A stretch of 64,000 bases of DNA from Alicyclobacillus sp. SP_1 (GTDB taxonomy: Bacteria; Bacillota; Bacilli; Alicyclobacillales; Alicyclobacillaceae), in contig NZ_JAMCCX010000018.1 in NCBI RefSeq assembly GCF_024706985.1, positions 1 to 64,000 of the forward strand, in the 5' to 3' direction. Positions within the stretch are counted from its first letter, which is position 1. The number at the start of each line of letters is the position of its first letter. The position numbers were made by a program, and so were the translations under genes. This document shows positions 1 to 64,000 of the stretch, one piece after another. The notes beneath the pieces were generated by a model, which saw nothing but the letters and a program-made list of their open reading frames with translations, was not told where the DNA came from and searched no databases.

Positions 1-90
1 GACGCGAAATGGTCAAATGCGAAATGGTGCGATTGAATGAGGAAATGAGAGAAAAACGTACTTTTCCTGAGAGAGGATATCACGGAGGAA

Positions 91-693
91 GTGGTTGGAC
101 GAAATTCCTCCCGGTCCGCGAGGTTGACACGGCCAAACTTGGATATGCAGTGGCTGTCGAAGAAAGCATCCGTCGCAAAGTCGCGCTGGCAGTCGGTCAT
201 AAAGCCTCTCTTTACGCGCGATGACGATCTCGATGACGCAGACGATAGTCAGGCATCATCACCCATCGGCAAAGTTCCTAGTCCACCGATATCTGCATCG
301 GAAAGTACTCCCTTGGCATCGTCGGCGGGGACTCGAACACCACTAACGACCGCTTCGACGGTGCACGTGGATGGTGGCGGAGAGCGAAAGGCTGTCACCA
401 AAGAAGATTTGATCGCTTATTTGCGGAGTATCGAAATCTTGGATGAGCATGGGGAACTGGCTAGACTCCAAAAAGAGCGAATGGGATTACTAAACCGAGT
501 GGATTTGCGTGAACAGGAAATACGTCAATTGGAGAAACAGAAGGCGTATTTAGAACAGCAATGTCAGGAGATGCAGCGCGATTTAGACACGCTGGTGAAT
601 GCTATGCAGATTGCGAAGCGCCGCACCGTATCTGGGGAACATGTAGTCGACGCTACGTTGAATCAAGCAGCCTCAGATTCCACCGCACCATAG
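91..693 (+). CDS. hypothetical protein with acidic N-region and C-terminal coiled coil
   Basis: ORF track 200 aa; heptad-like EQEIRQLEKQKAYLEQQCQEMQ segment; no recognisable catalytic motif; start uncertain. Confidence 0.35.
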   Translation: MVGRNSSRSARLTRPNLDMQWLSKKASVAKSRWQSVIKPLFTRDDDLDDADDSQASSPIGKVPSPPISASESTPLASSAGTRTPLTTASTVHVDGGGERKAVTKEDLIAYLRSIEILDEHGELARLQKERMGLLNRVDLREQEIRQLEKQKAYLEQQCQEMQRDLDTLVNAMQIAKRRTVSGEHVVDATLNQAASDSTAP

Positions 694-1095
694 GCGTGGT
701 CGTTGTTGAGGGACTTGTCGAAAACGTTACGCGAGTGGTGAGCTAGATGAATGCGCGGTGTTGCAGAATGGGCGCACGGAGGACCGTGCGCCTTCACGTT
801 GCATACAAAACAAAGATGGACTCATGAACCGTATAGATTGGTGATCGTCGACGTATTTTGCTGTGAAAGAGGAATTTCACTCTGTTGTGGTGAAGTCCCC
901 TAGAAGAGACGGAAGGCTTTTCGACTCCGCCTTGAGACGTTGCAGCGGTCGAGAAAGCCGAATTCACTGCTTTCTGAGGGTCTCTCAAAGGTGCCACAGG
1001 TGAGCCCGCTGTGATTCCTTTTGGACACCTTCACACGGTGCAGTCACGGTCAAAGGGACACACGAGGAATGCATACCAAATTCTATGGGGGCGGA

Positions 1096-2322
1096 ATGAT
1101 GTCTTTTTATAGTTGTATTGCGGGAATGCGTTGCGCAAAATGTCAAAAGGAAGAGCCTGTGCAATATGGCCAGACGACGTGTGAATGTGGCGGTCCACTG
1201 ATGGTGCAATACGATTTAGAACGGGCTAAATCACAGGTTACTGTGTCTGACCTTATTCATCGCACTCAGACCATATGGCGGTACCATGAACTACTGCCGA
1301 TTCTCCAAGTGGACCACGTGGTGTCCCTTCACGAACCGATGACTCCCCTCATTGCTGTTCCCGAATACGGCCGCAAAATTGGCTTGCCCTCTCTCTTGGT
1401 AAAAGACGAGGGTGTTTTGCCTTCTGGTACGTTCAAAGCGCGTGGAGCAGCGGTTGGTATGTCTAAAGTGAAAGAGATGGGACTCAAGCATGTAGCCATC
1501 GCAACGAATGGAAATGCCGGAGCCGCATGGGCACTCTACGGGGCTCGGGCGGGGGTTGCCGTCACCGTGGCTACGCCGACCAATGCTCCCATCACTGCCC
1601 GCAAAGAGTGTGTCATTTCTGGTGCGGACCTGTTCACGTTGGATGGAACCATCGGTGATGCGGGCGTTCTGATGGAGCGCATGTCTCAGCAAAATGATTG
1701 GTATCATGTCTCTACCTTGCATGAGCCGTATCGACTGGAAGGCAAAAAGACTATGGGTTACGAAATTGCCGAGCAATTCGGCTGGTCTGTTCCGGATGTC
1801 TTAGCCTTTCCTACGGGCGGGGGTATCGGCATTATCGCGATTTATAAAGCACTAGCAGAAATGCGGGAAATGGGTTGGATTGGCGATAAATTACCGCGCA
1901 TCGCTCTGATCCAATCTTCCGGATGCGCACCGTTGGTACGAGCGTTTGAAAAAGGTGTCAAATCGAGTGCAGGGTGGGAAGATGCGGATACGATTGCGTT
2001 CGGAATGCGGGTTCCCAATCCATCGGGTGACTTTCTCATCCTCGATATCGTGGAGCAGTCTGGTGGAATCGCGATTGCAGTCGATGACTCCGATATTATG
2101 GAGACGCGTCGGCAGGTCGCCGAGCTTGAGGGTTTGCACGTTTGCCCAGAGGGAGCAGCGGCTTTGGAAGGAGTGCGTCAACTTCGCGAGAGTGGTTGGA
2201 TTCGCGCCGAGGAGCGAGTCTTGGTCATGAATACCGGGTCAGGACTTAAGTACATCGACCAGATTGAAGGCGCCGGACAGCTGGTAGAGCCTTCCACGAT
2301 GAAACTCTCTGTTGGGCGTTAG
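1096..2322 (+). CDS. threonine synthase-like PLP-dependent enzyme with N-terminal Cys4 zinc-ribbon
   Basis: CAKCQ...CECGG zinc ribbon, then GTFKARGA PLP-lysine motif and fold-type II signatures; ORF 1021-2322, start placed at ATGATG 1096 after GGGGGCGGA SD. Confidence 0.7.
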   Translation: MMSFYSCIAGMRCAKCQKEEPVQYGQTTCECGGPLMVQYDLERAKSQVTVSDLIHRTQTIWRYHELLPILQVDHVVSLHEPMTPLIAVPEYGRKIGLPSLLVKDEGVLPSGTFKARGAAVGMSKVKEMGLKHVAIATNGNAGAAWALYGARAGVAVTVATPTNAPITARKECVISGADLFTLDGTIGDAGVLMERMSQQNDWYHVSTLHEPYRLEGKKTMGYEIAEQFGWSVPDVLAFPTGGGIGIIAIYKALAEMREMGWIGDKLPRIALIQSSGCAPLVRAFEKGVKSSAGWEDADTIAFGMRVPNPSGDFLILDIVEQSGGIAIAVDDSDIMETRRQVAELEGLHVCPEGAAALEGVRQLRESGWIRAEERVLVMNTGSGLKYIDQIEGAGQLVEPSTMKLSVGR

Positions 2323-2389
2323 TTCTCTTCAGGAGATAGAGCGATTGGGGCACGTTTGGGGAGGAAGTTGAAGATTCGAAGACCATACC

Positions 2390-2431
2390 GGAGACACGGT
2401 CCCGTCTAGGGCGTGTCTCCTATTTTCTGTT
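2390..2431 (+). terminator. rho-independent terminator after thrC-like gene
   Basis: GGAGACACG...CGTGTCTCC 9-bp stem followed by TATTTTCTGTT. Confidence 0.5.
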
Positions 2432-2460
2432 CACTTGCCTGGATGAGATATCTTGAAAGC

Positions 2461-2492
2461 AAAGTATAGTATCCACAGAGAAAGTATAGTAT
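2461..2492. promoter_or_regulatory. direct repeat AAAGTATAGTAT x2 (21-bp phasing), candidate operator upstream of HTH-PBP regulator
   Basis: exact 12-bp repeat at 2461-2472 and 2481-2492 immediately 5' of regulator start. Confidence 0.4.
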
Positions 2493-2521
2493 TCTGTGCA
2501 AAGAGGAATCTGGGGGATGGA

Positions 2522-3700
2522 GTGTGGACAGTGGAGACTGGGAGGGCGCTACAAAATCAAGTTGCGAAATATCGTCAGTTCGCGAATTGGTCTCAGGCGT
2601 TCGTTGCCGACCGCATTGGCGTTACTCGCCAAACAGTGCGTCTGATTGAATCGGGCAAGATGATTCCAAGTACGCTCGTTGCGTTGCGCTTAGCACAGTT
2701 GTTCCATGTGTCGGTAGAAGATCTGTTTGCGGAAGACACGGTGTCTTCCGAGCAGTTGGTGGATGTTTGGCCGGACGATGCAGTCGTGCAAGGGCATCGA
2801 GTGGTGGTCGCGGACATTGGTGGTCGGCGCATTGTACGGCGAGCCGTTGGGACCGAGGTTTACCCCATTCCCGCCGCACCTTATGTCGGCACCTTAAAGC
2901 ACAGCGTAGACAAAAATAAAGGAATCGTGAGCGGCGGCATGGGACCAGGTCCCGAACCATCGTTTTTGTTGGCGGGCTGTGACCTTGGTTTAGGACTGTT
3001 GTCCAGCCACTTAAGCAAACCTGCTGGTCGCGCCGCCGTCAATGCCGTCTGGCTTGCGACCGATAACGAGAGGGCCCGCCGACAATTGTTCGCCCACGCA
3101 GTCCATGTTGCAGCTGTCCATGTGGCGGATGATGCCGCAACAGACGGGGGCGATGAGCGAGCGAGTGGCAGTGGTGAACGATACCACTCTCGCGCGAGTG
3201 ACGACGGCGCTTTTGGTGCTTTGGAAGTCATGCGCATCCAGTTTGCTCGGTGGCAGGTTGGGTGGCTTGTGCAACCAGGAAATCCACAAGGTTTTGGGGG
3301 AGTGGAAGACTTGGCGCATCAGCGACTGCGACTTGTGAATCGACCGAAAGGGTCTGGTGTCCGAAAATTGCTCGACCATCTTCTTGCAGAGGCTGGCATC
3401 TCTCAGAATGAGGTCAGTCAGTATGAATTCTGCGTCGGAGGGCATCGGCAAGTCGCTGAGGCGATTGCCAGTGGTCTCGCACATGTGGGCATCGGCAGCG
3501 AAACGGCCGCCGCGATGCTCGGTCTGGACTTTTTGCCTTTGCGAACCGAGCGAAGCGAGTTGTGGATCCCGCTGTCGCAGCGGGATCACCCGATGACAGA
3601 CCGATTGATGCAGGTGTTGCACTCGGATACCTTTCGCAAAGATTTGGAATCGTATGGGCCTTGTGATGTTCAAAAAATGGGGTGGAGGTTGGAGAAGTGA
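2522..3700 (+). CDS. XRE-family HTH regulator fused to periplasmic-binding-protein-like (oxyanion-binding type) domain
   Basis: HTH_XRE signature SQAFVADRIGVTRQTVRLIESGKMIPS; C-terminal PBP-like fold; ORF 2453-3700, start moved to GTG 2522 after GGGGGA SD. Confidence 0.6.
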   Translation: MWTVETGRALQNQVAKYRQFANWSQAFVADRIGVTRQTVRLIESGKMIPSTLVALRLAQLFHVSVEDLFAEDTVSSEQLVDVWPDDAVVQGHRVVVADIGGRRIVRRAVGTEVYPIPAAPYVGTLKHSVDKNKGIVSGGMGPGPEPSFLLAGCDLGLGLLSSHLSKPAGRAAVNAVWLATDNERARRQLFAHAVHVAAVHVADDAATDGGDERASGSGERYHSRASDDGAFGALEVMRIQFARWQVGWLVQPGNPQGFGGVEDLAHQRLRLVNRPKGSGVRKLLDHLLAEAGISQNEVSQYEFCVGGHRQVAEAIASGLAHVGIGSETAAAMLGLDFLPLRTERSELWIPLSQRDHPMTDRLMQVLHSDTFRKDLESYGPCDVQKMGWRLEK

Positions 3701-4731
3701 AAATCCGCAAAAACATCGTGACCTACGGTACGGCGATACTCATGGCAACGGCCTTGTCGGGATGTGGGACAGTCCATTCGCCGTCATCGGCCAGCGACGC
3801 CAATGCGGGCGGTGGGGGCGCTGCTTCAGGGTCAACGGCGCTGAATCGTGAGGCGAATGTGGCCTATGCCGGGTCGCTTGAATTGGTCAATAACCAATTT
3901 CTCGGTCCTCAGTTCTCAAAGCAGACAGGAATTCACTATGAAGGTCGAGGCGGCGGTGCTTTCGGCATGGCTCATTTGATTGCAAGCGGAGAGATTCACC
4001 CCAATGTCTTCGAGAGCATCGGAACGGCGCCATTGACGAAGATGGGAACAAAAGTTCCGAAATGGGCGATTGGTTTTGCAAGCTCCCCGCTGGTCGTGGC
4101 CTATTCTCCGTCCAGTCCGTATGCGGCAGAGTTTCGCCAGATTGCAGAGGGCCACAAGCCACTCCGCGACCTGTTTATGTTGATGGAGAAGCCCGGGTTT
4201 CATTTGGGGCGAACCAATCCGAACACGGACCCTCAGGGTCAGTCGTTCGTGCTCATGGTCAAGCTGGCGCAGCGGCAGTTGCATCTACCTTCGGGAACTG
4301 CGGCGAAAATTCTCGGACAGGTCGACAATTCTAGCCAAATTTACTCAGAAGAGGGGATTTTGTCGCGGTTACAAGCCGGTCAGTTGGATGCAACCAGTGC
4401 CTATCTTCCGGAGGCCATTCAACACCATCTCCCCTACATTTCTTTGCCGAGTTCCATGAATATGGGCAATCCGGAAGACGCCTCGACGTACGCGTCTGTT
4501 CAAATGCGTTTGTCGAACGGATCGACCGTGCATGGTCAACCGATTGAAGTCTACGTCACCACCGTTCCAGGGGCTGAGGACGAGAACGCGGGGACACGCT
4601 TTGTATCGTTTTTGCTGTCTGACAAGGGGCGTTCAATTTTTGTCAAAAACGGCTTCCAGTGGACGAAGTTTATCGTCTGGAAATCAAAGAGTGCAATTCC
4701 TTCTGCCCTTCAAAAGGAAATTGCAGGTTGA
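3697..4731 (+). CDS. ABC transporter substrate-binding lipoprotein, WtpA/TupA/ModA-like (tungstate/molybdate/sulfate class)
   Basis: signal peptide plus lipobox LSGCG; AYAGSLELVNN motif resembling WtpA; GGAGG SD 8 nt before GTG 3697; 4-nt overlap with regulator stop. Confidence 0.65.
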   Translation: MKIRKNIVTYGTAILMATALSGCGTVHSPSSASDANAGGGGAASGSTALNREANVAYAGSLELVNNQFLGPQFSKQTGIHYEGRGGGAFGMAHLIASGEIHPNVFESIGTAPLTKMGTKVPKWAIGFASSPLVVAYSPSSPYAAEFRQIAEGHKPLRDLFMLMEKPGFHLGRTNPNTDPQGQSFVLMVKLAQRQLHLPSGTAAKILGQVDNSSQIYSEEGILSRLQAGQLDATSAYLPEAIQHHLPYISLPSSMNMGNPEDASTYASVQMRLSNGSTVHGQPIEVYVTTVPGAEDENAGTRFVSFLLSDKGRSIFVKNGFQWTKFIVWKSKSAIPSALQKEIAG

Positions 4732-4736
4732 GTTCG

Positions 4737-5534
4737 ATGCGCCGTCGCAATCCAGCAAATATCGGTACCGTGGGTCTCGCTCTCGTGGCTAGTCTGTGTA
4801 TTGCGTTTCTCTTGCTTCCTCTTATAGCGTTGCTTCTTCATGTATCTTTTGTAGATGTATGGAAGCAGTGGGCGGAAAGTGGTGAACAGCCGCTGTGGAC
4901 TTCTTTGTGGACGTCGTTCGTCAGCATGGCGGTCATCGTTCTTTTTGGGACTCCACTCGGATGGTTGCTCGCTAGGCGTCAGACTAAACCTTGGAAAATA
5001 ACGGAGTTAGTCTTGCTCGTTCCCTTGTTGATGCCTCCGCTGGTCATTGGTCTGCTGCTGGTCTACTTCTATGGACCGTATGGTCCGATTGGCAGTGTGC
5101 TCGGGCACTTTGGAGTCTCCGCATCGAACAGCAGCTTAGCGGTCATTCTGGCACAGTTGTATGAGTCTGTTCCGTACTATGTGTTTGCCGCCCAGGCGGC
5201 TTTTCGACAGGTCGATCAACGATTGGAACGCACGTCTCTGTCGCTCGGGGTGGGGCCGTGGAAAACCTTTCAGAGAATCACGCTGCCGCTGGCGTGGCCG
5301 GGGTTGACGGTTGGCTTTGCGATGTCCTTTGCGCGAGCTATCGGCGCTTTTGGCGCTGTCATTGTGGTCGCCTATCATCCGTACACTTTGCCAGTCAGCA
5401 TTTGGATAGCACTTCAAGAACAAGGCCTCCCGGCCGCATTGCCGCTGGCGCTGCTGTTGTTGCTCGTTGGGTTGCCATTACCTATTTTTGTTTTTTTAGG
5501 GAGGCGTCAGGCGCGTGCTGGAGTTTCATTGTAA
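4737..5534 (+). CDS. ABC transporter permease (ModB/CysTW-type)
   Basis: polytopic membrane protein with EAA-like loop region; operon with SBP and ATPase. Confidence 0.7.
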   Translation: MRRRNPANIGTVGLALVASLCIAFLLLPLIALLLHVSFVDVWKQWAESGEQPLWTSLWTSFVSMAVIVLFGTPLGWLLARRQTKPWKITELVLLVPLLMPPLVIGLLLVYFYGPYGPIGSVLGHFGVSASNSSLAVILAQLYESVPYYVFAAQAAFRQVDQRLERTSLSLGVGPWKTFQRITLPLAWPGLTVGFAMSFARAIGAFGAVIVVAYHPYTLPVSIWIALQEQGLPAALPLALLLLLVGLPLPIFVFLGRRQARAGVSL

Positions 5535-6549
5535 GTGGAACAGGGGTACGTTTCACCTGAATGTTGAGTTGAGCGTGCCGACAGGGAGTATCTGTGCTTT
5601 GTTTGGACCATCAGCGGCCGGGAAAACCACGATTCTGAAGGCGATGGCAGGATTTTTGCCGGATTGTCCGGACGCGAGTCTACAAGTCGATGGAGAATGG
5701 TTGATGAAAAGAACGGCCGGACGCGGTTTGTTTGTTCCAGCTTGGAAGCGGCGGCTGATGTACGTCGAACAAGGCGCACAGCTCTTTCCACACTTGACGG
5801 TAGCACAGAATATCTTTTACGGCACACCCGACCTGGACAACTCCCATAAGGCTTCGTGGATGGACCCTTGGTTGGAGGAATTCGGGCTGCGACCTTACTT
5901 GCACCGACTACCACGGGAACTGTCTGGCGGTCTTGTGCAACGCGCCGTGATTGCGCGAGCCATTGCTAATCGGCCGCGGGTGTTGCTGCTCGATGAGCCG
6001 TTTTCGGCATTGGACGAAGAATTGCGCCGTGTGCTCCAAGACGCGGTTCTGCATGTGCAACGCGAACTCTGCTGCACGGTCCTTCTGGTTACGCACCAAC
6101 TGACAGAAGCACAACGGATGGCGGATACCATCTGCATGATCGTTGATGGCGAGACAGTTCAAATTGGGAAACCGGAAGAGTTGATGAACGAACCCCGCAC
6201 GTTCCAAAATGCCCAACTACTTGGATATACTCATTTGCTGCGCGATAGCGCAGGCCGCCGCTTTGCCTTTCATCCGAGTCGCGTGATATTTGGAGAACAT
6301 CCCCATTTGGGACCAGTTCAAGAAGGGATGGTTCTTGGTCAGTTTCCGCATCAGGGAGAGCGACGGGTGAGGGTTCAGTTGGCGGATGGCGGTGAGATTG
6401 TGGAGCTCTCCACGTCGATTGCAGAGGATATCCAGGTTGGACAGAGCGTCCGATTTACTGCCGTGCGGCCCCCCTATTTCCGGCCAGATGGGCTTTCTGT
6501 CTCTTTGGACCATGAGCCATGGAAAGGCAGTCGGGAGGCGAGCGTGTAG
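5515..6549 (+). CDS. ABC transporter ATP-binding protein with C-terminal TOBE/MOP domain (ModC/WtpC/CysA-like)
   Basis: Walker A GPSAAGKTT, signature LSGGLVQR, Walker B LLLDEP; C-terminal VRVQLADGGEIVELS...RFTAVRP TOBE-like; GTG start with GGGAGG SD. Confidence 0.75.
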   Translation: MLEFHCKWNRGTFHLNVELSVPTGSICALFGPSAAGKTTILKAMAGFLPDCPDASLQVDGEWLMKRTAGRGLFVPAWKRRLMYVEQGAQLFPHLTVAQNIFYGTPDLDNSHKASWMDPWLEEFGLRPYLHRLPRELSGGLVQRAVIARAIANRPRVLLLDEPFSALDEELRRVLQDAVLHVQRELCCTVLLVTHQLTEAQRMADTICMIVDGETVQIGKPEELMNEPRTFQNAQLLGYTHLLRDSAGRRFAFHPSRVIFGEHPHLGPVQEGMVLGQFPHQGERRVRVQLADGGEIVELSTSIAEDIQVGQSVRFTAVRPPYFRPDGLSVSLDHEPWKGSREASV

Positions 6550-6706
6550 AGTTTCATGGTCATGACTCTCGAATGCAATCTCTAGCAGGTATCAGGCGAT
6601 GAAAGATAGAATCAACATAGAGATGTGGATGTGTCCGCGAGGACGACTTCGCGCGGAGCGCACGCAGCAGAAAGAGACAAGCCAGCCATCAATGGGGGGA
6701 TGGAAA

Positions 6707-8437
6707 ATGCTAAGTGTGCAAGAACGGCGCCGACAGTTGGAGTCGCAGTATCCGCAATGGCCGCGGCGCACGATTGCGAGTCACTTTTTCGCGCAAGCAG
6801 AGAAGTTCGCAGACCAACCGCTGCTCATCACGGAGGACCGCACGAGTACATATGAACAGGTTATGGAAGAGTCGCGGCGCTTGGCCAGGGCTCTTCTGGC
6901 GCTTGGCGTCCGGCGCCGCGATAAAATCGCGGTCCTGATGGCGAATGAGCCAGAGTTTATCTTTTTGATGATTGCCGTTTCTATGGTCGGAGGAGTCGTT
7001 ATCCCTATCAACACCATGCTCCGTGCCGATGAACTATCGTACGTGTTGCAGCAGTCGGATACAAACATTCTTGTCATGAGCGAACGGATTGGACGGCTGC
7101 ATCACGCCGCAGCGGTGGCGGACCTGCTGTCTGCAGGCGAAACCAAGCTACCCCAATTGCGACAGGTGATTTGCATTCCTGACCGTGCGCACAATGACGA
7201 GAATGAAGAGGTCTGTCGGGACGCTGGATTTCTCGCTTGGTCTGACTTTTTAGATGGAGCCGAGAGGGTCACGGACGACGAGGTCTACGCTCGCTGGAAG
7301 GACTCCGAATACCCCGATGAAGTAGCGTTTATCATCTATACATCGGGATCGACCGGAGTGCCCAAAGGCGTTCAGCTGACGTCTGACATGTTTCTTCGTT
7401 GCGCCTATTCCACGTGTTTGAGCCGGGCTTTTGAGCTCGGGCGACGTATCTACTGTCCGCTCCCGCTATACCACGTATTTGCGATGGAAGAAGGGTTGCT
7501 GGCAGCGTCGTTTGTAGGCGGAAGTCTCGTCATTGGCCGTGAATTTACGCCGCGCATCGCGCTCGAACTGATGTCGACGCACGAAGCCACGGACATGATT
7601 TGCGTCCCGTCGATGCTCGTCGCCTTGGTCAATCATCCGCAGGTGACCGACTATTCTCTGCAATCGCTGACCGCTTTGATGTGCGCCGCAGCACCTGCGC
7701 CAGTGCCGGTGTGGAAGCGCGCTGTGGACCTCTTCGGACTGACTGAGATTTGTACGGGTTATGGCGGTACGGAAGTGACGGCCTCCACGATGCACACGGA
7801 AGTTGGCGACTCGCTAGAAGTCGTGGTCTCTCGCGTTGGGCGCATCAAGCCGGGTGGAGTGTCCGGTCTTGCTGAGTACGGAGGGGCCAATGTGCAGTAC
7901 AAAGTGGTGGATCCGGTTTCTGGCGCCGACCTTCCTTCTGGCACCATGGGTGAACTGTCGGTTCGCGGCAATGTGGTCACGCGTGGCTATTATAAGAAAC
8001 CGGAGGAGACATCGGCGGTCTTGGACGGCGATGGTTGGCTGCGGACGGGTGACTTGGGTCGGATGGATGAGTTTGGCTACTTTGAATTCTTAGGTCGCAG
8101 TAAAGATTTGTATAAAGTTTCAGGGGAGAATGTCGCGCCCAAAGAAGTGGAGGAAACTATTTCAAAGCATCCGGCGGTGAGTCAAGTTTACATTGTGGGG
8201 GTTCCGGATGGATTGACGACAGAAGCCGGGGCAGCGTTCATTGAACTGCGTCCTGGAGGAGCTTGCACGCGGTCTGACATTTTAGCTTGGTGTCACGAAC
8301 GGGTTGCTCGATTTAAAATACCGCGGTACATCTGGTTTGTCGAAGCGAGTGACTGGCCCATGACGGGTACTGGGAAAATTCAGAAGTTCCGATTGCAAGA
8401 GATGGCGCGAGAGCGCATCGGGAAGCAGAAAGACTGA
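6707..8437 (+). CDS. AMP-dependent acyl-CoA synthetase/ligase (long-chain fatty acid-CoA ligase family)
   Basis: AMP-binding motif IIYTSGSTGVPKGV; GYGGTE; C-terminal GWLRTGDLG...GKIQKF; ORF 6599-8437, start at ATG 6707 after GGGGGGATGGA SD. Confidence 0.75.
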   Translation: MLSVQERRRQLESQYPQWPRRTIASHFFAQAEKFADQPLLITEDRTSTYEQVMEESRRLARALLALGVRRRDKIAVLMANEPEFIFLMIAVSMVGGVVIPINTMLRADELSYVLQQSDTNILVMSERIGRLHHAAAVADLLSAGETKLPQLRQVICIPDRAHNDENEEVCRDAGFLAWSDFLDGAERVTDDEVYARWKDSEYPDEVAFIIYTSGSTGVPKGVQLTSDMFLRCAYSTCLSRAFELGRRIYCPLPLYHVFAMEEGLLAASFVGGSLVIGREFTPRIALELMSTHEATDMICVPSMLVALVNHPQVTDYSLQSLTALMCAAAPAPVPVWKRAVDLFGLTEICTGYGGTEVTASTMHTEVGDSLEVVVSRVGRIKPGGVSGLAEYGGANVQYKVVDPVSGADLPSGTMGELSVRGNVVTRGYYKKPEETSAVLDGDGWLRTGDLGRMDEFGYFEFLGRSKDLYKVSGENVAPKEVEETISKHPAVSQVYIVGVPDGLTTEAGAAFIELRPGGACTRSDILAWCHERVARFKIPRYIWFVEASDWPMTGTGKIQKFRLQEMARERIGKQKD

Positions 8438-8568
8438 CACTCGCGTGGCCAAGTTGTGGCTCTCCTGCTTCGTTTCGCGCACAGCCGGTGCGTTTCGAAA
8501 GGAACCTGAGTCGAGACGTACCGGCTGTGACCGTTCCTCATGCGACAGAAGTCGTCATGTTGTGAGCG

Positions 8569-9402
8569 CTAAAAATCTTGGCGTGCTCCGGCATAGCGTA
8601 TGCGATACCAAGGGTCCTGAAGAATGTTTGGAATGATCATCACACCCCAATTGTGTACCGAGGAAGACTCTAAGGCGCTTCCATTGCCAATATACATGGC
8701 GACATGCGTAATCATATTGCCAGTCGGAGTATTGTAAGTATCTCGGAAAAAGAGCAAATCGCCGGGCTTTAGTTGAGAGAGTGGGACGGGGCGTCCAACA
8801 TGAAATTGCTCATTGGCGGTCCGAGGGAGATGGATGCCATGCACGCTGAAGATGTATTGCGTGAATCCAGAGCAGTCGAATCCTGTCTTGGGAGTATTGC
8901 CGCCCCAGGTGTAGTGAAGTCCCATGTACGATTCGCCAGTTCGTATGATAGCCTCGGCGATACGAGATGCGGCCAGAGGTACGTGATAGGCCGTATTCCG
9001 CACGCGCGGTTCGCTTACTGTCCAGGTCTTCTTCCGCGTCAAGGCGCGTTTTTTCGCTACCCACTTCGAATGCTTCACGATTTTGCGTGGCACCGAGTGC
9101 TTCGTGGTTTTGGAGGCATGCAGTTCGTGGTCGTGGAATCGTTGTGGCAAAGGAATCCTTAAACGTTGCCCAATTTGCAAAAGTCGAGGATTCGTTACGG
9201 AAGGGTTGTCCTTCAAAAGAAGTGTCTCGGATGTGTGAAATTTGAGGGAGATTCCGTAGATGGTATTGCCAGCTTCGACGGTGTAAACGATGTCCTTTGC
9301 TGGACCAGCAGTTCGATTGGCGGCGAGTGCAGTTTGCGGGAAGGCGGCAACTAGGCAGCCTGCGACGGCAGCGGCAGTCAATCCTTGCATCCATTTACGC
9401 AA
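8569..9402 (-). CDS. secreted LysM + NlpC/P60 cell-wall peptidase
   Basis: signal peptide; LysM (YTVEAGNTIYGISLKF...LQIGQRLRIP); NlpC/P60 catalytic region GFDCSGF...ITHVAMYIG; AAAGGAG SD. Confidence 0.8.
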   Translation of the reverse strand: MRKWMQGLTAAAVAGCLVAAFPQTALAANRTAGPAKDIVYTVEAGNTIYGISLKFHTSETLLLKDNPSVTNPRLLQIGQRLRIPLPQRFHDHELHASKTTKHSVPRKIVKHSKWVAKKRALTRKKTWTVSEPRVRNTAYHVPLAASRIAEAIIRTGESYMGLHYTWGGNTPKTGFDCSGFTQYIFSVHGIHLPRTANEQFHVGRPVPLSQLKPGDLLFFRDTYNTPTGNMITHVAMYIGNGSALESSSVHNWGVMIIPNILQDPWYRIRYAGARQDF

Positions 9403-9526
9403 AAAATAGTACTCCTTTCAGGTGAGAAGCGACACAATGAACGAGAGACTGAGTGCATTCTAGCAAATGGAACCAAATTCGACAAAGACAATCTAGTTAT
9501 TAGTTTTACACATTGATAGAATAGAA

Positions 9527-9538
9527 TTTTCTAGAAAA
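9527..9538. promoter_or_regulatory. 12-bp perfect palindrome TTTTCTAGAAAA in AT-rich 370-bp leader
   Basis: overlapping palindromes TAGAATTTTCTA / TTTTCTAGAAAA upstream of 9772 gene. Confidence 0.25.
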
Positions 9539-9771
9539 TATACGAATGCCTGTCGCTTGCCTTGGTACTTCCACACAACAGGACATAGGATTGCGCAGAT
9601 TTTAGGCCAAAACGACGAAAAGAGGCGGGTAAAACTGGAGTTCAGTTTGCTCATGGGCTAGACTGAAGATATAGTATCCATTCGCTACTGTGTCCAACGA
9701 AGCGAACAAAGGTAACGAGGTGATTTAGAGCAGGGGTTATCCATGCAAAATTTCATGGAGGAGGAGTTCAA

Positions 9772-11316
9772 ATGTCATCGTCTTTTTTGCAAGCATGGCA
9801 AATGATAGTCCATTATCTTCCGAAGTTGGCGGCTGGAGTCATTGTCTTACTGGTCGGATGGCTACTTGCAGCATTGATTGCGCGCGGTATTCAAGCGGCA
9901 GTCGCACGGAGCGGACTCGGTCGGCATATGGCAAAATGGCTCGGCGAAAACGAAGCTCAATCTGTAGCGATTGAACGGCGCTTTGGCCGAGTCTCGTATT
10001 ACATTTTACTGCTTTTGGTGCTGGTGGGTACGTTTCAAGCATTGGGTCTATTGTTGGTCAGTCAACCACTTAATCAGTTTGTGACGACTATCTTTAGCTA
10101 TATGCCGAGAATTCTAGGCGCCGCAACCTTGCTGCTCGCGGCATATTTACTCGCTAATCTGACTCGATTCCTGGTTCGTAAGAGTCTCAATATTGCTAGC
10201 TTTGGAAAGCGAGTAGAAGCCCGTGCCGACCTAAGCCAAGATGGCAAGCCGACACTGGTCAATACGATTGCGGAGACGGCCCACTGGCTGGTCTATCTCT
10301 TGTTTATCCCTGGAATTGTCGGCGCTCTGAACATTCCTGGTCTGCTCGGTCCATTCAGTTCCATGAGTAAAGTTGTCGTCAGCTATCTTCCGCACCTCTT
10401 GGGAGCTGCTCTCATTTTGGTGGTGGGCTGGTTTCTTGCTCGTATCATTCAGCGTATCTTGAGTAACTTGTTGAAAACGGTAGGAGCAGATGCACTGGGT
10501 CAGCGAGTGGGTCTCAACAAGGTTATGAGTGAGCAATTGTCTACGGTTATCGGGCTCGTGGTTTATGTTCTGATTCTCATCCCTGTGCTCATCGCTGTGT
10601 TGAACGCTTTGCAATTGCCGTATGTAACGGAACCAGCCAGTCATATGTTGAACATTACCTTGACGGCGCTGCCTCACATTTTTGCCGCATTTCTGGTCAT
10701 CCTCTTTTCCTGGTTTGTCGGCAGGGCATTGGCGCGCTTGGCTGAGAAATTACTCTCTGCCATCGGATTCAACCGTTTGTTCGTTCATCTTGGTTTGCCT
10801 TCTCAATCAGACTCTCCGAGCGAGAGACCTACTGCCATCGTCGGCTGGCTGGTGTTGGTTGCAGTGCTGACGTTTGCTACTCTGGAAGCGTTGCAGCTAC
10901 TCGGTTTCACATTTCTTGCAGGGTTGGTCAGCAGATTCCTCGTCTTCGGCGCTCACATTCTCTTTGGTCTTGTTATCATCGGGATTGGATTGGCTGTGGC
11001 CAATTGGATGGCGCGTGTTGTCCGCCAGTCGCAAAACAGTCAGTCGGGCCTTTTGGCGTTAGTTGCGCGCGTAGCGATTATCGGCTTTGGTTTTGCCATC
11101 GGGTTGCAGCAGATGGGCGTAGCGAATGACATTATTAATCTTGCGTTTGGATTGATTCTTGGTGCGGTTGCGGTGGCCGCAGCCATCGCGTTTGGCATCG
11201 GTGGTCGCGACGTTGCGGGGCAAGTTGTTCATGACTTGGCAAAGCGTGCCCGAGGAGAGGCTGGCAATAGACACTCGGACGGCCAAGCTGAAACGAGTGC
11301 GAATGAAGAAGGTTAA
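9772..11316 (+). CDS. membrane protein with multiple 'conserved TM helix' repeats (mechanosensitive-channel-associated type)
   Basis: about 5 repeats of a paired-TM module (LxxxLPxLxGAxxxLxVGWxLA...); GGAGGAGG SD. Confidence 0.6.
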   Translation: MSSSFLQAWQMIVHYLPKLAAGVIVLLVGWLLAALIARGIQAAVARSGLGRHMAKWLGENEAQSVAIERRFGRVSYYILLLLVLVGTFQALGLLLVSQPLNQFVTTIFSYMPRILGAATLLLAAYLLANLTRFLVRKSLNIASFGKRVEARADLSQDGKPTLVNTIAETAHWLVYLLFIPGIVGALNIPGLLGPFSSMSKVVVSYLPHLLGAALILVVGWFLARIIQRILSNLLKTVGADALGQRVGLNKVMSEQLSTVIGLVVYVLILIPVLIAVLNALQLPYVTEPASHMLNITLTALPHIFAAFLVILFSWFVGRALARLAEKLLSAIGFNRLFVHLGLPSQSDSPSERPTAIVGWLVLVAVLTFATLEALQLLGFTFLAGLVSRFLVFGAHILFGLVIIGIGLAVANWMARVVRQSQNSQSGLLALVARVAIIGFGFAIGLQQMGVANDIINLAFGLILGAVAVAAAIAFGIGGRDVAGQVVHDLAKRARGEAGNRHSDGQAETSANEEG

Positions 11317-11330
11317 CACGGATATGAGTC

Positions 11331-11360
11331 GGCCGGGCGTGATTCGCCCGGCCTTATTTT
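11331..11360 (+). terminator. rho-independent terminator
   Basis: GGCCGGGCG-TGATTC-GCCCGGCC followed by TTATTTT. Confidence 0.55.
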
Positions 11361-11510
11361 GGTTTGATCGCACATCGACGGACAGAAGCACGATATGATA
11401 TTGAAAAGGTTGCACATAGATTTAAGTATCGTGAGTGGGACTGAACTTCATAAAACGTCGTAAGTCGCAGAGCGCGAAGGGCCATGTTGCTCTAGAAGGG
11501 GTGCGGATTT

Positions 11511-12728
11511 ATGTGGAATGTTGAGGCCATCAGAAAACAATTTCCAGCGTTGACACGAGAGTATGGAGGTCGCCAGGCAGCATATTTTGACGGGCCAGGC
11601 GGCTCTCAGGTTGTGCAGTCTTGTATTGACGCTATGTCCGCGTACATGATTCGTGGTGGCGCAAACCTGCACGGGGTGTTTCCATCCAGTGTCGAGACTG
11701 AAGAAGTCATTTTACATGCACGCAAACGTGCCGCCGCTTTTTTGGGGGCAGAGCCGAATGAGATTGCATTTGGGGCCAATATGACCACTTTGAACTTCGC
11801 GATTTCGCGGGCGCTCTCCAGAGATTGGACGGATGCAGACAACATCGTTGTGACGGAGTTAGACCACCGAGCCAATGTCGACCCGTGGATTTCTGCTGCT
11901 AAAGACAAGGGAGCGAGCATTCGTTTTTTACAGGTCGACCCAGAAACCTTGACGCTGCGACTGGACGAGATGGAACAGGTCATCACAGAAGGGACAAAGT
12001 TGGTTGCGATTGGTCTTGCATCAAACGCGGTGGGCACGGTGAACGACGTTCGGCGGGTGGCGGATGTAGCCCATCGATTTGGAGCGACGGTTGCGGTTGA
12101 TGCGGTACATGCAGCGCCCCATATCTCTGTGCAACGGGATGAACTGGGTGCGGACATTTTGCTGTGCTCTGCTTACAAGTTTTTTGGGCCACATCTGGGT
12201 ATTGCGGCGATTCGTTCAGCGCTGTTTGAGCGACTTGAGACCTATCGCTTGCTCCCGGCCCCTGATGGTTGTCCGGATAAGTTAGAGACAGGCACGCAGA
12301 ACCATGAGGGACTGGCGGGGCTGTCGGGTGCTATCGACTTTATCGCCAGACTAGGACATGGCGAGACACTGCGGGAACAGCTTCAAACGGCGATGGCGGC
12401 TATTGAAGCGGAGGAGGAGGCGTTGGCGCAAAGGCTTCGCGACGGGCTCGAAAGTATGGCTGGAGTTCATCTTTATACGGCTCCAGCTTCCGTCCGCAAA
12501 ACACCTACAGTCGCTTTTAATGTTGATGGTATGTCGCCGCGTAACGTTTGTAAAGCAGTCCTAGAGACGGCGAGCGTTTTCGTCGCAGACGGCGATTTTT
12601 ATGCCACCACGTTAGTTCGAAAATTAGGAGTCTTGGAGACCGGCGGCCTGGTACGGGCCGGTCTTGCGCCGTACAGCACTGTCGCAGAAGTCGACCGTCT
12701 TCTGCAAGCCGTGGAACGTTTAGGGTAA
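11511..12728 (+). CDS. aminotransferase class V / cysteine desulfurase-like PLP enzyme
   Basis: class V fold motifs (VAVDAVHAAPH, SAYKFFGPH with PLP-lysine context); about 405 aa. Confidence 0.7.
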   Translation: MWNVEAIRKQFPALTREYGGRQAAYFDGPGGSQVVQSCIDAMSAYMIRGGANLHGVFPSSVETEEVILHARKRAAAFLGAEPNEIAFGANMTTLNFAISRALSRDWTDADNIVVTELDHRANVDPWISAAKDKGASIRFLQVDPETLTLRLDEMEQVITEGTKLVAIGLASNAVGTVNDVRRVADVAHRFGATVAVDAVHAAPHISVQRDELGADILLCSAYKFFGPHLGIAAIRSALFERLETYRLLPAPDGCPDKLETGTQNHEGLAGLSGAIDFIARLGHGETLREQLQTAMAAIEAEEEALAQRLRDGLESMAGVHLYTAPASVRKTPTVAFNVDGMSPRNVCKAVLETASVFVADGDFYATTLVRKLGVLETGGLVRAGLAPYSTVAEVDRLLQAVERLG

Positions 12729-12869
12729 GTTTATATCGGCGTTTCGGCGGTCGAGCGTTGGTTGAAGATTCCTGTTCGCGGAAGTTTGTGTGGCTCGTCG
12801 TTTTTACGATATACTGAAGTGACAATTGATACGGAGCCGCACAGCGGACGGATGAGCTGAGAAGGCCAT

Positions 12870-13050
12870 CCAGTCTGCATTTGAACTGAAGGTTCTTCAG
12901 ACGAATGCGCAGGGAATCCGGTGTAATTCCGGAGCAGCCCCCGCTACTGTAAGTGAGGACGAAATTCCACGGGCCACTGACGCTTGAAGCGGATGGGAAG
13001 GCGGAAGAGTAGGGTGAATCACGAGTCAGGATATCTGCTGCTAGTGTGGC
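12870..13050 (+). ncRNA. cobalamin (AdoCbl) riboswitch aptamer
   Basis: core AGGGAAUCCGGUGUAAUUCCGGAGCAGCCCCCGCUACUGUAA, GCCACUG, GGGAAGGC, and B12-box GAGUCAGGAUAUCUGC all present in canonical order. Confidence 0.8.
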
Positions 13051-13128
13051 GTGTTCTCCTTCGGCGGGAAGGCTGTGACGCGACATCTATGAGCTTGGTT
13101 TTCTAAGGCTTACAGGGATGATGCGGCA

Positions 13129-13157
13129 AGCGAGCCTCTGAGGAGGCTCGCTTTTTC
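13129..13157 (+). terminator. riboswitch expression-platform intrinsic terminator
   Basis: AGCGAGCCUC-UGAG-GAGGCUCGCU 10-bp stem followed by UUUUU; about 85 nt upstream of DUF4430 gene start. Confidence 0.6.
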
Positions 13158-13243
13158 GATGACGAAAGCGTGTGCAGGATGGCGTTGGAACAAGGTCTGT
13201 TGTGTGTTGTCGTTGGAGATAGACCAGAGAGGAGAACTGGTAT

Positions 13244-14110
13244 ATGCGTAGATTGGCGAAGGTTGCGTCGATAGCGATTGCCGCAGCTGCCCTAGCGGGC
13301 GGGGTTCTCTTTGCCCCACATTCGCATGCAGCGCCAACAGTCTCCTCTGCGTGGTTGCACAGTTTGACGAAGGGAACACCGTCCTCGACGGTTGCAGCAG
13401 AACAAGCGGAGACAATAGTCGGAGCGTCCCACCCATCCGCGTCGTCGAGCACTTCCAGAGACACACCGTCGCACCGTTTGTTGACATCGTCCAAAACCGT
13501 TTCGCATTCAACCAAAATGTCGTCGACTTCGTTTGTGACCCATTCGGCTCAGTCCAATCCCGTTACGACCAGTGTGGCGACCTCAGCGACAACAAAACCA
13601 TCAGGCGCAATTGAGCTAGGAAAACCTGCGCACCATCGTTCGTCACAGACGGAGGCCGTAAAACCAGCACAACAAAAGCCAGTCCAAGCTTCTTCGTCTT
13701 CGAAATCAACAGATGCTGCCGCGTCTTCGAAGTCAACAGATGCTGCGACGGCGGTGACTCCACCGAAAGCCGCAGTACCCGACAAGTATGGTACTTTCAC
13801 GATTGTCGTGAGTAAATTTCAACACGTACTTGTGGATGAAAAAGTTCCTGTGGTTCCGGGTGAATCGCTCATGCAGTACATGCATCAGTACTTCAAAATT
13901 ACGACGGCTTACGGCGGTGGGTTCATGGTTTCTATTGATGGAATTCGGTCCCAATGGACAGGAGTTCCGGTAGGTCAGCGCAAGCCATACGATTGGTTTC
14001 TTTATGTCAACGGGACTGAAGCCCCAGTTGGCGCTTTGAGTATCTTTCCGAAAGCGGGGGACGTGGACGTTTGGGACTATCAAAAGTGGAACCCAGCCAC
14101 CGGCCAGTGA
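13244..14110 (+). CDS. secreted DUF4430-like (transcobalamin beta-domain-like) protein with Ser/Thr-rich linker
   Basis: signal peptide; long S/T low-complexity region; C-terminal FTIVV...GGFMVSIDGIRS...WFLYVNG...DVDVWDY pattern typical of DUF4430; first gene after B12 riboswitch. Confidence 0.65.
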   Translation: MRRLAKVASIAIAAAALAGGVLFAPHSHAAPTVSSAWLHSLTKGTPSSTVAAEQAETIVGASHPSASSSTSRDTPSHRLLTSSKTVSHSTKMSSTSFVTHSAQSNPVTTSVATSATTKPSGAIELGKPAHHRSSQTEAVKPAQQKPVQASSSSKSTDAAASSKSTDAATAVTPPKAAVPDKYGTFTIVVSKFQHVLVDEKVPVVPGESLMQYMHQYFKITTAYGGGFMVSIDGIRSQWTGVPVGQRKPYDWFLYVNGTEAPVGALSIFPKAGDVDVWDYQKWNPATGQ

Positions 14111-14124
14111 GGCGCACGACCGCC

Positions 14125-15000
14125 ATGCACCGCCTCGCTACACCGAATCATCCTTGGGTCTACCCAGCGCTATTCTTGACATGGTGTCTCATGTCGGTCG
14201 CGCTTCAGAATCTTTGGTTACTCTTGGCGCTTCTCGCGAGTGCTGTTGCAGTACTCTTGGTGGGAGGAACGCCGAGCCGAGGTACGTATCGCTCTATGCT
14301 CTGGACAGTTCGCTTAACCCTGCCGTTTGTCTGCTTGTACGCGCTCGTGTCCATTGGCTACGCCTCGGCGCATCCGCTTGTTCCCCCGGTTTGGTTGAAG
14401 ATACCACGTGTTCCCCTGTTTGGAACGCTGGTTGTGACCAAGCGAGGGCTGGACGTAGGGTCCACAGAAGCACTCCATTGGTTTGACGTGCTGGTGATTT
14501 TTTGGGCCATCAGCGGTCAAGTGTCCGCAGACGACATCCAGCACTGGCTCGGACGGCGCTTTGCGAGGGCAGGACTGTCGCTCGCCATGGTCCTGCACTT
14601 TGTCCCCGAATTGCTGGCAGAGCGAGAACGCGTGTTGGATTGGATGACCGTTCGCCGCCGCAACTTGGCACAGCAAGCGAGTTCTTCCTGGCTCGCGAGA
14701 GGGCGCCGAGAGTTGCAAATGCAAAAGACCCTTTATCGAGTGTTATTGACGAACGCACTAGAACGCGCTTGGCAGTTAGCCGAAGCGATGACCGTCCGCG
14801 GGTATGGGGCTACACGCAAAACAAGATATTCGCTCGCCCGTTGGCGGCCCTACGATGTATGGCTATGCGTTCTCTCTGCTTTGGCGCTGACTTTCGCGGT
14901 AGTGCCGGCGCTTTCGGGACTCGGCGTAGGACTTATTATCGCGGTGGCGGCTATCGTCCGCTGGCGATGGCGTGCCAGCTTGGAGTGGTCCTTGCAATGA
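14125..15000 (+). CDS. ECF transporter transmembrane (T) component, EcfT/CbiQ-like (CbrV-like)
   Basis: polytopic; coupling-helix A-x-x-x-R-G motifs (LERAWQLAEAMTVRGYG); ORF 14071-15000, start uncertain. Confidence 0.6.
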   Translation: MHRLATPNHPWVYPALFLTWCLMSVALQNLWLLLALLASAVAVLLVGGTPSRGTYRSMLWTVRLTLPFVCLYALVSIGYASAHPLVPPVWLKIPRVPLFGTLVVTKRGLDVGSTEALHWFDVLVIFWAISGQVSADDIQHWLGRRFARAGLSLAMVLHFVPELLAERERVLDWMTVRRRNLAQQASSSWLARGRRELQMQKTLYRVLLTNALERAWQLAEAMTVRGYGATRKTRYSLARWRPYDVWLCVLSALALTFAVVPALSGLGVGLIIAVAAIVRWRWRASLEWSLQ

Positions 15001-16829
15001 CGCGCGCAGTGGAGATAGAGCATCTCACCTATTGCTACCCAGAACGTGCTGAAAACGCATTGACGGACGTGTGTTTGACGGTCGAGGTCGGAGATTGGGT
15101 GCTGTTGCAGGGACTGACGGGTTCTGGGAAGTCTACACTACTCCAATGCATCACTGGGGCGTGTCCGCGCTTCCATGGAGGCGCTATCGGCGGAGACGTG
15201 CGCCTGCTTGGAACGTCGATTCATCGCTTGGATGCTTCGTCGCAAGCCCAGCAAATCGGCTATGTCAGCCAAAATCCCGTGGCGCAGTCTGTGTACGAGA
15301 ATGTGGCGCATGAGGTTGCGTTTACGCTTGAAAATTTAGGTGTGCCGAAATCCGACATGTTTTGGCGCGTTGCCGAATCGCTAGAACTGGTCGGGATGTC
15401 CGACTTGAGCGACCGGCCTCTGTCCAGTTTGTCTGGCGGTCAGCGCCAGCGCGTTGCGCTAGCAGCCGCTCTGGTCCATCAACCGCGCATCTTGTTGCTG
15501 GATGAGGCAGCTTCTCAGCTCGATCCGGTCGCGGCCGCGGAATTTTTTGAGGTGGTCCAGAGAATACACCTGGATTACGGCGTGACCGTGATTTTGACGG
15601 ACCATCGTGCGGATGCTGCTTATCCATGGGTCAATCAGGTCGTCGTGCTTGAAAAAGGGCGCATGGTGCAGCAATTCCCGAGCCCGTTCGTGGCAGCAAG
15701 GTGGTTGGTTTCGCATCGACCTGTCTTGGCCCCTACGCTAGCGCACATCGATGTCGCAATGAAGGAGCAAGTCGGCGCTTCTCAAGAAGTCACAGCGTTA
15801 ACGGTGGGCGCTCTGCGCAAGGCCATCCGTCCCTACTTTGAGCATCTTAGCCGCTTTGGTCAGGTTGAGTGCCTCACTGTGGACCGTGCCGGTTTTGGTA
15901 GGCACGGCGGAGATGCGACGACGGGCTGCGGCTCGACCGTAGAGAACGTGCGGTCCCATTCTCCGCCGTTCGTAGAAGCCCGGTTCGGGGGGAATGAGGA
16001 ACCGCTCGTGACCAGTGCGGCTCCAGCCAGAGGCCAGCGTGGGAACGACGAATCATGGGTGGCACTGAAGGGCGTCTCCATCTACTTTGCGGGTCGCGCA
16101 AATCCGGCTCTGGAAGATCTTTCAATGCAAATTGCTGGTCAAGCCAGAATTGCCTTGATTGGCCCGAACGGATCCGGCAAAACGACTTTGCTCCGAACGC
16201 TCGCTGGATTGCTACCACTGGCGACTGGACGCGGGACGGGGAGTTTGCTCGGCAAATCTGTGCGGGGTGCGAAGTCTCGACTGGAAACGGCGGGAGTGGG
16301 CTACCTTCCGCAAAATCCGCAGGAATTGTTGCACGGCAGCAGCGTGCGCGAAGAATTGGAGCTAGCACTCAAAGATGCGGGTCACGGTCTGCACCAAGCG
16401 AGCACTTTGGCTCAACGTTGGCTGCAAGACTTTCGTTTGGAGGCTCTCGCTGCCAAGCATCCCAGAGATTTGTCGGGTGGACAGCAAGTACAGGTCGCCT
16501 TGGCCGCTGTGCTTGCAACCCATCCGAAGCTGCTGCTCCTCGATGAACCGACACGAGGTTTGGATGCGAGCGCGCGTGAACTTCTGTGGGAGCGATTGGC
16601 TGCCTTTGATGGGGCCATTGTGATGGCCTCACACGACTTAGAGTTTGTGGCCGACTTTGCTACCGAAGTTCTTTTTCTTAGCCGTGGTCGGGTGGTTTTA
16701 CACGGCCAGCCGCGCGACGTGTTTCGCCAGGCGCTGGTCTTTGCCCCCGTCGTGGCGCGCGTGTTTCGAGGGTTTTCGGACGAAATCCTCACTCTTAAAG
16801 ATGCAGTGCGAGGAGGCTTCGCTAGGTGA
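14997..16829 (+). CDS. fused duplicated ECF/cobalt-type ABC ATPase (EcfA-EcfA', CbrU-like)
   Basis: two complete NBDs: GLTGSGKST / LSGGQRQR / LLLDEA and GPNGSGKTT / LSGGQQVQ / LLLDEP; ATGA overlap with upstream gene; the 775-aa ORF-track extension overlaps EcfT out of frame. Confidence 0.8.
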   Translation: MTRAVEIEHLTYCYPERAENALTDVCLTVEVGDWVLLQGLTGSGKSTLLQCITGACPRFHGGAIGGDVRLLGTSIHRLDASSQAQQIGYVSQNPVAQSVYENVAHEVAFTLENLGVPKSDMFWRVAESLELVGMSDLSDRPLSSLSGGQRQRVALAAALVHQPRILLLDEAASQLDPVAAAEFFEVVQRIHLDYGVTVILTDHRADAAYPWVNQVVVLEKGRMVQQFPSPFVAARWLVSHRPVLAPTLAHIDVAMKEQVGASQEVTALTVGALRKAIRPYFEHLSRFGQVECLTVDRAGFGRHGGDATTGCGSTVENVRSHSPPFVEARFGGNEEPLVTSAAPARGQRGNDESWVALKGVSIYFAGRANPALEDLSMQIAGQARIALIGPNGSGKTTLLRTLAGLLPLATGRGTGSLLGKSVRGAKSRLETAGVGYLPQNPQELLHGSSVREELELALKDAGHGLHQASTLAQRWLQDFRLEALAAKHPRDLSGGQQVQVALAAVLATHPKLLLLDEPTRGLDASARELLWERLAAFDGAIVMASHDLEFVADFATEVLFLSRGRVVLHGQPRDVFRQALVFAPVVARVFRGFSDEILTLKDAVRGGFAR

Positions 16830-17584
16830 CAAACTGGGCCAAAGCACAGGTCGGTGTCTGCGTTCTCGTTGCCTTTGGAGTGCTCGTGTATGGTAGCATC
16901 GTCGAGTGGGACTGGTATTTCATCGCCATCGCCATGGCCGCCGTCTTGACGTATGCGGGACTGACTGCGTATGAGTCGATGGCGGTCGACCCGAAAAACA
17001 TTGCGCTCGTCGCGACGTTGGGTGCCGTGTCTTCGATTGGACGAGTGGTCGTGCAGGGCATTCCGGATGCTGAGCCTGCCACGTTTCTCGTGTTGATGTC
17101 CGGCTTTTCCTTTGGTCCTGTGGTCGGCGCAGTGGTCGGCGCACTGACGGCACTGGGGTCAAATCTCGTTCTTGGGGAAGGCATTTGGACGCCTTGGCAG
17201 ATGGTGGCGTGGGGCTTGGTCGGATTTTCTGCTGGACTGTTGCGAAGGATGTGGCCTAGCATCCGCATCCGCTGGCTCATCCCTTTTGCGGTTGTCTGCG
17301 GCTATGCATTTGGGTGGTTCATGAATATTCAGTACCTACTCGGCGAATCGTCCGTGACCTGGAAGGCATATCTTGCCGCTTGTGTGGCCAGTTTCTTTCC
17401 ATTTGATACGACCAACGCAGTGGTGACGGCAGGCCTGGTGGCGATTGCAGGATATCCAGTCTATCAAATTTTTGAACGGTTTCGGAAGCGGATGGTCGTC
17501 ACACGTTTGGACTCATCTGACGGATACTCTGAGACAGGAAACGAGCGCGAAGATATCGCGAACACAGAGAGGAATGAGTTTTGA
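16826..17584 (+). CDS. putative ECF transporter substrate-specific (S) component (CbrT-like) with hydrophilic C-terminal tail
   Basis: small 6-TM-like hydrophobic protein; GTGA overlap with ATPase stop; position within B12-riboswitch operon. Confidence 0.5.
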   Translation: MTNWAKAQVGVCVLVAFGVLVYGSIVEWDWYFIAIAMAAVLTYAGLTAYESMAVDPKNIALVATLGAVSSIGRVVVQGIPDAEPATFLVLMSGFSFGPVVGAVVGALTALGSNLVLGEGIWTPWQMVAWGLVGFSAGLLRRMWPSIRIRWLIPFAVVCGYAFGWFMNIQYLLGESSVTWKAYLAACVASFFPFDTTNAVVTAGLVAIAGYPVYQIFERFRKRMVVTRLDSSDGYSETGNEREDIANTERNEF

Positions 17585-18900
17585 TGACAAAGAAGTTTTG
17601 GATTAGCACGAGTACAGTCGCGGCGGCGACGATTGTCATGGCCGCACCTTTGACAGCATTAGCTGCGTCGAGTGGACAAGCTGGCACGAGTACGGCTGGC
17701 AGCACTTACGGCAGTACCTCCCCGTCTCAGATGACTTCGCAAGCTGAAAAGAAAGTAGAATGGACTGATTTGACATCTGCGGTCGCTTACATGAATAAGA
17801 CGCAGATGAGCGCTTTGCCAGATTGGACCCTGATGGTCAACTTTGCGGACAACCACATTGTTCCGGATGTCAAGTGGTCGGCCAAAGGTCTTTCTTCGAA
17901 AGCATCCACTGGGACACTGGATAAGGAAATTTTGGCGGCGTTAGCGGACCATCTCAATCCGCAGGATCTCATGGGGCACAATCTTGTTCAGGATTTAGCG
18001 AGCCGCGAATGGACCAGTGGCAAGAATGCCGGTTACTTTGCGTCCGCTGCGGGTGCGCCGGACACGACCGATACGGGACTGTCGGTGACCGACCAAGCGC
18101 TGTCGATCTTGGCGTTGCAGGATGCGGGGGGCGTGAAGTACGACGCAGCGGCTGCCGAGAAGTGGCTTCTTGGGACCCAGCATAAGGACGGCGGATTTGG
18201 CTATCAGGTCGGCGCGAGCAGCGACTCCAACGATACCGCGTATGTCATTGAAGCGTTGGCATCCTTGGGCGATACGAGCATGTCGGGTCCAGTGGCCAAA
18301 GCCTTGGCCTATGAGAAAAAACTGCAGGTCTCCGATGGTGGATTTCTCTATGATTCAACCGCCAAAGCGATGGATGCAGACTCAGACGGCACGGTGATGG
18401 ACGCACTCGCGAGCGTGGGTATAGCACCTTCCTCGTGGGCGGTGGGGACGAACACACCCGTAACGGCGCTGCTGTCGCTTTACAATGCGAAAGTGGGCGG
18501 GTTTAACTATCAACTCTCCGGAAAGTATTCGGGCGTGGACGGATACTCCACTCGCGATGGAGCGTTTGGGTTGGCAGCCAGCCTGACCGGAAAATCCATC
18601 TTTGAGCGGCTACATTACACCCCGCTCACGAAGTGGAACGCTTACTGGGCGGCAGTCGCCAAGAAACACGGTCTGTGGATGAATCATCAATGGATGCCGT
18701 GGAGCGCTGTGAAAGAAGAGGCCGCAGCGGGATCGTACGATTCATCTCTCAACGCCTACTGGCAAGCTGTTGTCAAAAAAGGTGGCATGTGGGTGACGAA
18801 GGATGGACATCCGGTGTTCATGCCCTGGAATGAGCAGATGGCGCATGCGGCACTCGTTGGCAGTTTTGGCGCGGATTCGGTGTTTGTGGCGGGACTGTAA
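17584..18900 (+). CDS. secreted prenyltransferase/squalene-cyclase-like alpha-alpha toroid repeat protein
   Basis: signal peptide; repeats QDAGGVKYD...HKDGGFGY, SDGGFLYD, AKVGGFNYQ typical of terpene-cyclase/prenyltransferase beta-subunit repeats; last gene of riboswitch operon. Confidence 0.55.
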   Translation: MTKKFWISTSTVAAATIVMAAPLTALAASSGQAGTSTAGSTYGSTSPSQMTSQAEKKVEWTDLTSAVAYMNKTQMSALPDWTLMVNFADNHIVPDVKWSAKGLSSKASTGTLDKEILAALADHLNPQDLMGHNLVQDLASREWTSGKNAGYFASAAGAPDTTDTGLSVTDQALSILALQDAGGVKYDAAAAEKWLLGTQHKDGGFGYQVGASSDSNDTAYVIEALASLGDTSMSGPVAKALAYEKKLQVSDGGFLYDSTAKAMDADSDGTVMDALASVGIAPSSWAVGTNTPVTALLSLYNAKVGGFNYQLSGKYSGVDGYSTRDGAFGLAASLTGKSIFERLHYTPLTKWNAYWAAVAKKHGLWMNHQWMPWSAVKEEAAAGSYDSSLNAYWQAVVKKGGMWVTKDGHPVFMPWNEQMAHAALVGSFGADSVFVAGL

Positions 18901-18978
18901 AGAACCCGAGCTTTTTGCGGCCTGACGAGCGGTAGTTCGCTCTCTTTCTTTTTTGTTGCAAACCAGAATCAACACAAG

Positions 18979-19007
18979 GACCCTGCAGAGCTGTGCTGTG
19001 CAGGGTC
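18979..19007. terminator. bidirectional hairpin terminator between convergent genes
   Basis: GACCCTGCAGAG-CTGTG-CTGTGCAGGGTC then TCTTTGCC. Confidence 0.5.
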
Positions 19008-19067
19008 TTTGCCTATATTTGCATGGAGTTGGTGGGTTGCAAGTCGCCACAGGGCCTTGAAAGAGAT

Positions 19068-20399
19068 CTACCTTGCCAGCGGCGGATTGTCAAAAGACAT
19101 GTCCTCATCGATCCGGTCGAGAACGAGGTCCTCATCCCCAGGCATGAGTCGTTTGCCACTCTTTAAGACGTAGCGCAACCAAGAACCGGCCATCCACGAC
19201 GTCACTAAGGCTAGCATGACCAAGATGGCAAAAAAGTCTTGATTGATAATGCCGAGCGAAAATGCGACAGAGGAGAGAACAATGCCTGGACCACCGCGAG
19301 CATTCATGGCCGCAGCGAAGTTGAAGCTGGTCAGTCGGTCGGAGCGAATGATTCGGCAAGTCACATAGACGACCGTCCCCTGAACCAAGGTTGCAAAGAG
19401 CAGATAGAGCAAGAAGAAGCCAACACTAAAATCTTGAGCTAAATTCAGTTGCATACCGATGATGGCAAAAAACAAGGGGATAAAGAAGGCGAAAGAAATG
19501 CTGCCAATTCCCTGCTCGACGCGTTTGAAGAGGGTTTCTGGAAGGGAGAACTTGGTCGCGACGCCTGCGAGCAGCGCCCCATACATCACGTCGACATTGA
19601 GAAACCCGGCAATGTCGGCGAGGGCAAATAATATGACCAAGAAGTACCCGAGAAACGACGCGCGAAAGAGAAAATTGCCCCGTTTTGAAGTGATGCGCCT
19701 TAGAACAAAAGGCACGACGGCGATGCAGACGATGAGAAAGGCGAAAGTCACGAGGAGGCTTTTTGAGACGACCCACACGCTGATGCCGTGATGGCCCGGA
19801 ACAATCATGCCTGCGGCAACGGCGAGAGCCACCCAGAGAATCAAATCATGGACACCAGCAATGGCTACCACAATTTTGGCGAAGCGGGAGTGGAGAATAC
19901 CGAGATCGGCAAAAATTTTTGAAATCACAGGGATGGATGTGACGGCGATTGAGATGGCTACCACAATTTTTAGTGCCGTGAGATTTTGGTCTGGTCCAAG
20001 AAATTTGGCGGGGTCAAAGAGGTACGTCGAGAGCCAGCCGACGACAAACGGGATGATGGTCGAGCCGAGGATAATGGCCACCCCAGTCTGAATATCGGCT
20101 TTTGCGAAACGGGCTTGGAATTTCAGCCCAGCCATGTACAGGAGAAGGAGCTCTCCGATAGCGTAAAGGAGGCCAAACAGGCCACTTTCGCCTGAAAAAC
20201 CGAGATACAGCCAGTGAAACGTCTGTGGAAAGAGGGTGCCAAGACACGTGGGACCAAGAACGAGACCGCCTGCGACTTCGCCGATGACGCGAGGAACGGC
20301 CATGCGTTCTGCGAGGTACCCAAGAAGATTGGCAGCAGCGAGAAGAAGCACCATGGCGAATAGGAAACGAGCCAAGTCGGAACTGGCCAGACTGAACAT
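19068..20399 (-). CDS. cation:proton antiporter (CPA/KefB-like Na+/H+ exchanger family)
   Basis: about 12 TM; N-terminus [32 protein letters not shown] typical of CPA2; start trimmed from ORF 20459 to ATG with AAAGGAG SD. Confidence 0.75.
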
Positions 20400-20608
20400 A
20401 CAACACACTCCTTTGGGCGAAGATTTGCGCTGGCACGGCGCAGTTGGCGCAGTTGCCAATCTCTGTGGAGTACGGTATGTGCGGACAATCGTCCCCGGCG
20501 TGGACAGATGGCCGAGGTCATCCGCCCGTTACGACGCTCTTTCTGCTACAGGCCGAGTGGAGAATGAGGGGGCGGGAAGGATACAATTTTCGCATGGAGG
20601 GGATGTGC

Positions 20609-21658
20609 ATGTCGGATTTGACACGTTCAGGGGACGTTTCGTTTTCTGTATTAGACTTGGTACCCATTGTGGAAGGCGGCAATGCCGCAGAGGCATTGCG
20701 GAACAGTCTCGAGTTAGCGCAGCATGCTGAGCGTCAGGGATATCGCCGCTACTGGGTAGCGGAGCATCATAACATGCCTGGCATTGCCAGTTCAGCCACT
20801 GCAGTCGTGATTGGACATCTTGCCGCCGGTACGAACACCCTTCGCGTGGGCTCTGGTGGAATCATGCTGCCCAATCACTCGCCACTCGTGATTGCGGAGC
20901 AATTTGGCACGTTGGAGTCTCTGTTTCCGGGACGGATCGATCTCGGTCTTGGCCGCGCACCGGGCAGCGATCGGCAGACGGCGCACGCCTTGCGAAGACA
21001 TCTCGAACAGCACGGCGACGATTTTCCAGACTTAGTGGCCGAGCTCTTTGCTTATTTTCACCCTGCCGCCTCGGCGGACGGACGGGAAAGCACCCGCGTG
21101 CGCGCCGTTCCGGGGGAGGGTCTGGACATTCCTCTGTGGCTCCTAGGGTCGAGTGACTTTAGTGCGCAGTTGGCGGCACACTGGGGGCTGCCATTCGCGT
21201 TTGCCAGTCATTTTGCTCCAGACTTTACCATACAAGCTTTAGAACTGTATCGAACCATGTTTCGGCCGTCGGTCTTTCTGTCCGAGCCACACGCTATGGT
21301 TGGGGTCAACGTGGTAGCGGCAGATACGGATGCAGAGGCTGCATTTTTGGCGACTTCCATGCAACAGCAGGTGCTGAGTCTGATGCGTGGCCGGCCAGGT
21401 CGGCTACCAGCACCTGTGGCCAATTTCGACGACCTCTGTAGTGGTGAAGAACGGGCTGCACTGGCGGCGCGAGGACGATTTACGGTAATTGGAAGTCCCG
21501 CCACAGTGGCTGTGAAGCTAGACCGCATCTTACGGGAAACGGGAGCGAATGAGGTCATTTTCAGTTCCTCCATGTATGACCATTCCGCTCGTCTTCATTC
21601 CTACGAGTTAGCGGCTCAGGTGATGACAGAGTGGAATCTTTCGGTGCGTCAGAAATAG
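20609..21658 (+). CDS. LLM-class flavin-dependent oxidoreductase (luciferase-like monooxygenase)
   Basis: N-term SVLDLVPI...[12 protein letters not shown] signature; start at ATG 20609 after GGAGGGG SD. Confidence 0.75.
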
Positions 21659-21786
21659 ATGGTGGTAAAATCCTTCAAGACAAGATAATATGAAATAAAT
21701 ATCCGCGCAGGCACGGCGATGGCCGATGGTACTCTGAACACGGCCTTCGGTGACCTGCTCGTCGCCTGCGGCAAGGAGGTGGAACG

Positions 21787-22551
21787 ATGCCAGCCCTACG
21801 CGTCTTCCCCGATGAACAGAGTGGTGCCGTCTATGCTGCGGCCGTCATGGACCGGGTGATGCAGGCTCGTCGCTCTCCTGTTTTCGGTTTGGCGACGGGT
21901 TCCACCCAGATTCCTCTCTATCGGCAGTTGGTTCGAATGCATCGGCAGGGGTTATCGTTTGCCACCGTGACCACTATCAATTTGGATGAGTACGTGGGTC
22001 TGTCTACGCAATCTCCGGGCAGTTTTTCTGCGTATATGGAGCGGAACTTTTTTCGCCATGTGGATATTCCACCCGGCGCTCGCCATCTGCCTCAAGGCGA
22101 TGCACCGGACTTGGCGGCTGAGTGTCTGCGCTACGACGCTCTTCTGTCTACGCACCGTCTCGATTTGCAACTACTTGGCATTGGCATCAACGGGCACATC
22201 GGTTTCAACGAGCCGAGTACGAGTCTATCTCTGAAAACGCACGTTGTGGCGCTTCAGGACGAGACGATTCTGCGAAATTCAAGCGACTTTCCAGATGGGT
22301 CAAACGTTCCCCGCCAGGCCATCACGGTCGGATTGCAGTCCATTTTCGCAGCCAGGACCATTTTATTGCTGGCGTTTGGGCGCGACAAGGCAGAAGCGGT
22401 TGCAGAGTCCGTTTGTGGACAGGTGCGAACCTCCTGTCCGGCCAGTCTGTTGCAACTGCATCCGCGGGTAACCTATGTTTTGGATGCGGCCGCTGCTGGT
22501 CGACTCCCTGACGCGGGCCGTTTGCTCGCTCTAGAGGAGGCGGCATGGTGA
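21787..22551 (+). CDS. nagB: glucosamine-6-phosphate deaminase
   Basis: GLATGSTQIPLY, NLDEYVGL, GIGINGHIGFNEP motifs; GGAGGTGG SD. Confidence 0.85.
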   Translation: MPALRVFPDEQSGAVYAAAVMDRVMQARRSPVFGLATGSTQIPLYRQLVRMHRQGLSFATVTTINLDEYVGLSTQSPGSFSAYMERNFFRHVDIPPGARHLPQGDAPDLAAECLRYDALLSTHRLDLQLLGIGINGHIGFNEPSTSLSLKTHVVALQDETILRNSSDFPDGSNVPRQAITVGLQSIFAARTILLLAFGRDKAEAVAESVCGQVRTSCPASLLQLHPRVTYVLDAAAAGRLPDAGRLLALEEAAW

Positions 22552-23798
22552 GTGACATGACCTCTGGGAACGAGGACGGCAACTTGGGGCGCTATCGACG
22601 GCGAGTGTTACGTGCAGACTTCGTCTTGCCAACTGGAGTTCTGCGTGATGGGTGGATGGCCGTCGAAGATGGGCGAATTGTTGCCATTTGCGCTGCAGCA
22701 GACGCTGGCGTGGCGGAGTGGTTGGAACGTGGCTTCGCTTTGGAAGATTGGCGTCAGCACATGGTGTTGCCTGGTTTGATTGATGTGCACATGCACGGCA
22801 TCGGCGGTCATGACTGTATGGATATGGATGACAAAAGTTTGCCTGCCATCTCTCTGCAATTGGCGAATCACGGCGTAACTGGCTATTTGGCAACCACGGT
22901 GACGCAGAGCTTCGAGGCCACGCGGCTGACTTTGGAGCGAGCGCAGCGTTTCATGGCCGAACAGCAGGTGGCTTTCGCTTCGGGGCGGTGGACGGGTGCG
23001 CGGTTGCTCGGTGTCCACATGGAAGGCCCGTTTCTCTCGCCACAGCGCAGAGGCGCTCAAAATGGGGAGTATCTGCAGACACCGGACGTGCAGGTGCTGC
23101 AGCAACTGCTGGATGTAGCACCGGGATGCGTCCGGTTGGTGACTTTGGCACCCGAACTCGCTCAGGCAGACGCGTTGGTTCAGCACTTGGTGGATGCAGG
23201 GATTCGCGTCTCGATGGGTCACACAGATGCGACGTATGAACAAGCGGAAAAAGCCATTCAGCTTGGTGTGCAGCATGTGACACACTGTTTTAACGCGATG
23301 AGTGGGCTGCACCATCGGTCTCCAGGAGTTGTCGGCGCCACGCTACTTTCAAACCGGGTCAAAGCGGAACTGATTGCGGACGGGATTCACGTTCATCCAG
23401 CGGCAGTTCAAGTCTTGCTGCGGATGAAAGGGCGCGATGGGGTCGTGCTCATCTCCGACAGCATTCGTGCCACGGGCATGCCAGACGGCGAATACGCGCT
23501 CGGTGGACTGAAGATTCGAACAATCGATGGCACCGCGCGGTTGCCGAGTGGAGAATTGGCGGGGAGTACGCTCACCCTCGACAAGGCGGTCCAAAATCTT
23601 GTGCAGCGCTGGCAAACCCCGCTCGCGGACGCTGCGTATATGGCCTCCGCTTCTCCCGCCGAGGCGCTGCGACTGGACGGCGTGGGGCGATTGGCCGTCG
23701 GATATCAGGCGGACTATAGTATTTGGGACGCGGCCGGATGCTTGCAGCAAGTCGTCATGGGCGGAACGAGGGAGGACGCGGTGAAAGCAGCGCCGTGA
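22545..23798 (+). CDS. nagA: N-acetylglucosamine-6-phosphate deacetylase
   Basis: amidohydrolase motifs LPGLIDVHMHGIGGHD, LAPEL, HCFNAM; ATG overlaps nagB stop. Confidence 0.85.
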   Translation: MVSDMTSGNEDGNLGRYRRRVLRADFVLPTGVLRDGWMAVEDGRIVAICAAADAGVAEWLERGFALEDWRQHMVLPGLIDVHMHGIGGHDCMDMDDKSLPAISLQLANHGVTGYLATTVTQSFEATRLTLERAQRFMAEQQVAFASGRWTGARLLGVHMEGPFLSPQRRGAQNGEYLQTPDVQVLQQLLDVAPGCVRLVTLAPELAQADALVQHLVDAGIRVSMGHTDATYEQAEKAIQLGVQHVTHCFNAMSGLHHRSPGVVGATLLSNRVKAELIADGIHVHPAAVQVLLRMKGRDGVVLISDSIRATGMPDGEYALGGLKIRTIDGTARLPSGELAGSTLTLDKAVQNLVQRWQTPLADAAYMASASPAEALRLDGVGRLAVGYQADYSIWDAAGCLQQVVMGGTREDAVKAAP

Positions 23799-23939
23799 CC
23801 GGAGTAGCTGTTTTAAAAAATGGGAGCAACTGTTTTGAAAAGCGGACTGTCCGTGACCGTCATGCATTCCGCCGTCGCGCATTCAAAAGGAGTTTCTATT
23901 GATTACGCAAGACAGCATGTTGCGAAGGGAAGGAGGGAT

Positions 23940-24803
23940 GGTGTGGAACAGACGCTGCATGGAACTCACTGTATGGCTTTGCTCCAAAGTGTCTATCCAT
24001 CGCTGTCTCCAGCCGAACAGAAGGTTGCAGATGCCGTTTTGAAAGACGCAGAGCAGACGGTCTACTCTTCGGTGACGGATCTGGCAGAAAACAGTGGCGT
24101 CGGTGAGACGACCGTCATTCGTTTCTGCAGAAAATTAGGGTTTCGCGGATTTCAAGAATTCAAGTTGTCCCTCGCACAGGAGTTGGTTGGCCCGAGCCGT
24201 CAAGTTTACGGACAGGTTCAAGAGGAAGACGACCTTGCCACGATGGTGCAGAAAATTACTCTTCAAAATAAACAGGCGCTTATGGATACGCAAAGTCTGC
24301 TCCAAGAATCTATGTTGGAACGAGCGACGAACGCACTCTTAGCGGGGAGAAATTTGTACTTTTTCGGTGTGGGTTCGTCCGGTATGACGGCGATGGATGC
24401 TGAGTATCGGTTCATGCGACTCGGATTTCAGGCCCATTTTGCCTGCGATGCACACGTGATTGCCATGCACTGTTCGCTGCTCACGCGAGCGGATGTCGTC
24501 GTCGGAATCTCATCTTCAGGCAGTACCAAAGATTTGGTAGACGCCGTTCGGATTGCTAAGGAGAAAGGCGCTTACATCATCTGCCTGACCAGTCACGCGC
24601 GTTCTCCCATCACTCAATATGCCAATGCCGTTCTCCTCTCAGCGGCGAGAGAGTCTCCTCTTCAAGGAGGAGCATTCGCTTCGAAAGTGGCGCAAATTCA
24701 CGTTCTCGATGTACTGGCCACCGTTGTCTCCATGCGCAAGCGAGAAGAGACGTTTGCTGCCATGGAGAGCACTGCAAAGGCAGTGTTGGATAAACTCTAC
24801 TGA
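23940..24803 (+). CDS. RpiR/MurR-family transcriptional regulator (HTH_6 + SIS), NanR-like
   Basis: LSPAEQKVADAVLKD...TTVIRFCRKLGFRGFQEFK HTH; SIS domain GVGSSG; start at in-frame GTG after AAGGAGGG. Confidence 0.75.
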   Translation, partial: GVEQTLHGTHCMALLQSVYPSLSPAEQKVADAVLKDAEQTVYSSVTDLAENSGVGETTVIRFCRKLGFRGFQEFKLSLAQELVGPSRQVYGQVQEEDDLATMVQKITLQNKQALMDTQSLLQESMLERATNALLAGRNLYFFGVGSSGMTAMDAEYRFMRLGFQAHFACDAHVIAMHCSLLTRADVVVGISSSGSTKDLVDAVRIAKEKGAYIICLTSHARSPITQYANAVLLSAARESPLQGGAFASKVAQIHVLDVLATVVSMRKREETFAAMESTAKAVLDKLY

Positions 24804-24834
24804 CGTGCGCGGGGCAGAGAAAGGTGGTGAACGG

Positions 24835-25578
24835 ATGGATGCGGTGTGGCAACGGCTGCATGGTGGGCTGGTGGTGTCTTGCCAAGCTCAATGGGGCGAT
24901 CCGCTCTATGGCACGGAGTTCATGGTGGCGATGGCGAGATCGGCCAAACTGGGTGGCGCTTCCGGTATGCGCGTTTCGGCGGATGACCTGCCCGCCGTCC
25001 GGACGGCTACTTCGCTACCGATGATTGGACTGCAGAAGCGCCGCTATGGAGACTGTGCCGTTTGGATTACGCCGACTATCGCCGAAGTGGACTCCCTGGT
25101 TGCAGCTGGCGCCGATGTGATTGCCCTGGATGCGACCAACAGGCCTCGTCCGGGCGGGCTGAGCTTAGAGCGGCTGGTTTCGCAAATTCGAGCGAAATAT
25201 GGCGATGTTCCGCTGCTTGCCGATGTAGCGACGTGTGAAGAGGCGTTGTCTGCAGAGCGACTGGGCTTTGATGCAGTGGCTACAACCCTGTTCGGCTATA
25301 CGGAGGAAACGGCGGACGAGTTGCCGCCGTCCGTGCTCGGACTTGTTCAGCAGTTGGTGGACCGCCTGCGTATTCCAGTGCTTGCTGAAGGTCGTCTTCG
25401 CAGGCCCGAACAGGCAGCCGAATGTCTCGCTGCGGGAGCTTTTGCGGTCGTCGTCGGAAGCGCTATCACGAGGCCGCAAGAGATTACGAACTGGTTTGTC
25501 GAGAGCATGAGATGCTCGTCTCTGGGGGCATCGCATTCGCGGGAAGGGGGCAGCGGCCACGAGATGCATGGGAGATGA
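24835..25578 (+). CDS. nanE: N-acetylmannosamine-6-phosphate 2-epimerase
   Basis: LHGGLVVSCQA...GASGMRV; TIM-barrel NanE pattern; ATG 24835 after AAAGGTGG SD. Confidence 0.8.
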   Translation: MDAVWQRLHGGLVVSCQAQWGDPLYGTEFMVAMARSAKLGGASGMRVSADDLPAVRTATSLPMIGLQKRRYGDCAVWITPTIAEVDSLVAAGADVIALDATNRPRPGGLSLERLVSQIRAKYGDVPLLADVATCEEALSAERLGFDAVATTLFGYTEETADELPPSVLGLVQQLVDRLRIPVLAEGRLRRPEQAAECLAAGAFAVVVGSAITRPQEITNWFVESMRCSSLGASHSREGGSGHEMHGR

Positions 25579-26515
25579 TGGGGTTGACATTGGCGTCGAC
25601 TTGGGTGGGACGAAGCTTGCGGCGGCGCTGGTCGGGGCAGACGGGCGTGTCTCGGAGCGCGTCAGTCGCAGCACTCCTCAAACGGGGCGGGACGATGTTC
25701 TCGACGCGCTCACAGAGACCGTTCGGCATGTGCGCCAGCGAGCGTCGAAACATGGCCTAGTGGTGCAGAGTGTAGGCATTGGTACTGCTGGTCAAATCGA
25801 TGTGGTGCGCGGCGTGGTTTTGGCAGGAACGACAAACATTCACGATTGGAATAACGTGCCGCTCCGCGACGCGGTTGCGGCAGCCACTGGACTGACGACT
25901 TTCGTGGACAATGACGTTCCCGTCGTGCTTCAGGCAGAGCGCGAATTTGGCGCCGCACAAGGCTGCACCGATGTGGTCTGCTTGACGGTCGGCACGGGTA
26001 TTGGTGGGGCTGTGCTGACTGGCGGACGATTACTCCGTGGCGCTTGGGGCGGTGCAGCAGAACTCGGACACATTTCAGTGGATAAGCATGGTCCAGTCTG
26101 TGCGTGTGGATTTCGCGGCTGTTTGGAGATGTTCGCGTCCGGTACGGCCGTAGCGCGAAGAATGGCTGAGTTGACGCATGGGGACCGGAAATGGACCGGA
26201 GTCGAGGTGTTTCAAGCGGCACTCTGTGGCGATGCGCTAGCCGAGCAAGTTGTCTCTGAAGCCATTGACGCGCTTGCGTATGGAGTGGTCAGTCTCATTC
26301 ATACCTTTAATCCTAAAATCATGCTTCTCGGCGGCGGGGTCTTCTCAGAGGCGGAATGGCTTCGCGAGCGACTCGAGAACAAAGTTCACGGCATGGGCAT
26401 TCAGAGTATGGTTCAGTCTGTGCACATTCGCCGCGTATCGCTTGGAACCGATGCCGGTCTGATTGGTGCGGCCCGTTTGCGGGCGATGAGTACAATGAAC
26501 GGAGAGCTTAGTTAG
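25568..26515 (+). CDS. ROK-family sugar kinase (N-acetylmannosamine/glucose kinase type)
   Basis: VDLGGTKLAAALV N-term; Cys-rich zinc motif CACGFRGCLE; overlaps nanE stop. Confidence 0.8.
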   Translation: MGDDGVDIGVDLGGTKLAAALVGADGRVSERVSRSTPQTGRDDVLDALTETVRHVRQRASKHGLVVQSVGIGTAGQIDVVRGVVLAGTTNIHDWNNVPLRDAVAAATGLTTFVDNDVPVVLQAEREFGAAQGCTDVVCLTVGTGIGGAVLTGGRLLRGAWGGAAELGHISVDKHGPVCACGFRGCLEMFASGTAVARRMAELTHGDRKWTGVEVFQAALCGDALAEQVVSEAIDALAYGVVSLIHTFNPKIMLLGGGVFSEAEWLRERLENKVHGMGIQSMVQSVHIRRVSLGTDAGLIGAARLRAMSTMNGELS

Positions 26516-26583
26516 TCGACCACGGCGGTCGAGGATTGGACGCAGGGTGGCAGGGTGACACGTAGACTTTGGGAGGTTGGCAG

Positions 26584-27663
26584 ATGAGCAAACAGTGGCG
26601 TGTGGGCGTGGTTGGAGTGGGATCGATAGCAAAGCTTGGGCACTTGCCATTCTATCGGGATCATCCCGATGTCGATCTCGTTGCAGTGGCCGATGTTAAT
26701 CTTACACGGGCGCATGCCGTCGGCGAGGAGTATGGGATGACGAGAATCTATGGAGACGCGCTCCAGATGTTTGACGCCAAAGAGGTTGAAGCTGTCAGCA
26801 TCTGCACGGACAATGAGAGTCATGTGCCCCTCGCGATTGCTGCGATGGAGCGGGGAATTCACGTCTTGGTGGAGAAGCCGCTGGCCACCCGCTTCGCCGA
26901 TGCGCGACGGGTCGAGGAAGTGGCAAATCGGACGGGATGCTTATGCATGGTTGGGATGACGCACCGCTACCGGAACGAAGCGCAGGCGCTCCACAAAGTC
27001 GTTCGCTCCGGAGCGCTCGGTGAAATTTACTATGCGAAGGCGCGCATTTTGCGCCGGCGCGGAACGCCGGCGGGTTGGTTCACGAATCGCCAGAAGTCGG
27101 GTGGCGGGACGCTGATGGACATCGGGGTGCATGCGCTGGATTTAGGGTGGTGGCTGATGGGTGAACCCACGCTGGCCTCTGCTTCTGGAATTCTGGTCAA
27201 GGGAATTGGGCGCTACGATACGAAAATGGTGGACCGCTGGAAATCGTCGGATGCGGCGAATCAAGACAACGCCATCTTTGATGTCGAGGACTTTGCGGCG
27301 GCACTCGTGCGGTTTGAGGGCGGATCGGCCCTTCAGCTAGAAGTCAGTTGGGCCCTCAACGGTCGGCAAGACGACGCCCTCCAAGTCGAGGTGTTCGGAA
27401 GCAAAGGGGGGATTTCCCTCTCTCCACTCTGTGTTTTTGGCGAACAGGCAGGATTTCTGGCGGAGTCGCAACTGTCTGTGGACGGGAACTCGTGGTATCA
27501 GGATGAGATTGGACATTTTATCGACTGCCTGCAGGACGGAACATCGCCGCTGTCCACGGTGCAGCAGGGTGTGCAAGTGGTGGAGATGCTGGAAACCATT
27601 CAGCGGTCGGCCAGCGTGGGTTTTGAAGTCCGCAAAGTGGATGAGAGGGGGCACCGAGGATGA
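26584..27663 (+). CDS. Gfo/Idh/MocA-family NAD(P)-dependent oxidoreductase
   Basis: N-terminal Rossmann WRVGVVGVGSIAK, EKP motif LVEKPLA; GGGAGG SD. Confidence 0.75.
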   Translation: MSKQWRVGVVGVGSIAKLGHLPFYRDHPDVDLVAVADVNLTRAHAVGEEYGMTRIYGDALQMFDAKEVEAVSICTDNESHVPLAIAAMERGIHVLVEKPLATRFADARRVEEVANRTGCLCMVGMTHRYRNEAQALHKVVRSGALGEIYYAKARILRRRGTPAGWFTNRQKSGGGTLMDIGVHALDLGWWLMGEPTLASASGILVKGIGRYDTKMVDRWKSSDAANQDNAIFDVEDFAAALVRFEGGSALQLEVSWALNGRQDDALQVEVFGSKGGISLSPLCVFGEQAGFLAESQLSVDGNSWYQDEIGHFIDCLQDGTSPLSTVQQGVQVVEMLETIQRSASVGFEVRKVDERGHRG

Positions 27664-28535
27664 ACGTCGGTCTGAGCATGTACAGTGTTCACCGCCGTTG
27701 TGGCAGGGACGGGTGGGCGGTACGCGATTTTTTGGAATATTGCCGGCAACAGAACATTTCCTCCGTGGAACTGCTCGATTTGTTTTGGCTGGATGTCTAC
27801 AAGGAGCTACCGGAGACCATCGCGTTTCTGCAAGAGTACGGAATGACGGTCTCCGCCTATGACGTCCACAACGACTTCGCCTCACCCGATGCCTCGGTGC
27901 GCCAAGCAGGTCTATCGAGCGTGCGCGCTGGACTCGAGATGGCCAATGCGCTAAAGACTCGCTCTGTGCGAATCTTCGCCGGCAATGTCGCCCCCGGCAT
28001 CGACTTTGCAGCGGCTCGCGAATGGGTGGTAGAGGGACTGCGTGCGGCGGCACAATTGGCGGAAGAATTTGATGTTCAACTCGTGCTTGAGAACCATGGC
28101 CAACTCGCCGGTCGCAGCGAACAAGTGGAAGCCCTGTTGGCAGACGTGGGCTCGAAGTATCTGACGTGTGCTTTTGACACGGGAAATTTTTTGCTGGTCG
28201 CAGACCATCCGCTGCCCGCGCTCGAGCGTCTTCGCAACGTCATCGGTCACGTTCACGTCAAAGATTTTGCCCTCTCGAGCTCGGACGAAGGACTGCTCAG
28301 CACGGATGGACGACGCTATCGCTTCGTGCCGCTCGGTCAAGGTATAGTGCCAATCGCAGAGATTGTGGCGCGGTTGTCGCAACTTGGTTACGATGGCACG
28401 CTGTCGATTGAATTTGAAGGAGAACCGGACCTCAGCGGAATTGAGCGTGGCCTCGATGTCCTTCGTCCGCTCGTCGCGACGGTCACAGGCAGTGGCCACG
28501 TTTCTGAAGACACGGCGAGAGGAGACGCGCGATGA
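27660..28535 (+). CDS. sugar phosphate isomerase/epimerase (xylose-isomerase-like TIM barrel)
   Basis: AP-endonuclease-2/TIM fold pattern (LVLENHG, HVHVKD); ATGA overlap. Confidence 0.7.
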   Translation: MNVGLSMYSVHRRCGRDGWAVRDFLEYCRQQNISSVELLDLFWLDVYKELPETIAFLQEYGMTVSAYDVHNDFASPDASVRQAGLSSVRAGLEMANALKTRSVRIFAGNVAPGIDFAAAREWVVEGLRAAAQLAEEFDVQLVLENHGQLAGRSEQVEALLADVGSKYLTCAFDTGNFLLVADHPLPALERLRNVIGHVHVKDFALSSSDEGLLSTDGRRYRFVPLGQGIVPIAEIVARLSQLGYDGTLSIEFEGEPDLSGIERGLDVLRPLVATVTGSGHVSEDTARGDAR

Positions 28536-29143
28536 CAGGCATCCACCTCGCCAATCCGTCACTGCGCGCCCTACCCGAATACGCGTTGGCACGGGAACGG
28601 GTGGTCACAGGACAATTGGGTACAATTGGGACGGTTTATACGTTTTGCGGTGGTGCCTGCCCCTGGGATGTTCAGACGCCTTCGGGTGACACGGCTCCAC
28701 AAGAGGTTTCCATCTTTGAGTGGATGCTTCCAGATTTCGACTTTCTCCGTTGGTGTTTCGGGGAAGTAGAGCGCGTCTATGCGAAACATCGGGGCGTTTC
28801 CGAGAAACGTCGGGTCCATCACGCTTTTGTCAGCCTTCGCTTTGCCACGGGTGTCATCGCTTCTGCAGAAGCGTCGTGGGCGTATCCGCCAGGGTTGCAG
28901 AGAGAGTTTGAGATTGCGGGCTCCGAAGGACTTCTTCGTCACCGGAGTGGCGCACCGCCAGGGTTGGAGGCTTACGTTTGGCCGCCTCAGTCGGCCCCTT
29001 CTCTGCTCTCCATGGAGACGGGACCCAGTGCAGAAATGTCGGAGGAGGACGTGCGTGAGGCTCTGCGCATCAGCAACGCTCTCTGCGAATCCGCAACGAA
29101 CGGGTGCGCAGTGACGCTTGGGGGTGGATGTTCTTGCGCGTAG
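28532..29143 (+). CDS. Gfo/Idh/MocA C-terminal-domain-only protein (possible gene remnant)
   Basis: homology only to post-EKP C-terminal half of GFO enzymes; no Rossmann domain; ATGA overlap upstream and overlaps next gene start. Confidence 0.45.
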   Translation: MTGIHLANPSLRALPEYALARERVVTGQLGTIGTVYTFCGGACPWDVQTPSGDTAPQEVSIFEWMLPDFDFLRWCFGEVERVYAKHRGVSEKRRVHHAFVSLRFATGVIASAEASWAYPPGLQREFEIAGSEGLLRHRSGAPPGLEAYVWPPQSAPSLLSMETGPSAEMSEEDVREALRISNALCESATNGCAVTLGGGCSCA

Positions 29144-30117
29144 GGATGGTCAGTTTTGCACACATGCACGCGTATTCTTACCTTCATTGCCTGAAACAAA
29201 TTCCGGGTGTCGAAGTCCTTGGATTTTCGGACGATGACGCGATGCGCGCACAGTCGGTCGTTCAGGATTACGGGTTGAGGTATTATCCCAGTACCGTCGA
29301 GCTACTCGATGCACGCCCGGACTGCATCCTTGTCTGCAGCGAAAACACGAAGCATCTCGAGAGCGTCTTGCTGGCGGCACAGCGCGGCGTGGACGTTCTT
29401 TGCGAAAAGCCGATTGCCACCACGCTCTCTGACGCCTGGAAAATGGTTGGAGTTGCAGAGGCGTCTGGGATTGTACTCGCCACCGCTTTCCCGGTCCGAT
29501 TTAGCACGCCCGTCCGCCGTGCAAAGCAGTTCTTGGATGCCGGTCAAATGGGCCGATTGGTCGCGATGCGAGGTACGAATCACGGGCAAAATCCGGGAGG
29601 TTGGTTTGTCGATCCCGCTCTTTCCGGCGGGGGTGCGGTCCTTGACCACACGGTTCACGTGCTCGACTTGATGCGCTGGTTTGTCGGTTCCGAAGTGTGT
29701 GAAGTTTACGCGGAAGTGGGCACACGCTTTTCCGACATTCCGACGGAAGACTGCGGACTCTTGACGTTCGAGTTTGCGAGCGGCGTCATCGCCATGCACG
29801 ACCCGAGTTGGTCGCGTCCAAAGTCAAATCCGACCTGGGGCGATGTGACGTTGGAACTCATTGGTACGGACGGGGTTTTGAGAGTCGACGCGTTTGCCGA
29901 GCACTTAGACTGGTACGATGACCGTTCGCGCATGTACCGCCACGACCACTATGGGGACTCCACGGATTTGAATTTGGTGCTCGACTTTCTCACGTCGGTA
30001 CGGACTCGCCGCCGTCCGTCGGCGACTGGACTCGACGGGCTGAGGGCCCTCGAGGTTGCACTTGCTGCTTATCAGTCCGCCCGGGACGGGGCGCCCGTAC
30101 GCTTGGACCTTAAATGA
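29128..30117 (+). CDS. Gfo/Idh/MocA-family oxidoreductase
   Basis: Rossmann N-term, CEKPIA EKP motif; GGGGGTGG SD before ATG 29128. Confidence 0.75.
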   Translation: MFLRVGMVSFAHMHAYSYLHCLKQIPGVEVLGFSDDDAMRAQSVVQDYGLRYYPSTVELLDARPDCILVCSENTKHLESVLLAAQRGVDVLCEKPIATTLSDAWKMVGVAEASGIVLATAFPVRFSTPVRRAKQFLDAGQMGRLVAMRGTNHGQNPGGWFVDPALSGGGAVLDHTVHVLDLMRWFVGSEVCEVYAEVGTRFSDIPTEDCGLLTFEFASGVIAMHDPSWSRPKSNPTWGDVTLELIGTDGVLRVDAFAEHLDWYDDRSRMYRHDHYGDSTDLNLVLDFLTSVRTRRRPSATGLDGLRALEVALAAYQSARDGAPVRLDLK

Positions 30118-31282
30118 AGTTCAGACCTCCCGTGAATGGAAATGGAAGAGGGAACAGGCGTTGGCGCAGGATTTCAATCTCGCTGGACCAATGAGAAATG
30201 GGCGCATGCTCGTTGGGTGGAGTGCCTGTGTCAAAGACGAACGCGACGAGTTCTTCGGGAGTCACAGTCAGCGTGTGTTCGCCGATGGTGAGTGTAGTTC
30301 GGTTAGCGTCCGCCGGTTTGGCGCTAAGGGTGGCTGCTAACTCGGTGTCTCGCGCCTGACAGTACGGCTTCAGGTCGGCAAAGAGCTTTTCGGCAGAGAG
30401 GATACAAACGGTCCCTTGGTTTCGTTGCCGCTCTGCCTGTATCGTCTCGAGAAAGGGTGCAAGTGCGTCGTTCTCGGACTCGGAGAGGAAGAGTTGGAGC
30501 GGTCTTTGTTGTGTGCCTTTGCAGAGAATGTGATGAAAGATGGCTGCACATGCTGCAGCGTCCCCCGCCCACTCGGTGACCACGGTAGGCGCTTCGTCGT
30601 CTTCTCGGTAGGGCACAGCCAATACGGCAAAGGCGCGTACTTCTCCGTCCTGTTCGGCAACCAGCGCATGGTGCACACTGTGCGCGCAACTCGCCAGCGG
30701 GTTGGATGCAATGGCAGTAGCGAGATCGACCAAACTTTGTTCATAGCGCACCGCACGAGCGCTCGCCAGCGCGTGCACGCGAAACCAGTCCGTCGGCTTG
30801 AGTTCGCGAATCTGCCAATCGGCTCTGCCCGCAGTATGGCCGCCGTCTCGCCGAAGGTGGTTTGGCGCAGTCAGTCGATGAGCATAGGCCACGCCGAACG
30901 GCGCACAGTGAATGCGACGGTAGAGCGGGCCGTCGCCAGAGATGAGGAGAAGCGGCGCTCCCGCGGCCCGCGCGTGGTCTAATACAGCTTCAAGGACCTG
31001 CGAGGCCAGTTTGCGGCCGCGATAACGGGAGTCGGTACAGACAGAGCCGAGGGCATAGACGGGAATGCGGGCTGAGTCAACGTGTATCCAGTAAGGCATG
31101 ATGCCGAGAAACGTGACTAACTCGCCATGTTCAAACGCGCCAAAGCCTTGTCCCAGATGTGCGGAGAATAGGGCTGGGAAGGCCGTTGCCATAGAGATTT
31201 GCGTATCATCGCGAAACGTTCGGTCGGCTAACGCGGCAGCTTTCGCATATTCTTCTTTGTGAAGCCTGCGGATGTCAAACAT
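30110..31282 (-). CDS. Eis-like GNAT acetyltransferase (GNAT + SCP2-like C-terminal region)
   Basis: about 390 aa; GNAT core YRGRKLASQVLEAVLDHA; start at ATG with GAGGAGGG SD. Confidence 0.65.
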   Translation of the reverse strand: MFDIRRLHKEEYAKAAALADRTFRDDTQISMATAFPALFSAHLGQGFGAFEHGELVTFLGIMPYWIHVDSARIPVYALGSVCTDSRYRGRKLASQVLEAVLDHARAAGAPLLLISGDGPLYRRIHCAPFGVAYAHRLTAPNHLRRDGGHTAGRADWQIRELKPTDWFRVHALASARAVRYEQSLVDLATAIASNPLASCAHSVHHALVAEQDGEVRAFAVLAVPYREDDEAPTVVTEWAGDAAACAAIFHHILCKGTQQRPLQLFLSESENDALAPFLETIQAERQRNQGTVCILSAEKLFADLKPYCQARDTELAATLSAKPADANRTTLTIGEHTLTVTPEELVAFVFDTGTPPNEHAPISHWSSEIEILRQRLFPLPFPFTGGLNFI

Positions 31283-31467
31283 GGAAGCCCTCCTCGGAGC
31301 GAGACTAAGGCCATCATAGCGGAAAAATTTCTCTCCGGCCATGAGTCGAAGTTGAGAGGGAATAGATGGAACAAAGAGAATCTTATTCTATAGCGCATTC
31401 AGACATCCGCAGTGTTTTGGATGCTCGGATCGACATCTATCGCACATTGCAGAATGGAGGAACGACG

Positions 31468-32307
31468 ATGGCTGGAGTAAGGCAAGTCATTAGCACGCTG
31501 AGCAACGACGGCAAAGAGCTGATGGGGCCGGATGTACTGGTGTTTCACTACCCGGACAACAGCATCATCAATGGTTCGCTACTGACCTGTGAGAGCAATC
31601 ACTTTGCCGTGTTGAAGTCGCGTGGCGCGATTTTGAACGTGTACGAAACCGGGCAGTATACGGTTTCTACACCGGATCGGCCCATTATTGGCGTGTTTCA
31701 ACAAGCATTTTTTGGCGGCACCAGTCCCTGGCAGTATGAAGTGTTGTACATCAACAGAGCCAAGCTGATTCTCGAAGTGCAAGGGGTGGCCTATTCACGA
31801 GAAATGGCGGAAATGGGCTACCACGTCAGTTGCTATGTTCACGTGGATTCGAAAGATGATGCCTTGCATCTCGTGCAACGCATGCCGATTGCGGGTCACT
31901 ACGTGACCATTAAAGAGGTCAATGCCTACGCAGCTCCCGTTATTGAACAGTCCATCAACAAAATCGTCCAGGTTACGGAACTCGAGCGTGTCAATGAGCG
32001 CATGCCGGAAATTTTAGAGTTGGTTAAAGACCATCTTCAGGAATTTTTAAAAGTCTATGGGCTCACGCTGAACGACGTGAAGGCGCTGATTTTTCCGAAA
32101 GATGAGCGTATGAAAGAACTGATTTCGCTGCGGGCGTTTGGCCTCTCCGAAATCGACGCAGTGCGCTACTACACTGCGATGTTAATGGCGCAGCGCGGCA
32201 TTGTCTCGGCGCCCAACATGGCGGTCGGGCAGCCGTATTTCGTCGGCAATCCGCAGATGGCCGCCCTGCAAAGCACTCCATTGGAGTTGCCGAAAGACCA
32301 TGAGTGA
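31468..32307 (+). CDS. SPFH-like COG4260 ('virion core protein'/YdjI-like) family protein
   Basis: PDVLVFHYP...SLLTCESNHFAVLKSRG...AEV-like...YINRAKLILEVQG pattern matching COG4260; GGAGGA SD. Confidence 0.55.
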   Translation: MAGVRQVISTLSNDGKELMGPDVLVFHYPDNSIINGSLLTCESNHFAVLKSRGAILNVYETGQYTVSTPDRPIIGVFQQAFFGGTSPWQYEVLYINRAKLILEVQGVAYSREMAEMGYHVSCYVHVDSKDDALHLVQRMPIAGHYVTIKEVNAYAAPVIEQSINKIVQVTELERVNERMPEILELVKDHLQEFLKVYGLTLNDVKALIFPKDERMKELISLRAFGLSEIDAVRYYTAMLMAQRGIVSAPNMAVGQPYFVGNPQMAALQSTPLELPKDHE

Positions 32308-32818
32308 CCTTGTCCGCTACGGCGTCCAGATGGCGCCGCCGTCTGCGTCGACCACGCTCCTGCGAGGCATTCTGAACGCATGGACGTACAATCCAGCTCG
32401 ACCCGAAAATGGGGCTCGCGACCGCAGCCAAGCGGTTCGTAATGCCTGCGACGAGGCGTTGGCGGCCTACTCGGACCACCTTCGGTCAGAACTGAGTCGC
32501 CTCCGTCGAGCTTTACCGGAGCCGACCCGAGACAATCCGTATCCGCCGATGGATGGGTTACAGGCTGTTCGTGAACTCGAGCGTTATCTTCAGCAGGTCG
32601 ATGCGTTGCGGGTGCGCATTCAAGGTGCCGCGATTCCACCGAATGACATCATTGGGCATGGCCGGGCTGATAATCGCCTGTTGTTCATCGAATTGGAATC
32701 GGCCGATCGCGATTTGCTCCAGGCCCTCCTCGAGCTTCATGAACACTCAATTTCCGTAGTAGAGGGGATATTGGCGCACCGGGAGGACATTCTGCGCCAG
32801 TTTGACAGTCATCTCTAA
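32301..32818 (+). CDS. hypothetical alpha-helical protein translationally coupled to YdjI-like gene
   Basis: ATGA overlap with upstream stop; no recognisable domain. Confidence 0.4.
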
Positions 32819-32924
32819 AAATATTTTTTGTGCAACTTTGAAACATATTGCTGCTCCCTGTCGTCTCATCGGTGTACTTCTAGGCAAGACCTCGTGACCG
32901 ATGAGACGAAGGGAGAGTCTATGG

Positions 32925-35234
32925 ATGAAGCGACGGGTATATCTATCGGCAGCAGTGGCGGCATCGTTGGCGATGGGGGCGGTGTGTGCCGCGTCTCCGC
33001 CAGTAGCGCTGGCCGCAACTGCGACAAAGGCCCCCACCTCAAGAATTTCGATGAAGAAAGCGGAACAACTTGCAGAGCAGCGGGTGGCGATTCCAAAGAC
33101 ATGGGTTCTCACTCAGGCTTCGTACAATGCCAACCAAGTCTATGGCGAGAGCACATACTATTTTACTTGGCAACCGTTTTCGGATGAAAGCGACAACAGC
33201 GTATCTATGCAAAATGAATCGGTCACGGTCAACGCAACAACCGGCAGTATCGTCAGCGTATACCGTTCCAGTCCGACGAATCACTTTCAGTTTCCAATTC
33301 CGGTCAACGAAAAACAAGCAAAAGGCATTGCTCTGAGCTTGGTAAAGCGCATGTATCCGACGGTCTCGAACAAAGTTCGGTCCGTACCCCTAACACCTGT
33401 TTCTGGACCACTTTCCTATGGCATTACGTACAACTTCAATTTCGAGCGAATTAAAAACGGTATTCCGGCGCCGTTCGACGGATTGGACGTCCTCATTGGA
33501 GGTCACGGACATTTCCAAAGTGTCAATACGAATTGGACGGATGCCCACTTTCCGAGTTCCAAGCACGTTCTGTCAGAAAAACAGGCGCAAGCTATCTACA
33601 AGCAGAATCTCGGGCTGCATTTAGCCTATGAGCAAATTTTTTCTGCGTCCGGTGAAGGTCACTGGCGCCTAGTTTATAAACCGATGAAGGTTCCCAGTTT
33701 TACTTTTTGGAACTTCCAGTACAATAATGCACAATTTCCAAATCCCACGTTTGCCATTGACGCCAAGAATGGACACCTAGTCGAGTCGAACGGACAAACG
33801 CTTCATCTTCCCGCTGTTTCCACCTTGAAACCCGTCGTTCCTGGAGGGCCTTCCGTTTTGCCGGACACTCTTCACGCCAATTGGACCATGACACAGTCGT
33901 TAGAGCACGCCGAGCAGTTGCTGAACGTGCCATCAACGGTCACACCTTCGTACACGTCTCGAAGCTTGGAACACGGCAATGTAGAGTGGAACTTCTCTTG
34001 GAATCTAAGCGGAGATAGCCATGTGTATGCACAAGTGGATGCCACGCGCGGACTGGTCGTCGATGCTAGTCGCTATAACAAATCACTCCCACTGGCGCCG
34101 CTTTCTACAAAGAAGCAAAAGACGAAGGCAACGACGTCTGCTTCGAAGGCACCGCTGACCCAAGCAGAAGCCGAGAAAGTCGCCATTCGCTTTCTTCAAA
34201 AGGCTCTTCCGGAAGACACAGGGGCCATCGCTCTTGTTCCCGGAAATGCGGGAGTTCCTAATGGGAATAAAGTCGCCAATTATGACCTTGACTGGCTTGT
34301 TCATGGGATTCCCGTCGAGTCATTCAATGATCTCAGTGTCAATCGGACAACTGGACAAGTTACGCAGTATTCACTGAGTGTCCCTCGTCACATGAAAAAT
34401 TTCCCATCGCCAGAGCATGCCATTTCTCTCGACGATGCAGAACAAGTATGGCTGACGCATCGGCCTCTACAACTGGTTTATGGTAGGACGCAGATTCAGT
34501 ACAAGGTCGCCAAGACTGGCGGCAAGGTTCCTGCGTCGAGTCGAAAAATTCTCCTGCTCTATGTTCCGATGACGACAACGGGTGGAACGGGTTCGTTGGA
34601 CGCGCTGACGGGTCATTTTGTGGGCTCTGCCAACGCCAGTTCGCTCACTTCGAGTATTCGTGACCTGAAGAACGTGGAAGGGGGCGCACAAATTCGCCTA
34701 CTGGTTGAACACGGGCTTCTCAAGGTGGGGCCGCATGGGAATGTCCATCCGCATCAACCCATGACCGTCGGTGCTTTCGTAAAATTAGTGATGGGAGCCC
34801 TTGTTTCACCCTTTTCTCCGGAGAATTCCTTGTCGGTTACCGAGTTGCATCACGCGCTGTCGGGCACATCCAAATCGAATCCTGCGTATCAAACCATTCG
34901 TCAAGCGCTGGAGGAGGGCTGGTTGCCAAGCAATCGTGTGGTTCATCCGAATGCATTCATCAGCCGATGGGATGCGTCCCAATTGTTGCTGAAAATGCTC
35001 GGGGATGGTCCATTGCTCAAAGAGTCTGACATCTTCACGCTGCCGGACAGTGCCAAGCAGCAGGTCTCAAAGAACGATCGCGCTGCCGTGGCGATGGCCA
35101 TCGGGTTAAAGCTGTTCGCGCTTGACAAGAATGGCAAATTTAATCCGCAACAGCCAGTCCAAATCGACCAGGCTGCGGTTGCCGTCGTACGTTCGGCGGT
35201 CCTCATGCCGATGAGCAACAATGGAATGAATTAG
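32925..35234 (+). CDS. secreted S-layer-homology (SLH) protein with N-terminal PepSY/YpeB-like repeats
   Basis: signal peptide AAVAASLAMGAVCAASPPVALA; three C-terminal SLH-like repeats; GAAGGGAGAG SD. Confidence 0.7.
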   Translation: MKRRVYLSAAVAASLAMGAVCAASPPVALAATATKAPTSRISMKKAEQLAEQRVAIPKTWVLTQASYNANQVYGESTYYFTWQPFSDESDNSVSMQNESVTVNATTGSIVSVYRSSPTNHFQFPIPVNEKQAKGIALSLVKRMYPTVSNKVRSVPLTPVSGPLSYGITYNFNFERIKNGIPAPFDGLDVLIGGHGHFQSVNTNWTDAHFPSSKHVLSEKQAQAIYKQNLGLHLAYEQIFSASGEGHWRLVYKPMKVPSFTFWNFQYNNAQFPNPTFAIDAKNGHLVESNGQTLHLPAVSTLKPVVPGGPSVLPDTLHANWTMTQSLEHAEQLLNVPSTVTPSYTSRSLEHGNVEWNFSWNLSGDSHVYAQVDATRGLVVDASRYNKSLPLAPLSTKKQKTKATTSASKAPLTQAEAEKVAIRFLQKALPEDTGAIALVPGNAGVPNGNKVANYDLDWLVHGIPVESFNDLSVNRTTGQVTQYSLSVPRHMKNFPSPEHAISLDDAEQVWLTHRPLQLVYGRTQIQYKVAKTGGKVPASSRKILLLYVPMTTTGGTGSLDALTGHFVGSANASSLTSSIRDLKNVEGGAQIRLLVEHGLLKVGPHGNVHPHQPMTVGAFVKLVMGALVSPFSPENSLSVTELHHALSGTSKSNPAYQTIRQALEEGWLPSNRVVHPNAFISRWDASQLLLKMLGDGPLLKESDIFTLPDSAKQQVSKNDRAAVAMAIGLKLFALDKNGKFNPQQPVQIDQAAVAVVRSAVLMPMSNNGMN

Positions 35235-35499
35235 CTCGCTGTCTCCCTGTTTTCATCGCGATCGCCCGATGGCTAACTGCATAGAAGCGGTCGGGCGAAT
35301 CGCGAATGTCAACACGCGATGGGTGGAACAGGCATTGGCGAAGGAGCACAGGATTTTCATGCTACACTAAGACATGTCAGAATGAGAGACTGTGGAAAGG
35401 AGCTAGGTTCGAGTTAATTCCCCGCACAAAAAGGCACCTACCACGTTTTTTCAGCCAGGAAGACCTGGATTTGATCCGAGAATGGATTAATGAACCTAC

Positions 35500-35750
35500 A
35501 ACGACGACCTACGGAGGGCACACGCAGAGAACAAACTCGACATTCGGATGCGTAAATACTTGCGCCCAAAGCTGCTCGTGATGGATGAAGTCGGATACTG
35601 GCCATTTGGGCCGGAAGAAACCAACTCATTCTTCTAACTCGTCAGAACCCGTTATGAACACGAAAGCATTGTCTTGACAAGCAACAAAAGCTTTGCCGAA
35701 GTGGGTCAAATCAAATCCGGCGTCGACACATTTAGCTGAGCAGCTACAAA
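35500..35750 (+). pseudogene. IS21-family IstB ATPase 3' remnant with internal stop
   Basis: RKYLRPKLLVMDEVGYWPF...SFF*...RYEHESIVLTSNKSFAEVGQI matches IstB C-terminus (LLIIDELGY / RYE..S.I.TSN..F..WG); TAA interrupts. Confidence 0.6.
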
Positions 35751-35849
35751 TGACAGGTATATCTCAGGACAAATTACTCCCGATTTAAAATACTATAAAC
35801 AGTGAACTACAGGTTCTAGAGTAATATCGAACCATCACTGCAGGGTCAT

Positions 35850-37130
35850 TTATAATGACTGCAGACTTAAAATCCAATCTACCCACTTTGAAATGGTTTG
35901 AGCCCTTCTGTAGTAGGTGCTTTCTGAACTAACTCTGTATAGATTGCAATCTCTCATATGTTTGACGATGCGATCCTGGTTTAACGGATGTCCAATCTCA
36001 AAGTACTCCTTTAGAACGCGCTGAAAAATGTCATGTTCAAGGATACAAGATGCTAAACCCAGGTATTTGTTTTTATATGGTTTGCGCATAATGCCATGGC
36101 CTTTTCGTGTCAGCCGAAATCGAATGACACGATCTGTATCTTGAAACTTTTCGATGAGACCAAGATACATACCCGCCGTAGTGTAGTAATTCGTTTGGCG
36201 TTCGTCAAACGCGTAGTTCGCCGTGATATCATCTTTCTCCATATCAGTATCCACCAATATCCCAAGTAAGTCCACGACACGTTCAAAAATATCAGCCTGC
36301 GGGAACGGTAGTCGTGGCTCTCGAACAACTCTGGTGATCGATAAAATCTCAATTATGTCATCGAGCTTGATGTCCTCATGGTTGAGGACATAATCCTTTT
36401 GAAACACAAGCCGTAATGAATTGTAACGATGGGGATGGGTAAACTTATAAACGAAAAATGAGAAAACGTCATTAGAGTAGGTAAAAAATACTGGAACTAT
36501 TTCTTTGGTAAGCCTGTCGGTCCAGAGACGATATGGATAATATAATTGACGAATCAAAAAGTCGCTAGTTGACTCGTTTTTCGCCTCAATCAGCACGAAC
36601 TTCGATTCGGATTCATAGCCTGCATCGATTTCGATCTGAGATTTTGAGACGGAGATCCGATGTTCAGCAAAACCATTGCTTTTGATCAGGAAGTCAAAAT
36701 CCCTAGAAGACATGCGACCAGAGATAGTCGGATAAGCGATCTCCGCCAAGAGATGATCTACCATTCCAGAAACGTACGCACAATGAAGGGCGACGCTCTC
36801 GGAATATAAATTTGATGGTTGAATGGATGTGATGGTATCGGGGAATGCAATTGGTGTCGGTTCAATCTGTGGATTATAAGCTACGGTTTGATATGCGTCG
36901 AATTCACCAATGACATATCTGGAACGCGTGATTGGCAGAATGGCTAGACCATTAGTCTTGAAAATTTCGGGAAGATTCGTCTTGTGGTCGAATTTGCTCA
37001 TCAAACGTGGTTCTCGAACCGTCTTGATCGTTTTCGCGTCAATTTCAAACAGGCCAGTCCTGCGAACCTCACGCAATATGTTGAATCGCTGGAATAAGGC
37101 TTCCCAAGCCTCGTTGTTTTTACTCCCCAT
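35850..37130 (-). CDS. putative Type II restriction endonuclease (PD-(D/E)xK) partnered with Dam-family methyltransferase
   Basis: overlaps upstream MTase by 11 nt; candidate catalytic IEIDAGYESESKFVLIEAKN; low GC relative to window. Confidence 0.55.
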   Translation of the reverse strand: MGSKNNEAWEALFQRFNILREVRRTGLFEIDAKTIKTVREPRLMSKFDHKTNLPEIFKTNGLAILPITRSRYVIGEFDAYQTVAYNPQIEPTPIAFPDTITSIQPSNLYSESVALHCAYVSGMVDHLLAEIAYPTISGRMSSRDFDFLIKSNGFAEHRISVSKSQIEIDAGYESESKFVLIEAKNESTSDFLIRQLYYPYRLWTDRLTKEIVPVFFTYSNDVFSFFVYKFTHPHRYNSLRLVFQKDYVLNHEDIKLDDIIEILSITRVVREPRLPFPQADIFERVVDLLGILVDTDMEKDDITANYAFDERQTNYYTTAGMYLGLIEKFQDTDRVIRFRLTRKGHGIMRKPYKNKYLGLASCILEHDIFQRVLKEYFEIGHPLNQDRIVKHMRDCNLYRVSSESTYYRRAQTISKWVDWILSLQSL

Positions 37131-37965
37131 AATTCATAACGAGAATTTCATCGACTTTCCCTCGCCTCGACGAATCCGAATTAATTGCCCTACTGGCCTT
37201 GACGGTTATGATTTTATAACCCTTGTATAAATCTCTAATAAAATCAGTAGACGAGTTACTCAAGAGCACTTTGCATCCACGTTCATCAAGATCGTCAACG
37301 ACCCTCTTCAGGCGAGCCTGTTCCTCTCTACCGAAACCGTCTAAGCTGTAACCGGTGAAGTAAGCGGTATCTGAAACAGGGTCATAGGGCGGGTCTAGGT
37401 AAACAAAATCTCCTCTCTTAGCGTCAGCGACAGCCTCGGCAAAATCAGTGTTCCGAAACTTAATATCTGAAGTTGACAAATAGTGGTGGGCGGCTCGCAA
37501 TACAACTTCATTTACGATATTCGGACTCTTATAGTTTCCGAATGGAACATTAAATTGACCCTGGTTATTTACTCTGAAGAGTCCGTTATAACATGTTTTG
37601 TTCAAGTAAATCAGTCGTGAAGCGCGCTGAACGGATGACCAGGCTTTATAACCTGGTGTTCGATCTAACTCTCGAAGCGCGTAAAAGTACTCCTTCTCAT
37701 TTTTGTGTGCCGACAAATGCTTAATTAACTCGTCAATGTCATCACGGATGACTTTATATGCGGAGATCAATTCAGAATTAATATCGTTTACAACAGCCTT
37801 TTTAGGTTGAATGTCAAACAACACAGCTCCCCCACCTACGAAAGGTTCAAAGTAAGTGGTGAACTTTGGAATATATAAACGTATAGTTTCGAGCAATTGG
37901 CGTTTGCCGCCTGCCCATTTGACAAATGGCTGAAGTAATTTGTTCTTAGCCAAAATGCTAACCAC
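37120..37965 (-). CDS. DNA adenine (N6) methyltransferase, Dam/D12 class
   Basis: KWAGGKRQL, FEPFVGGGAV (motif I), DFVYLDPPYD (motif IV). Confidence 0.85.
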   Translation of the reverse strand: MVSILAKNKLLQPFVKWAGGKRQLLETIRLYIPKFTTYFEPFVGGGAVLFDIQPKKAVVNDINSELISAYKVIRDDIDELIKHLSAHKNEKEYFYALRELDRTPGYKAWSSVQRASRLIYLNKTCYNGLFRVNNQGQFNVPFGNYKSPNIVNEVVLRAAHHYLSTSDIKFRNTDFAEAVADAKRGDFVYLDPPYDPVSDTAYFTGYSLDGFGREEQARLKRVVDDLDERGCKVLLSNSSTDFIRDLYKGYKIITVKASRAINSDSSRRGKVDEILVMNYGE

Positions 37966-38289
37966 CTAATAAAACGTATGTTCGAGCCTCTACTAGTCTA
38001 CATGGAGAGTCTGGTTATTTCAACGACTTCTTCGTCCATCCAAAGCCTGCTGTGGTCGCTCACCTTGGCTGTCTGAAGCTAGGCGTTTTTTACGAAAATG
38101 TGATCACCGGGTTAGAATTGACCCAGTGACACCGGAATGAAAATGACCCATCTGTGTTGAATACCCTGATTGATAACCGTTGCATGGTGTCGAAAAGGGA
38201 ATCCAATTGTTACGAGGTGGGTCTGTGATTAGACTACAAAGTCTAGCGGCTCAAGAGAAGGGCTGGAGAGAGATTGCTAGGGAAGCTAG

Positions 38290-39250
38290 GCACTCCAAAA
38301 AAACACTATTAAGAAGCACTTTCGTGATGGGCACCCAACGGAGGTGAACCATCGTCCCAGTCGTGAAACGACTGGATGCGGTAGATAGCTGTGTCCTTGC
38401 GCTCTCCCAATCTGCCAACGACTTCCCAGTGGTTTCTCTCGAGCGCCCTGTGCTTTACCTTGTCGCACATGGCTAATGTGTTCGGTAAACGTGAGATAAA
38501 GCGAACATCGTGTTCGTGGAGCAACCGTAGGTTCTTCGACGTGACCGCCGCAGAATTCGCGGTACAGAGGATTTGGCGAAGTTTCTCTTCCGCAAGAGTG
38601 TCAGTCAACTTTACAATGGTTTGCACATTCCAGTTCTTGTCGATGAGGTTCCCGTTCTCAGGGCTGGCCAAGGAAGGGATTTCGTGTGCGGTGACCATAC
38701 CCGAAAATGATTTGTTTCAAGTCGGGCCTGTGGTCTTTTGAATAGCCCTTGAAATCCGAAAATGAGCGTCTTCCTCGTCATCCTGGTCGTTTAGGACATT
38801 CCGATAGCGGCCATGGAACGGCATGGACGTGGTATCTCCATGCAGATGGTCTAAGGGCACAGAGAGGCAAAGTCCAGCGTCGAGAATGAGGCCATAGTCA
38901 GCACACTGTCCATCTCATCCTCATGAATTGCGTTCCGGGCCCGTCCAAGAGCGTCGTTTCATTCAGAGCATCCGCCGTGACGTTCGGGCTTACACGTGAT
39001 TGGATGTCGTATTCGTCACAGGGCCCTTGAACTTTAAAAAAGGCCTTGCGGTCCGTCAGGATGTTGACCAAATAGTGCTTTGATTCGTTGGCCAGCGGAA
39101 AGTCGACAGTCGTTAGGCGCAACCCCAACCCCAACAAGCTCATCCACCTTGCCGACTCAACCGAGTCGGTCAATCATCCAGGACCAGATAGGACCTGAGC
39201 CGAGCTCCTTGTTTGTAAGATTAAGAGCATCGAGCAACTGCAAATTCTCC
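38290..39250 (-). pseudogene. IS1634/IS4-superfamily transposase remnant (multiple frameshifts)
   Basis: minus-strand translation gives ...HGDTTSMPFHG... and FSDFKGYSKDHRPDLKQIIFG (hallmark GYSKDHRPDLKQ motif) split over >=3 frames. Confidence 0.6.
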
Positions 39251-39299
39251 TTGGTACGCAACATCTAAGGGGAATATTTCGACTCAGACGAATAACTTC

Positions 39300-39584
39300 C
39301 CTACAAAAATTCACTTAGCACCTTATGTTACAGCGCGGAAGATGCGCACAGGCTATGACTTGAGGGGGTTCAACGCACAGAGTCAAGTTCGACTGAGACA
39401 CGTGTTCGAAGAGCTGGACCAGCGTGGTTGCAAGGTGCTCCTCAGCAACTCAGCCACGCCCTTCATGCGCGACCTCTATCAGAAATACACGATAGTGACG
39501 ATTGCAGCGAATCCAGCCATCAATTCCGATGCAGGAAAGCGTGGGCATGTGGAGGAATTGCTTGTCATGAATTATGTACCTTGA
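39300..39584 (+). pseudogene. 3' remnant of a second Dam-family methyltransferase gene
   Basis: about 60% identical to the last ~90 aa of the MTase at 37120-37965 (..PY..TA..TGYDLRGF...RGCKVLLSNS...LVMNY); N-terminal two-thirds absent, abuts IS1634 remnant. Confidence 0.6.
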
Positions 39585-39708
39585 GGGCTCCATACCGAGG
39601 AGACGTCTGCGGGCGTCTCCTCTTCATCAGAACGGTCTGGTCGGCTACTGGAAGTCGGTTGGGCAAGCGTGTACGCACTTCAATACATAGTTGCACTGGG
39701 GCTACGGT

Positions 39709-40950
39709 CTATAGTTTCAGGATATTCACATTTTCAACATACTGATTGGAGTCCGGTAGTGCGTTCGGGTCGGTAGCTTGGTCCGTTCCGAGTTCTGCCT
39801 CTTTCTGTTCTATCAATCCATTGTTGCTACGTAATTTCATGCGGATGGCAGCACACTGTGCTTCCGAACCGAGGATCACCCCTTCATTGTCGACATAATG
39901 GACGGATGCGAGCAACAGTTCTGGATTTACGTCGTCTGCAATCTCTAAAACTCCTCCTACCACAAGGGTCATTCCACCTTCAGATTGAGAAAGTTCCAAT
40001 TCACTCGTGGTCAACTTCCCTTCATCATCGACTCTTACCAATTTTCCGCGAATAAGCACAATTTTCGCGTCAAACTCACATAAACGCTGCACGGTACTCT
40101 GGACTTCTGGGTGGCAGAAAATTTGACCAGTCGCAAGTAGTTTCGACACGGATGTCTCTAGTGTTGCGGAAGATACATCTGCACAGACGTGCACATCGCC
40201 ATTGACGTACAGAATTTGACGGGAATGTCGGGAGAGCAGAGCACCATCTAAGTCTGTGCTTTCCGGAAAATAGATGGCAGTTTCAGGAACGACTGAAAAA
40301 TTGGCGTGTTGAGGATTTTGAATGCAGTCCGCCAAGACTTCAAGGATATCCTCTCGAATCGCGACGCGCCCATGAAACTCGACGAAATCAATTTTTTCTC
40401 TGAGAATCGCGGTGTCGACATGTGCGAGCAGTTGCGACTTTCCGACGGCCACAATTCTCGAACCAGGTTTCAGGAGGCGTACGAAGACCGCATCAAAAGT
40501 GGCATTGTGCAGCAGAGTCGTTGCCCCGTTCGCGTAGGTATTCATGGCACCGTTTAAATGGTGAATTTTCGACCTGAGTGCTCCTTCCAAGCGTTTTGGG
40601 CACACCACGCTACCATTGACTAGGAGAGCACCAATTTGTTCAGAAAGAGCTTTCTCTGTAACATCGGGCTGTATGACAAGAGTGCCGTTAATCATTATAT
40701 TGCTGGGCTCTGAAGGAGGCGCATCAGTTGCACTAATTTCGCAACGGCCGTTGACCATCCGAATGTTAGAAATACCCTCCACAGTTTGGTTGATGTTACG
40801 CATAGAAATCTTGCTCAGTGCGGGTCCTAATTCTGGCTTAGAGAGAAGCAAATTGACGTTTTCGATGGACACGACATCTTTGAGGCTAGTCTCGTCCGTT
40901 GCCGATAAGTCCAATACGTTAATATTTCGAAGGATACGACCCATAATCAA
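39709..40950 (-). CDS. sigma-factor-coupled soluble repeat protein (candidate non-canonical anti-sigma / effector)
   Basis: ATGA overlap with ECF sigma stop; no TM, no ZAS/RsgI motif; recurrent x-NG-x-x-x-[VI] strand-like motifs. Confidence 0.5.
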   Translation of the reverse strand: MIMGRILRNINVLDLSATDETSLKDVVSIENVNLLLSKPELGPALSKISMRNINQTVEGISNIRMVNGRCEISATDAPPSEPSNIMINGTLVIQPDVTEKALSEQIGALLVNGSVVCPKRLEGALRSKIHHLNGAMNTYANGATTLLHNATFDAVFVRLLKPGSRIVAVGKSQLLAHVDTAILREKIDFVEFHGRVAIREDILEVLADCIQNPQHANFSVVPETAIYFPESTDLDGALLSRHSRQILYVNGDVHVCADVSSATLETSVSKLLATGQIFCHPEVQSTVQRLCEFDAKIVLIRGKLVRVDDEGKLTTSELELSQSEGGMTLVVGGVLEIADDVNPELLLASVHYVDNEGVILGSEAQCAAIRMKLRSNNGLIEQKEAELGTDQATDPNALPDSNQYVENVNILKL

Positions 40951-41489
40951 ACATCTCCTCCAGTTCCGTATTCACCGTTCGTCATTTCGGTTTGAAGCAT
41001 CTGAATGGCTCGACGTACTTGGCTACGCACCGTTGAGGGGTTTGTCCCTGTACGCTTTGCTATCTCGCGGCTATTGAGTCCGTTCCAATATCGTTGTACG
41101 AGAATAGCACGCAGTTCTGCCGGTAGGCGGTTTAATAGGTCGGTCCATTCAAGATGATTGGATAAATCGGAAACACCTGCTTCCATCGGGAAATGTGAAG
41201 CGTAGGGGTAATCGACGATAAATCGCGTTCGGCGGTCTTCATCTCTCTTTACATTTCGGAGGACCGTGAAGAGCCAGCCCCGTAGGTGCCCATCGTCCAT
41301 TTCGGCAAGTCGCGATAGATGGCGGAGAGCACGAACGAATGTTTCTTGAACGAGATCGTCTGCTCTATCCGGATCTCTAGTCAGTGCCAGCGCGAATCTT
41401 TGCAGAGACGGCCTATGAAGCTCATAAAGTTCCTCGAAAGTCGTGCTCTCACCCCCTTTCCGTGAACCGCCGTTAACAGGTACCGACAT
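40947..41489 (-). CDS. ECF-type RNA polymerase sigma-70 factor
   Basis: region 2 DLVQETFVRALRHL, region 4 LNSREIAKRTGTNPSTVRSQVRRA. Confidence 0.85.
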   Translation of the reverse strand: MSVPVNGGSRKGGESTTFEELYELHRPSLQRFALALTRDPDRADDLVQETFVRALRHLSRLAEMDDGHLRGWLFTVLRNVKRDEDRRTRFIVDYPYASHFPMEAGVSDLSNHLEWTDLLNRLPAELRAILVQRYWNGLNSREIAKRTGTNPSTVRSQVRRAIQMLQTEMTNGEYGTGGDV

Positions 41490-41832
41490 CTAGACAACGA
41501 ACGAGATTGACAAAGTGTTGTTTGGGACACAGTCGTAAGTTGAAAATTCTCGAATCGCGACGCGTCGAGGCTAGGCTAGCCTACGGGCGACAACACATGA
41601 CATTCAGAATATCGGTTGGCGACGGAATCCATAACCCATAGGTTGCAAATCTCACCCTTGAATTGTCCCTGCCTTTCCCTTAGTCTGAAACCAGTTATGG
41701 TAAAAGCGGAGGTTGCGGCTCACACTAGGCGGACGGATTGCACGAAGTGAACAGTGTGCTGTGTGCATCGGTCAACTGTCTCTTTCGAATGACTATGGAG
41801 GGGTACACTCCGTTTGTGAAAGGACCACTGTG

Positions 41833-42738
41833 ATGAAGGTAATTTTGACTCCTCGAGCACCATTCGACTTTCTGCAGATGTTGCGACGGCCGATGTCGCG
41901 ACCATCTTCGTTAATCCTCATTGACGCGAACTCCGGAACGTATACGAGGGCGGTGCGCCTTAGGTCTCGGGTTTGTCCTGTGACGGTGCGAAGTGTTGGT
42001 TCGGTAGACGGTCCCGAACTTTGTCTGGAATATCCGGATGACCTGGCGGAAGACGAACGGGATGAATTGCTCCAGCGGATGACGCAAATGTTTTCTTTGG
42101 AGCGAAATCTGCAAGATTTTTATGAGACCGTTTCGGTGTCCAAAGAATGGGCAGGATTGATTCAGCGGTTGTACGGTGTTCGGCCCATTCAAGATGCGGA
42201 TTTATTTGAATCGATGGTACGTACCATCATCGGCCAGCAACTCAATCTTTCGTTTGCGGCAACGCTGATGGAGCGACTGGTGCAGTTGGGCGATGAACGC
42301 GTGGTTTGGAAGCAGCAAACCTTGCCGGTGTTTCCGAGTGCAAAGACGGTGGCGGAATGGACGTATCCGCGCTTGCGGGAACTGGCGTTTAGCCAGCGTA
42401 AAGCAGAGTACGTTATTGATTTTGCGCGCCATGTTGCGAGTGGAGCGATAGATTTGGAGAAGCTCCGTGACTTGCCCGATGAGGATGTGTACGAAGTCCT
42501 GATGCCGCTACGCGGTGTAGGACGGTGGACCGTGGAATGTTTTTTGCTGTTTGGAATGGGGCGCACCGACATTCTTCCAGCAGCTGACATTGGAATCCAG
42601 AATGCAGTGCAGAGGCTGTATCACATGGCGGATCGCCCAAAAGAAGCGGACATTCGCCAGATTGCATCGGTGTGGGCTCCTTGGCGTAGCTATGCTACCT
42701 ATTATCTGTGGCAAAGCCTCCTCAGGGATGAGAATTGA
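41833..42738 (+). CDS. alkA: DNA-3-methyladenine glycosylase II (AlkA, HhH-GPD)
   Basis: HhH-GPD motif LRGVGRWTVECFLLFGMGRTDILPAADIG; start at ATG after AAAGGA. Confidence 0.8.
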   Translation: MKVILTPRAPFDFLQMLRRPMSRPSSLILIDANSGTYTRAVRLRSRVCPVTVRSVGSVDGPELCLEYPDDLAEDERDELLQRMTQMFSLERNLQDFYETVSVSKEWAGLIQRLYGVRPIQDADLFESMVRTIIGQQLNLSFAATLMERLVQLGDERVVWKQQTLPVFPSAKTVAEWTYPRLRELAFSQRKAEYVIDFARHVASGAIDLEKLRDLPDEDVYEVLMPLRGVGRWTVECFLLFGMGRTDILPAADIGIQNAVQRLYHMADRPKEADIRQIASVWAPWRSYATYYLWQSLLRDEN

Positions 42739-43120
42739 GAGGGGAATTTTAGTGGAAATAGTCAGAGGATATGCAACACAAGCCCTAACTGAGCAGCCCT
42801 TGGATGTGGAAGCAGTGTTCAAAGCATTGGCGGATCCGATACGGAGGTCGCTCGTTCAACTTTTGCAGCAAGACCAGTATTTTTGCCACGTGGACGGCGA
42901 GCGGGTGACAGGAATCTGCGTTCAGGACTTGAGTGAAGTCCTGAAGTTGCCGCAGTCGACGGTATCACGTCATCTGACGATTCTGCGTCAAGCCGGGCTG
43001 GTGGGTCACCAGCAAAAAGGCATCTGGCACTACTACTTCTGTCGCACCGAGACACTTCGACGGACGGCGGAATGGCTGCAAGCTCTGGCCTCTCAGGATG
43101 GTCAAGAAACGAACAAGTAA
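42728..43120 (+). CDS. ArsR/SmtB-family transcriptional regulator
   Basis: FKALADPIRRSLVQLL...VSRHLTILRQAGLV HTH_20. Confidence 0.65.
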   Translation: MRIERGILVEIVRGYATQALTEQPLDVEAVFKALADPIRRSLVQLLQQDQYFCHVDGERVTGICVQDLSEVLKLPQSTVSRHLTILRQAGLVGHQQKGIWHYYFCRTETLRRTAEWLQALASQDGQETNK

Positions 43121-43152
43121 GCGGGCTGCGGGGGCTGAGGAGTGAGGTGCGG

Positions 43153-45352
<2,200 letters not shown>

Positions 45353-45604
45353 TGGAATCTGTTATGTTGGAGAGAATCGCGGCATATGTGCGAGCGATTG
45401 TCGCATATGATGTCTCCTCGCGTCGGAAACGAGGCGCTCCAGTTGGGACGAGCAGTTGTTGCTGACCATGCTCAGCATGCGCCGAAAAGTGTTCCAAGAA
45501 CATCTTTTATCCGTTTTGCAGCAAGATGTGCAAGACTGTGAATGACATTCCGGTCTGTGTTATCCGTTGTCGCACATAGGACACTTCGCGGGAGGTTCAC
45601 TACA

Positions 45605-46621
45605 GTGACGAAACCAACTGTTTTTGTGCCCCATACCATTCCAGATAAGGCACTTCATCGACTGCACGCGACCTGCGAGGTCATCTATCGCGACCTGCGC
45701 AGTGAGCCAACTCAAACGGAACTCGCAGACGGTCTGCGGGGTGCGAAGGGCATGGTCTGCTACGGAAAAATCTCGGTGCGGGAAAGTCTCCTCGAGGCGG
45801 CGCCCCAGTTGGAAGTGGTGAGCAACATTGCCGTAGGCTTTGATAATTTCGATCTCGCTGCAATGCAAGCACACTGGGTGTCTGGTACGAACACGCCGGG
45901 TGTTCTGACGGAAACCACGGCAGACTTGGCCTTTGCGCTCCTGATGGCAGCGGCCCGTCGCATTCCGGAAGCAGACGCATACGTGAAAAGCGGACAATGG
46001 CAGAAGTGGGTGCCCGATTTAATGGTCGGATCGGACGTCTATGGAAAAACTATCGGTATTGTGGGCATGGGTCGAATTGGAGAGGCGGTTGCTCGCCGCG
46101 CGCTGGGGTTTGGGATGACCATTGTCTATCACAATCGGCGACGGCAGCCGAACGCAGAGTTGGCGCTTGGCGCAGTCTACCGCGCGTCTCTTGAAGAACT
46201 GTTGGGTGAATCAGACTTTGTGGTTCTACTCACGCCACTGACCAAGCACACGTTTCATCTCATCGGAGAAGATGAGCTCTGCAGGATGAAGCGCAATGCT
46301 TGGATCATCAACGTCGCGCGTGGGGCGGTTCTCGACGAATCTGCGCTGATGAAGGCACTGGACGGCGGGTGGATTGCAGGAGCGGGCCTCGATGTTTATG
46401 AAGAGGAACCTTTGCCTGCAAACCATCCGCTTCTGTCGCGCCCGAACGTCGTCATGCTACCACACATAGGAAGCGCGACGGTAGCAACGCGAGAGAACAT
46501 GGCGCTCACAGCCGTTGACAACATCATCGCTTATTTTTCTGGGCGAAGACCTCCCAATCTCGTCAATCCTGACGTTTGGGAGAGACGGTTTGGGCAATCG
46601 GCGGAACGGATGAAGGAATGA
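45605..46621 (+). CDS. D-isomer-specific 2-hydroxyacid dehydrogenase (glyoxylate/hydroxypyruvate reductase-like)
   Basis: GKTIGIVGMGRIG NAD motif, catalytic region ...WIINVARG..., HIGSAT; GTG start after GGGAGG. Confidence 0.75.
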   Translation: MTKPTVFVPHTIPDKALHRLHATCEVIYRDLRSEPTQTELADGLRGAKGMVCYGKISVRESLLEAAPQLEVVSNIAVGFDNFDLAAMQAHWVSGTNTPGVLTETTADLAFALLMAAARRIPEADAYVKSGQWQKWVPDLMVGSDVYGKTIGIVGMGRIGEAVARRALGFGMTIVYHNRRRQPNAELALGAVYRASLEELLGESDFVVLLTPLTKHTFHLIGEDELCRMKRNAWIINVARGAVLDESALMKALDGGWIAGAGLDVYEEEPLPANHPLLSRPNVVMLPHIGSATVATRENMALTAVDNIIAYFSGRRPPNLVNPDVWERRFGQSAERMKE

Positions 46622-46661
46622 ACGACATCCAGCATATATCTACCTTGACGAGGCTTCATCC

Positions 46662-46676
46662 TAGGCATATATTATA
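46662..46676. promoter_or_regulatory. Fur-family (PerR-like) 7-1-7 box candidate upstream of katG
   Basis: TTATATT-T-AAAATAA vs PerR consensus TTATAAT-N-ATTATAA (3 mismatches) about 45 nt 5' of katG. Confidence 0.25.
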
Positions 46677-46692
46677 TTTAAAATAAGTCTAA

Positions 46693-48942
<2,250 letters not shown>

Positions 48943-48959
48943 GTGCACTGAAAGTAGGT

Positions 48960-48997
48960 GTGGGAGGGACGACGCGGTACCACGTCGTCCCTCCCAC
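48960..48997. terminator. strong GC hairpin between convergent genes
   Basis: GTGGGAGGGACGACG-CGGTACCA-CGTCGTCCCTCCCAC perfect 15-bp stem. Confidence 0.55.
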
Positions 48998-49041
48998 ATT
49001 GAATAAAGAGGACCTGAGTTCAGCGGGTGCGTGCTCACCCA

Positions 49042-49545
49042 TTAATTTCGCGATTTTCTCGCAAGAATTTCCCTCAGAGCTGGATATCGGAGATGAAGCA
49101 CGACCGAACGCGCTCCCCAGACAACAGCCACGCCCAAAGCAATCTCCCAGGTGACGATGGCTGTCTGATGTGAGAAGACGGCAATGATTCCTTGAAGAGC
49201 AAAAATCACTAGCCAACTCACCAGGTATCGCCAGTCCCCTTGTATGACCCAGACCCCGTTTCGTTCATAGAGTCGCGTGAAGAATCCTTGTAAGATGGCA
49301 AACGGGATCGACACCCCGATTGAAATCACCGTGGTCCAGATTTGCACGGCGGGCACCGGGTGCGGAAGCGACTGATATGCCCAAAACAGAGCGATGGCCG
49401 GAAGAAAATAAAATCGTAAGCGACTCGGTCGCTTTGGCGTGATCTGACGCACAATGAAGTATACGAGTACTGCGAGACCGACGATGTCCGATGGTATGTT
49501 GGGCATGAATGACGCCTCCTTGAACGGAATGGGAATCTCCGACAC
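49042..49545 (-). CDS. small integral membrane protein (DUF1453/CcdC-like?)
   Basis: 4 predicted TM helices; no other motif. Confidence 0.45.
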   Translation of the reverse strand: MSEIPIPFKEASFMPNIPSDIVGLAVLVYFIVRQITPKRPSRLRFYFLPAIALFWAYQSLPHPVPAVQIWTTVISIGVSIPFAILQGFFTRLYERNGVWVIQGDWRYLVSWLVIFALQGIIAVFSHQTAIVTWEIALGVAVVWGARSVVLHLRYPALREILARKSRN

Positions 49546-49872
49546 TGTCGCCTGTTGCAGTTCAGGGGGGAAGGATGTACTGGAGATAATGTCACAGTGA
49601 TGATTTTAGAAGATCAGCAAAAAAGTGTCGTCTACCGCTGGATGGGTCTTTTGGGGGAGTCTTATCTACCTATGGGTAGAATGATGGTGTTGAGATAGCA
49701 TGTTGTGCTGGATGCTTCAGCCACCTGTCAGGCATGATAAAATGGGGATTGTTCGCAAAGGTTGCCGCCCTATCAGAAGTGAGGGTACCGTTGCGGTAGA
49801 AACGCCGTGGGACATTTCGGACCACACTTTGGTCAGGAGGAGTCCCCATGACGACACAGGGGGAATACACCC

Positions 49873-51087
49873 TTGCAAAACCAGGCGGCGATTCGTCGTG
49901 GCCGCAAGCTCAGCCGTCAGTTCATCGGAACGTTGGCTCTGCTGGCAGTCTACGGGGCATGGTCCTTTCCCAGTGGGACTGGGGACTACCGAACCGTGGT
50001 GTGGATTTATTTAGGCATTTTTATGGGCCTTGTCTGGATGCCTCGGCATTGGCGCACTCCGGTTATCCTTGGTTTGATAGCGGCTCTAGGCGCTCTTGGT
50101 ATCCTTGTTCTCATCAATCTATTCGGCATGAATTCTGAATATCTGGCATTGTTACTACCGTTTCCTGGGTTTCTTGTGCGAGATGGGATGAAGACGAGAT
50201 GGGCGATGATGTTTGTCGCAGGTCTGGTTGCCGCTACTTTGTTGAGCAGGGATGGGGAGTTTGGCGCCAACGTCGGATACGCTGTCTCAGAAGTTGGAAT
50301 TTATTTAGGCTTTCTTGGCGCACGACTGCGTCGGGAAGCTCACGAGATCGATCAACGGCGCTTGAAGGAACTTCTCCAGGCGCATGAGCAGTTGAAGGAA
50401 GCCCATGCTGAACTGAGCCGCACACACGAAGAACTGTTGGACACGACCATACTTGCGATGCAGTCGACAGCGCTCGCCGAACGAGCCAGTATCGCGAGAG
50501 ACATCCACGATGGTGTCGGACATCTTTTGACGTCTCTGGTCATTCAGCTGCAATCGTTACAAATGATGTTGCCAGAGAATCCGCAAATGGCGGCAGAACA
50601 TGTTCCAGACATGTTGGCCGTGGCTCGACAGGCGGTGTCTGATGTGCGCTTAGCTGTGCATCAGTGGAGTGACGAGGACGCTGGTCTTGGACTTTCTTCT
50701 TTGCGAGGATTGGCAGAACAGGTTGCGCGCCGCGGGGGAATCTCTTGCACGTTCGAGGCGCCCCTGCAGCAGTCAGACTCTTGGTCGCGTGACGTTTCTA
50801 TTGCGTTGTATCGAGTGCTTCAAGAATCGCTGACCAATGTATTGCGACACGCGAACGCGCGTCATGTTGTGGTGACGGTACTGGAGGTGTCCGATGAGGT
50901 GACGTTAACCATCGAAGATGATGGATGTTATACGGGCAATCCGCCAGTATCGTTTGGGTTTGGATTGAAGCACATGCAGGAGCGCTGCAAGGAATTAGGG
51001 GGTCACCTCGTAGTAGAGTTCAATGACGCGCTAGAGCGCGGTATGCGCGTCCGTGCCAAACTCCCGTTGAATGGAGGCGCATTCTAA
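49873..51087 (+). CDS. sensor histidine kinase, HisKA_3 (NarL-partner, LiaS/DesK-like)
   Basis: multi-TM N-term; H-box RDIHDGVGHLLTSL; HATPase_c NVLRHANA...; 5' end ambiguous (see poly-G finding). Confidence 0.75.
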   Translation: MQNQAAIRRGRKLSRQFIGTLALLAVYGAWSFPSGTGDYRTVVWIYLGIFMGLVWMPRHWRTPVILGLIAALGALGILVLINLFGMNSEYLALLLPFPGFLVRDGMKTRWAMMFVAGLVAATLLSRDGEFGANVGYAVSEVGIYLGFLGARLRREAHEIDQRRLKELLQAHEQLKEAHAELSRTHEELLDTTILAMQSTALAERASIARDIHDGVGHLLTSLVIQLQSLQMMLPENPQMAAEHVPDMLAVARQAVSDVRLAVHQWSDEDAGLGLSSLRGLAEQVARRGGISCTFEAPLQQSDSWSRDVSIALYRVLQESLTNVLRHANARHVVVTVLEVSDEVTLTIEDDGCYTGNPPVSFGFGLKHMQERCKELGGHLVVEFNDALERGMRVRAKLPLNGGAF

Positions 51088-51113
51088 TCGAACCGTCCAG
51101 CACAATTCGTGTC

Positions 51114-51815
51114 TTGATAGTGGATGACCAGGCGATGATTCGTCAAGGCCTCGCTTACATGATTAGTGCGCAGAGCGACCTGAATGTTGTCGGCCAAGCC
51201 GCGGACGGGGATGAGGCTGTCATGGAAGCGGCGGAAAGGCGTCCTGACGTCATCCTGATGGATATTCGCATGCCGAAACAAAATGGCATTGCAGCGACAG
51301 GTAGGATTGTAACTAGCGGATCGCCTGCGAAAATTGTGTTGCTGACAACGTTTGACGACGAACAAAACCTGTTTGATGGCATTCGGGCAGGCGCGGTGGG
51401 GTATTTGCTCAAAGATGCGGATGTGCACGAACTGCTCGATGCCATCCGTCGGGCGGCGCGCGGCGAGGCAGTGTATCGCACCGCCAGTGCAGCGCGGGCA
51501 TTAGCCCGTGCAGTCTCTCACCAATCGCCGCAAGAAGTCAAAGAAGTGGAGACGAGGGGGGTGCCACTGGGGCCAGGTGTGCAACCAAAGAAGTCTGTGA
51601 CTGCATCGGAGGGGTTGGCTGAGCCATTGACCGAGCGTGAAATCGAGGTCTTGCAGCAGATGGCGTATGGCAAACGCAACATGGAGATTGCCACCACGCT
51701 CTCCGTATCGGAAGGGACGGTAAAGACGCACGTTCATCGTATTTTGCAAAAACTTGGAGTTGAGGACCGCACGCAGGCTGTCGTCTTTGCCCTGCGCGAT
51801 GGTCTGGTGAATTGA
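51114..51815 (+). CDS. response regulator, NarL/LuxR family
   Basis: REC (VLIVDDQAMIRQGL...D..MPKQNG) + C-terminal LuxR HTH (LTEREIEVLQQMAYGKRNMEIATTLSVSEGTVKTHVHRILQKL). Confidence 0.8.
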   Translation: MIVDDQAMIRQGLAYMISAQSDLNVVGQAADGDEAVMEAAERRPDVILMDIRMPKQNGIAATGRIVTSGSPAKIVLLTTFDDEQNLFDGIRAGAVGYLLKDADVHELLDAIRRAARGEAVYRTASAARALARAVSHQSPQEVKEVETRGVPLGPGVQPKKSVTASEGLAEPLTEREIEVLQQMAYGKRNMEIATTLSVSEGTVKTHVHRILQKLGVEDRTQAVVFALRDGLVN

Positions 51816-51862
51816 GGCAGTCGTCGTGCCAGTCATGGGGCCTCTTTGAAGGGTGGATAAAA

Positions 51863-52630
51863 ATGGAACAGACTTTACGGGGCGAAATCAACTATCGGAT
51901 CATCGTCATCGAAGATGATCCGCAAGTGGCAAAGCTTTTGGGACGGCAACTGAGTCGCTATGGCTACGGTGTGAGCTTGTGTCAAGATTTTGAGCATGTC
52001 GATACAGTGGTGAGGACGGAAAACCCAGACCTAGTCTTGTTGGATATTAACCTGCCATTTTACGATGGGTTTTATTGGTGTCGACGAATACGCCGCTTTT
52101 CCACAGTACCTGTAATTTACATTTCATCGCGCGACGGCGATATGGACCAAGTATTTGGCTTAGATAATGGTGGCGATGAGTTTATCACCAAACCATTTCA
52201 ATTAGAAGTATTGCTTGCCAAAAGCAAGGCGTTGTTGCGACGTACATGTGGGGAATATGCGGTGGGTAGGACTTCACCACGGGAAGTTTACTCTCTTCGA
52301 ACGATGAAGTTGGATGTACGTAGAGCTACAGTGGATAATAAAGGGAAATCTAGTTTCTTGAGTAAAACAGAATTGGAACTTTTGCGCAGACTACTGGATG
52401 CGCAAGGAGCGGTGGTGTCCCGCAATGCCCTGCTGGAGGCTATTTGGGACGACACGCATTTCGTGGATGATAATACGTTGACTGTCAATGTGACTCGTCT
52501 GAGGCAAAAGCTTGAGAACGTAGGTATTCACGACGCGATTGTTACGCTTCGCGGGGTAGGATATCGTTTTGCACTATTTGACGAGTGTTCGCCTCCGGAG
52601 CCGGGACAAGATGATGAGAGCGTCCAATGA
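51863..52630 (+). CDS. response regulator, OmpR/PhoB family (BceR-like)
   Basis: REC IIVIEDDPQV...DINLPFYDG; winged-helix LTKTELELLRRLL...TLTVNVTRLRQKL. Confidence 0.8.
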   Translation: MEQTLRGEINYRIIVIEDDPQVAKLLGRQLSRYGYGVSLCQDFEHVDTVVRTENPDLVLLDINLPFYDGFYWCRRIRRFSTVPVIYISSRDGDMDQVFGLDNGGDEFITKPFQLEVLLAKSKALLRRTCGEYAVGRTSPREVYSLRTMKLDVRRATVDNKGKSSFLSKTELELLRRLLDAQGAVVSRNALLEAIWDDTHFVDDNTLTVNVTRLRQKLENVGIHDAIVTLRGVGYRFALFDECSPPEPGQDDESVQ

Positions 52631-53724
52631 ATCATAATCCGTTGCTTCTCTTTATACGGGACATGTGGCAGACTGTGCTTTTTTTCTGCATTGGCTATGC
52701 GCTGATTGTGGCGACAATTTTATTGTCTTTTCGGACATTGGTTCGTCAAAGTAATTTTATGTATGCCTATGTGCTCGGACTCACTATGCTGGTCGTGTTT
52801 TTGGTTTTAGAGTACGTTCGTCGCCATCGCTTCTATACCGAATTGGCGTATCGATTGAAGAAGGAGGCTGTTATGTCTGACGCGGTCACCATGCCAGTGA
52901 CTGGAACACACGACCAACGCTTATTCGTTCAGCTTCTGCACAGGTATCACCAAGAGCACGTTCGCCAACTGGATGTCCTTATAGAGCGACAGAGAGTGTA
53001 TGAACTGTTTGGAACGCGATTTGCGCATCAAATGAAGACGCCACTGACGGTCATTCAACTTCTTGAAGATGAGATGCGCCGGGAGTTCGCGTGGTCGACA
53101 GATATGGCGGAAATCGTGAGTCGACTCTCGGAAGAACGACTGAGACTGGACACTTCCGTGAACCTGATGTTGAACACTATGCGTCTGGGTTCGTTCTCTG
53201 TTGATGTCCACATTGAAGAAGTCGACCTGCAAGAGTTAGTTCGCGAAGCTGTGAACGAGCATAAAAGTCAGTGGATTCGAAGAGCAATTTATCCACGATT
53301 GGATGGGGAAGATTGCCCTGTAGTTGTGAAATCCGATCGGAAATGGCTTTTGTTTATTATGGATCAGATTATTCGCAATGCCCTTCAATACGGTTATCGT
53401 GTGGACGAAGACGGAATACCGGCTGAAGTGGCCAATTCATTTGTCATACAAATTAAAAAACGTGACCATTATGCGGTATTGGTCTTTTCAGATAACGGGA
53501 TAGGGATTCCAGCGAGGGACTTGGCACATGTCTTCGAACCCTTTTATACGGGGTCTAATGGTCGGTCACATTCTAGGGCAACTGGCATGGGGCTGTATAT
53601 CGTCAAACAGGTAGCCGAGCGCCTCGGGCATGACATTCGAATTGAGTCGAACGAAGGGCGAGGCACCACTGTGTTTGTGAGCATTTCCCTAGAAGATTTT
53701 CTGCGTCCACTGCTTACAACGTGA
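52627..53724 (+). CDS. intramembrane-sensing histidine kinase (BceS-like)
   Basis: 2 TM, no extracellular domain; H-box FAHQMKTPLT; HATPase (DNGIGIP, GMGLYIV); ATGA overlap with RR. Confidence 0.75.
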   Translation: MNHNPLLLFIRDMWQTVLFFCIGYALIVATILLSFRTLVRQSNFMYAYVLGLTMLVVFLVLEYVRRHRFYTELAYRLKKEAVMSDAVTMPVTGTHDQRLFVQLLHRYHQEHVRQLDVLIERQRVYELFGTRFAHQMKTPLTVIQLLEDEMRREFAWSTDMAEIVSRLSEERLRLDTSVNLMLNTMRLGSFSVDVHIEEVDLQELVREAVNEHKSQWIRRAIYPRLDGEDCPVVVKSDRKWLLFIMDQIIRNALQYGYRVDEDGIPAEVANSFVIQIKKRDHYAVLVFSDNGIGIPARDLAHVFEPFYTGSNGRSHSRATGMGLYIVKQVAERLGHDIRIESNEGRGTTVFVSISLEDFLRPLLTT

Positions 53725-53736
53725 AAAGTTGCAAAA

Positions 53737-53766
53737 TTGTAAGGGTAATAAGAGGTTTTGTAAGGG
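53737..53766. promoter_or_regulatory. direct repeat TTGTAAGGG x2 spaced 21 bp: candidate BceR-like binding site
   Basis: exact 9-bp repeats at 53737-53745 and 53758-53766 just upstream of bceA-like gene. Confidence 0.4.
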
Positions 53767-53809
53767 ACAGCGAAGGAACTTCACGTATCGATGTGAGACA
53801 TTCGACTAA

Positions 53810-54601
53810 GTGAAAGATGTCTGCGTAAGTGAGGGATGCCGATTGAATGTATTGCGTGCGAAGGGTTTGACCAAAGTTTACGGAACCAAAAATCCTGGTT
53901 CCTCTAAGACAGCGTTGAACGGGATTGACCTTGTTGTGAGGTCTAGTGAATTTGTTGGCATTATGGGTCCTTCCGGAAGTGGGAAAACAACGTTGCTCAA
54001 TTTACTCGCAGGTTTAGATCAGGCTACGAGTGGTGAACTTTGGATTCAAGATACTAATATGTCCAAATGTACACCAGAACAAATGGCTGTGCTTCGCCGG
54101 AAAAGTATAGGGTTTGTGTTTCAAGATTACAATTTGCTAGACACGCTCACACTATTTGAAAATGTGACACTGCCGCTAGCCTTAGATGGTCAACGAGGGA
54201 AAAAAGTCAATCAGAGAGCTGAGGAATTGTTAGAATATCTTGGATTGAGAGACGTCATGCGCCAATATCCATATGAAGTTTCCGGCGGACAGCAACAGCG
54301 AACTGCGGTTGCGCGGGCATTAATTCATAATCCAGCGTTGATTTTGGCGGATGAGCCTACGGGCAATTTAGACTCGGGATCGGCTCGGTCCTTACTAGAG
54401 CTGCTTCAGCGGTTAAACCAAGAAAACGGAACCTCTATACTCTTGGTTACACATGACCCGTTTTCTGCTAGTTACTGCCAAAGAATCGTGTTTATCCGTG
54501 ATGGTAGTGTGTTTGCAAACTTAGAAAAAGCAGACTCGAGAGAATCTTTCTTCCGAGAAATTTTAGATACGCTTGGCGTGCTGGAGGGGACGCAGCAATG
54601 A
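53810..54601 (+). CDS. ABC transporter ATP-binding protein (BceA/MacB-type)
   Basis: GPSGSGKTT, LSGGQQQR, ILADEPTGNLD. Confidence 0.85.
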   Translation: MKDVCVSEGCRLNVLRAKGLTKVYGTKNPGSSKTALNGIDLVVRSSEFVGIMGPSGSGKTTLLNLLAGLDQATSGELWIQDTNMSKCTPEQMAVLRRKSIGFVFQDYNLLDTLTLFENVTLPLALDGQRGKKVNQRAEELLEYLGLRDVMRQYPYEVSGGQQQRTAVARALIHNPALILADEPTGNLDSGSARSLLELLQRLNQENGTSILLVTHDPFSASYCQRIVFIRDGSVFANLEKADSRESFFREILDTLGVLEGTQQ

Positions 54602-56535
54602 TGTGGCTTAGCTTTGCGTTCAAAAATAGTGTGCGGAGTCTGCGCCGCTACGTAAATTACCTTGCTGCATGCTCATTCGCTGTCATGATATTTTATATGT
54701 TTTCTGCGTTTGTATTAAACCCTGCAGTTCACCATGGATACATGACACATACAGCTCAGCAGGTGCTTGCATCATGCCAATTCATTGTGATAGTTTTCGC
54801 CGCTTTCTTCATCTTCTTCTTTCACAGCGGTCTGTTACGACTGCGCAGCAAAGAATTTGGACTACTTTTAACACTGGGCATCATCCCCAAGCAGATGGGA
54901 CGATGGATATTTTTCGAGAGCTTGATACTCGGTTTCGTATCGATCGTTTCTGGAATGATTTTAGGCCTCTTGTTCTCCAAGTTGTTTCTATTGACTATGG
55001 CAGCCGCTCTACAATTACCACACGTAATTCCATTCGCAGTGCCGCCGGCTTCTGTGCTACTGACAGCAGTATTTTTCGGAGCTTTATTTCTGTGCGAAGC
55101 CTATTTGGCTTCGCGGCGTGTGATGGGATTGTCGCCGACAGCGCTCTTCGTGGAACAGAGGTCAGCTCAAAAGGTGCCAAGGTATTCGGTTTGGTGGATT
55201 GTGATAGGGTTGACTTGTCTTGGAGCAGGATATTATATGGCTGTTTCGGAAAGTCGTGAATTTATCAGAGACTTGATACCTATCCTCATTTTGACAAGCG
55301 CAGGGACATACTTTCTCTACAGTCAAGTACTGATCATGATTCTCACGGTGCTACGGCGTCGTGCGCTGAGCGGGGTCAGTCTCTTGGTTGTAAGTCGATT
55401 GATGTATCGCCTTAAAGACAACGCCCGGGTATTAACAGTGGTCACGATGTTGACCGCGGTCGTTCTGACGAGTATGGGCTCCGTGCTAGGTCTGCAGCAA
55501 ATCGTGGGGGAAAACTCTCTGAGGGTCAACCCGATGAATGTTATGATAGCCAGTAATGCGGCTAACTCTACACACTTCTCAGCCACTCGTTTGCGTCATA
55601 TATTAAACACTCACGGAGTCCGAATCGCGGCAGAAAATACGTCGTCCATCTTCGTTGCGACACTTCGCACAATGTCTGGACAGTGGGTGGGGGTTCAAGT
55701 TATGTCCCTGTCCACATACAATTCGCTACGAGCCGAGTTTCTTACCGACTCGCGGTTGAAAAAATATATTCCTGCTCTTCCGAGGATTCGTACGGCTCAC
55801 GCAGAATTGATGGTACCATATCCCCTTATTGTGTCCAAAAGACTTACGCCTATCCGTGCAGAGCTAAAGATAGGTCGCGCGGTCGAAACGATCCACATCC
55901 AGAAACAGTCGAATGTTCGAGTTGTGGACGAATCGAACCAGCTTCCTGATTTTGAACTTGTGGTCTCGAACGAGGACTACAGAAAATGGGAACTTGATAT
56001 TCCCAAGTCCATGAAATGGACAATTTATAGCGCGATGTTGTCTCATTGGGTAAAATCACGCTCCGCGGTGCGTCAGATACAAGACGCTGTTGCTTCCAGG
56101 AACCTGGCTGTGTCGGCAACCGTGACGGGTTTCAAACAAACACAAGAATTACTGTCCGTCATGCTGTTCTCAGGTTTCTTCATCAGCACTCTGTTCTTTC
56201 TTACTGCTGGCGGTTCTATTTATTTTCGACTGGATTCACGACTCGAAGAGGACCGCAAACAGTTTCGCACATTTCAAAGGTTGGGTTTACAACGAAAAGA
56301 AATTGGTCGCTTGCTTTCCATAGAGTTACTCTTACTGTTCTTTGTTCCTGTCGGTGTTGCGCTAGTGCACAGTACAGTCGCTATCATCGACCTCGGGCAT
56401 CTTGTGCTACTGAGTGCAGGTGAATGGGGAATTCTCGCCATAGTGGCCGCAGTATATTGCATCCTCATGTTCATCTTCTTTGGAGTTTCGAGGATAAAGT
56501 ATCTTCAACGCGCTATGAATCAAACCATGGGTTGA
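54598..56535 (+). CDS. ABC transporter permease, FtsX-like 10-TM (BceB-type)
   Basis: 645 aa, two FtsX modules separated by large extracellular loop; ATGA overlap. Confidence 0.8.
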   Translation: MMWLSFAFKNSVRSLRRYVNYLAACSFAVMIFYMFSAFVLNPAVHHGYMTHTAQQVLASCQFIVIVFAAFFIFFFHSGLLRLRSKEFGLLLTLGIIPKQMGRWIFFESLILGFVSIVSGMILGLLFSKLFLLTMAAALQLPHVIPFAVPPASVLLTAVFFGALFLCEAYLASRRVMGLSPTALFVEQRSAQKVPRYSVWWIVIGLTCLGAGYYMAVSESREFIRDLIPILILTSAGTYFLYSQVLIMILTVLRRRALSGVSLLVVSRLMYRLKDNARVLTVVTMLTAVVLTSMGSVLGLQQIVGENSLRVNPMNVMIASNAANSTHFSATRLRHILNTHGVRIAAENTSSIFVATLRTMSGQWVGVQVMSLSTYNSLRAEFLTDSRLKKYIPALPRIRTAHAELMVPYPLIVSKRLTPIRAELKIGRAVETIHIQKQSNVRVVDESNQLPDFELVVSNEDYRKWELDIPKSMKWTIYSAMLSHWVKSRSAVRQIQDAVASRNLAVSATVTGFKQTQELLSVMLFSGFFISTLFFLTAGGSIYFRLDSRLEEDRKQFRTFQRLGLQRKEIGRLLSIELLLLFFVPVGVALVHSTVAIIDLGHLVLLSAGEWGILAIVAAVYCILMFIFFGVSRIKYLQRAMNQTMG

Positions 56536-56664
56536 TTTCCATGATATATCAGTTGGAACCTGGCTCATAATTGGGTTGCAAGCTTTGAATCTTTATGCGT
56601 TGATATACTAAAATCTATCAATCTGAATGTGCCTGAAACAGTCGGCTAAATTAAGGGGTCCGCA

Positions 56665-57885
56665 ATGAATTGGTTCAAGAAGTCGATGTTTTCGAATCAG
56701 CGATTTTTGCTCTGGTTCTGTGGCCAAGGCATCTCTTATTTTGGGGACTCCATCGCTGCTGTGGCCATCCCAATCCTAGTTCTCACCTACACGCAGTCGG
56801 CGTTTTTGATGGGTTTGGTCGGTGCCTTAGAAGTTGTTCCGGTGTTCGTCATCGGGTTGGCAGCTGGTGTTTGGGTCGACCGATGGAGCCGCAAAAAAGT
56901 GATGCTCGTATCGGACTTCGGCCGAGCGCTGGTCATGGGGCTCATCCCGGCGGCCTCTTTAGCCCACGCGCCGATGATGCCGGTGGTTGTGGTTGTAGCA
57001 ATCGTCAGCGGGACCTTGGCAGTGTTTTTCGGCGCAGCTTACACGGGACTGATTCGGCGAGTTGTGGGCGAAGGAGAATTGGGACGCGCCAATGGCTATT
57101 TTGAAGCGATTGAGAGTATTGCGTATGGTTTGGGGCCGTTATTCGCGGGTGTTTTGACATCGAAAATTGGAGCGTCTTATACCATCGGCATAGATGCACT
57201 GTCGTTTTTGTTTTCGGCCATATCCATACTTGGGTTACGTAGTGTCGACAAACGGAGCACGCCCGGTTCGAAAACCACTGCAGGTTTTTTCTTGGAAATG
57301 AAAGTGGGAGTTCAGACAGTCTTGAAGGACTCGGTTCTGAGTGCGGTTACTCTCCTTTGGGGGAGCAACCGCTTTGTGTTTGCGGCGCTCATTCCGGCTC
57401 TCACATTCTTTGTTCTTAAGACATTTCATGGGGATTCATTCCAGGTCGGCGTGGCCGTTAGCTTATATGCGGTCGGTTCTCTCATCGGAACTTTAATTGG
57501 CTCGCGAATACCGACGCATTTGGGCATGGCGGTAGGCATGGGTGCGCAGCTGTGCATGTTTGTCGGTGCCGTCTTCCTCTCTATTGCTGCATCAATTGAC
57601 ATAGTGTTTGGGTGCGCAGCCATGCTGGGGGTTGGCGAAGGGTTGCTTTTAGTTATTTATTTGACCTATCGGGTAGGCAGAGTGCCCGAAGAGGTAGTCG
57701 GGCGCGTTTATGCGGTCACGTCGACGGCTACTCTCGGCATGGGAGGCATTGGATACCTCGTCGTTGGCAGTTTGTTAAATATCTGGGGTAGCCATGTAAC
57801 TTGGATGGTTCTAGCGGCGCTGTCCATTATGGGCGCAGTATCGTCTTATGTTATCTCCAAGCAAAATCGCGCCGCTCATAGGTGA
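56665..57885 (+). CDS. MFS transporter
   Basis: 12 TM; MFS motif GxxxDRxSRKK (VWVDRWSRKK). Confidence 0.8.
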   Translation: MNWFKKSMFSNQRFLLWFCGQGISYFGDSIAAVAIPILVLTYTQSAFLMGLVGALEVVPVFVIGLAAGVWVDRWSRKKVMLVSDFGRALVMGLIPAASLAHAPMMPVVVVVAIVSGTLAVFFGAAYTGLIRRVVGEGELGRANGYFEAIESIAYGLGPLFAGVLTSKIGASYTIGIDALSFLFSAISILGLRSVDKRSTPGSKTTAGFFLEMKVGVQTVLKDSVLSAVTLLWGSNRFVFAALIPALTFFVLKTFHGDSFQVGVAVSLYAVGSLIGTLIGSRIPTHLGMAVGMGAQLCMFVGAVFLSIAASIDIVFGCAAMLGVGEGLLLVIYLTYRVGRVPEEVVGRVYAVTSTATLGMGGIGYLVVGSLLNIWGSHVTWMVLAALSIMGAVSSYVISKQNRAAHR

Positions 57886-58017
57886 CGAATCTCTCGTGCC
57901 TCGAATCGACGGTCTCTAGGATGGTTGGGTGGTTGGTCTAATGACGATCTCGATGCAGGATTTTCCTTCCACTGTGTGTAAGTATAGGGCGAGAATTTTT
58001 CGGGTTATGTCTGGCGC

Positions 58018-58875
58018 GTGTTGACGCTTCATCAGGGATGGTTAGGGGTGAGACAGTTGACGGTATTTCTGAATCAAGAACTGGCGCGTAAAATCGAATA
58101 TGGTGTCGTTCGAGGGAATCGAGATCTCGTGGAGGCTTGGAATTCATCAGGATTCTCAACGACGGTGATGACCAAAGAGTTCAATCACGCTCTCGCTATA
58201 TATGGTGGCGCTGAATGCCCTGTCAATGAAACAGTAGGCCTTGGAATGTTTTCTCCAGTTGCAGAGTCAACAATCGAAGAAATTGAGCGCTTTTATCATG
58301 CGAATCATCACGCATCTGTCATTCGAGTATGTCCGTTAGCTCATCCTTCGCTCATCGAATTAACACGCCAACGAGGGTACGTTCTTAATGGGTTCTCGTA
58401 TCGCTGGATTCTCGACTTAAATTCTTGGGAGCCGCGGTGTGAAGTGGCGGATTCGCGCGTCCGGATGGCTGCGAAAGAGGAAGAAATGGAGTGGGCGCGT
58501 GTCGTTGCTGCGGGGTTTGCCGATGTTGACGCAGTTCCGGTTGACCAAAACCTTGATTTAGACAGAGCATTTTTTCGCATGCAGAACAGTGTACCCGTCC
58601 TAGCTTTCGAAAATGGAGTTGCCGCCGCCGGAGGAATCGTTGCATTAGGCGATGAAGTTGCCGCTCTGTTTGCAACCAGTACTCGTCGGTCGTATCGAAA
58701 GCGGGGGTTGCAGACAGCGTTGCTGGATTGGAGGCTTCGTTTTGCGAAAGAAAATGGCGCTACTATAGCAACCATTGAGACTGACCCCGGCTCAAACTCA
58801 CAGCGCAACGCGGAAAGGATGGGGTTTCGATTGGCCTACGTAACCGCCGAGTTAGTCAGGCCCGCTCAGAGTTAG
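58018..58875 (+). CDS. GNAT-family N-acetyltransferase
   Basis: C-terminal GNAT core RSYRKRGLQTALL...GFR; start uncertain (TTG/GTG). Confidence 0.6.
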   Translation: MLTLHQGWLGVRQLTVFLNQELARKIEYGVVRGNRDLVEAWNSSGFSTTVMTKEFNHALAIYGGAECPVNETVGLGMFSPVAESTIEEIERFYHANHHASVIRVCPLAHPSLIELTRQRGYVLNGFSYRWILDLNSWEPRCEVADSRVRMAAKEEEMEWARVVAAGFADVDAVPVDQNLDLDRAFFRMQNSVPVLAFENGVAAAGGIVALGDEVAALFATSTRRSYRKRGLQTALLDWRLRFAKENGATIATIETDPGSNSQRNAERMGFRLAYVTAELVRPAQS

Positions 58876-58932
58876 ATTCCGCCATGTTACGAAACGATGG
58901 CGGAAGACCGGATCGTCGGATAGAGAAGGAAA

Positions 58933-59715
58933 ATGGAAACGGAGGGACGAACAGTGACAACCAAGGAAACCACACGGGTTATGAGATTCACTCCAGAAAT
59001 GTATATGGACTATCACGTACGTCGTATGGGAATTCAAATTGAAGATATTGGTGTTGCACCGACTGTCATCATGACGTGGTTTACGCGAATTCGGGAGTCA
59101 CTCACTAGCGCGGTGAATGGCTGTGTCTTATCCAATGCACCATTTCGTCACGCCATATCTGGGGAGATAAATTCGACTCCCGTAACCATCGTGCAGTGTC
59201 CAATCGGAGCTCCGGGTACCATTTCCCATATGGAGGAGTTGATTGTTTGCGGAGCCCGCCGTTTTATCGGAATTGGAGCAGCGGGGAGTTTGCAACCGGA
59301 CAACCCAATCGGAAGTTTGCTGATTCCCGATGAGTGTGTTCGTGACGAAGGGACATCTCGGCATTACCTACCGGAAGATGCGGTCGTATGTGCTACACCC
59401 ACACTGCAGAGCAGGCTGGTTTTTTGTGCCCAATCGCTCGGATACTCGGTCTCCGTCGGGCGTCATTGGACCACGGACGCTATCTACAGAGAGCCTGTGA
59501 GCGACATCCATCGTCATCGCGAGTCTGGGGTTCTTGGAGTAGATATGGAAACCTCCGCGATGTACGCGCTAGGACAAGTGCGCGGCGTAGAGGTTGCGAA
59601 CGTGCTGGCCGTGAGTGATGAGTTGTGGCATGCGTGGAACCCGGCTTTTGGCTCTGATGCTCTTGACGCTGGATTGGAACGTGCGTGTGAGATAGCGTTG
59701 GCAGCAACTGTCTGA
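58933..59715 (+). CDS. nucleoside phosphorylase, PNP/UDP family 1
   Basis: IGIGAAGSL, LGVDMETSAMY motifs. Confidence 0.7.
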   Translation: METEGRTVTTKETTRVMRFTPEMYMDYHVRRMGIQIEDIGVAPTVIMTWFTRIRESLTSAVNGCVLSNAPFRHAISGEINSTPVTIVQCPIGAPGTISHMEELIVCGARRFIGIGAAGSLQPDNPIGSLLIPDECVRDEGTSRHYLPEDAVVCATPTLQSRLVFCAQSLGYSVSVGRHWTTDAIYREPVSDIHRHRESGVLGVDMETSAMYALGQVRGVEVANVLAVSDELWHAWNPAFGSDALDAGLERACEIALAATV

Positions 59716-59971
59716 AGTTTGACTGACTCTTTGCCGATTAAAATACATCTTGATGGCGCGGCGGATAATTGTGACTAGGAATGCAAACGAAGTGCCTGTC
59801 ACTGCGAATGCAGATCATCGCTCAGCATGTATACAGGGATGGGCACTCCGTCGTTCCGTCACAGACTTGCTCCTTCCGCAACAATGTACATCGGGAACAC
59901 GAAAGTCGTTTTAAATCGCAGACCGCTCCTCAGAACTCAACGACGGTTGGGGTCGGTGTCGACCTTGTTGC

Positions 59972-60583
59972 TCATTCCTCATTCTCGGTGTAACGCAGTG
60001 TGTGGACAAACATTGAAACTAGTGTGTCGACCATCTCATCAGACTGCGCTTGCAGCAAGGCGGCATTATCTTTAAAACTGCAAATCATCAGTACGTGATG
60101 AAATAGTTGTCCATAGAACATTCGTGACATGAGCTTGAAATTTCTCTCGTCAATCTTCTGTTGTTGAGCTAAGTCTGTTAGATACTCCGCTAAGTGCTCT
60201 TCTAGCCGCCTTGGAATGGTGTAAATTAGGTCTGCAAGGGATGGATTCCTTGGTATTTCCATGATTCCAATGCGAACGTAGTCTAAATTTTTGTACTCGG
60301 CTTCTAAATAGGTGTGAGCGAGGAGAGTCAAATCCTCACGCAAATTCCCTTGTAGTTGTGCATTTAGTTTCTCTGATAACATAGAGGTGGGTGCATAATG
60401 AGAGAGGACTTCGCGAAATAAATTCTCCTTTGACCCAAAGTGACGAAATAAAGTAATCTCATTAACTTCCGCCATTTGCGCAATATCTCGCGTTGCACTT
60501 CCGTCATATCCTTTGATAGAAAACAGCGACAGAGCCGCTTCCATAATCCGCTCACGTGTGTTCGACTTCTCCAATGTGGGCAC
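59972..60583 (-). CDS. TetR/AcrR-family transcriptional regulator
   Basis: HTH RERIMEAALSLFSIKGYDGSATRDIAQMAEVNEITLFRHFGSKENL. Confidence 0.8.
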   Translation of the reverse strand: MPTLEKSNTRERIMEAALSLFSIKGYDGSATRDIAQMAEVNEITLFRHFGSKENLFREVLSHYAPTSMLSEKLNAQLQGNLREDLTLLAHTYLEAEYKNLDYVRIGIMEIPRNPSLADLIYTIPRRLEEHLAEYLTDLAQQQKIDERNFKLMSRMFYGQLFHHVLMICSFKDNAALLQAQSDEMVDTLVSMFVHTLRYTENEE

Positions 60584-60790
60584 CTCGTATCGTCATACAA
60601 TCGTTGAGTCAGGGTAAACTTTTGAAGCATCTCATCCATCGTGACTGCCAATGTTGACTGCATCGGGTAAACCAAAGAACAGAATCTCAAAAGCGGGATT
60701 TCATTAAAAGTATTTCAAAAGTCTGCCTAGGTTCATCGTGAATCATAACATTGACATTTTTATTTTATCAGGTTACCGTAAACGTTGCAA

Positions 60791-60802
60791 GCAAGTACTT
60801 GC
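60791..60802. promoter_or_regulatory. 12-bp perfect palindrome GCAAGTACTTGC in TetR/NmrA divergent intergenic region (candidate TetR operator)
   Basis: self-complementary 12-mer, about 28 nt upstream of NmrA-like start. Confidence 0.4.
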
Positions 60803-60829
60803 ATTTTGTGAAAGGTGGGCCATTGACGA

Positions 60830-61669
60830 ATGCAGAATGAATCGAAAGTCTTGGTTACTGGAGCAACAGGAAACGTGGGTCGTGAAATTGTTAAGCAGAT
60901 GTTGGGCGTGGGCCAGGCAATTCGCGTCATGAGTCGCAATGTGGATAAGGTAACGTTTGCCAACCATGTGGAAGTTGTCGGTGGAGATTTGACAAATGCA
61001 ATCCAGGTGAAGGAGGCACTCAAAGGAGTTCGCAAGGTCTTTCTCATTCATGTACCCGGTGCCGACTCATTTCCACAGGTTTGTCGCGAGATGGGAGTTG
61101 AGCACATTGTCTTCCTCTCATCGAGTGCCATTGAGTCCGCGACAGAAAATGCCATCGGACGCATGCATGCCCATACGGAGTCTCTGATTGACGAATCGCA
61201 TGTGGACTGGACATTTCTGAGACCGGATGCCTTTATGTCAAATTCGCTTCAATGGGCAAAGGCCATCAGAGAAGAAGGGGTTGTAAGAGCAGCATTTGGT
61301 CATGTGAAGTCCACCCCGATAGACCCGAGAGACATTGCAGCGGTCGCCGTGAAAGCGCTCTGTTCTGTGGGACATGCACGAAAAATTTACACCTTGACTG
61401 GACCAGAGACGGTCACACCGAAAGACCAAGCTCAAATCATCCAGGGCGTGCTCGGCAAGAAAGTTGAATTTATCGACATTCCTGGCGAGATGGCTCGGCA
61501 GCAAATGTTGCAATACGCTCCAAAGGAAATCGTTGATGCGTTGTTCACCTTGTCGGCAGATTCGCTTGCAGACCCTAAGCCCCCTACAAAGACCGTGGAA
61601 GACGTCACTGGCATGCCAGCACACACGTTTGAGCAATGGGTGATGGACAACAGGGCGGCCTTTCGTTAA
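60830..61669 (+). CDS. NmrA-like/atypical SDR NAD(P)H-binding protein
   Basis: N-terminal VLVTGATGNVG Rossmann motif. Confidence 0.75.
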   Translation: MQNESKVLVTGATGNVGREIVKQMLGVGQAIRVMSRNVDKVTFANHVEVVGGDLTNAIQVKEALKGVRKVFLIHVPGADSFPQVCREMGVEHIVFLSSSAIESATENAIGRMHAHTESLIDESHVDWTFLRPDAFMSNSLQWAKAIREEGVVRAAFGHVKSTPIDPRDIAAVAVKALCSVGHARKIYTLTGPETVTPKDQAQIIQGVLGKKVEFIDIPGEMARQQMLQYAPKEIVDALFTLSADSLADPKPPTKTVEDVTGMPAHTFEQWVMDNRAAFR

Positions 61670-61679
61670 AGCATCAAGA

Positions 61680-61718
61680 ATAAGCAGGTCTTGTAAAATT
61701 GGGCCTGCTTATTTTCAT
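61680..61718 (+). terminator. rho-independent terminator
   Basis: ATAAGCAGG-15 nt loop-CCTGCTTAT followed by TTTCAT. Confidence 0.55.
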
Positions 61719-62297
61719 AGACCGTTTGTGGAGTCAATCAGGTACTGATGAAACGCCACGCATGCGCGCACCATTTTCGAGTCTTCTGTCACAGCCTATC
61801 TGTCCACCTCACTGAGTTTCTTCGCGCTCCACCGTGCGCTACACTGCATAAAAGGATTAAAATGGATTAAAATGGACTAACCGGATGTCATGTCGGTCCG
61901 GCATGGAGGTGCTTACGCCGACGACATTGTTGGGGCGTATCCGGATACTTGTCTGCAGGGACTAGCAAGTCTAGGAATCATGCGAGTGGTAGCTTGTGCT
62001 GAACTAAACCTGTCCCGTGCACAGAACAGAGAAGGGTTGGGCCGAGACCGTCAAGGGACTGGACAGCTTGCAGGCCCTGACATCCACATTATGTAGCGGG
62101 CCAATGGAGCGATGACATACCATGCAGTGGAAGCGATGCAAGTGACAGGCTACCTAGTCCAGAGGACGCGCGCTTTGGTCCCAGAACCCATTTGGACATG
62201 GAGCAAAATGTAAGAGTGTGCTATTGTAAATTTGTTGTTTCCACGAGGACCTCATACGCTGGATAGACAGTGCAGAATTGGGGGAAGGGGTGTTACT

Positions 62298-62903
62298 GTG
62301 AAAGACAGTGTATTTGGAATCATCGGCGTCACTATGCTCGTCACGACAGCGATTACAGGTTGTTCCACTTCCGCTACTCAATCCACTCATGTCACTCATA
62401 CTGTTGTCAAAACGCATAGGGCGATAGCACCATTGACAAAAACCGACGTCACGAAAGAGTTAGAAGGGCAGACAAGTGCGAATGTCTTTCATGATATTCA
62501 TATGATTACTCTGAAAAATGTCGGCACTCGAGCGTATTCCCTATTGTCTTTTCAAGAGAACGGACAATTGAAGTATGCGGTTGTTTTCCGTTCACCATCG
62601 CAAGGTACTGGTATGGGAATTGTGTCGGTGACACACGTCAAGGGACAGCCATTAGAAGCAGGTCAATTAGTGGGCAAAGATGGCTATAACTTTGTTGCTG
62701 GAGTGGTGGTGCAGGACCCAAGTGTGAAGCGTGTGGTTCTCACCTTTACGAATGGCAGCGTGAAACAAGCCCCAATACGAAATGGGTATTTTTGGTTCTT
62801 TGGTAAGGTTGGAACATCACAGTCAGATGCTTATTTACAAGGTATGATGGGTGTGACTGACCACGGGCAAATAGTCGTCAACGCGGCTCCTGGTTTTTCC
62901 TAA
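62298..62903 (+). CDS. hypothetical lipoprotein
   Basis: MLVTTAITGCS lipobox; GTG start after GGGAAGGGG; no known domain. Confidence 0.5.
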   Translation: MKDSVFGIIGVTMLVTTAITGCSTSATQSTHVTHTVVKTHRAIAPLTKTDVTKELEGQTSANVFHDIHMITLKNVGTRAYSLLSFQENGQLKYAVVFRSPSQGTGMGIVSVTHVKGQPLEAGQLVGKDGYNFVAGVVVQDPSVKRVVLTFTNGSVKQAPIRNGYFWFFGKVGTSQSDAYLQGMMGVTDHGQIVVNAAPGFS

Positions 62904-62944
62904 AAATCAGAATAAAGACGAATCGATTCAGAGGAGGCACACCG

Positions 62945-63895
62945 GTGGAGTTAACAGGAATTCATCATCTGACCGCGGTCTCGGCTCGCATTCGCGATAA
63001 TTATCAGTTTTACACAAAGGTCATGGGCATGCGTCTTGTCAAACGCAGCGTCAACCAGGACGACGTCAGTGCTTATCACTTATTCTACAGTGGAGACAAG
63101 CGTGGTGTTCCCGGCAATGACTTAACTTTTTTTGACTGGGATATCGCGCAAGAACACCGAGGCACCCGCAGTATTATTCGGACGTATTTGCGGGTGAGCG
63201 GGCATGATGCCCTGTGTTGGTGGGCAGATTGGCTTGCCGATCACGGTATCGACCATGCTGGTATTGGCGAATTGGACGGTCGTGCTACTCTCTTCTTTGA
63301 AGACCCAGAGGGGCAAAGACTTGCACTGATAGACGACGGTGGAGACGGCGCGCTCCATCAGCCATGGGAACGGAGTTTTGTTCCTGCTGAAAATCAAATT
63401 CGTGGCCAAGGTCCGATTCTGCTGAGCGTACCGAAGTTACACCACACCGACTGGATGCTGACCAATGTGTTAAACATGCGTCAAGTGCGCCAATATGCGC
63501 ATCCGGACGAAGGTATTGTCCATGTCTATGAAATGGGATTGGGTGGACCACACGCAGAGTTGCACATCACTGAGCAACCAGACTTGCCACCATGCCAGAT
63601 GGGCGCGGGTGGGGTACATCACGTGGCACTCCGAACGCCGAATGACGAAGAATTTCATGAATGGACGAAGCTCATTACTTCAAAGGGTATACCCAATAGC
63701 GGCGAAATCGACCGCTACTGGTTCCGTAGCCTGTATTTTCGTGAACCGAATGGCATTTTGTTTGAAATTGCCACGGACGGTCCCGGATTTTCGGTGGACG
63801 AAGACGCAGAGACTCTTGGTGAAAAAGTGGTTCTCCCGCCATTTTTAGAAACTCGGCGCGCTGAAATTGTTGCGAATCTAAAGCCTATCGATTGA
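62945..63895 (+). CDS. VOC-family ring-cleaving dioxygenase (MhqO/YfiE-like, two glyoxalase modules)
   Basis: GIHHLTAV...YQFYTKVMGMRLVKRS N-module and repeated C-module GVHHVALRTP; GAGGAGG SD before GTG. Confidence 0.7.
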   Translation: MELTGIHHLTAVSARIRDNYQFYTKVMGMRLVKRSVNQDDVSAYHLFYSGDKRGVPGNDLTFFDWDIAQEHRGTRSIIRTYLRVSGHDALCWWADWLADHGIDHAGIGELDGRATLFFEDPEGQRLALIDDGGDGALHQPWERSFVPAENQIRGQGPILLSVPKLHHTDWMLTNVLNMRQVRQYAHPDEGIVHVYEMGLGGPHAELHITEQPDLPPCQMGAGGVHHVALRTPNDEEFHEWTKLITSKGIPNSGEIDRYWFRSLYFREPNGILFEIATDGPGFSVDEDAETLGEKVVLPPFLETRRAEIVANLKPID

Positions 63896-64000
63896 GCAGT
63901 CAGACATCGGTGGTGCGGACGTTGCCGATTTCAATTTAGGCCCTCATGCCATCTTAGCAACGACATGGCAAGGTTTCCAATGTATAAAATCTCAGACGTG

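Follow-up and report, generated by a model that had tools for sequence, protein, structure and literature searches.

Nine genes packed tightly on the plus strand of the window (the whole 64-kb stretch of DNA that was analysed) form one operon, in which the NagB, NagA, NanE and ROK kinase genes of an amino-sugar route share a transcriptional direction with oxidoreductase genes of the Gfo/Idh/MocA family and a TIM-barrel gene. We put it at about an even chance that this is a catabolic operon which brings an N-acetylhexosamine compound, not sialic acid, into glycolysis by a keto-sugar route of oxidation, elimination or isomerisation, and reduction. The recurrence of the combination in many Bacillota points to an undescribed entry of an amino sugar other than sialic acid into central metabolism; we found the cluster described neither in NCBIfam nor in the searchable literature.

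Gene content and layout of the operon

The array (window positions 21787-30117) reads nagB, nagA, rpiR, nanE, ROK kinase, Gfo1, TIM barrel, GfoCt and Gfo2, per the ORF list and Pfam and NCBIfam searches (Table 1). Between consecutive genes there is an overlap of 4-11 nt or a spacer of 31-68 nt, with the sole exception of 144 nt ahead of rpiR, and no terminator-like site is present in any intergenic gap; this close packing without intervening terminators indicates a single operon. The nagA start overlaps the nagB stop by 7 nt, and the same arrangement, with an overlap of 11 nt, joins the ROK kinase gene to nanE. A promoter scan of the leader returned nothing above shuffle expectation. All genes named in the preliminary description of this DNA were found, although its count of two Gfo/Idh/MocA genes holds for the full-length ones only: a further ORF encoding just the C-terminal domain had been overlooked, which makes three Gfo-derived genes.

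Table 1. Features of the operon and its borders, in window coordinates.
Feature	Position	Strand	Evidence
Operon leader	21659..21786	+	AAGGAGGTG ribosome-binding site 6 nt upstream of the nagB ATG; sequence read directly
nagB, glucosamine-6-phosphate deaminase, 254 aa	21787..22551	+	PF01182; TIGR00502 237.6 bits (cut-off 236.9)
nagA, N-acetylglucosamine-6-phosphate deacetylase, 417 aa	22545..23798	+	TIGR00221 317.6 bits (cut-off 225.65); Amidohydro_1
RpiR/MurR-family regulator, ~286 aa	23943..24803	+	HTH_6 + SIS (Pfam)
nanE, N-acetylmannosamine-6-phosphate 2-epimerase, ~247 aa	24835..25578	+	PF04131, E = 5e-58; NF002231 263 bits (cut-off 189)
ROK-family sugar kinase, 315 aa	25568..26515	+	PF00480, E = 1e-62
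Gfo1, Gfo/Idh/MocA oxidoreductase, DgpA-like, 359 aa	26584..27663	+	Pfam; EKP + D-x3-H intact
Xylose-isomerase-like TIM barrel, AP_endonuc_2, 291 aa	27660..28535	+	PF01261, E = 8e-38
GfoCt, relic of a third Gfo ("mid-Gfo"), 203 aa	28532..29143	+	PF22725 only (Pfam)
Gfo2, Gfo/Idh/MocA oxidoreductase, 327 aa	29134..30117	+	Pfam; EKP + D-x3-H intact
Eis-like GNAT acetyltransferase, 410 aa	30110..31342	-	PF13527/PF00583

NanE carries both of its signature motifs, LPMIGLQKR and VGSAITR (PMC8482478). The rpiR frame is open from 23820, and its likely start is the GTG at 23943, as suggested by a GGAGGG ribosome-binding site and by the 285-286-aa length of orthologues. The regulator is the best-conserved protein of the cluster (59-71% identity to its RpiR counterparts in the related clusters L004-L008 and L011). 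The names nanR and nanK had been proposed for the regulator and the kinase. Their assignments to the RpiR and ROK families stand, while nanR as a name is an extrapolation, and the kinase lies below all NCBIfam equivalog cut-offs (147 against 283 bits for the NanK subfamily and 197 against 260 for ROK glucokinase), so that we regard it, from its gene position, as a candidate ManNAc kinase. In 6 other loci, a relative of the kinase (41-50% identity) is encoded no more than 10 kb from Gfo1, and in L004-L008 it directly follows NanE.

None of Gfo1, Gfo2 and the TIM barrel meets an NCBIfam equivalog cut-off. Gfo1 has the invariant residues E97-K98-P99 and D179...H183 and matches DgpA (7XR9/9M3D) at 164-166 bits with 32% identity over 336 positions; among solved structures, its family profile scores DgpA at 270.6 bits and the runner-up at 143. 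Gfo1 thus appears, by sequence, to be of the glycoside/sugar 3-oxidoreductase-like kind, with the C-glycoside 3-oxidoreductase DgpA as its nearest solved relative, in keeping with the kinship to sugar 3-dehydrogenases raised earlier. For the TIM barrel, the family profile finds Art22 (8Z1I) best, at 151.8 bits over the full length, followed by weaker matches to AsbF, DgpC1, IolE and 2-hydroxy-3-keto-glucal hydratase, which makes it a candidate keto-sugar lyase or isomerase; orthologues are present in 19 other related loci. Gfo2 has an atypical nucleotide-binding loop (GMVSFAHMH), and among solved structures it comes closest to 3EZY and the 1,5-anhydro-D-fructose reductases 2GLX/4KOA (85-93 bits), so it is a candidate keto-sugar reductase. 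Its orthologues (46-58% identity) adjoin mid-Gfo or the c12 relic described below in 15 loci.

GfoCt retains only the C-terminal alpha/beta domain. It has lost the Rossmann domain together with the Lys of EKP, carries Pro in place of the catalytic His and is missing two internal segments, from which we conclude that the product cannot be catalytic. It aligns to residues ~120-330 of full-length mid-Gfo proteins (38-43% identity in L004-L008 and 35% in L029), which retain GAGTMG, CEKP and IHDFD. Among 1.84 billion representatives, the short form was found only here and in a sister MAG, where the protein is 98% identical. Its 203-codon frame is open, and its start codon shares an ATGA with the stop codon of the TIM gene. 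GfoCt may be a remnant in decay or may serve Gfo2 as a structural partner. An independent and more degenerate relic of ~225 aa (c12) occupies the slot between the TIM barrel and Gfo2 in seven Bacillaceae loci (L017, L022, L024, L027, L028, L030 and L037; hhalign probability 94.7%), which speaks for a non-catalytic form being tolerated or useful.

The Eis-like GNAT gene is convergent to Gfo2, and the two stop regions overlap by 8 nt. We treat it as a neighbour gene whose membership of the system is uncertain. It retrieved no PDB or NCBIfam match and has only superfamily-level similarity to the GNAT of the A. pomorum cluster, and it is kept in the sister MAG. The host belongs to an acidophilic, environmental lineage of the Alicyclobacillaceae, from soil.

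Recurrence of the gene combination in Bacillota

Relatives of Gfo1 adjoin NanE, ROK, RpiR, NagA, TIM-barrel and Gfo2 genes in Alicyclobacillus, Neobacillus, Bacillus, Thermoanaerobacter, Paenibacillus, Lysinibacillus, Cohnella and other genera. We compared the non-redundant loci that hold the closest relatives of Gfo1 (35 in number, L002 and L004-L037) to 47 more distant loci. NanE is encoded within 10 kb in 13 of the 35, and NagA in 8 others, as against 1/47 and 5/47, respectively, in the more distant set. We found the combination in at least 21 loci, which represent more than 10 genera, and although gene orders vary, the two gene sets stay interleaved. Recurrent orders include NanE-ROK-Gfo1-TIM (L004-L006), NanE-Gfo1-Gfo1'-TIM (L009 and L010) and TIM-relic-Gfo2-NagA (L017, L022, L024 and L030); the related operon L011 has Gfo1 and lacks the TIM barrel. 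This recurrence beside Gfo1 relatives in many genera indicates that the link is not accidental, and together with the single operon seen here it bears out the suggestion that the Gfo and TIM proteins are tied to the NanE/kinase/NagA/NagB route. The link also survived comparison with inositol dehydrogenases, as both Gfo proteins score ~130 bits with the IolG model (cut-off 355) and both share the operon of nanE.

The clusters of the relatives bring one or two ABC transporters, secreted, CBM-bearing DUF4855 proteins and phosphodiesterases, none of which is present in the window copy. In both relatives with a full precomputed Pfam assignment, the importers are of the oligosaccharide type, and no recognised glycoside hydrolase is encoded among their genes. 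Related loci have a mixed set of neighbours (peptide-type Opp transporters, M55 peptidase, MR_MLE and polysaccharide lyase), so the substrate may differ between lineages.

The absence of NanA and of any transporter, noted before for this cluster, holds for the full 64-kb window: its ~50 scanned ORFs include neither a DHDPS-family protein nor a sugar transporter of the ABC, PTS or MFS type. Likewise, no NanA was identified in the two fully Pfam-annotated related loci or among annotated conserved neighbour clusters, where the sole DHDPS-like neighbour (c22) lies below the Pfam threshold. With the combination conserved and no NanA identified in related loci, a NanA-independent entry, as the preliminary description had suspected, is the natural reading.

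A putative keto-sugar route and its competitors

In the route that we propose, Gfo1 would oxidise a ring hydroxyl, most likely at C3, of a HexNAc glycoside, an anhydro-HexNAc or another modified HexNAc in an NAD-dependent reaction, which would acidify the adjacent C-H. The Art22-like TIM barrel would use the keto group to eliminate a substituent or isomerise the sugar, and Gfo2 would re-reduce the keto group to give free ManNAc and/or GlcNAc, leaving the sequence redox-neutral. The ROK kinase would then convert ManNAc to ManNAc-6-P, NanE would turn this into GlcNAc-6-P, NagA would remove the acetyl group, and NagB would yield fructose-6-P and ammonia, while a phosphorylated intermediate is the probable signal for RpiR, whose SIS domain binds sugar phosphates. 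The sequence data show the gene identities, the layout of the operon, the conservation of the combination across genera, the lack of NanA and the nearest solved relatives. The oxidised position, elimination as opposed to isomerisation, the product, the specificity of the kinase, the effector and the substrate are what we infer in this scheme. In its favour, the downstream enzymes clear curated thresholds or carry signature motifs, and the profile of the TIM barrel picks out lyases and dehydratases that act on keto substrates. Against it, Gfo1 and DgpA share just 32% identity, Gfo1, Gfo2 and the TIM barrel all fall short of NCBIfam equivalog cut-offs, and the related operon L011 has no TIM barrel beside its Gfo1. 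The levoglucosan route, moreover, requires both an eliminase and a hydratase, but the window encodes a single TIM barrel. The pathway here may also be incomplete or decaying, given the absent transporter, DUF4855 and phosphodiesterase genes and the crippled mid-Gfo.

The single TIM barrel and the missing oligosaccharide-type transporter would also suit a free, rare N-acetylhexosamine (e.g., allo-, altro-, talo- or galacto-configured) that is epimerised to ManNAc or GlcNAc with no glycosidic bond cut: Gfo1 would oxidise, the TIM barrel would invert the adjacent stereocentre in the manner of ketose 3-epimerases and IolI/IolO, and Gfo2 would reduce with opposite or same stereochemistry. The TIM barrel has low-score matches to tagatose/psicose 3-epimerases, L-ribulose-5-P 3-epimerase and IolI/TM0416, and stereospecific keto-reductases, 1,5-anhydrofructose reductase among them, are similar to Gfo2. 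Nevertheless, we consider this unlikely, as the strongest TIM relatives of known chemistry are lyases and dehydratases, the best relative of Gfo1 acts on glycosides, and the oligosaccharide- and peptide-type importers and secreted DUF4855 proteins of the relatives suggest oligomeric substrates. It is quite improbable, in our estimate, that the copy is decayed or partly disabled to the point where Gfo and TIM no longer feed NanE/NagA/NagB, with that route perhaps kept only for GlcNAc/ManNAc scavenging or cell-wall recycling; this would fit either ancestral mechanism. The truncation of GfoCt in this lineage alone and the lack of a transporter in 64 kb, compared to one or two within relatives' clusters, speak for such decay, but the remaining eight genes are intact with catalytic motifs preserved, GfoCt itself has kept its open frame, its overlap and its identity to the sister MAG, and the c12 relic holds the same slot elsewhere.

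Sub-threshold NCBIfam scores, the best being IolG and UDP-GlcNAc 3-dehydrogenase for Gfo2 and mid-Gfo, would agree with an inositol- or neutral-sugar module unconnected with the amino-sugar genes. We think such a coincidence very unlikely in view of the translational overlaps within one operon, the interleaving of both gene sets in varied orders across genera, and the fact that no other inositol catabolic gene (iolB/C/D/J) was recognised in the window or annotated neighbours. Hardly probable at all, and disfavoured, is the link drawn earlier to NanOx/YjhC, in which a Gfo protein would turn 2,7-anhydro-Neu5Ac or Neu5Ac2en into Neu5Ac for a NanA encoded elsewhere to release ManNAc. Nan clusters with nanE/nanK in Ruminococcus gnavus and E. 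coli do contain a Gfo/Idh/MocA enzyme (PMC7535918, PMC7315737). However, RgNanOx (6Z3B/6Z3C) reaches only 49-57 bits and YjhC at most 53: 6Z3B matches Gfo1 at 49.5 bits (residues 9-194), or at 85 bits with the family profile (positions 1-206, the N-terminal part only), and Gfo2 at 57 bits (residues 65-278). Both proteins have Asp at the NanOx-specific His position, the Gfo1 motif being the usual D-x3-H. In addition, the host lineage is acidophilic and environmental, no NanA-type protein was identified in related loci, and with NanA absent an anhydro-sialic acid gives no ManNAc.

Parallels with characterised systems

The nearest solved relative of Gfo1 works in C-glycoside deglycosylation by DgpA-DgpB/C (gut strain PUE; 7XR9, 9M3D, 9M3B), in which DgpA oxidises C3'' of a glucoside and a TIM-barrel partner then cleaves the bond by beta-elimination (bioRxiv 10.1101/816074). 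Gfo1 is a full-length homologue with a TIM barrel directly following it, and the chemistry fits. In contrast, the TIM barrel here resembles Art22 and has weak similarity to DgpC1 (54 bits, over the N-terminal half). The operon lacks a two-subunit B/C pair and adds Gfo2 as a candidate dedicated reductase, and its context is amino-sugar catabolism instead of flavonoid glucosides. The levoglucosan pathway LgdA-LgdB1-LgdB2-LgdC of Bacillus smithii, likewise from thermophilic Bacillota, proves a redox-neutral oxidise-eliminate-hydrate-reduce sequence by a Gfo dehydrogenase, TIM-barrel eliminase and hydratase, and a Gfo reductase (PMC7676230), and passes a plain sugar to a kinase, as proposed here. 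Gfo1, though, scores 108 bits with the LgdA model (cut-off 650), and the coupling of our module to NanE/NagA/NagB implies an N-acetylated product.

Canonical sialic-acid (nan) clusters, among them that of R. gnavus with NanOx and E. coli yjhBC, share NanE, a sugar kinase, NagA, NagB, an RpiR-type regulator and Gfo/Idh/MocA proteins with this operon, which lacks their NanA lyase, sialidase and sialic-acid transporter, and whose Gfo proteins are not NanOx/YjhC orthologues. Two Gfo-like dehydrogenases and an IolE-like TIM barrel also occur in Bacteroides thetaiotaomicron BT2156-BT2160, which breaks down disaccharides via a 3-keto intermediate (PMC8121099). Those proteins are periplasmic and Tat-exported, whereas ours are cytoplasmic; the BT_2158 and BT_2159 models score 40-54 bits against cut-offs of 650-750, and the DUF1080 3-keto-glycoside hydrolase is absent here. 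GH109 enzymes are NAD-dependent glycosidases with a Gfo/Idh/MocA fold that proceed through oxidation at C3, elimination, addition and reduction. GH4 enzymes, which also depend on NAD, use an analogous oxidation-elimination-addition-reduction mechanism at C3 (PMC7676230). Both complete every step in one active site, while the steps here appear to be divided among separate proteins. A GH4 enzyme gene, with chemistry shared with the proposed route, co-occurs with some related loci, such as the Thermoanaerobacter version of the cluster.

Operon layout and amino-sugar genes

Genes were called in the window from an ORF listing combined with Pfam and NCBIfam scans, and every gene named in the preliminary description (nagB, nagA, an RpiR-type putative nanR, nanE and a ROK kinase gene as candidate nanK, extended by two Gfo/Idh/MocA oxidoreductases and a TIM-barrel isomerase) was found on the + strand. 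That gene count was incomplete, having missed an ORF between the TIM barrel and the second oxidoreductase, here called GfoCt. Neighboring genes overlap by 4-11 nt at the nagB/nagA, nanE/ROK, Gfo1/TIM, TIM/GfoCt, and GfoCt/Gfo2 junctions, the remaining junctions are gaps of 31-68 nt, and the sole longer gap, of 144 nt, lies upstream of rpiR. No terminator-like hairpin is present in any operon gap. With this layout, the genes make up a single operon or at most two (nagBA and rpiR-to-Gfo2), and nagB, rpiR, nanE, and Gfo1 each have a good Shine-Dalgarno sequence ahead of them. Promoter and terminator scans returned matches no more frequent than in shuffled sequence, and an Rfam scan of the cluster detected no riboswitch or other RNA element. 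The gap ahead of rpiR (23799-23942) holds a near-repeat, CTGTTTTAAAAAA / CTGTTTTGAAAAG, which is a possible operator and was not found conserved in other loci; repeats inside the operon are chance-level matches only, and no shared inverted repeat that could serve as an RpiR operator is conserved in the intergenic regions of 11 loci. An Eis-like GNAT acetyltransferase (30110-31342, -) converges on the operon, its stop codon overlapping the end of Gfo2 by 8 nt. The Alicyclobacillus pomorum cluster contains a different GNAT from this Pfam family (locus L002, 4897-5976).

GC content ranges from 0.50 to 0.58 across the window, and since that of the cluster (0.576-0.579) is close to that of its flanks, horizontal transfer leaves no signal here. 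Gfo1 shares 99% identity with a protein encoded by the Alicyclobacillaceae MAG GCA_026627105.1 (hereafter the sister MAG), a 13.4-kb contig of which is collinear with window positions 25175-35404 at 99.2% nucleotide identity. An exact-sequence look-up of the window TIM protein returned no record.

In NanE, the LPMIGLQKR and VGSAITR motifs and the Gln/Arg/Asp/Glu positions agree with the signature motifs and active-site residues described for the S. aureus and C. perfringens enzymes (PMC8482478). NagA and, marginally, NagB reach equivalog level in NCBIfam. The ROK kinase gene is translationally coupled to nanE, and its product scores 147 bits (cut-off 283) and 133 bits (cut-off 450) against NanK models and 197 bits (cut-off 260) against a glucokinase model. 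The absences pointed out in the preliminary description hold for the whole 64-kb window: among the roughly 50 ORFs scanned there is no NanA or DHDPS-family protein, and the window encodes no sugar transporter of any class, including NanT, SiaPQM, SAT ABC, and SSS types. The related loci L002 and L004, both Pfam-annotated in full, have no DHDPS-family protein either. Lacking both NanA and a sialic-acid transporter within the window, though containing NanE, the cluster departs from the canonical sialic-acid nan type.

The ABC systems that the window does encode are one molybdate/tungstate-like, one FtsX-type, and one ECF-type behind a cobalamin riboswitch. This riboswitch (12873-13056, +; Rfam RF00174, 92 bits) lies ahead of an operon (13244-18900) encoding a DUF4430 protein, a membrane protein, a fused double ABC ATPase, an ECF S-component, and a secreted prenyltransferase-like alpha-alpha-toroid protein, which together look like an ECF-type corrinoid uptake system.

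Coordinates of the operon genes, of two other window genes, and of features in related loci (locus names precede their own coordinates)
Feature	Coordinates	Strand	Remarks
nagB	21787-22551	+	TIGR00502, 237.6 bits (cut-off 236.9), marginal
nagA	22545-23798	+	TIGR00221, 317.6 bits (cut-off 225.65)
rpiR	23943-24803, ORF open from 23820	+	HTH_6 + SIS regulator
nanE	24835-25578	+	NF002231, 263 bits (cut-off 189)
ROK kinase	25568-26515	+	PF00480
Gfo1	26584-27663	+	Gfo/Idh/MocA
TIM barrel	27660-28535	+	xylose-isomerase-like
GfoCt	28532-29143	+	only C-terminal Gfo/Idh/MocA domain matched
Gfo2	29134-30117	+	Gfo/Idh/MocA
DUF6996/DUF6997/DUF7226 protein	35850-37130	-	426 aa, overlaps methyltransferase
D12 N6-adenine methyltransferase	37120-37965	-	Dam-like
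DUF4855 example	L005 5553-7253	-	
DUF4855 example	L011 11096-12199	+	
Gfo relic	L017 15536-16207		~225 aa
Gfo relic	L022 15541-16212		~225 aa
Gfo relic	L024 15539-16216		~225 aa
Gfo relic	L027 12980-13666		~225 aa
Gfo relic	L028 14906-15607		~225 aa
Gfo relic	L030 15528-16238		~225 aa
Gfo relic	L037 14115-14813		~225 aa

Nearest relatives of Gfo1, the TIM barrel, and Gfo2

When Gfo1 was searched as a single sequence against all PDB chains, the best matches were DgpA and DgpA1 (164-166 bits over residues 5-349, 32% identity), with the next-best chain at 103 bits. A Gfo1 family profile enlarged this lead, with DgpA at 270.6 bits and the next chain at 143; glucose-fructose oxidoreductase scored about 135 bits, levoglucosan dehydrogenase 129.5, and inositol dehydrogenases 83-123. 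With the DgpA-type glycoside 3-oxidoreductases, Gfo1 thus shares full-length homology, the catalytic EKP Lys, and the D-x3-H motif, the latter two being invariant in the family alignment. DgpA, itself a member of the Gfo/Idh/MocA family that carries bound NAD(H), oxidizes the C3'' hydroxyl of puerarin, which lets the TIM-barrel DgpB-C complex cut the bond in a beta-elimination-like step (bioRxiv 10.1101/816074). In the window, a TIM barrel adjoins Gfo1 and is Art22-like: its family profile aligns with Art22, from the aurantinin cluster, over the full length at 151.8 bits, with weaker matches to AsbF, IolE, a 2-hydroxy-3-keto-glucal hydratase, and DgpC1 (9M3B, 53.9 bits, N-terminal half only), and 29 bits for 7BVR/7XRF. 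Aurantinin B carries a 3'-keto sugar (PMC8302727), and we found no statement on the function of Art22 in the aurantinin literature examined. The nearest solved relatives of Gfo2 are 3EZY and 1,5-anhydro-D-fructose reductases, and Gfo2 likewise keeps the EKP and D-x3-H motifs.

The preliminary description had read the cluster as a non-canonical, Gfo-mediated entry into amino-sugar breakdown, a reading we retain, and had suggested NanOx/YjhC-type enzymes for it, a kinship that did not survive comparison. Gfo1 matches NanOx (6Z3B) at 49.5 bits over residues 9-194 only, and YjhC is absent from its matches at E <= 1e-10; Gfo2 reaches 57 bits against NanOx and 53 against YjhC; and RgNanOx scores 85 bits with the Gfo1 family profile, over positions 1-206 only. 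In RgNanOx, His-175 replaces the triad Asp (PMC7535918). Neither Gfo1 nor Gfo2 has this His; both keep the Asp of an ordinary D-x3-H motif (MDIGVH in Gfo1, LDHTVH in Gfo2).

Gfo1, the TIM barrel, and Gfo2 reach no NCBIfam equivalog among IolG, IolE, LgdA, BT_2158/2159, and UDP-GlcNAc 3-dehydrogenase, and membership in several known pathways finds no support. For the levoglucosan Lgd pathway, the LgdA model NF052479 gives 108 bits with Gfo1 and 78 with Gfo2 against a cut-off of 650; this pathway also has two TIM barrels (eliminase and hydratase) where the window has one, and the 8RO4 hydratase scores 28.7 bits with the TIM profile. For myo-inositol catabolism, IolG (TIGR04380) gives 128.5 and 130.6 bits with Gfo1 and Gfo2 against a cut-off of 355, and IolE (TIGR04379) 42.5 bits with the TIM barrel against 290. 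For the BT2156-2160 3-keto-glycoside pathway, Gfo1 gives 53.9 and 47.1 bits and Gfo2 39.6 bits with the BT_2158/BT_2159 models, whose cut-offs are 750 and 650, and Pfam detects no DUF1080 protein, the hydrolase type of that pathway, in the window.

Related loci and the recurrent Gfo relic

A scan of the genome collection with the single Gfo1 sequence gave no confirmed relatives. An alignment-based scan succeeded: Gfo1 was aligned with 14 homologues, one genome per GTDB species was scanned, and 80 loci were retrieved with 10-kb flanks, against all of which the window proteins were compared in a tblastn matrix. Among the closest, non-redundant Gfo1 relatives (L002 and L004-L037), NanE lies within 10 kb in 13 of 35 loci, NagA in 8 others without NanE, and a ROK kinase in one more; among the more distant loci, NanE was found in 1 of 47 and NagA in 5 of 47. 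Carriers include Alicyclobacillus, Neobacillus, Bacillus, Fredinandcohnia, Thermoanaerobacter, Paenibacillus, Cohnella, Lysinibacillus, Rossellomorea, Mangrovibacillus, Ornithinibacillus, Sediminibacillus, and several uncultured Bacillota. Clustering of all ORFs in 25 loci yielded the gene orders NanE-ROK-Gfo1-TIM ... mid-Gfo-Gfo2 in Alicyclobacillus and a JGI contig (mid-Gfo being a full-length third Gfo enzyme), NanE-Gfo1-Gfo1'-TIM in Thermoanaerobacter, and TIM-relic-Gfo2-NagA in the Lysinibacillus group. RpiR is the best-conserved protein of the cluster, at 59-71% identity from Alicyclobacillus to Bacillus.

The accessory genes that recur in the related loci are all missing from the window. 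They encode sugar ABC importers of the CUT1 type, whose binding protein has MBP1 (4R9F), which we take to bind manno-oligosaccharides, as its nearest solved relative; Opp-type importers that most resemble OppA/MppA; a Metallophos phosphoesterase, a GDPD phosphodiesterase, and a CE7 acetyl esterase; additional TIM barrels, MR_MLE enzymes, and an M55 D-aminopeptidase-like protein; and a GH4 glycosidase and a heparinase II/III-like lyase. None of the 10 accessory proteins scanned reached an NCBIfam cut-off. No recognised glycoside hydrolase occurs in L002 or L004, the two loci with precomputed Pfam matches for every gene. The accessory gene that accompanies the NanE-Gfo clusters most regularly (L002, L004-L011) encodes DUF4855, for which we found neither a PDB relative at E <= 1 nor an NCBIfam model, and no relevant literature; the secreted DUF4855 proteins bear an F5/8-type-C domain, and in L011 a short cytoplasmic form is encoded between two Gfo genes.

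GfoCt, with its 203 codons, is orthologous to the last ~200 residues of mid-Gfo (~330 aa), to which it is 38-43% identical in L004-L008 and 35% in L029. In related clusters mid-Gfo lies directly upstream of Gfo2 and keeps its GAGTMG, CEKP, and IHDFD motifs. In GfoCt the entire Rossmann domain is gone, and with it the catalytic Lys; Pro stands in place of the catalytic His, and there are two internal deletions. A search of 1.84 billion representative proteins yielded one further short copy, that of the sister MAG, the remaining close matches being full-length or contig-end fragments with the His kept. Comparison with the 99.2%-identical sister MAG gives 4 synonymous and 3 non-synonymous differences, too few to judge selection on GfoCt, which may be a pseudogene or may serve Gfo2 as a structural partner.

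The same slot between the TIM barrel and Gfo2 is occupied in seven Bacillaceae loci (Lysinibacillus, Rossellomorea, Mangrovibacillus, Ornithinibacillus, and Sediminibacillus) by a ~225-aa protein family without Pfam or NCBIfam match. Per profile comparison (probability 94.7%, E = 6e-8), this family is a degenerate Gfo C-terminal domain without catalytic residues. It is a second case, independent of GfoCt, and catalysis has thus been lost more than once in the mid-Gfo subunit. A more speculative reading is that a Rossmann-less, recurrently degenerated Gfo subunit is kept beside Gfo2 as a non-catalytic partner, which would be a novel element.

Proposed route and its alternatives

The shared gene order gives good support to a single NanA-independent amino-sugar pathway with keto-sugar chemistry. 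In Bacillus smithii, a Gfo dehydrogenase, a TIM barrel, and a Gfo reductase turn levoglucosan into glucose by oxidation, elimination, hydration, and reduction (PMC7676230). Because the window holds the same set of enzymes, which also resembles the Bacteroides 3-keto-glycoside route (PMC8121099), we propose that an N-acetylhexosamine glycoside or a modified N-acetylhexosamine would be oxidized by Gfo1 at one of its ring hydroxyls, that the TIM barrel would catalyze elimination or isomerization beside the keto group, and that Gfo2 would reduce the product. ManNAc, possibly with GlcNAc, would be released and passed to the ROK kinase, NanE, NagA, and NagB in turn. NanE might be needed if elimination across C1-C2 and re-addition scramble or invert C2 to the manno configuration, or else if the substrate already contains ManNAc. 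The pathway may be incomplete in this genome.

Other readings were weighed against this scheme. Keto-mediated epimerization of a free rare HexNAc would accord with the single TIM barrel but agrees poorly with the oligosaccharide importers and the secreted, CBM-bearing proteins that the relatives encode. A NanOx/YjhC route is disfavored, with sequence, active-site motif, and the absence of NanA from the window and the annotated related loci all against it, and the idea that an inositol-like module lies beside the amino-sugar genes by coincidence is contradicted by the conserved, interleaved order of the amino-sugar and Gfo/TIM genes. The missing transporter and crippled mid-Gfo suggest that the window cluster is a decaying copy; nevertheless, its eight other genes are intact and the relic has been retained.

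Within the proposed oxidation-elimination-reduction scheme the chemistry is of a known kind; what is new is its coupling to NanE/NagA/NagB without NanA, together with the recurrent non-catalytic Gfo relic, and neither the literature nor the curated models yielded a description of the NanE and Gfo gene combination. ManNAc-6-P epimerase and ManNAc kinase are usually taken to indicate sialic-acid use. In this cluster, as in many environmental Bacillota, NanE and the kinase occur without the lyase and are linked instead with keto-sugar TIM barrels and oxidoreductases resembling DgpA. If the scheme is true, this type of sugar breakdown, so far shown for glucose-based substrates (levoglucosan, C-glucosides, and 3-keto-disaccharides), extends to N-acetylated amino sugars, a widespread, unnamed gene set including DUF4855 gains a function, and automatic calls of sialic acid catabolism in such genomes would be corrected. 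The route is also a concrete candidate for the fate of cell-wall polymers that contain ManNAc.

Gene context in the distant relatives raises a more specific possibility, which we consider improbable as it stands: Gfo1, the TIM barrel, mid-Gfo (where present), and Gfo2 might act as a multi-protein "oxidative beta-N-acetylmannosaminidase" salvaging fragments of ManNAc-containing cell-wall glycopolymers. The 1,2-cis beta-ManNAc bond would be cleaved through C3 oxidation and elimination because, to our knowledge, no hydrolase has been described for it; a literature search for N-acetylmannosaminidase found nothing relevant. Candidate substrates are the linkage disaccharide ManNAc-beta-1,4-GlcNAc(-phosphate) of teichoic acids and secondary cell-wall polymers, the conserved linkage unit of these polymers being ManNAc-beta-1,4-GlcNAc-phosphate (PMC8784642, PMC7086022), or the pyruvylated beta-ManNAc repeats in the polymers of S-layer-bearing Bacillota (PMC6030368). 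Such salvage would account for the need for NanE and a ManNAc kinase where NanA is missing, and for the lack of a recognised glycoside hydrolase in L002 and L004. It would also explain the phosphodiesterases (Metallophos, GDPD), CE7 esterases, M55 D-aminopeptidase-like protein, and murein-peptide-like (OppA/MppA-like) importers of the relatives, which are hypothetically those expected for salvage of teichoic acids or secondary cell-wall polymers.

Downstream of the operon, a 3.9-kb segment of low GC (35404-39347; 0.425 versus ~0.55) is missing from the 99%-identical sister MAG, which has at this site ~600 bp and a D12 methyltransferase in a different orientation; the segment is probably a swapped restriction-modification cassette. 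Beyond it (39709-41489, -), an ECF-type sigma factor gene (40947-41489) is followed by that of a 413-aa protein without Pfam match, possibly its anti-sigma partner, and the sister MAG has both genes as well.

What the first reader, a model, noticed from the sequence alone, without database searches (positions are those of the whole stretch)
35500..39600. Low-GC mobile island with decayed IS21 and IS1634 elements flanking a Dam-type R-M module
Between the SLH gene and the sigma operon the composition drops. The region contains (i) an IstB C-terminal fragment with an in-frame TAA, (ii) an MTase/REase pair on the minus strand, (iii) a transposase whose GYSKDHRPDLKQ hallmark is split across frames, and (iv) a 3' Dam fragment. 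This is a horizontally acquired defence islet that has since been eroded, and is a candidate hotspot for other accessory functions.
Basis: partly seen in the sequence, partly recalled or inferred. Interest (0 to 1): 0.65.

Follow-up and report, generated by a model that had tools for sequence, protein, structure and literature searches.

The report
Recent GATC restriction-modification cassette among old debris
An intact, recently imported two-gene restriction-modification operon (probably cutting GATC) sits among dead insertion-sequence pieces and the stump of an older methylase gene of the same kind; this is an ordinary type of bacterial defence locus with a readable history.

Summary
All four sequence observations are real at about the stated coordinates. 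The window is from Alicyclobacillus sp. SP_1.

- **Not one eroded island.** The low-GC block covers only 35620-38030 (GC 0.42 against 0.505 outside it). That is just the operon: a Dam methylase (37120-37965, minus strand) overlapping by 11 nt a 426-aa endonuclease (35850-37130, minus strand). Both genes are intact.
- **Methylase.** It is DpnM-like and keeps all seven EcoDam GATC-contact residues.
- **Endonuclease.** It has DUF6996/DUF6997/DUF7226 domains and matches PADLOC REase_II. It carries an invariant D-x12-E-A-K motif and a C-terminal winged helix.
- **Conserved pairing.** 74 of 81 genomic loci have a Dam homologue within 50 nt upstream on the same strand. The cassette is usually lower in GC than its host and also occurs on plasmids.
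- **GATC counts.** GATC is strongly depleted in the host DNA (72 observed, 240 expected) but not in the operon (12 observed, 12 expected). The IS1634 remnant and the dam stump have host-like GC and no GATC, so they look like older residents.
- **Best reading.** A recent cassette landed in a scar that holds the stump of an earlier dam of the same subfamily.

GATC specificity and the order of events are inferred, not shown. This is a new member of a known kind, of low to moderate interest.

The parts
35494..35739 (+). IS21-family IstB helper-ATPase pseudogene fragment. It is an internal piece with an in-frame TAA at 35635-35637 and a stop at 35737-35739. GC 0.49.
   Evidence: Pfam IstB_IS21 positions 134-202 of 238, E=1.2e-18. 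NCBIfam IS21_help_AAA E=2.7e-18. Sequence. GC.
35620..38030 (.). Low-GC block (GC 0.42). It is the compositionally foreign segment and equals the R-M operon plus short flanks.
   Evidence: Two-boundary likelihood segmentation of 33000-42000, log-likelihood gain 24.6. GC profile. GATC in the R-M genes 35850-37965: 12 observed, 12.0 expected, against O/E 0.30 in the host DNA.
35850..37130 (-). Type II restriction endonuclease candidate, 426 aa. Domains DUF6996-DUF6997-DUF7226. Putative PD-(D/E)XK motif D169...E182-A-K184, with a C-terminal winged helix.
37120..37965 (-). Dam-family (DpnM-like) N6-adenine DNA methyltransferase, 277-281 aa. Its stop overlaps the endonuclease start by 11 nt. DPPY motif at residues 191-194.
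   Evidence: PF02086 E=1.4e-70. TIGR00571 307.8 bits. Best solved relative is DpnM 2dpm, E=6e-83. EcoDam contact residues are conserved.
37995..38023 (-). Possible sigma-70-type promoter for the M-R operon (TTGAAA-17-TAGACT). Weak evidence.
   Evidence: Consensus scan, 9 of 12 matches. The number of such sites in the region is not above shuffles.
38312..39264 (-). IS1634-family transposase pseudogene remnant. It keeps the N-terminal half only, with several frameshifts and stops. The start codon is at 39264-39262 and GYSKDHRPDLKQ is at 38712-38747. The DDE half is missing. GC 0.516 and no GATC.
   Evidence: NF033559 positions 97-250 of 483, E=1.1e-21. tblastn matches to annotated IS1634 transposases on plasmids. 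Coordinates. Composition.
39348..39584 (+). 3' stump of an older Dam methylase gene (last ~78 codons plus stop). GC 0.52, GC3 0.605, no GATC. It is 61% identical to the resident Dam and 75% identical to a Pelotomaculum MAG Dam that sits in an M-R cassette of the same type.
   Evidence: TIGR00571 positions 193-267 of 267. BLASTP against the resident Dam. tblastn against L026, L037 and L005. Annotated as a 91-aa 'DNA adenine methylase' in Alicyclobacillus sp. SP_1.

Best explanation
The locus has two layers.

**Layer 1 (recent).** This is a complete, probably active, orthodox Type II restriction-modification operon. A DpnM-like Dam methylase methylates the adenine of GATC. The translationally coupled 426-aa endonuclease cuts unmethylated GATC in incoming DNA. 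The endonuclease has an N-terminal domain, a PD-(D/E)XK-type core and a C-terminal winged helix. This roughly 2.4-kb cassette came by horizontal transfer from a lower-GC source.

**Layer 2 (old).**
- The last third of an earlier dam gene of the same subfamily, on the opposite strand. It abuts the 5' end of an IS1634-family element.
- That IS1634 element, whose own 3' (DDE) half is gone.
- On the other side of the cassette, an internal IstB fragment of an IS21-family element.

**Most likely history.** The lineage lived for a long time with GATC restriction, which depleted GATC genome-wide. A resident dam was hit by an IS1634 element. A later rearrangement or insertion brought in the new cassette. 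That event removed the rest of the IS and the 5' two-thirds of the old dam.

**Shown:** gene identities, intactness, the composition boundaries, the GATC distribution and the conserved M-R pairing.

**Inferred:** GATC specificity of the endonuclease, activity of the system, and the order of events.
For: **Identity of the genes**
- Pfam, NCBIfam and PADLOC matches.
- DpnM of the GATC-specific DpnII system is the best solved relative of the methylase, E=6e-83.
- EcoDam residues that read or intercalate GATC are K9, Y119, N120, L122, R124, P134 and Y138 (PMC4417163). All are conserved here as K16, Y126, N127, L129, R131, P141 and Y145.

**The 426-aa protein as a nuclease partner**
- D169, A183 and K184 are invariant and E182 is near-invariant in 20 homologues.
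- In 74 of 81 genomic loci a Dam homologue lies within 50 nt upstream on the same strand.

**Foreign origin of the cassette**
- The GC block at 35620-38030.
- GC3 is 0.43-0.45, the lowest or near-lowest among the long ORFs of the window.
- The R-M genes hold 12 GATC. Only 2.6 are expected at the host rate (Poisson P=1.6e-5), and their own Markov expectation is 12.0.
- The family is lower in GC than its flanks by more than 3 points in 46 of 69 loci. It spans Bacillota, cyanobacteria, Bacteroidota, Akkermansia and an ANME-1 MAG.
- It occurs on 23 plasmids.

**Long GATC-restriction history of the host**
- GATC O/E is 0.33 in the window and 0.30 outside the island. No other 4-base palindrome falls below 0.69.
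- Published work links site avoidance to long R-M residence and to lost R-M systems (PMC4687349).

**Old-resident status of the debris**
- Host-like GC, and 0 GATC in 1.3 kb where 4.7 are expected.

**The stump is not a copy of the live dam**
- 61% identity to the resident Dam against 75% to a Pelotomaculum cassette Dam.
Against: - No methylome or cleavage data exist. GATC specificity rests on the methylase alone.
- Across the 61 carrier loci long enough to score, GATC is only moderately avoided (median O/E 0.76). GGCC is avoided more. Carrier-wide avoidance therefore does not prove the specificity.
- The cassette itself is not GATC-depleted. This means that no recent donor kept it for long, or that it is not GATC-specific.
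- The old dam stump is followed by only 124 bp before the next gene. No trace of a partner endonuclease or of the dam 5' part was found. It may have been an orphan methylase rather than part of an R-M system.
- Host GATC depletion could come from another system elsewhere in the genome, outside this window.
- No IS ends, target duplications or an empty site could be defined, so the order of events is a reconstruction.
- The nuclease fold match is weak (Foldseek E=8.5e-3).
Confidence: 0.68

Rival explanations
1. The whole 35.5-39.6 kb stretch is one composite mobile island acquired in a single event and eroded afterwards. It would comprise the IS21 piece, the R-M pair, the IS1634 piece and the dam stump.
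For: - The pieces are contiguous.
- An independent Logan contig (L001, SRR32752771) spans 35380-39376 as one block at 99.9% identity.
- IS debris on both sides is what a composite element would leave.
Against: - Composition is not uniform. Only 35620-38030 is low-GC.
- GATC is at expectation in the R-M genes (12 observed, 12.0 expected). It is absent from the IS1634 remnant plus stump (0 observed, 4.7 expected), as in the host.
- The two IS fragments belong to different families. They are both internal fragments without ends, so they cannot have acted as a composite transposon in their present form.
- The R-M genes are not eroded.
Confidence: 0.2
2. The R-M pair is real, but its specificity is not GATC. 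Alternatively, the host's GATC depletion is caused by a different system elsewhere in the genome, such as an MboI/DpnII-type or DpnI-type enzyme. In either case the depletion, the stump and the new cassette are unrelated.
For: - The endonuclease is not a DpnII/MboI-family protein; it has no PF04556 match.
- GATC avoidance among the 61 scored carrier loci is modest (median 0.76). It is absent in cyanobacterial carriers (about 1.0).
- The cassette's own GATC count is at expectation.
Against: - The methylase scores 308 bits on the Dam subfamily model.
- It is about half identical to DpnM over its full length.
- It keeps all seven EcoDam GATC-contact residues.
- 52% of carrier loci fall at or below the published avoidance threshold of 0.78. 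About 50% was reported for orthodox Type II systems in general (PMC4687349).
Confidence: 0.17
3. The 426-aa protein is not a nuclease. RefSeq often names it 'translation elongation factor'. On this view the Dam is an orphan or regulatory methylase.
For: - Source annotations call many members 'translation elongation factor'.
- No NCBIfam match and no solved homologue exist.
- All three Pfam domains are DUFs.
Against: - A full-length match to a PADLOC Type II REase model, E=8.8e-97.
- Other source annotations say 'type II restriction enzyme'.
- A conserved D...E-A-K motif.
- Tight, conserved operon linkage with a Dam methylase in 74 of 81 loci.
- No Pfam, NCBIfam or solved-structure match to a translation factor.
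Confidence: 0.03

Closest known systems
DpnII restriction-modification system of Streptococcus pneumoniae (DpnM methylase; GATC)
   Same: The methylase is a close homologue of DpnM: E=6e-83 over residues 7-279. Both are orthodox Type II systems with separate methylase and endonuclease genes. The predicted site, GATC, is the same.
   Different: The endonuclease belongs to another family (DUF6996/DUF6997/DUF7226) and has no DpnII/MboI PF04556 match. No second, single-strand methylase (DpnA-like) is present in the operon.
Escherichia coli Dam (EcoDam)
   Same: Same methylase family. All seven DNA-contact and intercalating residues are conserved.
   Different: EcoDam is an orphan methylase used for mismatch repair and replication control. 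It scores below the EcoDam equivalog cutoff here (203 against 441 bits). The gene here is operon-linked to a nuclease.
Dam + DUF6997-type endonuclease cassettes in other bacteria (e.g. Alicyclobacillus acidoterrestris BJYW01000029.1; Parageobacillus, Bacillus, Microcoleus; plasmids of Macrococcoides and Staphylococcus)
   Same: Same two genes. In 74 of 81 genome loci the order is the same, with the genes overlapping or nearly so. The endonuclease is 46-67% identical and the methylase 55-70% identical.
   Different: In A. acidoterrestris the cassette has host-like GC (0.506 against 0.523) and few GATC (3 observed, 8.3 expected). There it looks long-resident. Here it is compositionally foreign and sits among IS debris.
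IS21 family (IstA/IstB) and IS1634 family insertion sequences
   Same: Fragments match the IstB helper ATPase and the IS1634 transposase, including the GYSKDHRPDLKQ motif.
   Different: Both are internal, non-functional fragments. There is no IstA, no DDE half of the IS1634 transposase, and no recognisable terminal repeats or target duplications.

Membership tests
Dam family N6-adenine DNA methyltransferase (PF02086 / TIGR00571) | Profile score above the curated cutoffs over the full length | tested here: met
   PF02086 238 bits (cutoff 22), profile positions 1-253 of 253. TIGR00571 307.8 bits (cutoff 114.85).
Dam family N6-adenine DNA methyltransferase (PF02086 / TIGR00571) | Catalytic DPPY motif and AdoMet-binding FxGxG motif | tested here: met
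   DPPY at residues 191-194. EPFVGGGAV lies near the N-terminus.
Dam family N6-adenine DNA methyltransferase (PF02086 / TIGR00571) | GATC-reading residues of EcoDam (K9, Y119, N120, L122, R124, P134, Y138) | tested here: met
   All are conserved, as K16, Y126, N127, L129, R131, P141 and Y145. Based on the alignment to 2g1p/2ore and on PMC4417163.
Dam family N6-adenine DNA methyltransferase (PF02086 / TIGR00571) | m6A methylation of GATC in vivo | not testable with these tools
   Needs a SMRT or nanopore methylome, or DpnI/MboI digestion of genomic DNA.
Orthodox Type II restriction-modification system | Separate, adjacent methylase and endonuclease genes, with linkage conserved across genomes | tested here: met
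   The two genes overlap by 11 nt here. A Dam homologue lies within 50 nt upstream on the same strand in 74 of 81 loci.
Orthodox Type II restriction-modification system | Endonuclease with a nuclease catalytic core (PD-(D/E)XK or other) | tested here: inconclusive
Orthodox Type II restriction-modification system | Site-specific cleavage blocked by the cognate methylation | not testable with these tools
   A biochemical assay is required.
DpnII/MboI endonuclease family (PF04556) | Match to the DpnII family profile | tested here: not met
   A Pfam scan at E<=0.01 returned only DUF6996, DUF6997 and DUF7226.
IS21 family insertion sequence | istA transposase plus istB helper, bounded by terminal inverted repeats | tested here: not met
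   Only IstB profile positions 134-202 of 238 are present, and they are interrupted by a stop. No IstA-like sequence or repeats were found in the flanks.
IS1634 family insertion sequence | Full-length DDE transposase (NF033559) with terminal inverted repeats and a target duplication | tested here: not met
   Only profile positions 97-250 of 483 match, at 77 bits against a cutoff of 100. The sequence has frameshifts and stops. Nothing transposase-like remains in 37966-38311. The IS ends could not be defined because no close intact relative was found.
Classical genomic island (integrase-mediated) | Compositional deviation from the host | tested here: met
   The low-GC block at 35620-38030 and a GATC content unlike the host's.
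Classical genomic island (integrase-mediated) | Integrase gene, tRNA or other attachment site, and flanking direct repeats | tested here: not met
   There is no tRNA in the window. No recombinase match was found in the six-frame pieces of 35235-35860 and 37960-38320. Only short, chance-level repeats are present.

The most novel reading that the evidence does not exclude
The locus may record an in-place succession of two isospecific (GATC) Dam-type restriction-modification modules. On this reading, a resident module could be lost without post-segregational killing because an incoming cassette of the same methylation specificity took over protection at the same site. It would be a natural example of competitive displacement between R-M systems that recognise the same sequence. 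The host's extreme GATC depletion (O/E 0.30) would be the footprint of the earlier module.
Probability: 0.3. Interest if true: 0.45.

Novelty: new member of a known kind. Interest (0 to 1): 0.25.

Why it matters
- **Practical.** If the system is active, it predicts that Alicyclobacillus sp. SP_1 will restrict DNA that is unmethylated at GATC. DNA prepared in a dam+ E. coli host should then transform better. This is worth knowing for genetics in this spoilage and acidophile genus.
- **Annotation.** The endonuclease family has over 5,000 database relatives and occurs in several phyla and on plasmids. It has only DUF domains and no solved structure, and RefSeq often labels it 'translation elongation factor'. 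Its constant pairing with DpnM-like methylases argues for relabelling it as a Type II endonuclease.
- **Evolution.** A GATC-depleted host, a GATC-rich newcomer and GATC-free old debris lie within 4 kb. This shows how site counts can separate layers of different age inside one 'island'. None of this is unexpected for R-M biology.

Tried and rejected
- **Donor or sister copies in plasmids and phages.** Megablast of 35200-39800 against plasmids found nothing. The endonuclease has no phage matches.
- **Synteny test with sister genomes.**
  - The right-flank protein (39709-40950) has only five homologues.
  - The nearest (54% identity) has unrelated neighbours.
  - Exact-sequence look-ups of my ORF calls for the flanking proteins and the methylase were not on record. 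The likely reason is that the annotated start codons differ from mine.
  - No empty-site comparison was therefore possible.
- **Homologues of the dam stump.** The word-indexed search returned only the stump itself and one 67% fragment.
- **Intact IS1634 relatives to define the IS end.** The metagenome scan gave one relative at 29% identity. Plasmid matches are at most 34% identical. This was a dead end.
- **Further gene remnants.** Six-frame pieces of 35235-35860 and 37960-38320 gave no Pfam match even at E<=10. I suspected that 'LPRFFSQEDLDLIREW' (about 35440-35490) was a tyrosine-recombinase fragment, but found no support.
- **Remnant of a second endonuclease or of the dam 5' part.** None was found at E<=5.
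- **Conserved non-coding flanks of the cassette in 81 loci.** None were found.
- **Literature.** There is nothing on DUF6996, DUF6997 or DUF7226, and nothing useful on named GATC isoschizomers.
- **AFDB fold library.** It was not available.
- **Carrier-wide GATC avoidance as a test of specificity.** It was not decisive: median O/E is 0.76, and GGCC is lower.


Full report
**Source and overall layout.** The 426-aa protein encoded at 35850-37130 is identical to WP_374985605.1 of Alicyclobacillus sp. SP_1, on a 64,613-bp contig. From left to right the region holds these features:

| Coordinates | Strand | Feature |
|---|---|---|
| 32901-35234 | + | YcdB/YcdC-repeat protein with a sub-threshold SLH match |
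| 35494-35736 | + | IstB fragment |
| 35850-37130 | - | 426-aa endonuclease candidate |
| 37120-37965 | - | Dam methylase |
| 38312-39264 | - | IS1634 transposase remnant |
| 39348-39584 | + | dam 3' stump |
| 39709-40950 | - | 413-aa protein with no domain match |
| 40947-41489 | - | ECF sigma factor |

**Checking the observation.**
- GC falls to 0.39-0.46 across about 35500-38250.
- The IstB fragment matches Pfam IstB_IS21 positions 134-202 of 238 (E=1.2e-18) and NCBIfam IS21_help_AAA. It has an in-frame TAA at 35635-35637. It is an internal fragment and lacks both ends of the protein.
- The IS1634 remnant carries GYSKDHRPDLKQ at 38712-38747 on the minus strand. The motif is whole in one frame, but the segments on either side lie in other frames.
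- A frame-stitched translation of that remnant matches NF033559 (IS1634 family transposase) positions 97-250 of 483 (E=1.1e-21). It also matches annotated IS1634 transposases on plasmids.
- The transposase start codon is at 39264 and the reading frames end at 38312. The DDE half is absent, and nothing recognisable lies in 37966-38311.
- The dam stump matches the last 75 positions of TIGR00571.

**The live module: methylase.** It scores 308 bits on the Dam subfamily model.
- Its best solved relative is DpnM, the methylase of the GATC-specific DpnII system, at E=6e-83 over the full length. E. coli Dam comes next.
- Structural work on EcoDam names these residues: R124, L122 and P134, Y119 (intercalation), N120, and K9 and Y138 (first base pair) (PMC4417163).
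- All seven align to identical residues here: K16, Y126, N127, L129, R131, P141 and Y145.
- This is the main basis for predicting GATC methylation.

**The live module: endonuclease.** The methylase stop overlaps the start of the 426-aa gene by 11 nt.
- The protein has Pfam domains DUF6996, DUF6997 and DUF7226. It has no NCBIfam match and no solved homologue by sequence.
- It matches a PADLOC Type II REase model end to end (E=8.8e-97).
- Sources name its relatives either 'type II restriction enzyme' or 'translation elongation factor'.
- Twenty homologues share invariant D169, A183 and K184 and near-invariant E182. This is a D-x12-E-A-K arrangement typical of PD-(D/E)XK nucleases.
- An AlphaFold model built on that alignment is confident, with mean pLDDT 88.9.
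- Foldseek gives only a weak match of the core to a Cas4-family nuclease (E=8.5e-3).
- The nuclease assignment is therefore well supported by sequence and context. The fold search did not confirm it.

**How general the pairing is.** A scan of one genome per species returned 80 loci. Adding the A. acidoterrestris locus gives 81.
- In 74 of the 81, a Dam homologue (55-70% identical) lies within 50 nt upstream on the same strand.
- Carriers include Bacillota, filamentous cyanobacteria, Bacteroidota, Akkermansia and an ANME-1 archaeal MAG.
- The cassette is lower in GC than its flanks by more than three points in 46 of 69 loci. It is higher in 2.
- The endonuclease family is on 23 plasmids, nine of them typed as conjugative. 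It is in no phage record.
- This is a widely transferred two-gene cassette.

**What is foreign and what is old.** A two-boundary likelihood segmentation of 33-42 kb puts the low-GC block at 35620-38030. GC is 0.42 inside against 0.505 outside, with a log-likelihood gain of 24.6. That block is the operon with short flanks.

| Segment | GC | GATC observed | GATC expected (Markov) |
|---|---|---|---|
| Whole window | - | 87 | 260 (O/E 0.33) |
| Window outside the island | 0.533 | 72 | 239.9 (O/E 0.30) |
| R-M genes 35850-37965 | 0.423 | 12 | 12.0 |
| IstB fragment 35494-35740 | 0.49 | not counted separately | - |
| IS1634 remnant 38290-39330 | 0.506 | 0 | 3.9 |
| dam stump 39331-39584 | 0.528 | 0 | 0.8 |

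- One search, using slightly different boundaries, gives GC 0.516 for the IS1634 remnant and 0.52 for the stump.
- No other 4-base palindrome in the window falls below O/E 0.69.
- At the host rate the R-M genes would hold only 2.6 GATC, so 12 is a strong excess (Poisson P=1.6e-5).
- Every 2-kb bin of the window has 0-5 GATC except 36001-38000, which has 11.
- Published analysis shows that avoidance of a Type II site grows with how long the system has resided in the genome. It can also persist as a trace of a lost system (PMC4687349).
- The simplest reading is that the host has long been under GATC restriction, the IS1634 remnant and dam stump are old residents, and the operon is a recent arrival.
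- In A. acidoterrestris the homologous cassette looks long-resident. Its GC is 0.506 against 0.523 in the flanks, and it holds 3 GATC where 8.3 are expected. The flank O/E there is 0.45.

**The stump.** It is 61% identical to the resident Dam over 76 residues, so it is not a recent duplicate.
- It is 75% identical to the Dam of a Pelotomaculum MAG, which sits directly upstream of an endonuclease of this same family.
- Reliable homology starts at TGYDL (39348). That is about 80 bp beyond the IS1634 transposase start on the other strand. This fits an IS insertion into dam, but I could not define the IS end.
- No remains of the dam 5' two-thirds or of a second endonuclease were found.
- Only 124 bp separate the stump from the next gene. 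The old dam may have been an orphan, or its partner may have been lost completely.

**Mechanism and history.**
- Shown: an intact M-R operon of a conserved, mobile type; its compositional foreignness; host GATC depletion; and host-like, GATC-free debris on one side.
- Inferred: that the operon is active; that the endonuclease cuts GATC; and that the sequence of events was resident dam, then IS1634 insertion, then a rearrangement that brought in the cassette and removed the IS 3' half and the dam 5' part.
- The IstB fragment has a near-host GC (0.49) and its history is unresolved.
- An independent sample (Logan contig L001) has the same block at 99.9% identity, with four substitutions: two intergenic, one silent in the endonuclease gene, and one D-to-E change in Dam. 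The arrangement is therefore not an assembly artefact.

**Limits.**
- No closely related genome without the block was available.
- Carrier-wide GATC avoidance is moderate. The median O/E is 0.76, and 52% of loci are at or below 0.78. That is similar to the roughly 50% reported for orthodox systems in general. GGCC is avoided more.
- The window covers only 64 kb of the genome, so another GATC system elsewhere cannot be excluded.

**Verdict.** The locus is an ordinary kind of thing: a horizontally acquired Type II R-M cassette in a scar of IS activity. Its layered history is unusually legible, and there is a possible, unproven case of one Dam-type module succeeding another at the same site.

Noticed in passing
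window 39709-40950 (-): The 413-aa protein downstream of the ECF sigma factor is presumably its anti-sigma partner. It has no significant Pfam, NCBIfam or PADLOC match (one sub-threshold Pfam RHH_8 hit, E=0.0018, below the gathering score). It has only five homologues (best 54% identity) among 5.8 billion proteins.
   Followed up: partly
RefSeq/UniRef names of P0013, P0022, P0032 and others; plasmid NZ_CP046365.1 16484-17791: Many members of the DUF6996/DUF6997/DUF7226 endonuclease family are annotated 'translation elongation factor'. Others in the same clusters are called 'type II restriction enzyme'. This looks like a propagated misannotation.
   Followed up: partly
L031 10001-11290 (ANME-1 'Candidatus Methanophagaceae' MAG PQXB01000001.1): An archaeal MAG carries the same Dam + endonuclease cassette. 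Cassette GC is 0.31 against 0.53 in the flanks, which suggests cross-domain transfer or a binning error.
   Followed up: no
L025 (Clostridium sp. 19966) and L041 (Bacillota MAG OH_PDB_31): GATC is almost absent from about 20 kb around the cassette: 1 observed against 23.7 expected, and 2 against 41.4. There are 0 GATC in the cassettes themselves. This is the pattern expected for very long residence.
   Followed up: no
L007, L076, L078, L083: These loci have endonuclease homologues with no Dam homologue detected nearby (tblastn E<=1e-10). In L078 (Metabacillus malikii) the flanks still have GATC O/E 0.29. On plasmid pMiCAN82b the methylase is divergently oriented rather than upstream.
   Followed up: no
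window, whole: AGCT is the second most depleted 4-base palindrome (136 observed, 196 expected, O/E 0.69). This may be the trace of another R-M specificity, AluI-type.
   Followed up: no
window 51812-56535 (+): A second stretch of lower GC (about 0.47) encodes a response regulator, a histidine kinase, an ABC ATPase and a large FtsX-type permease. This is a BceAB-like peptide-resistance layout. Nothing unusual was seen.
   Followed up: partly
L001 ends = window 35380 and 39376: The independent Logan contig carrying this block stops inside the unassigned 35235-35493 stretch and about 30 bp into the dam stump. The assembly graph may branch there because of repeats or strain variation at those points.
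   Followed up: no
window 35306-35493 (+): An unassigned 260-bp stretch lies between the YcdB/SLH-like gene and the IstB fragment. It contains an ORF with 'LPRFFSQEDLDLIREW', which is reminiscent of a recombinase linker. It has no family match at E<=10.
   Followed up: yes
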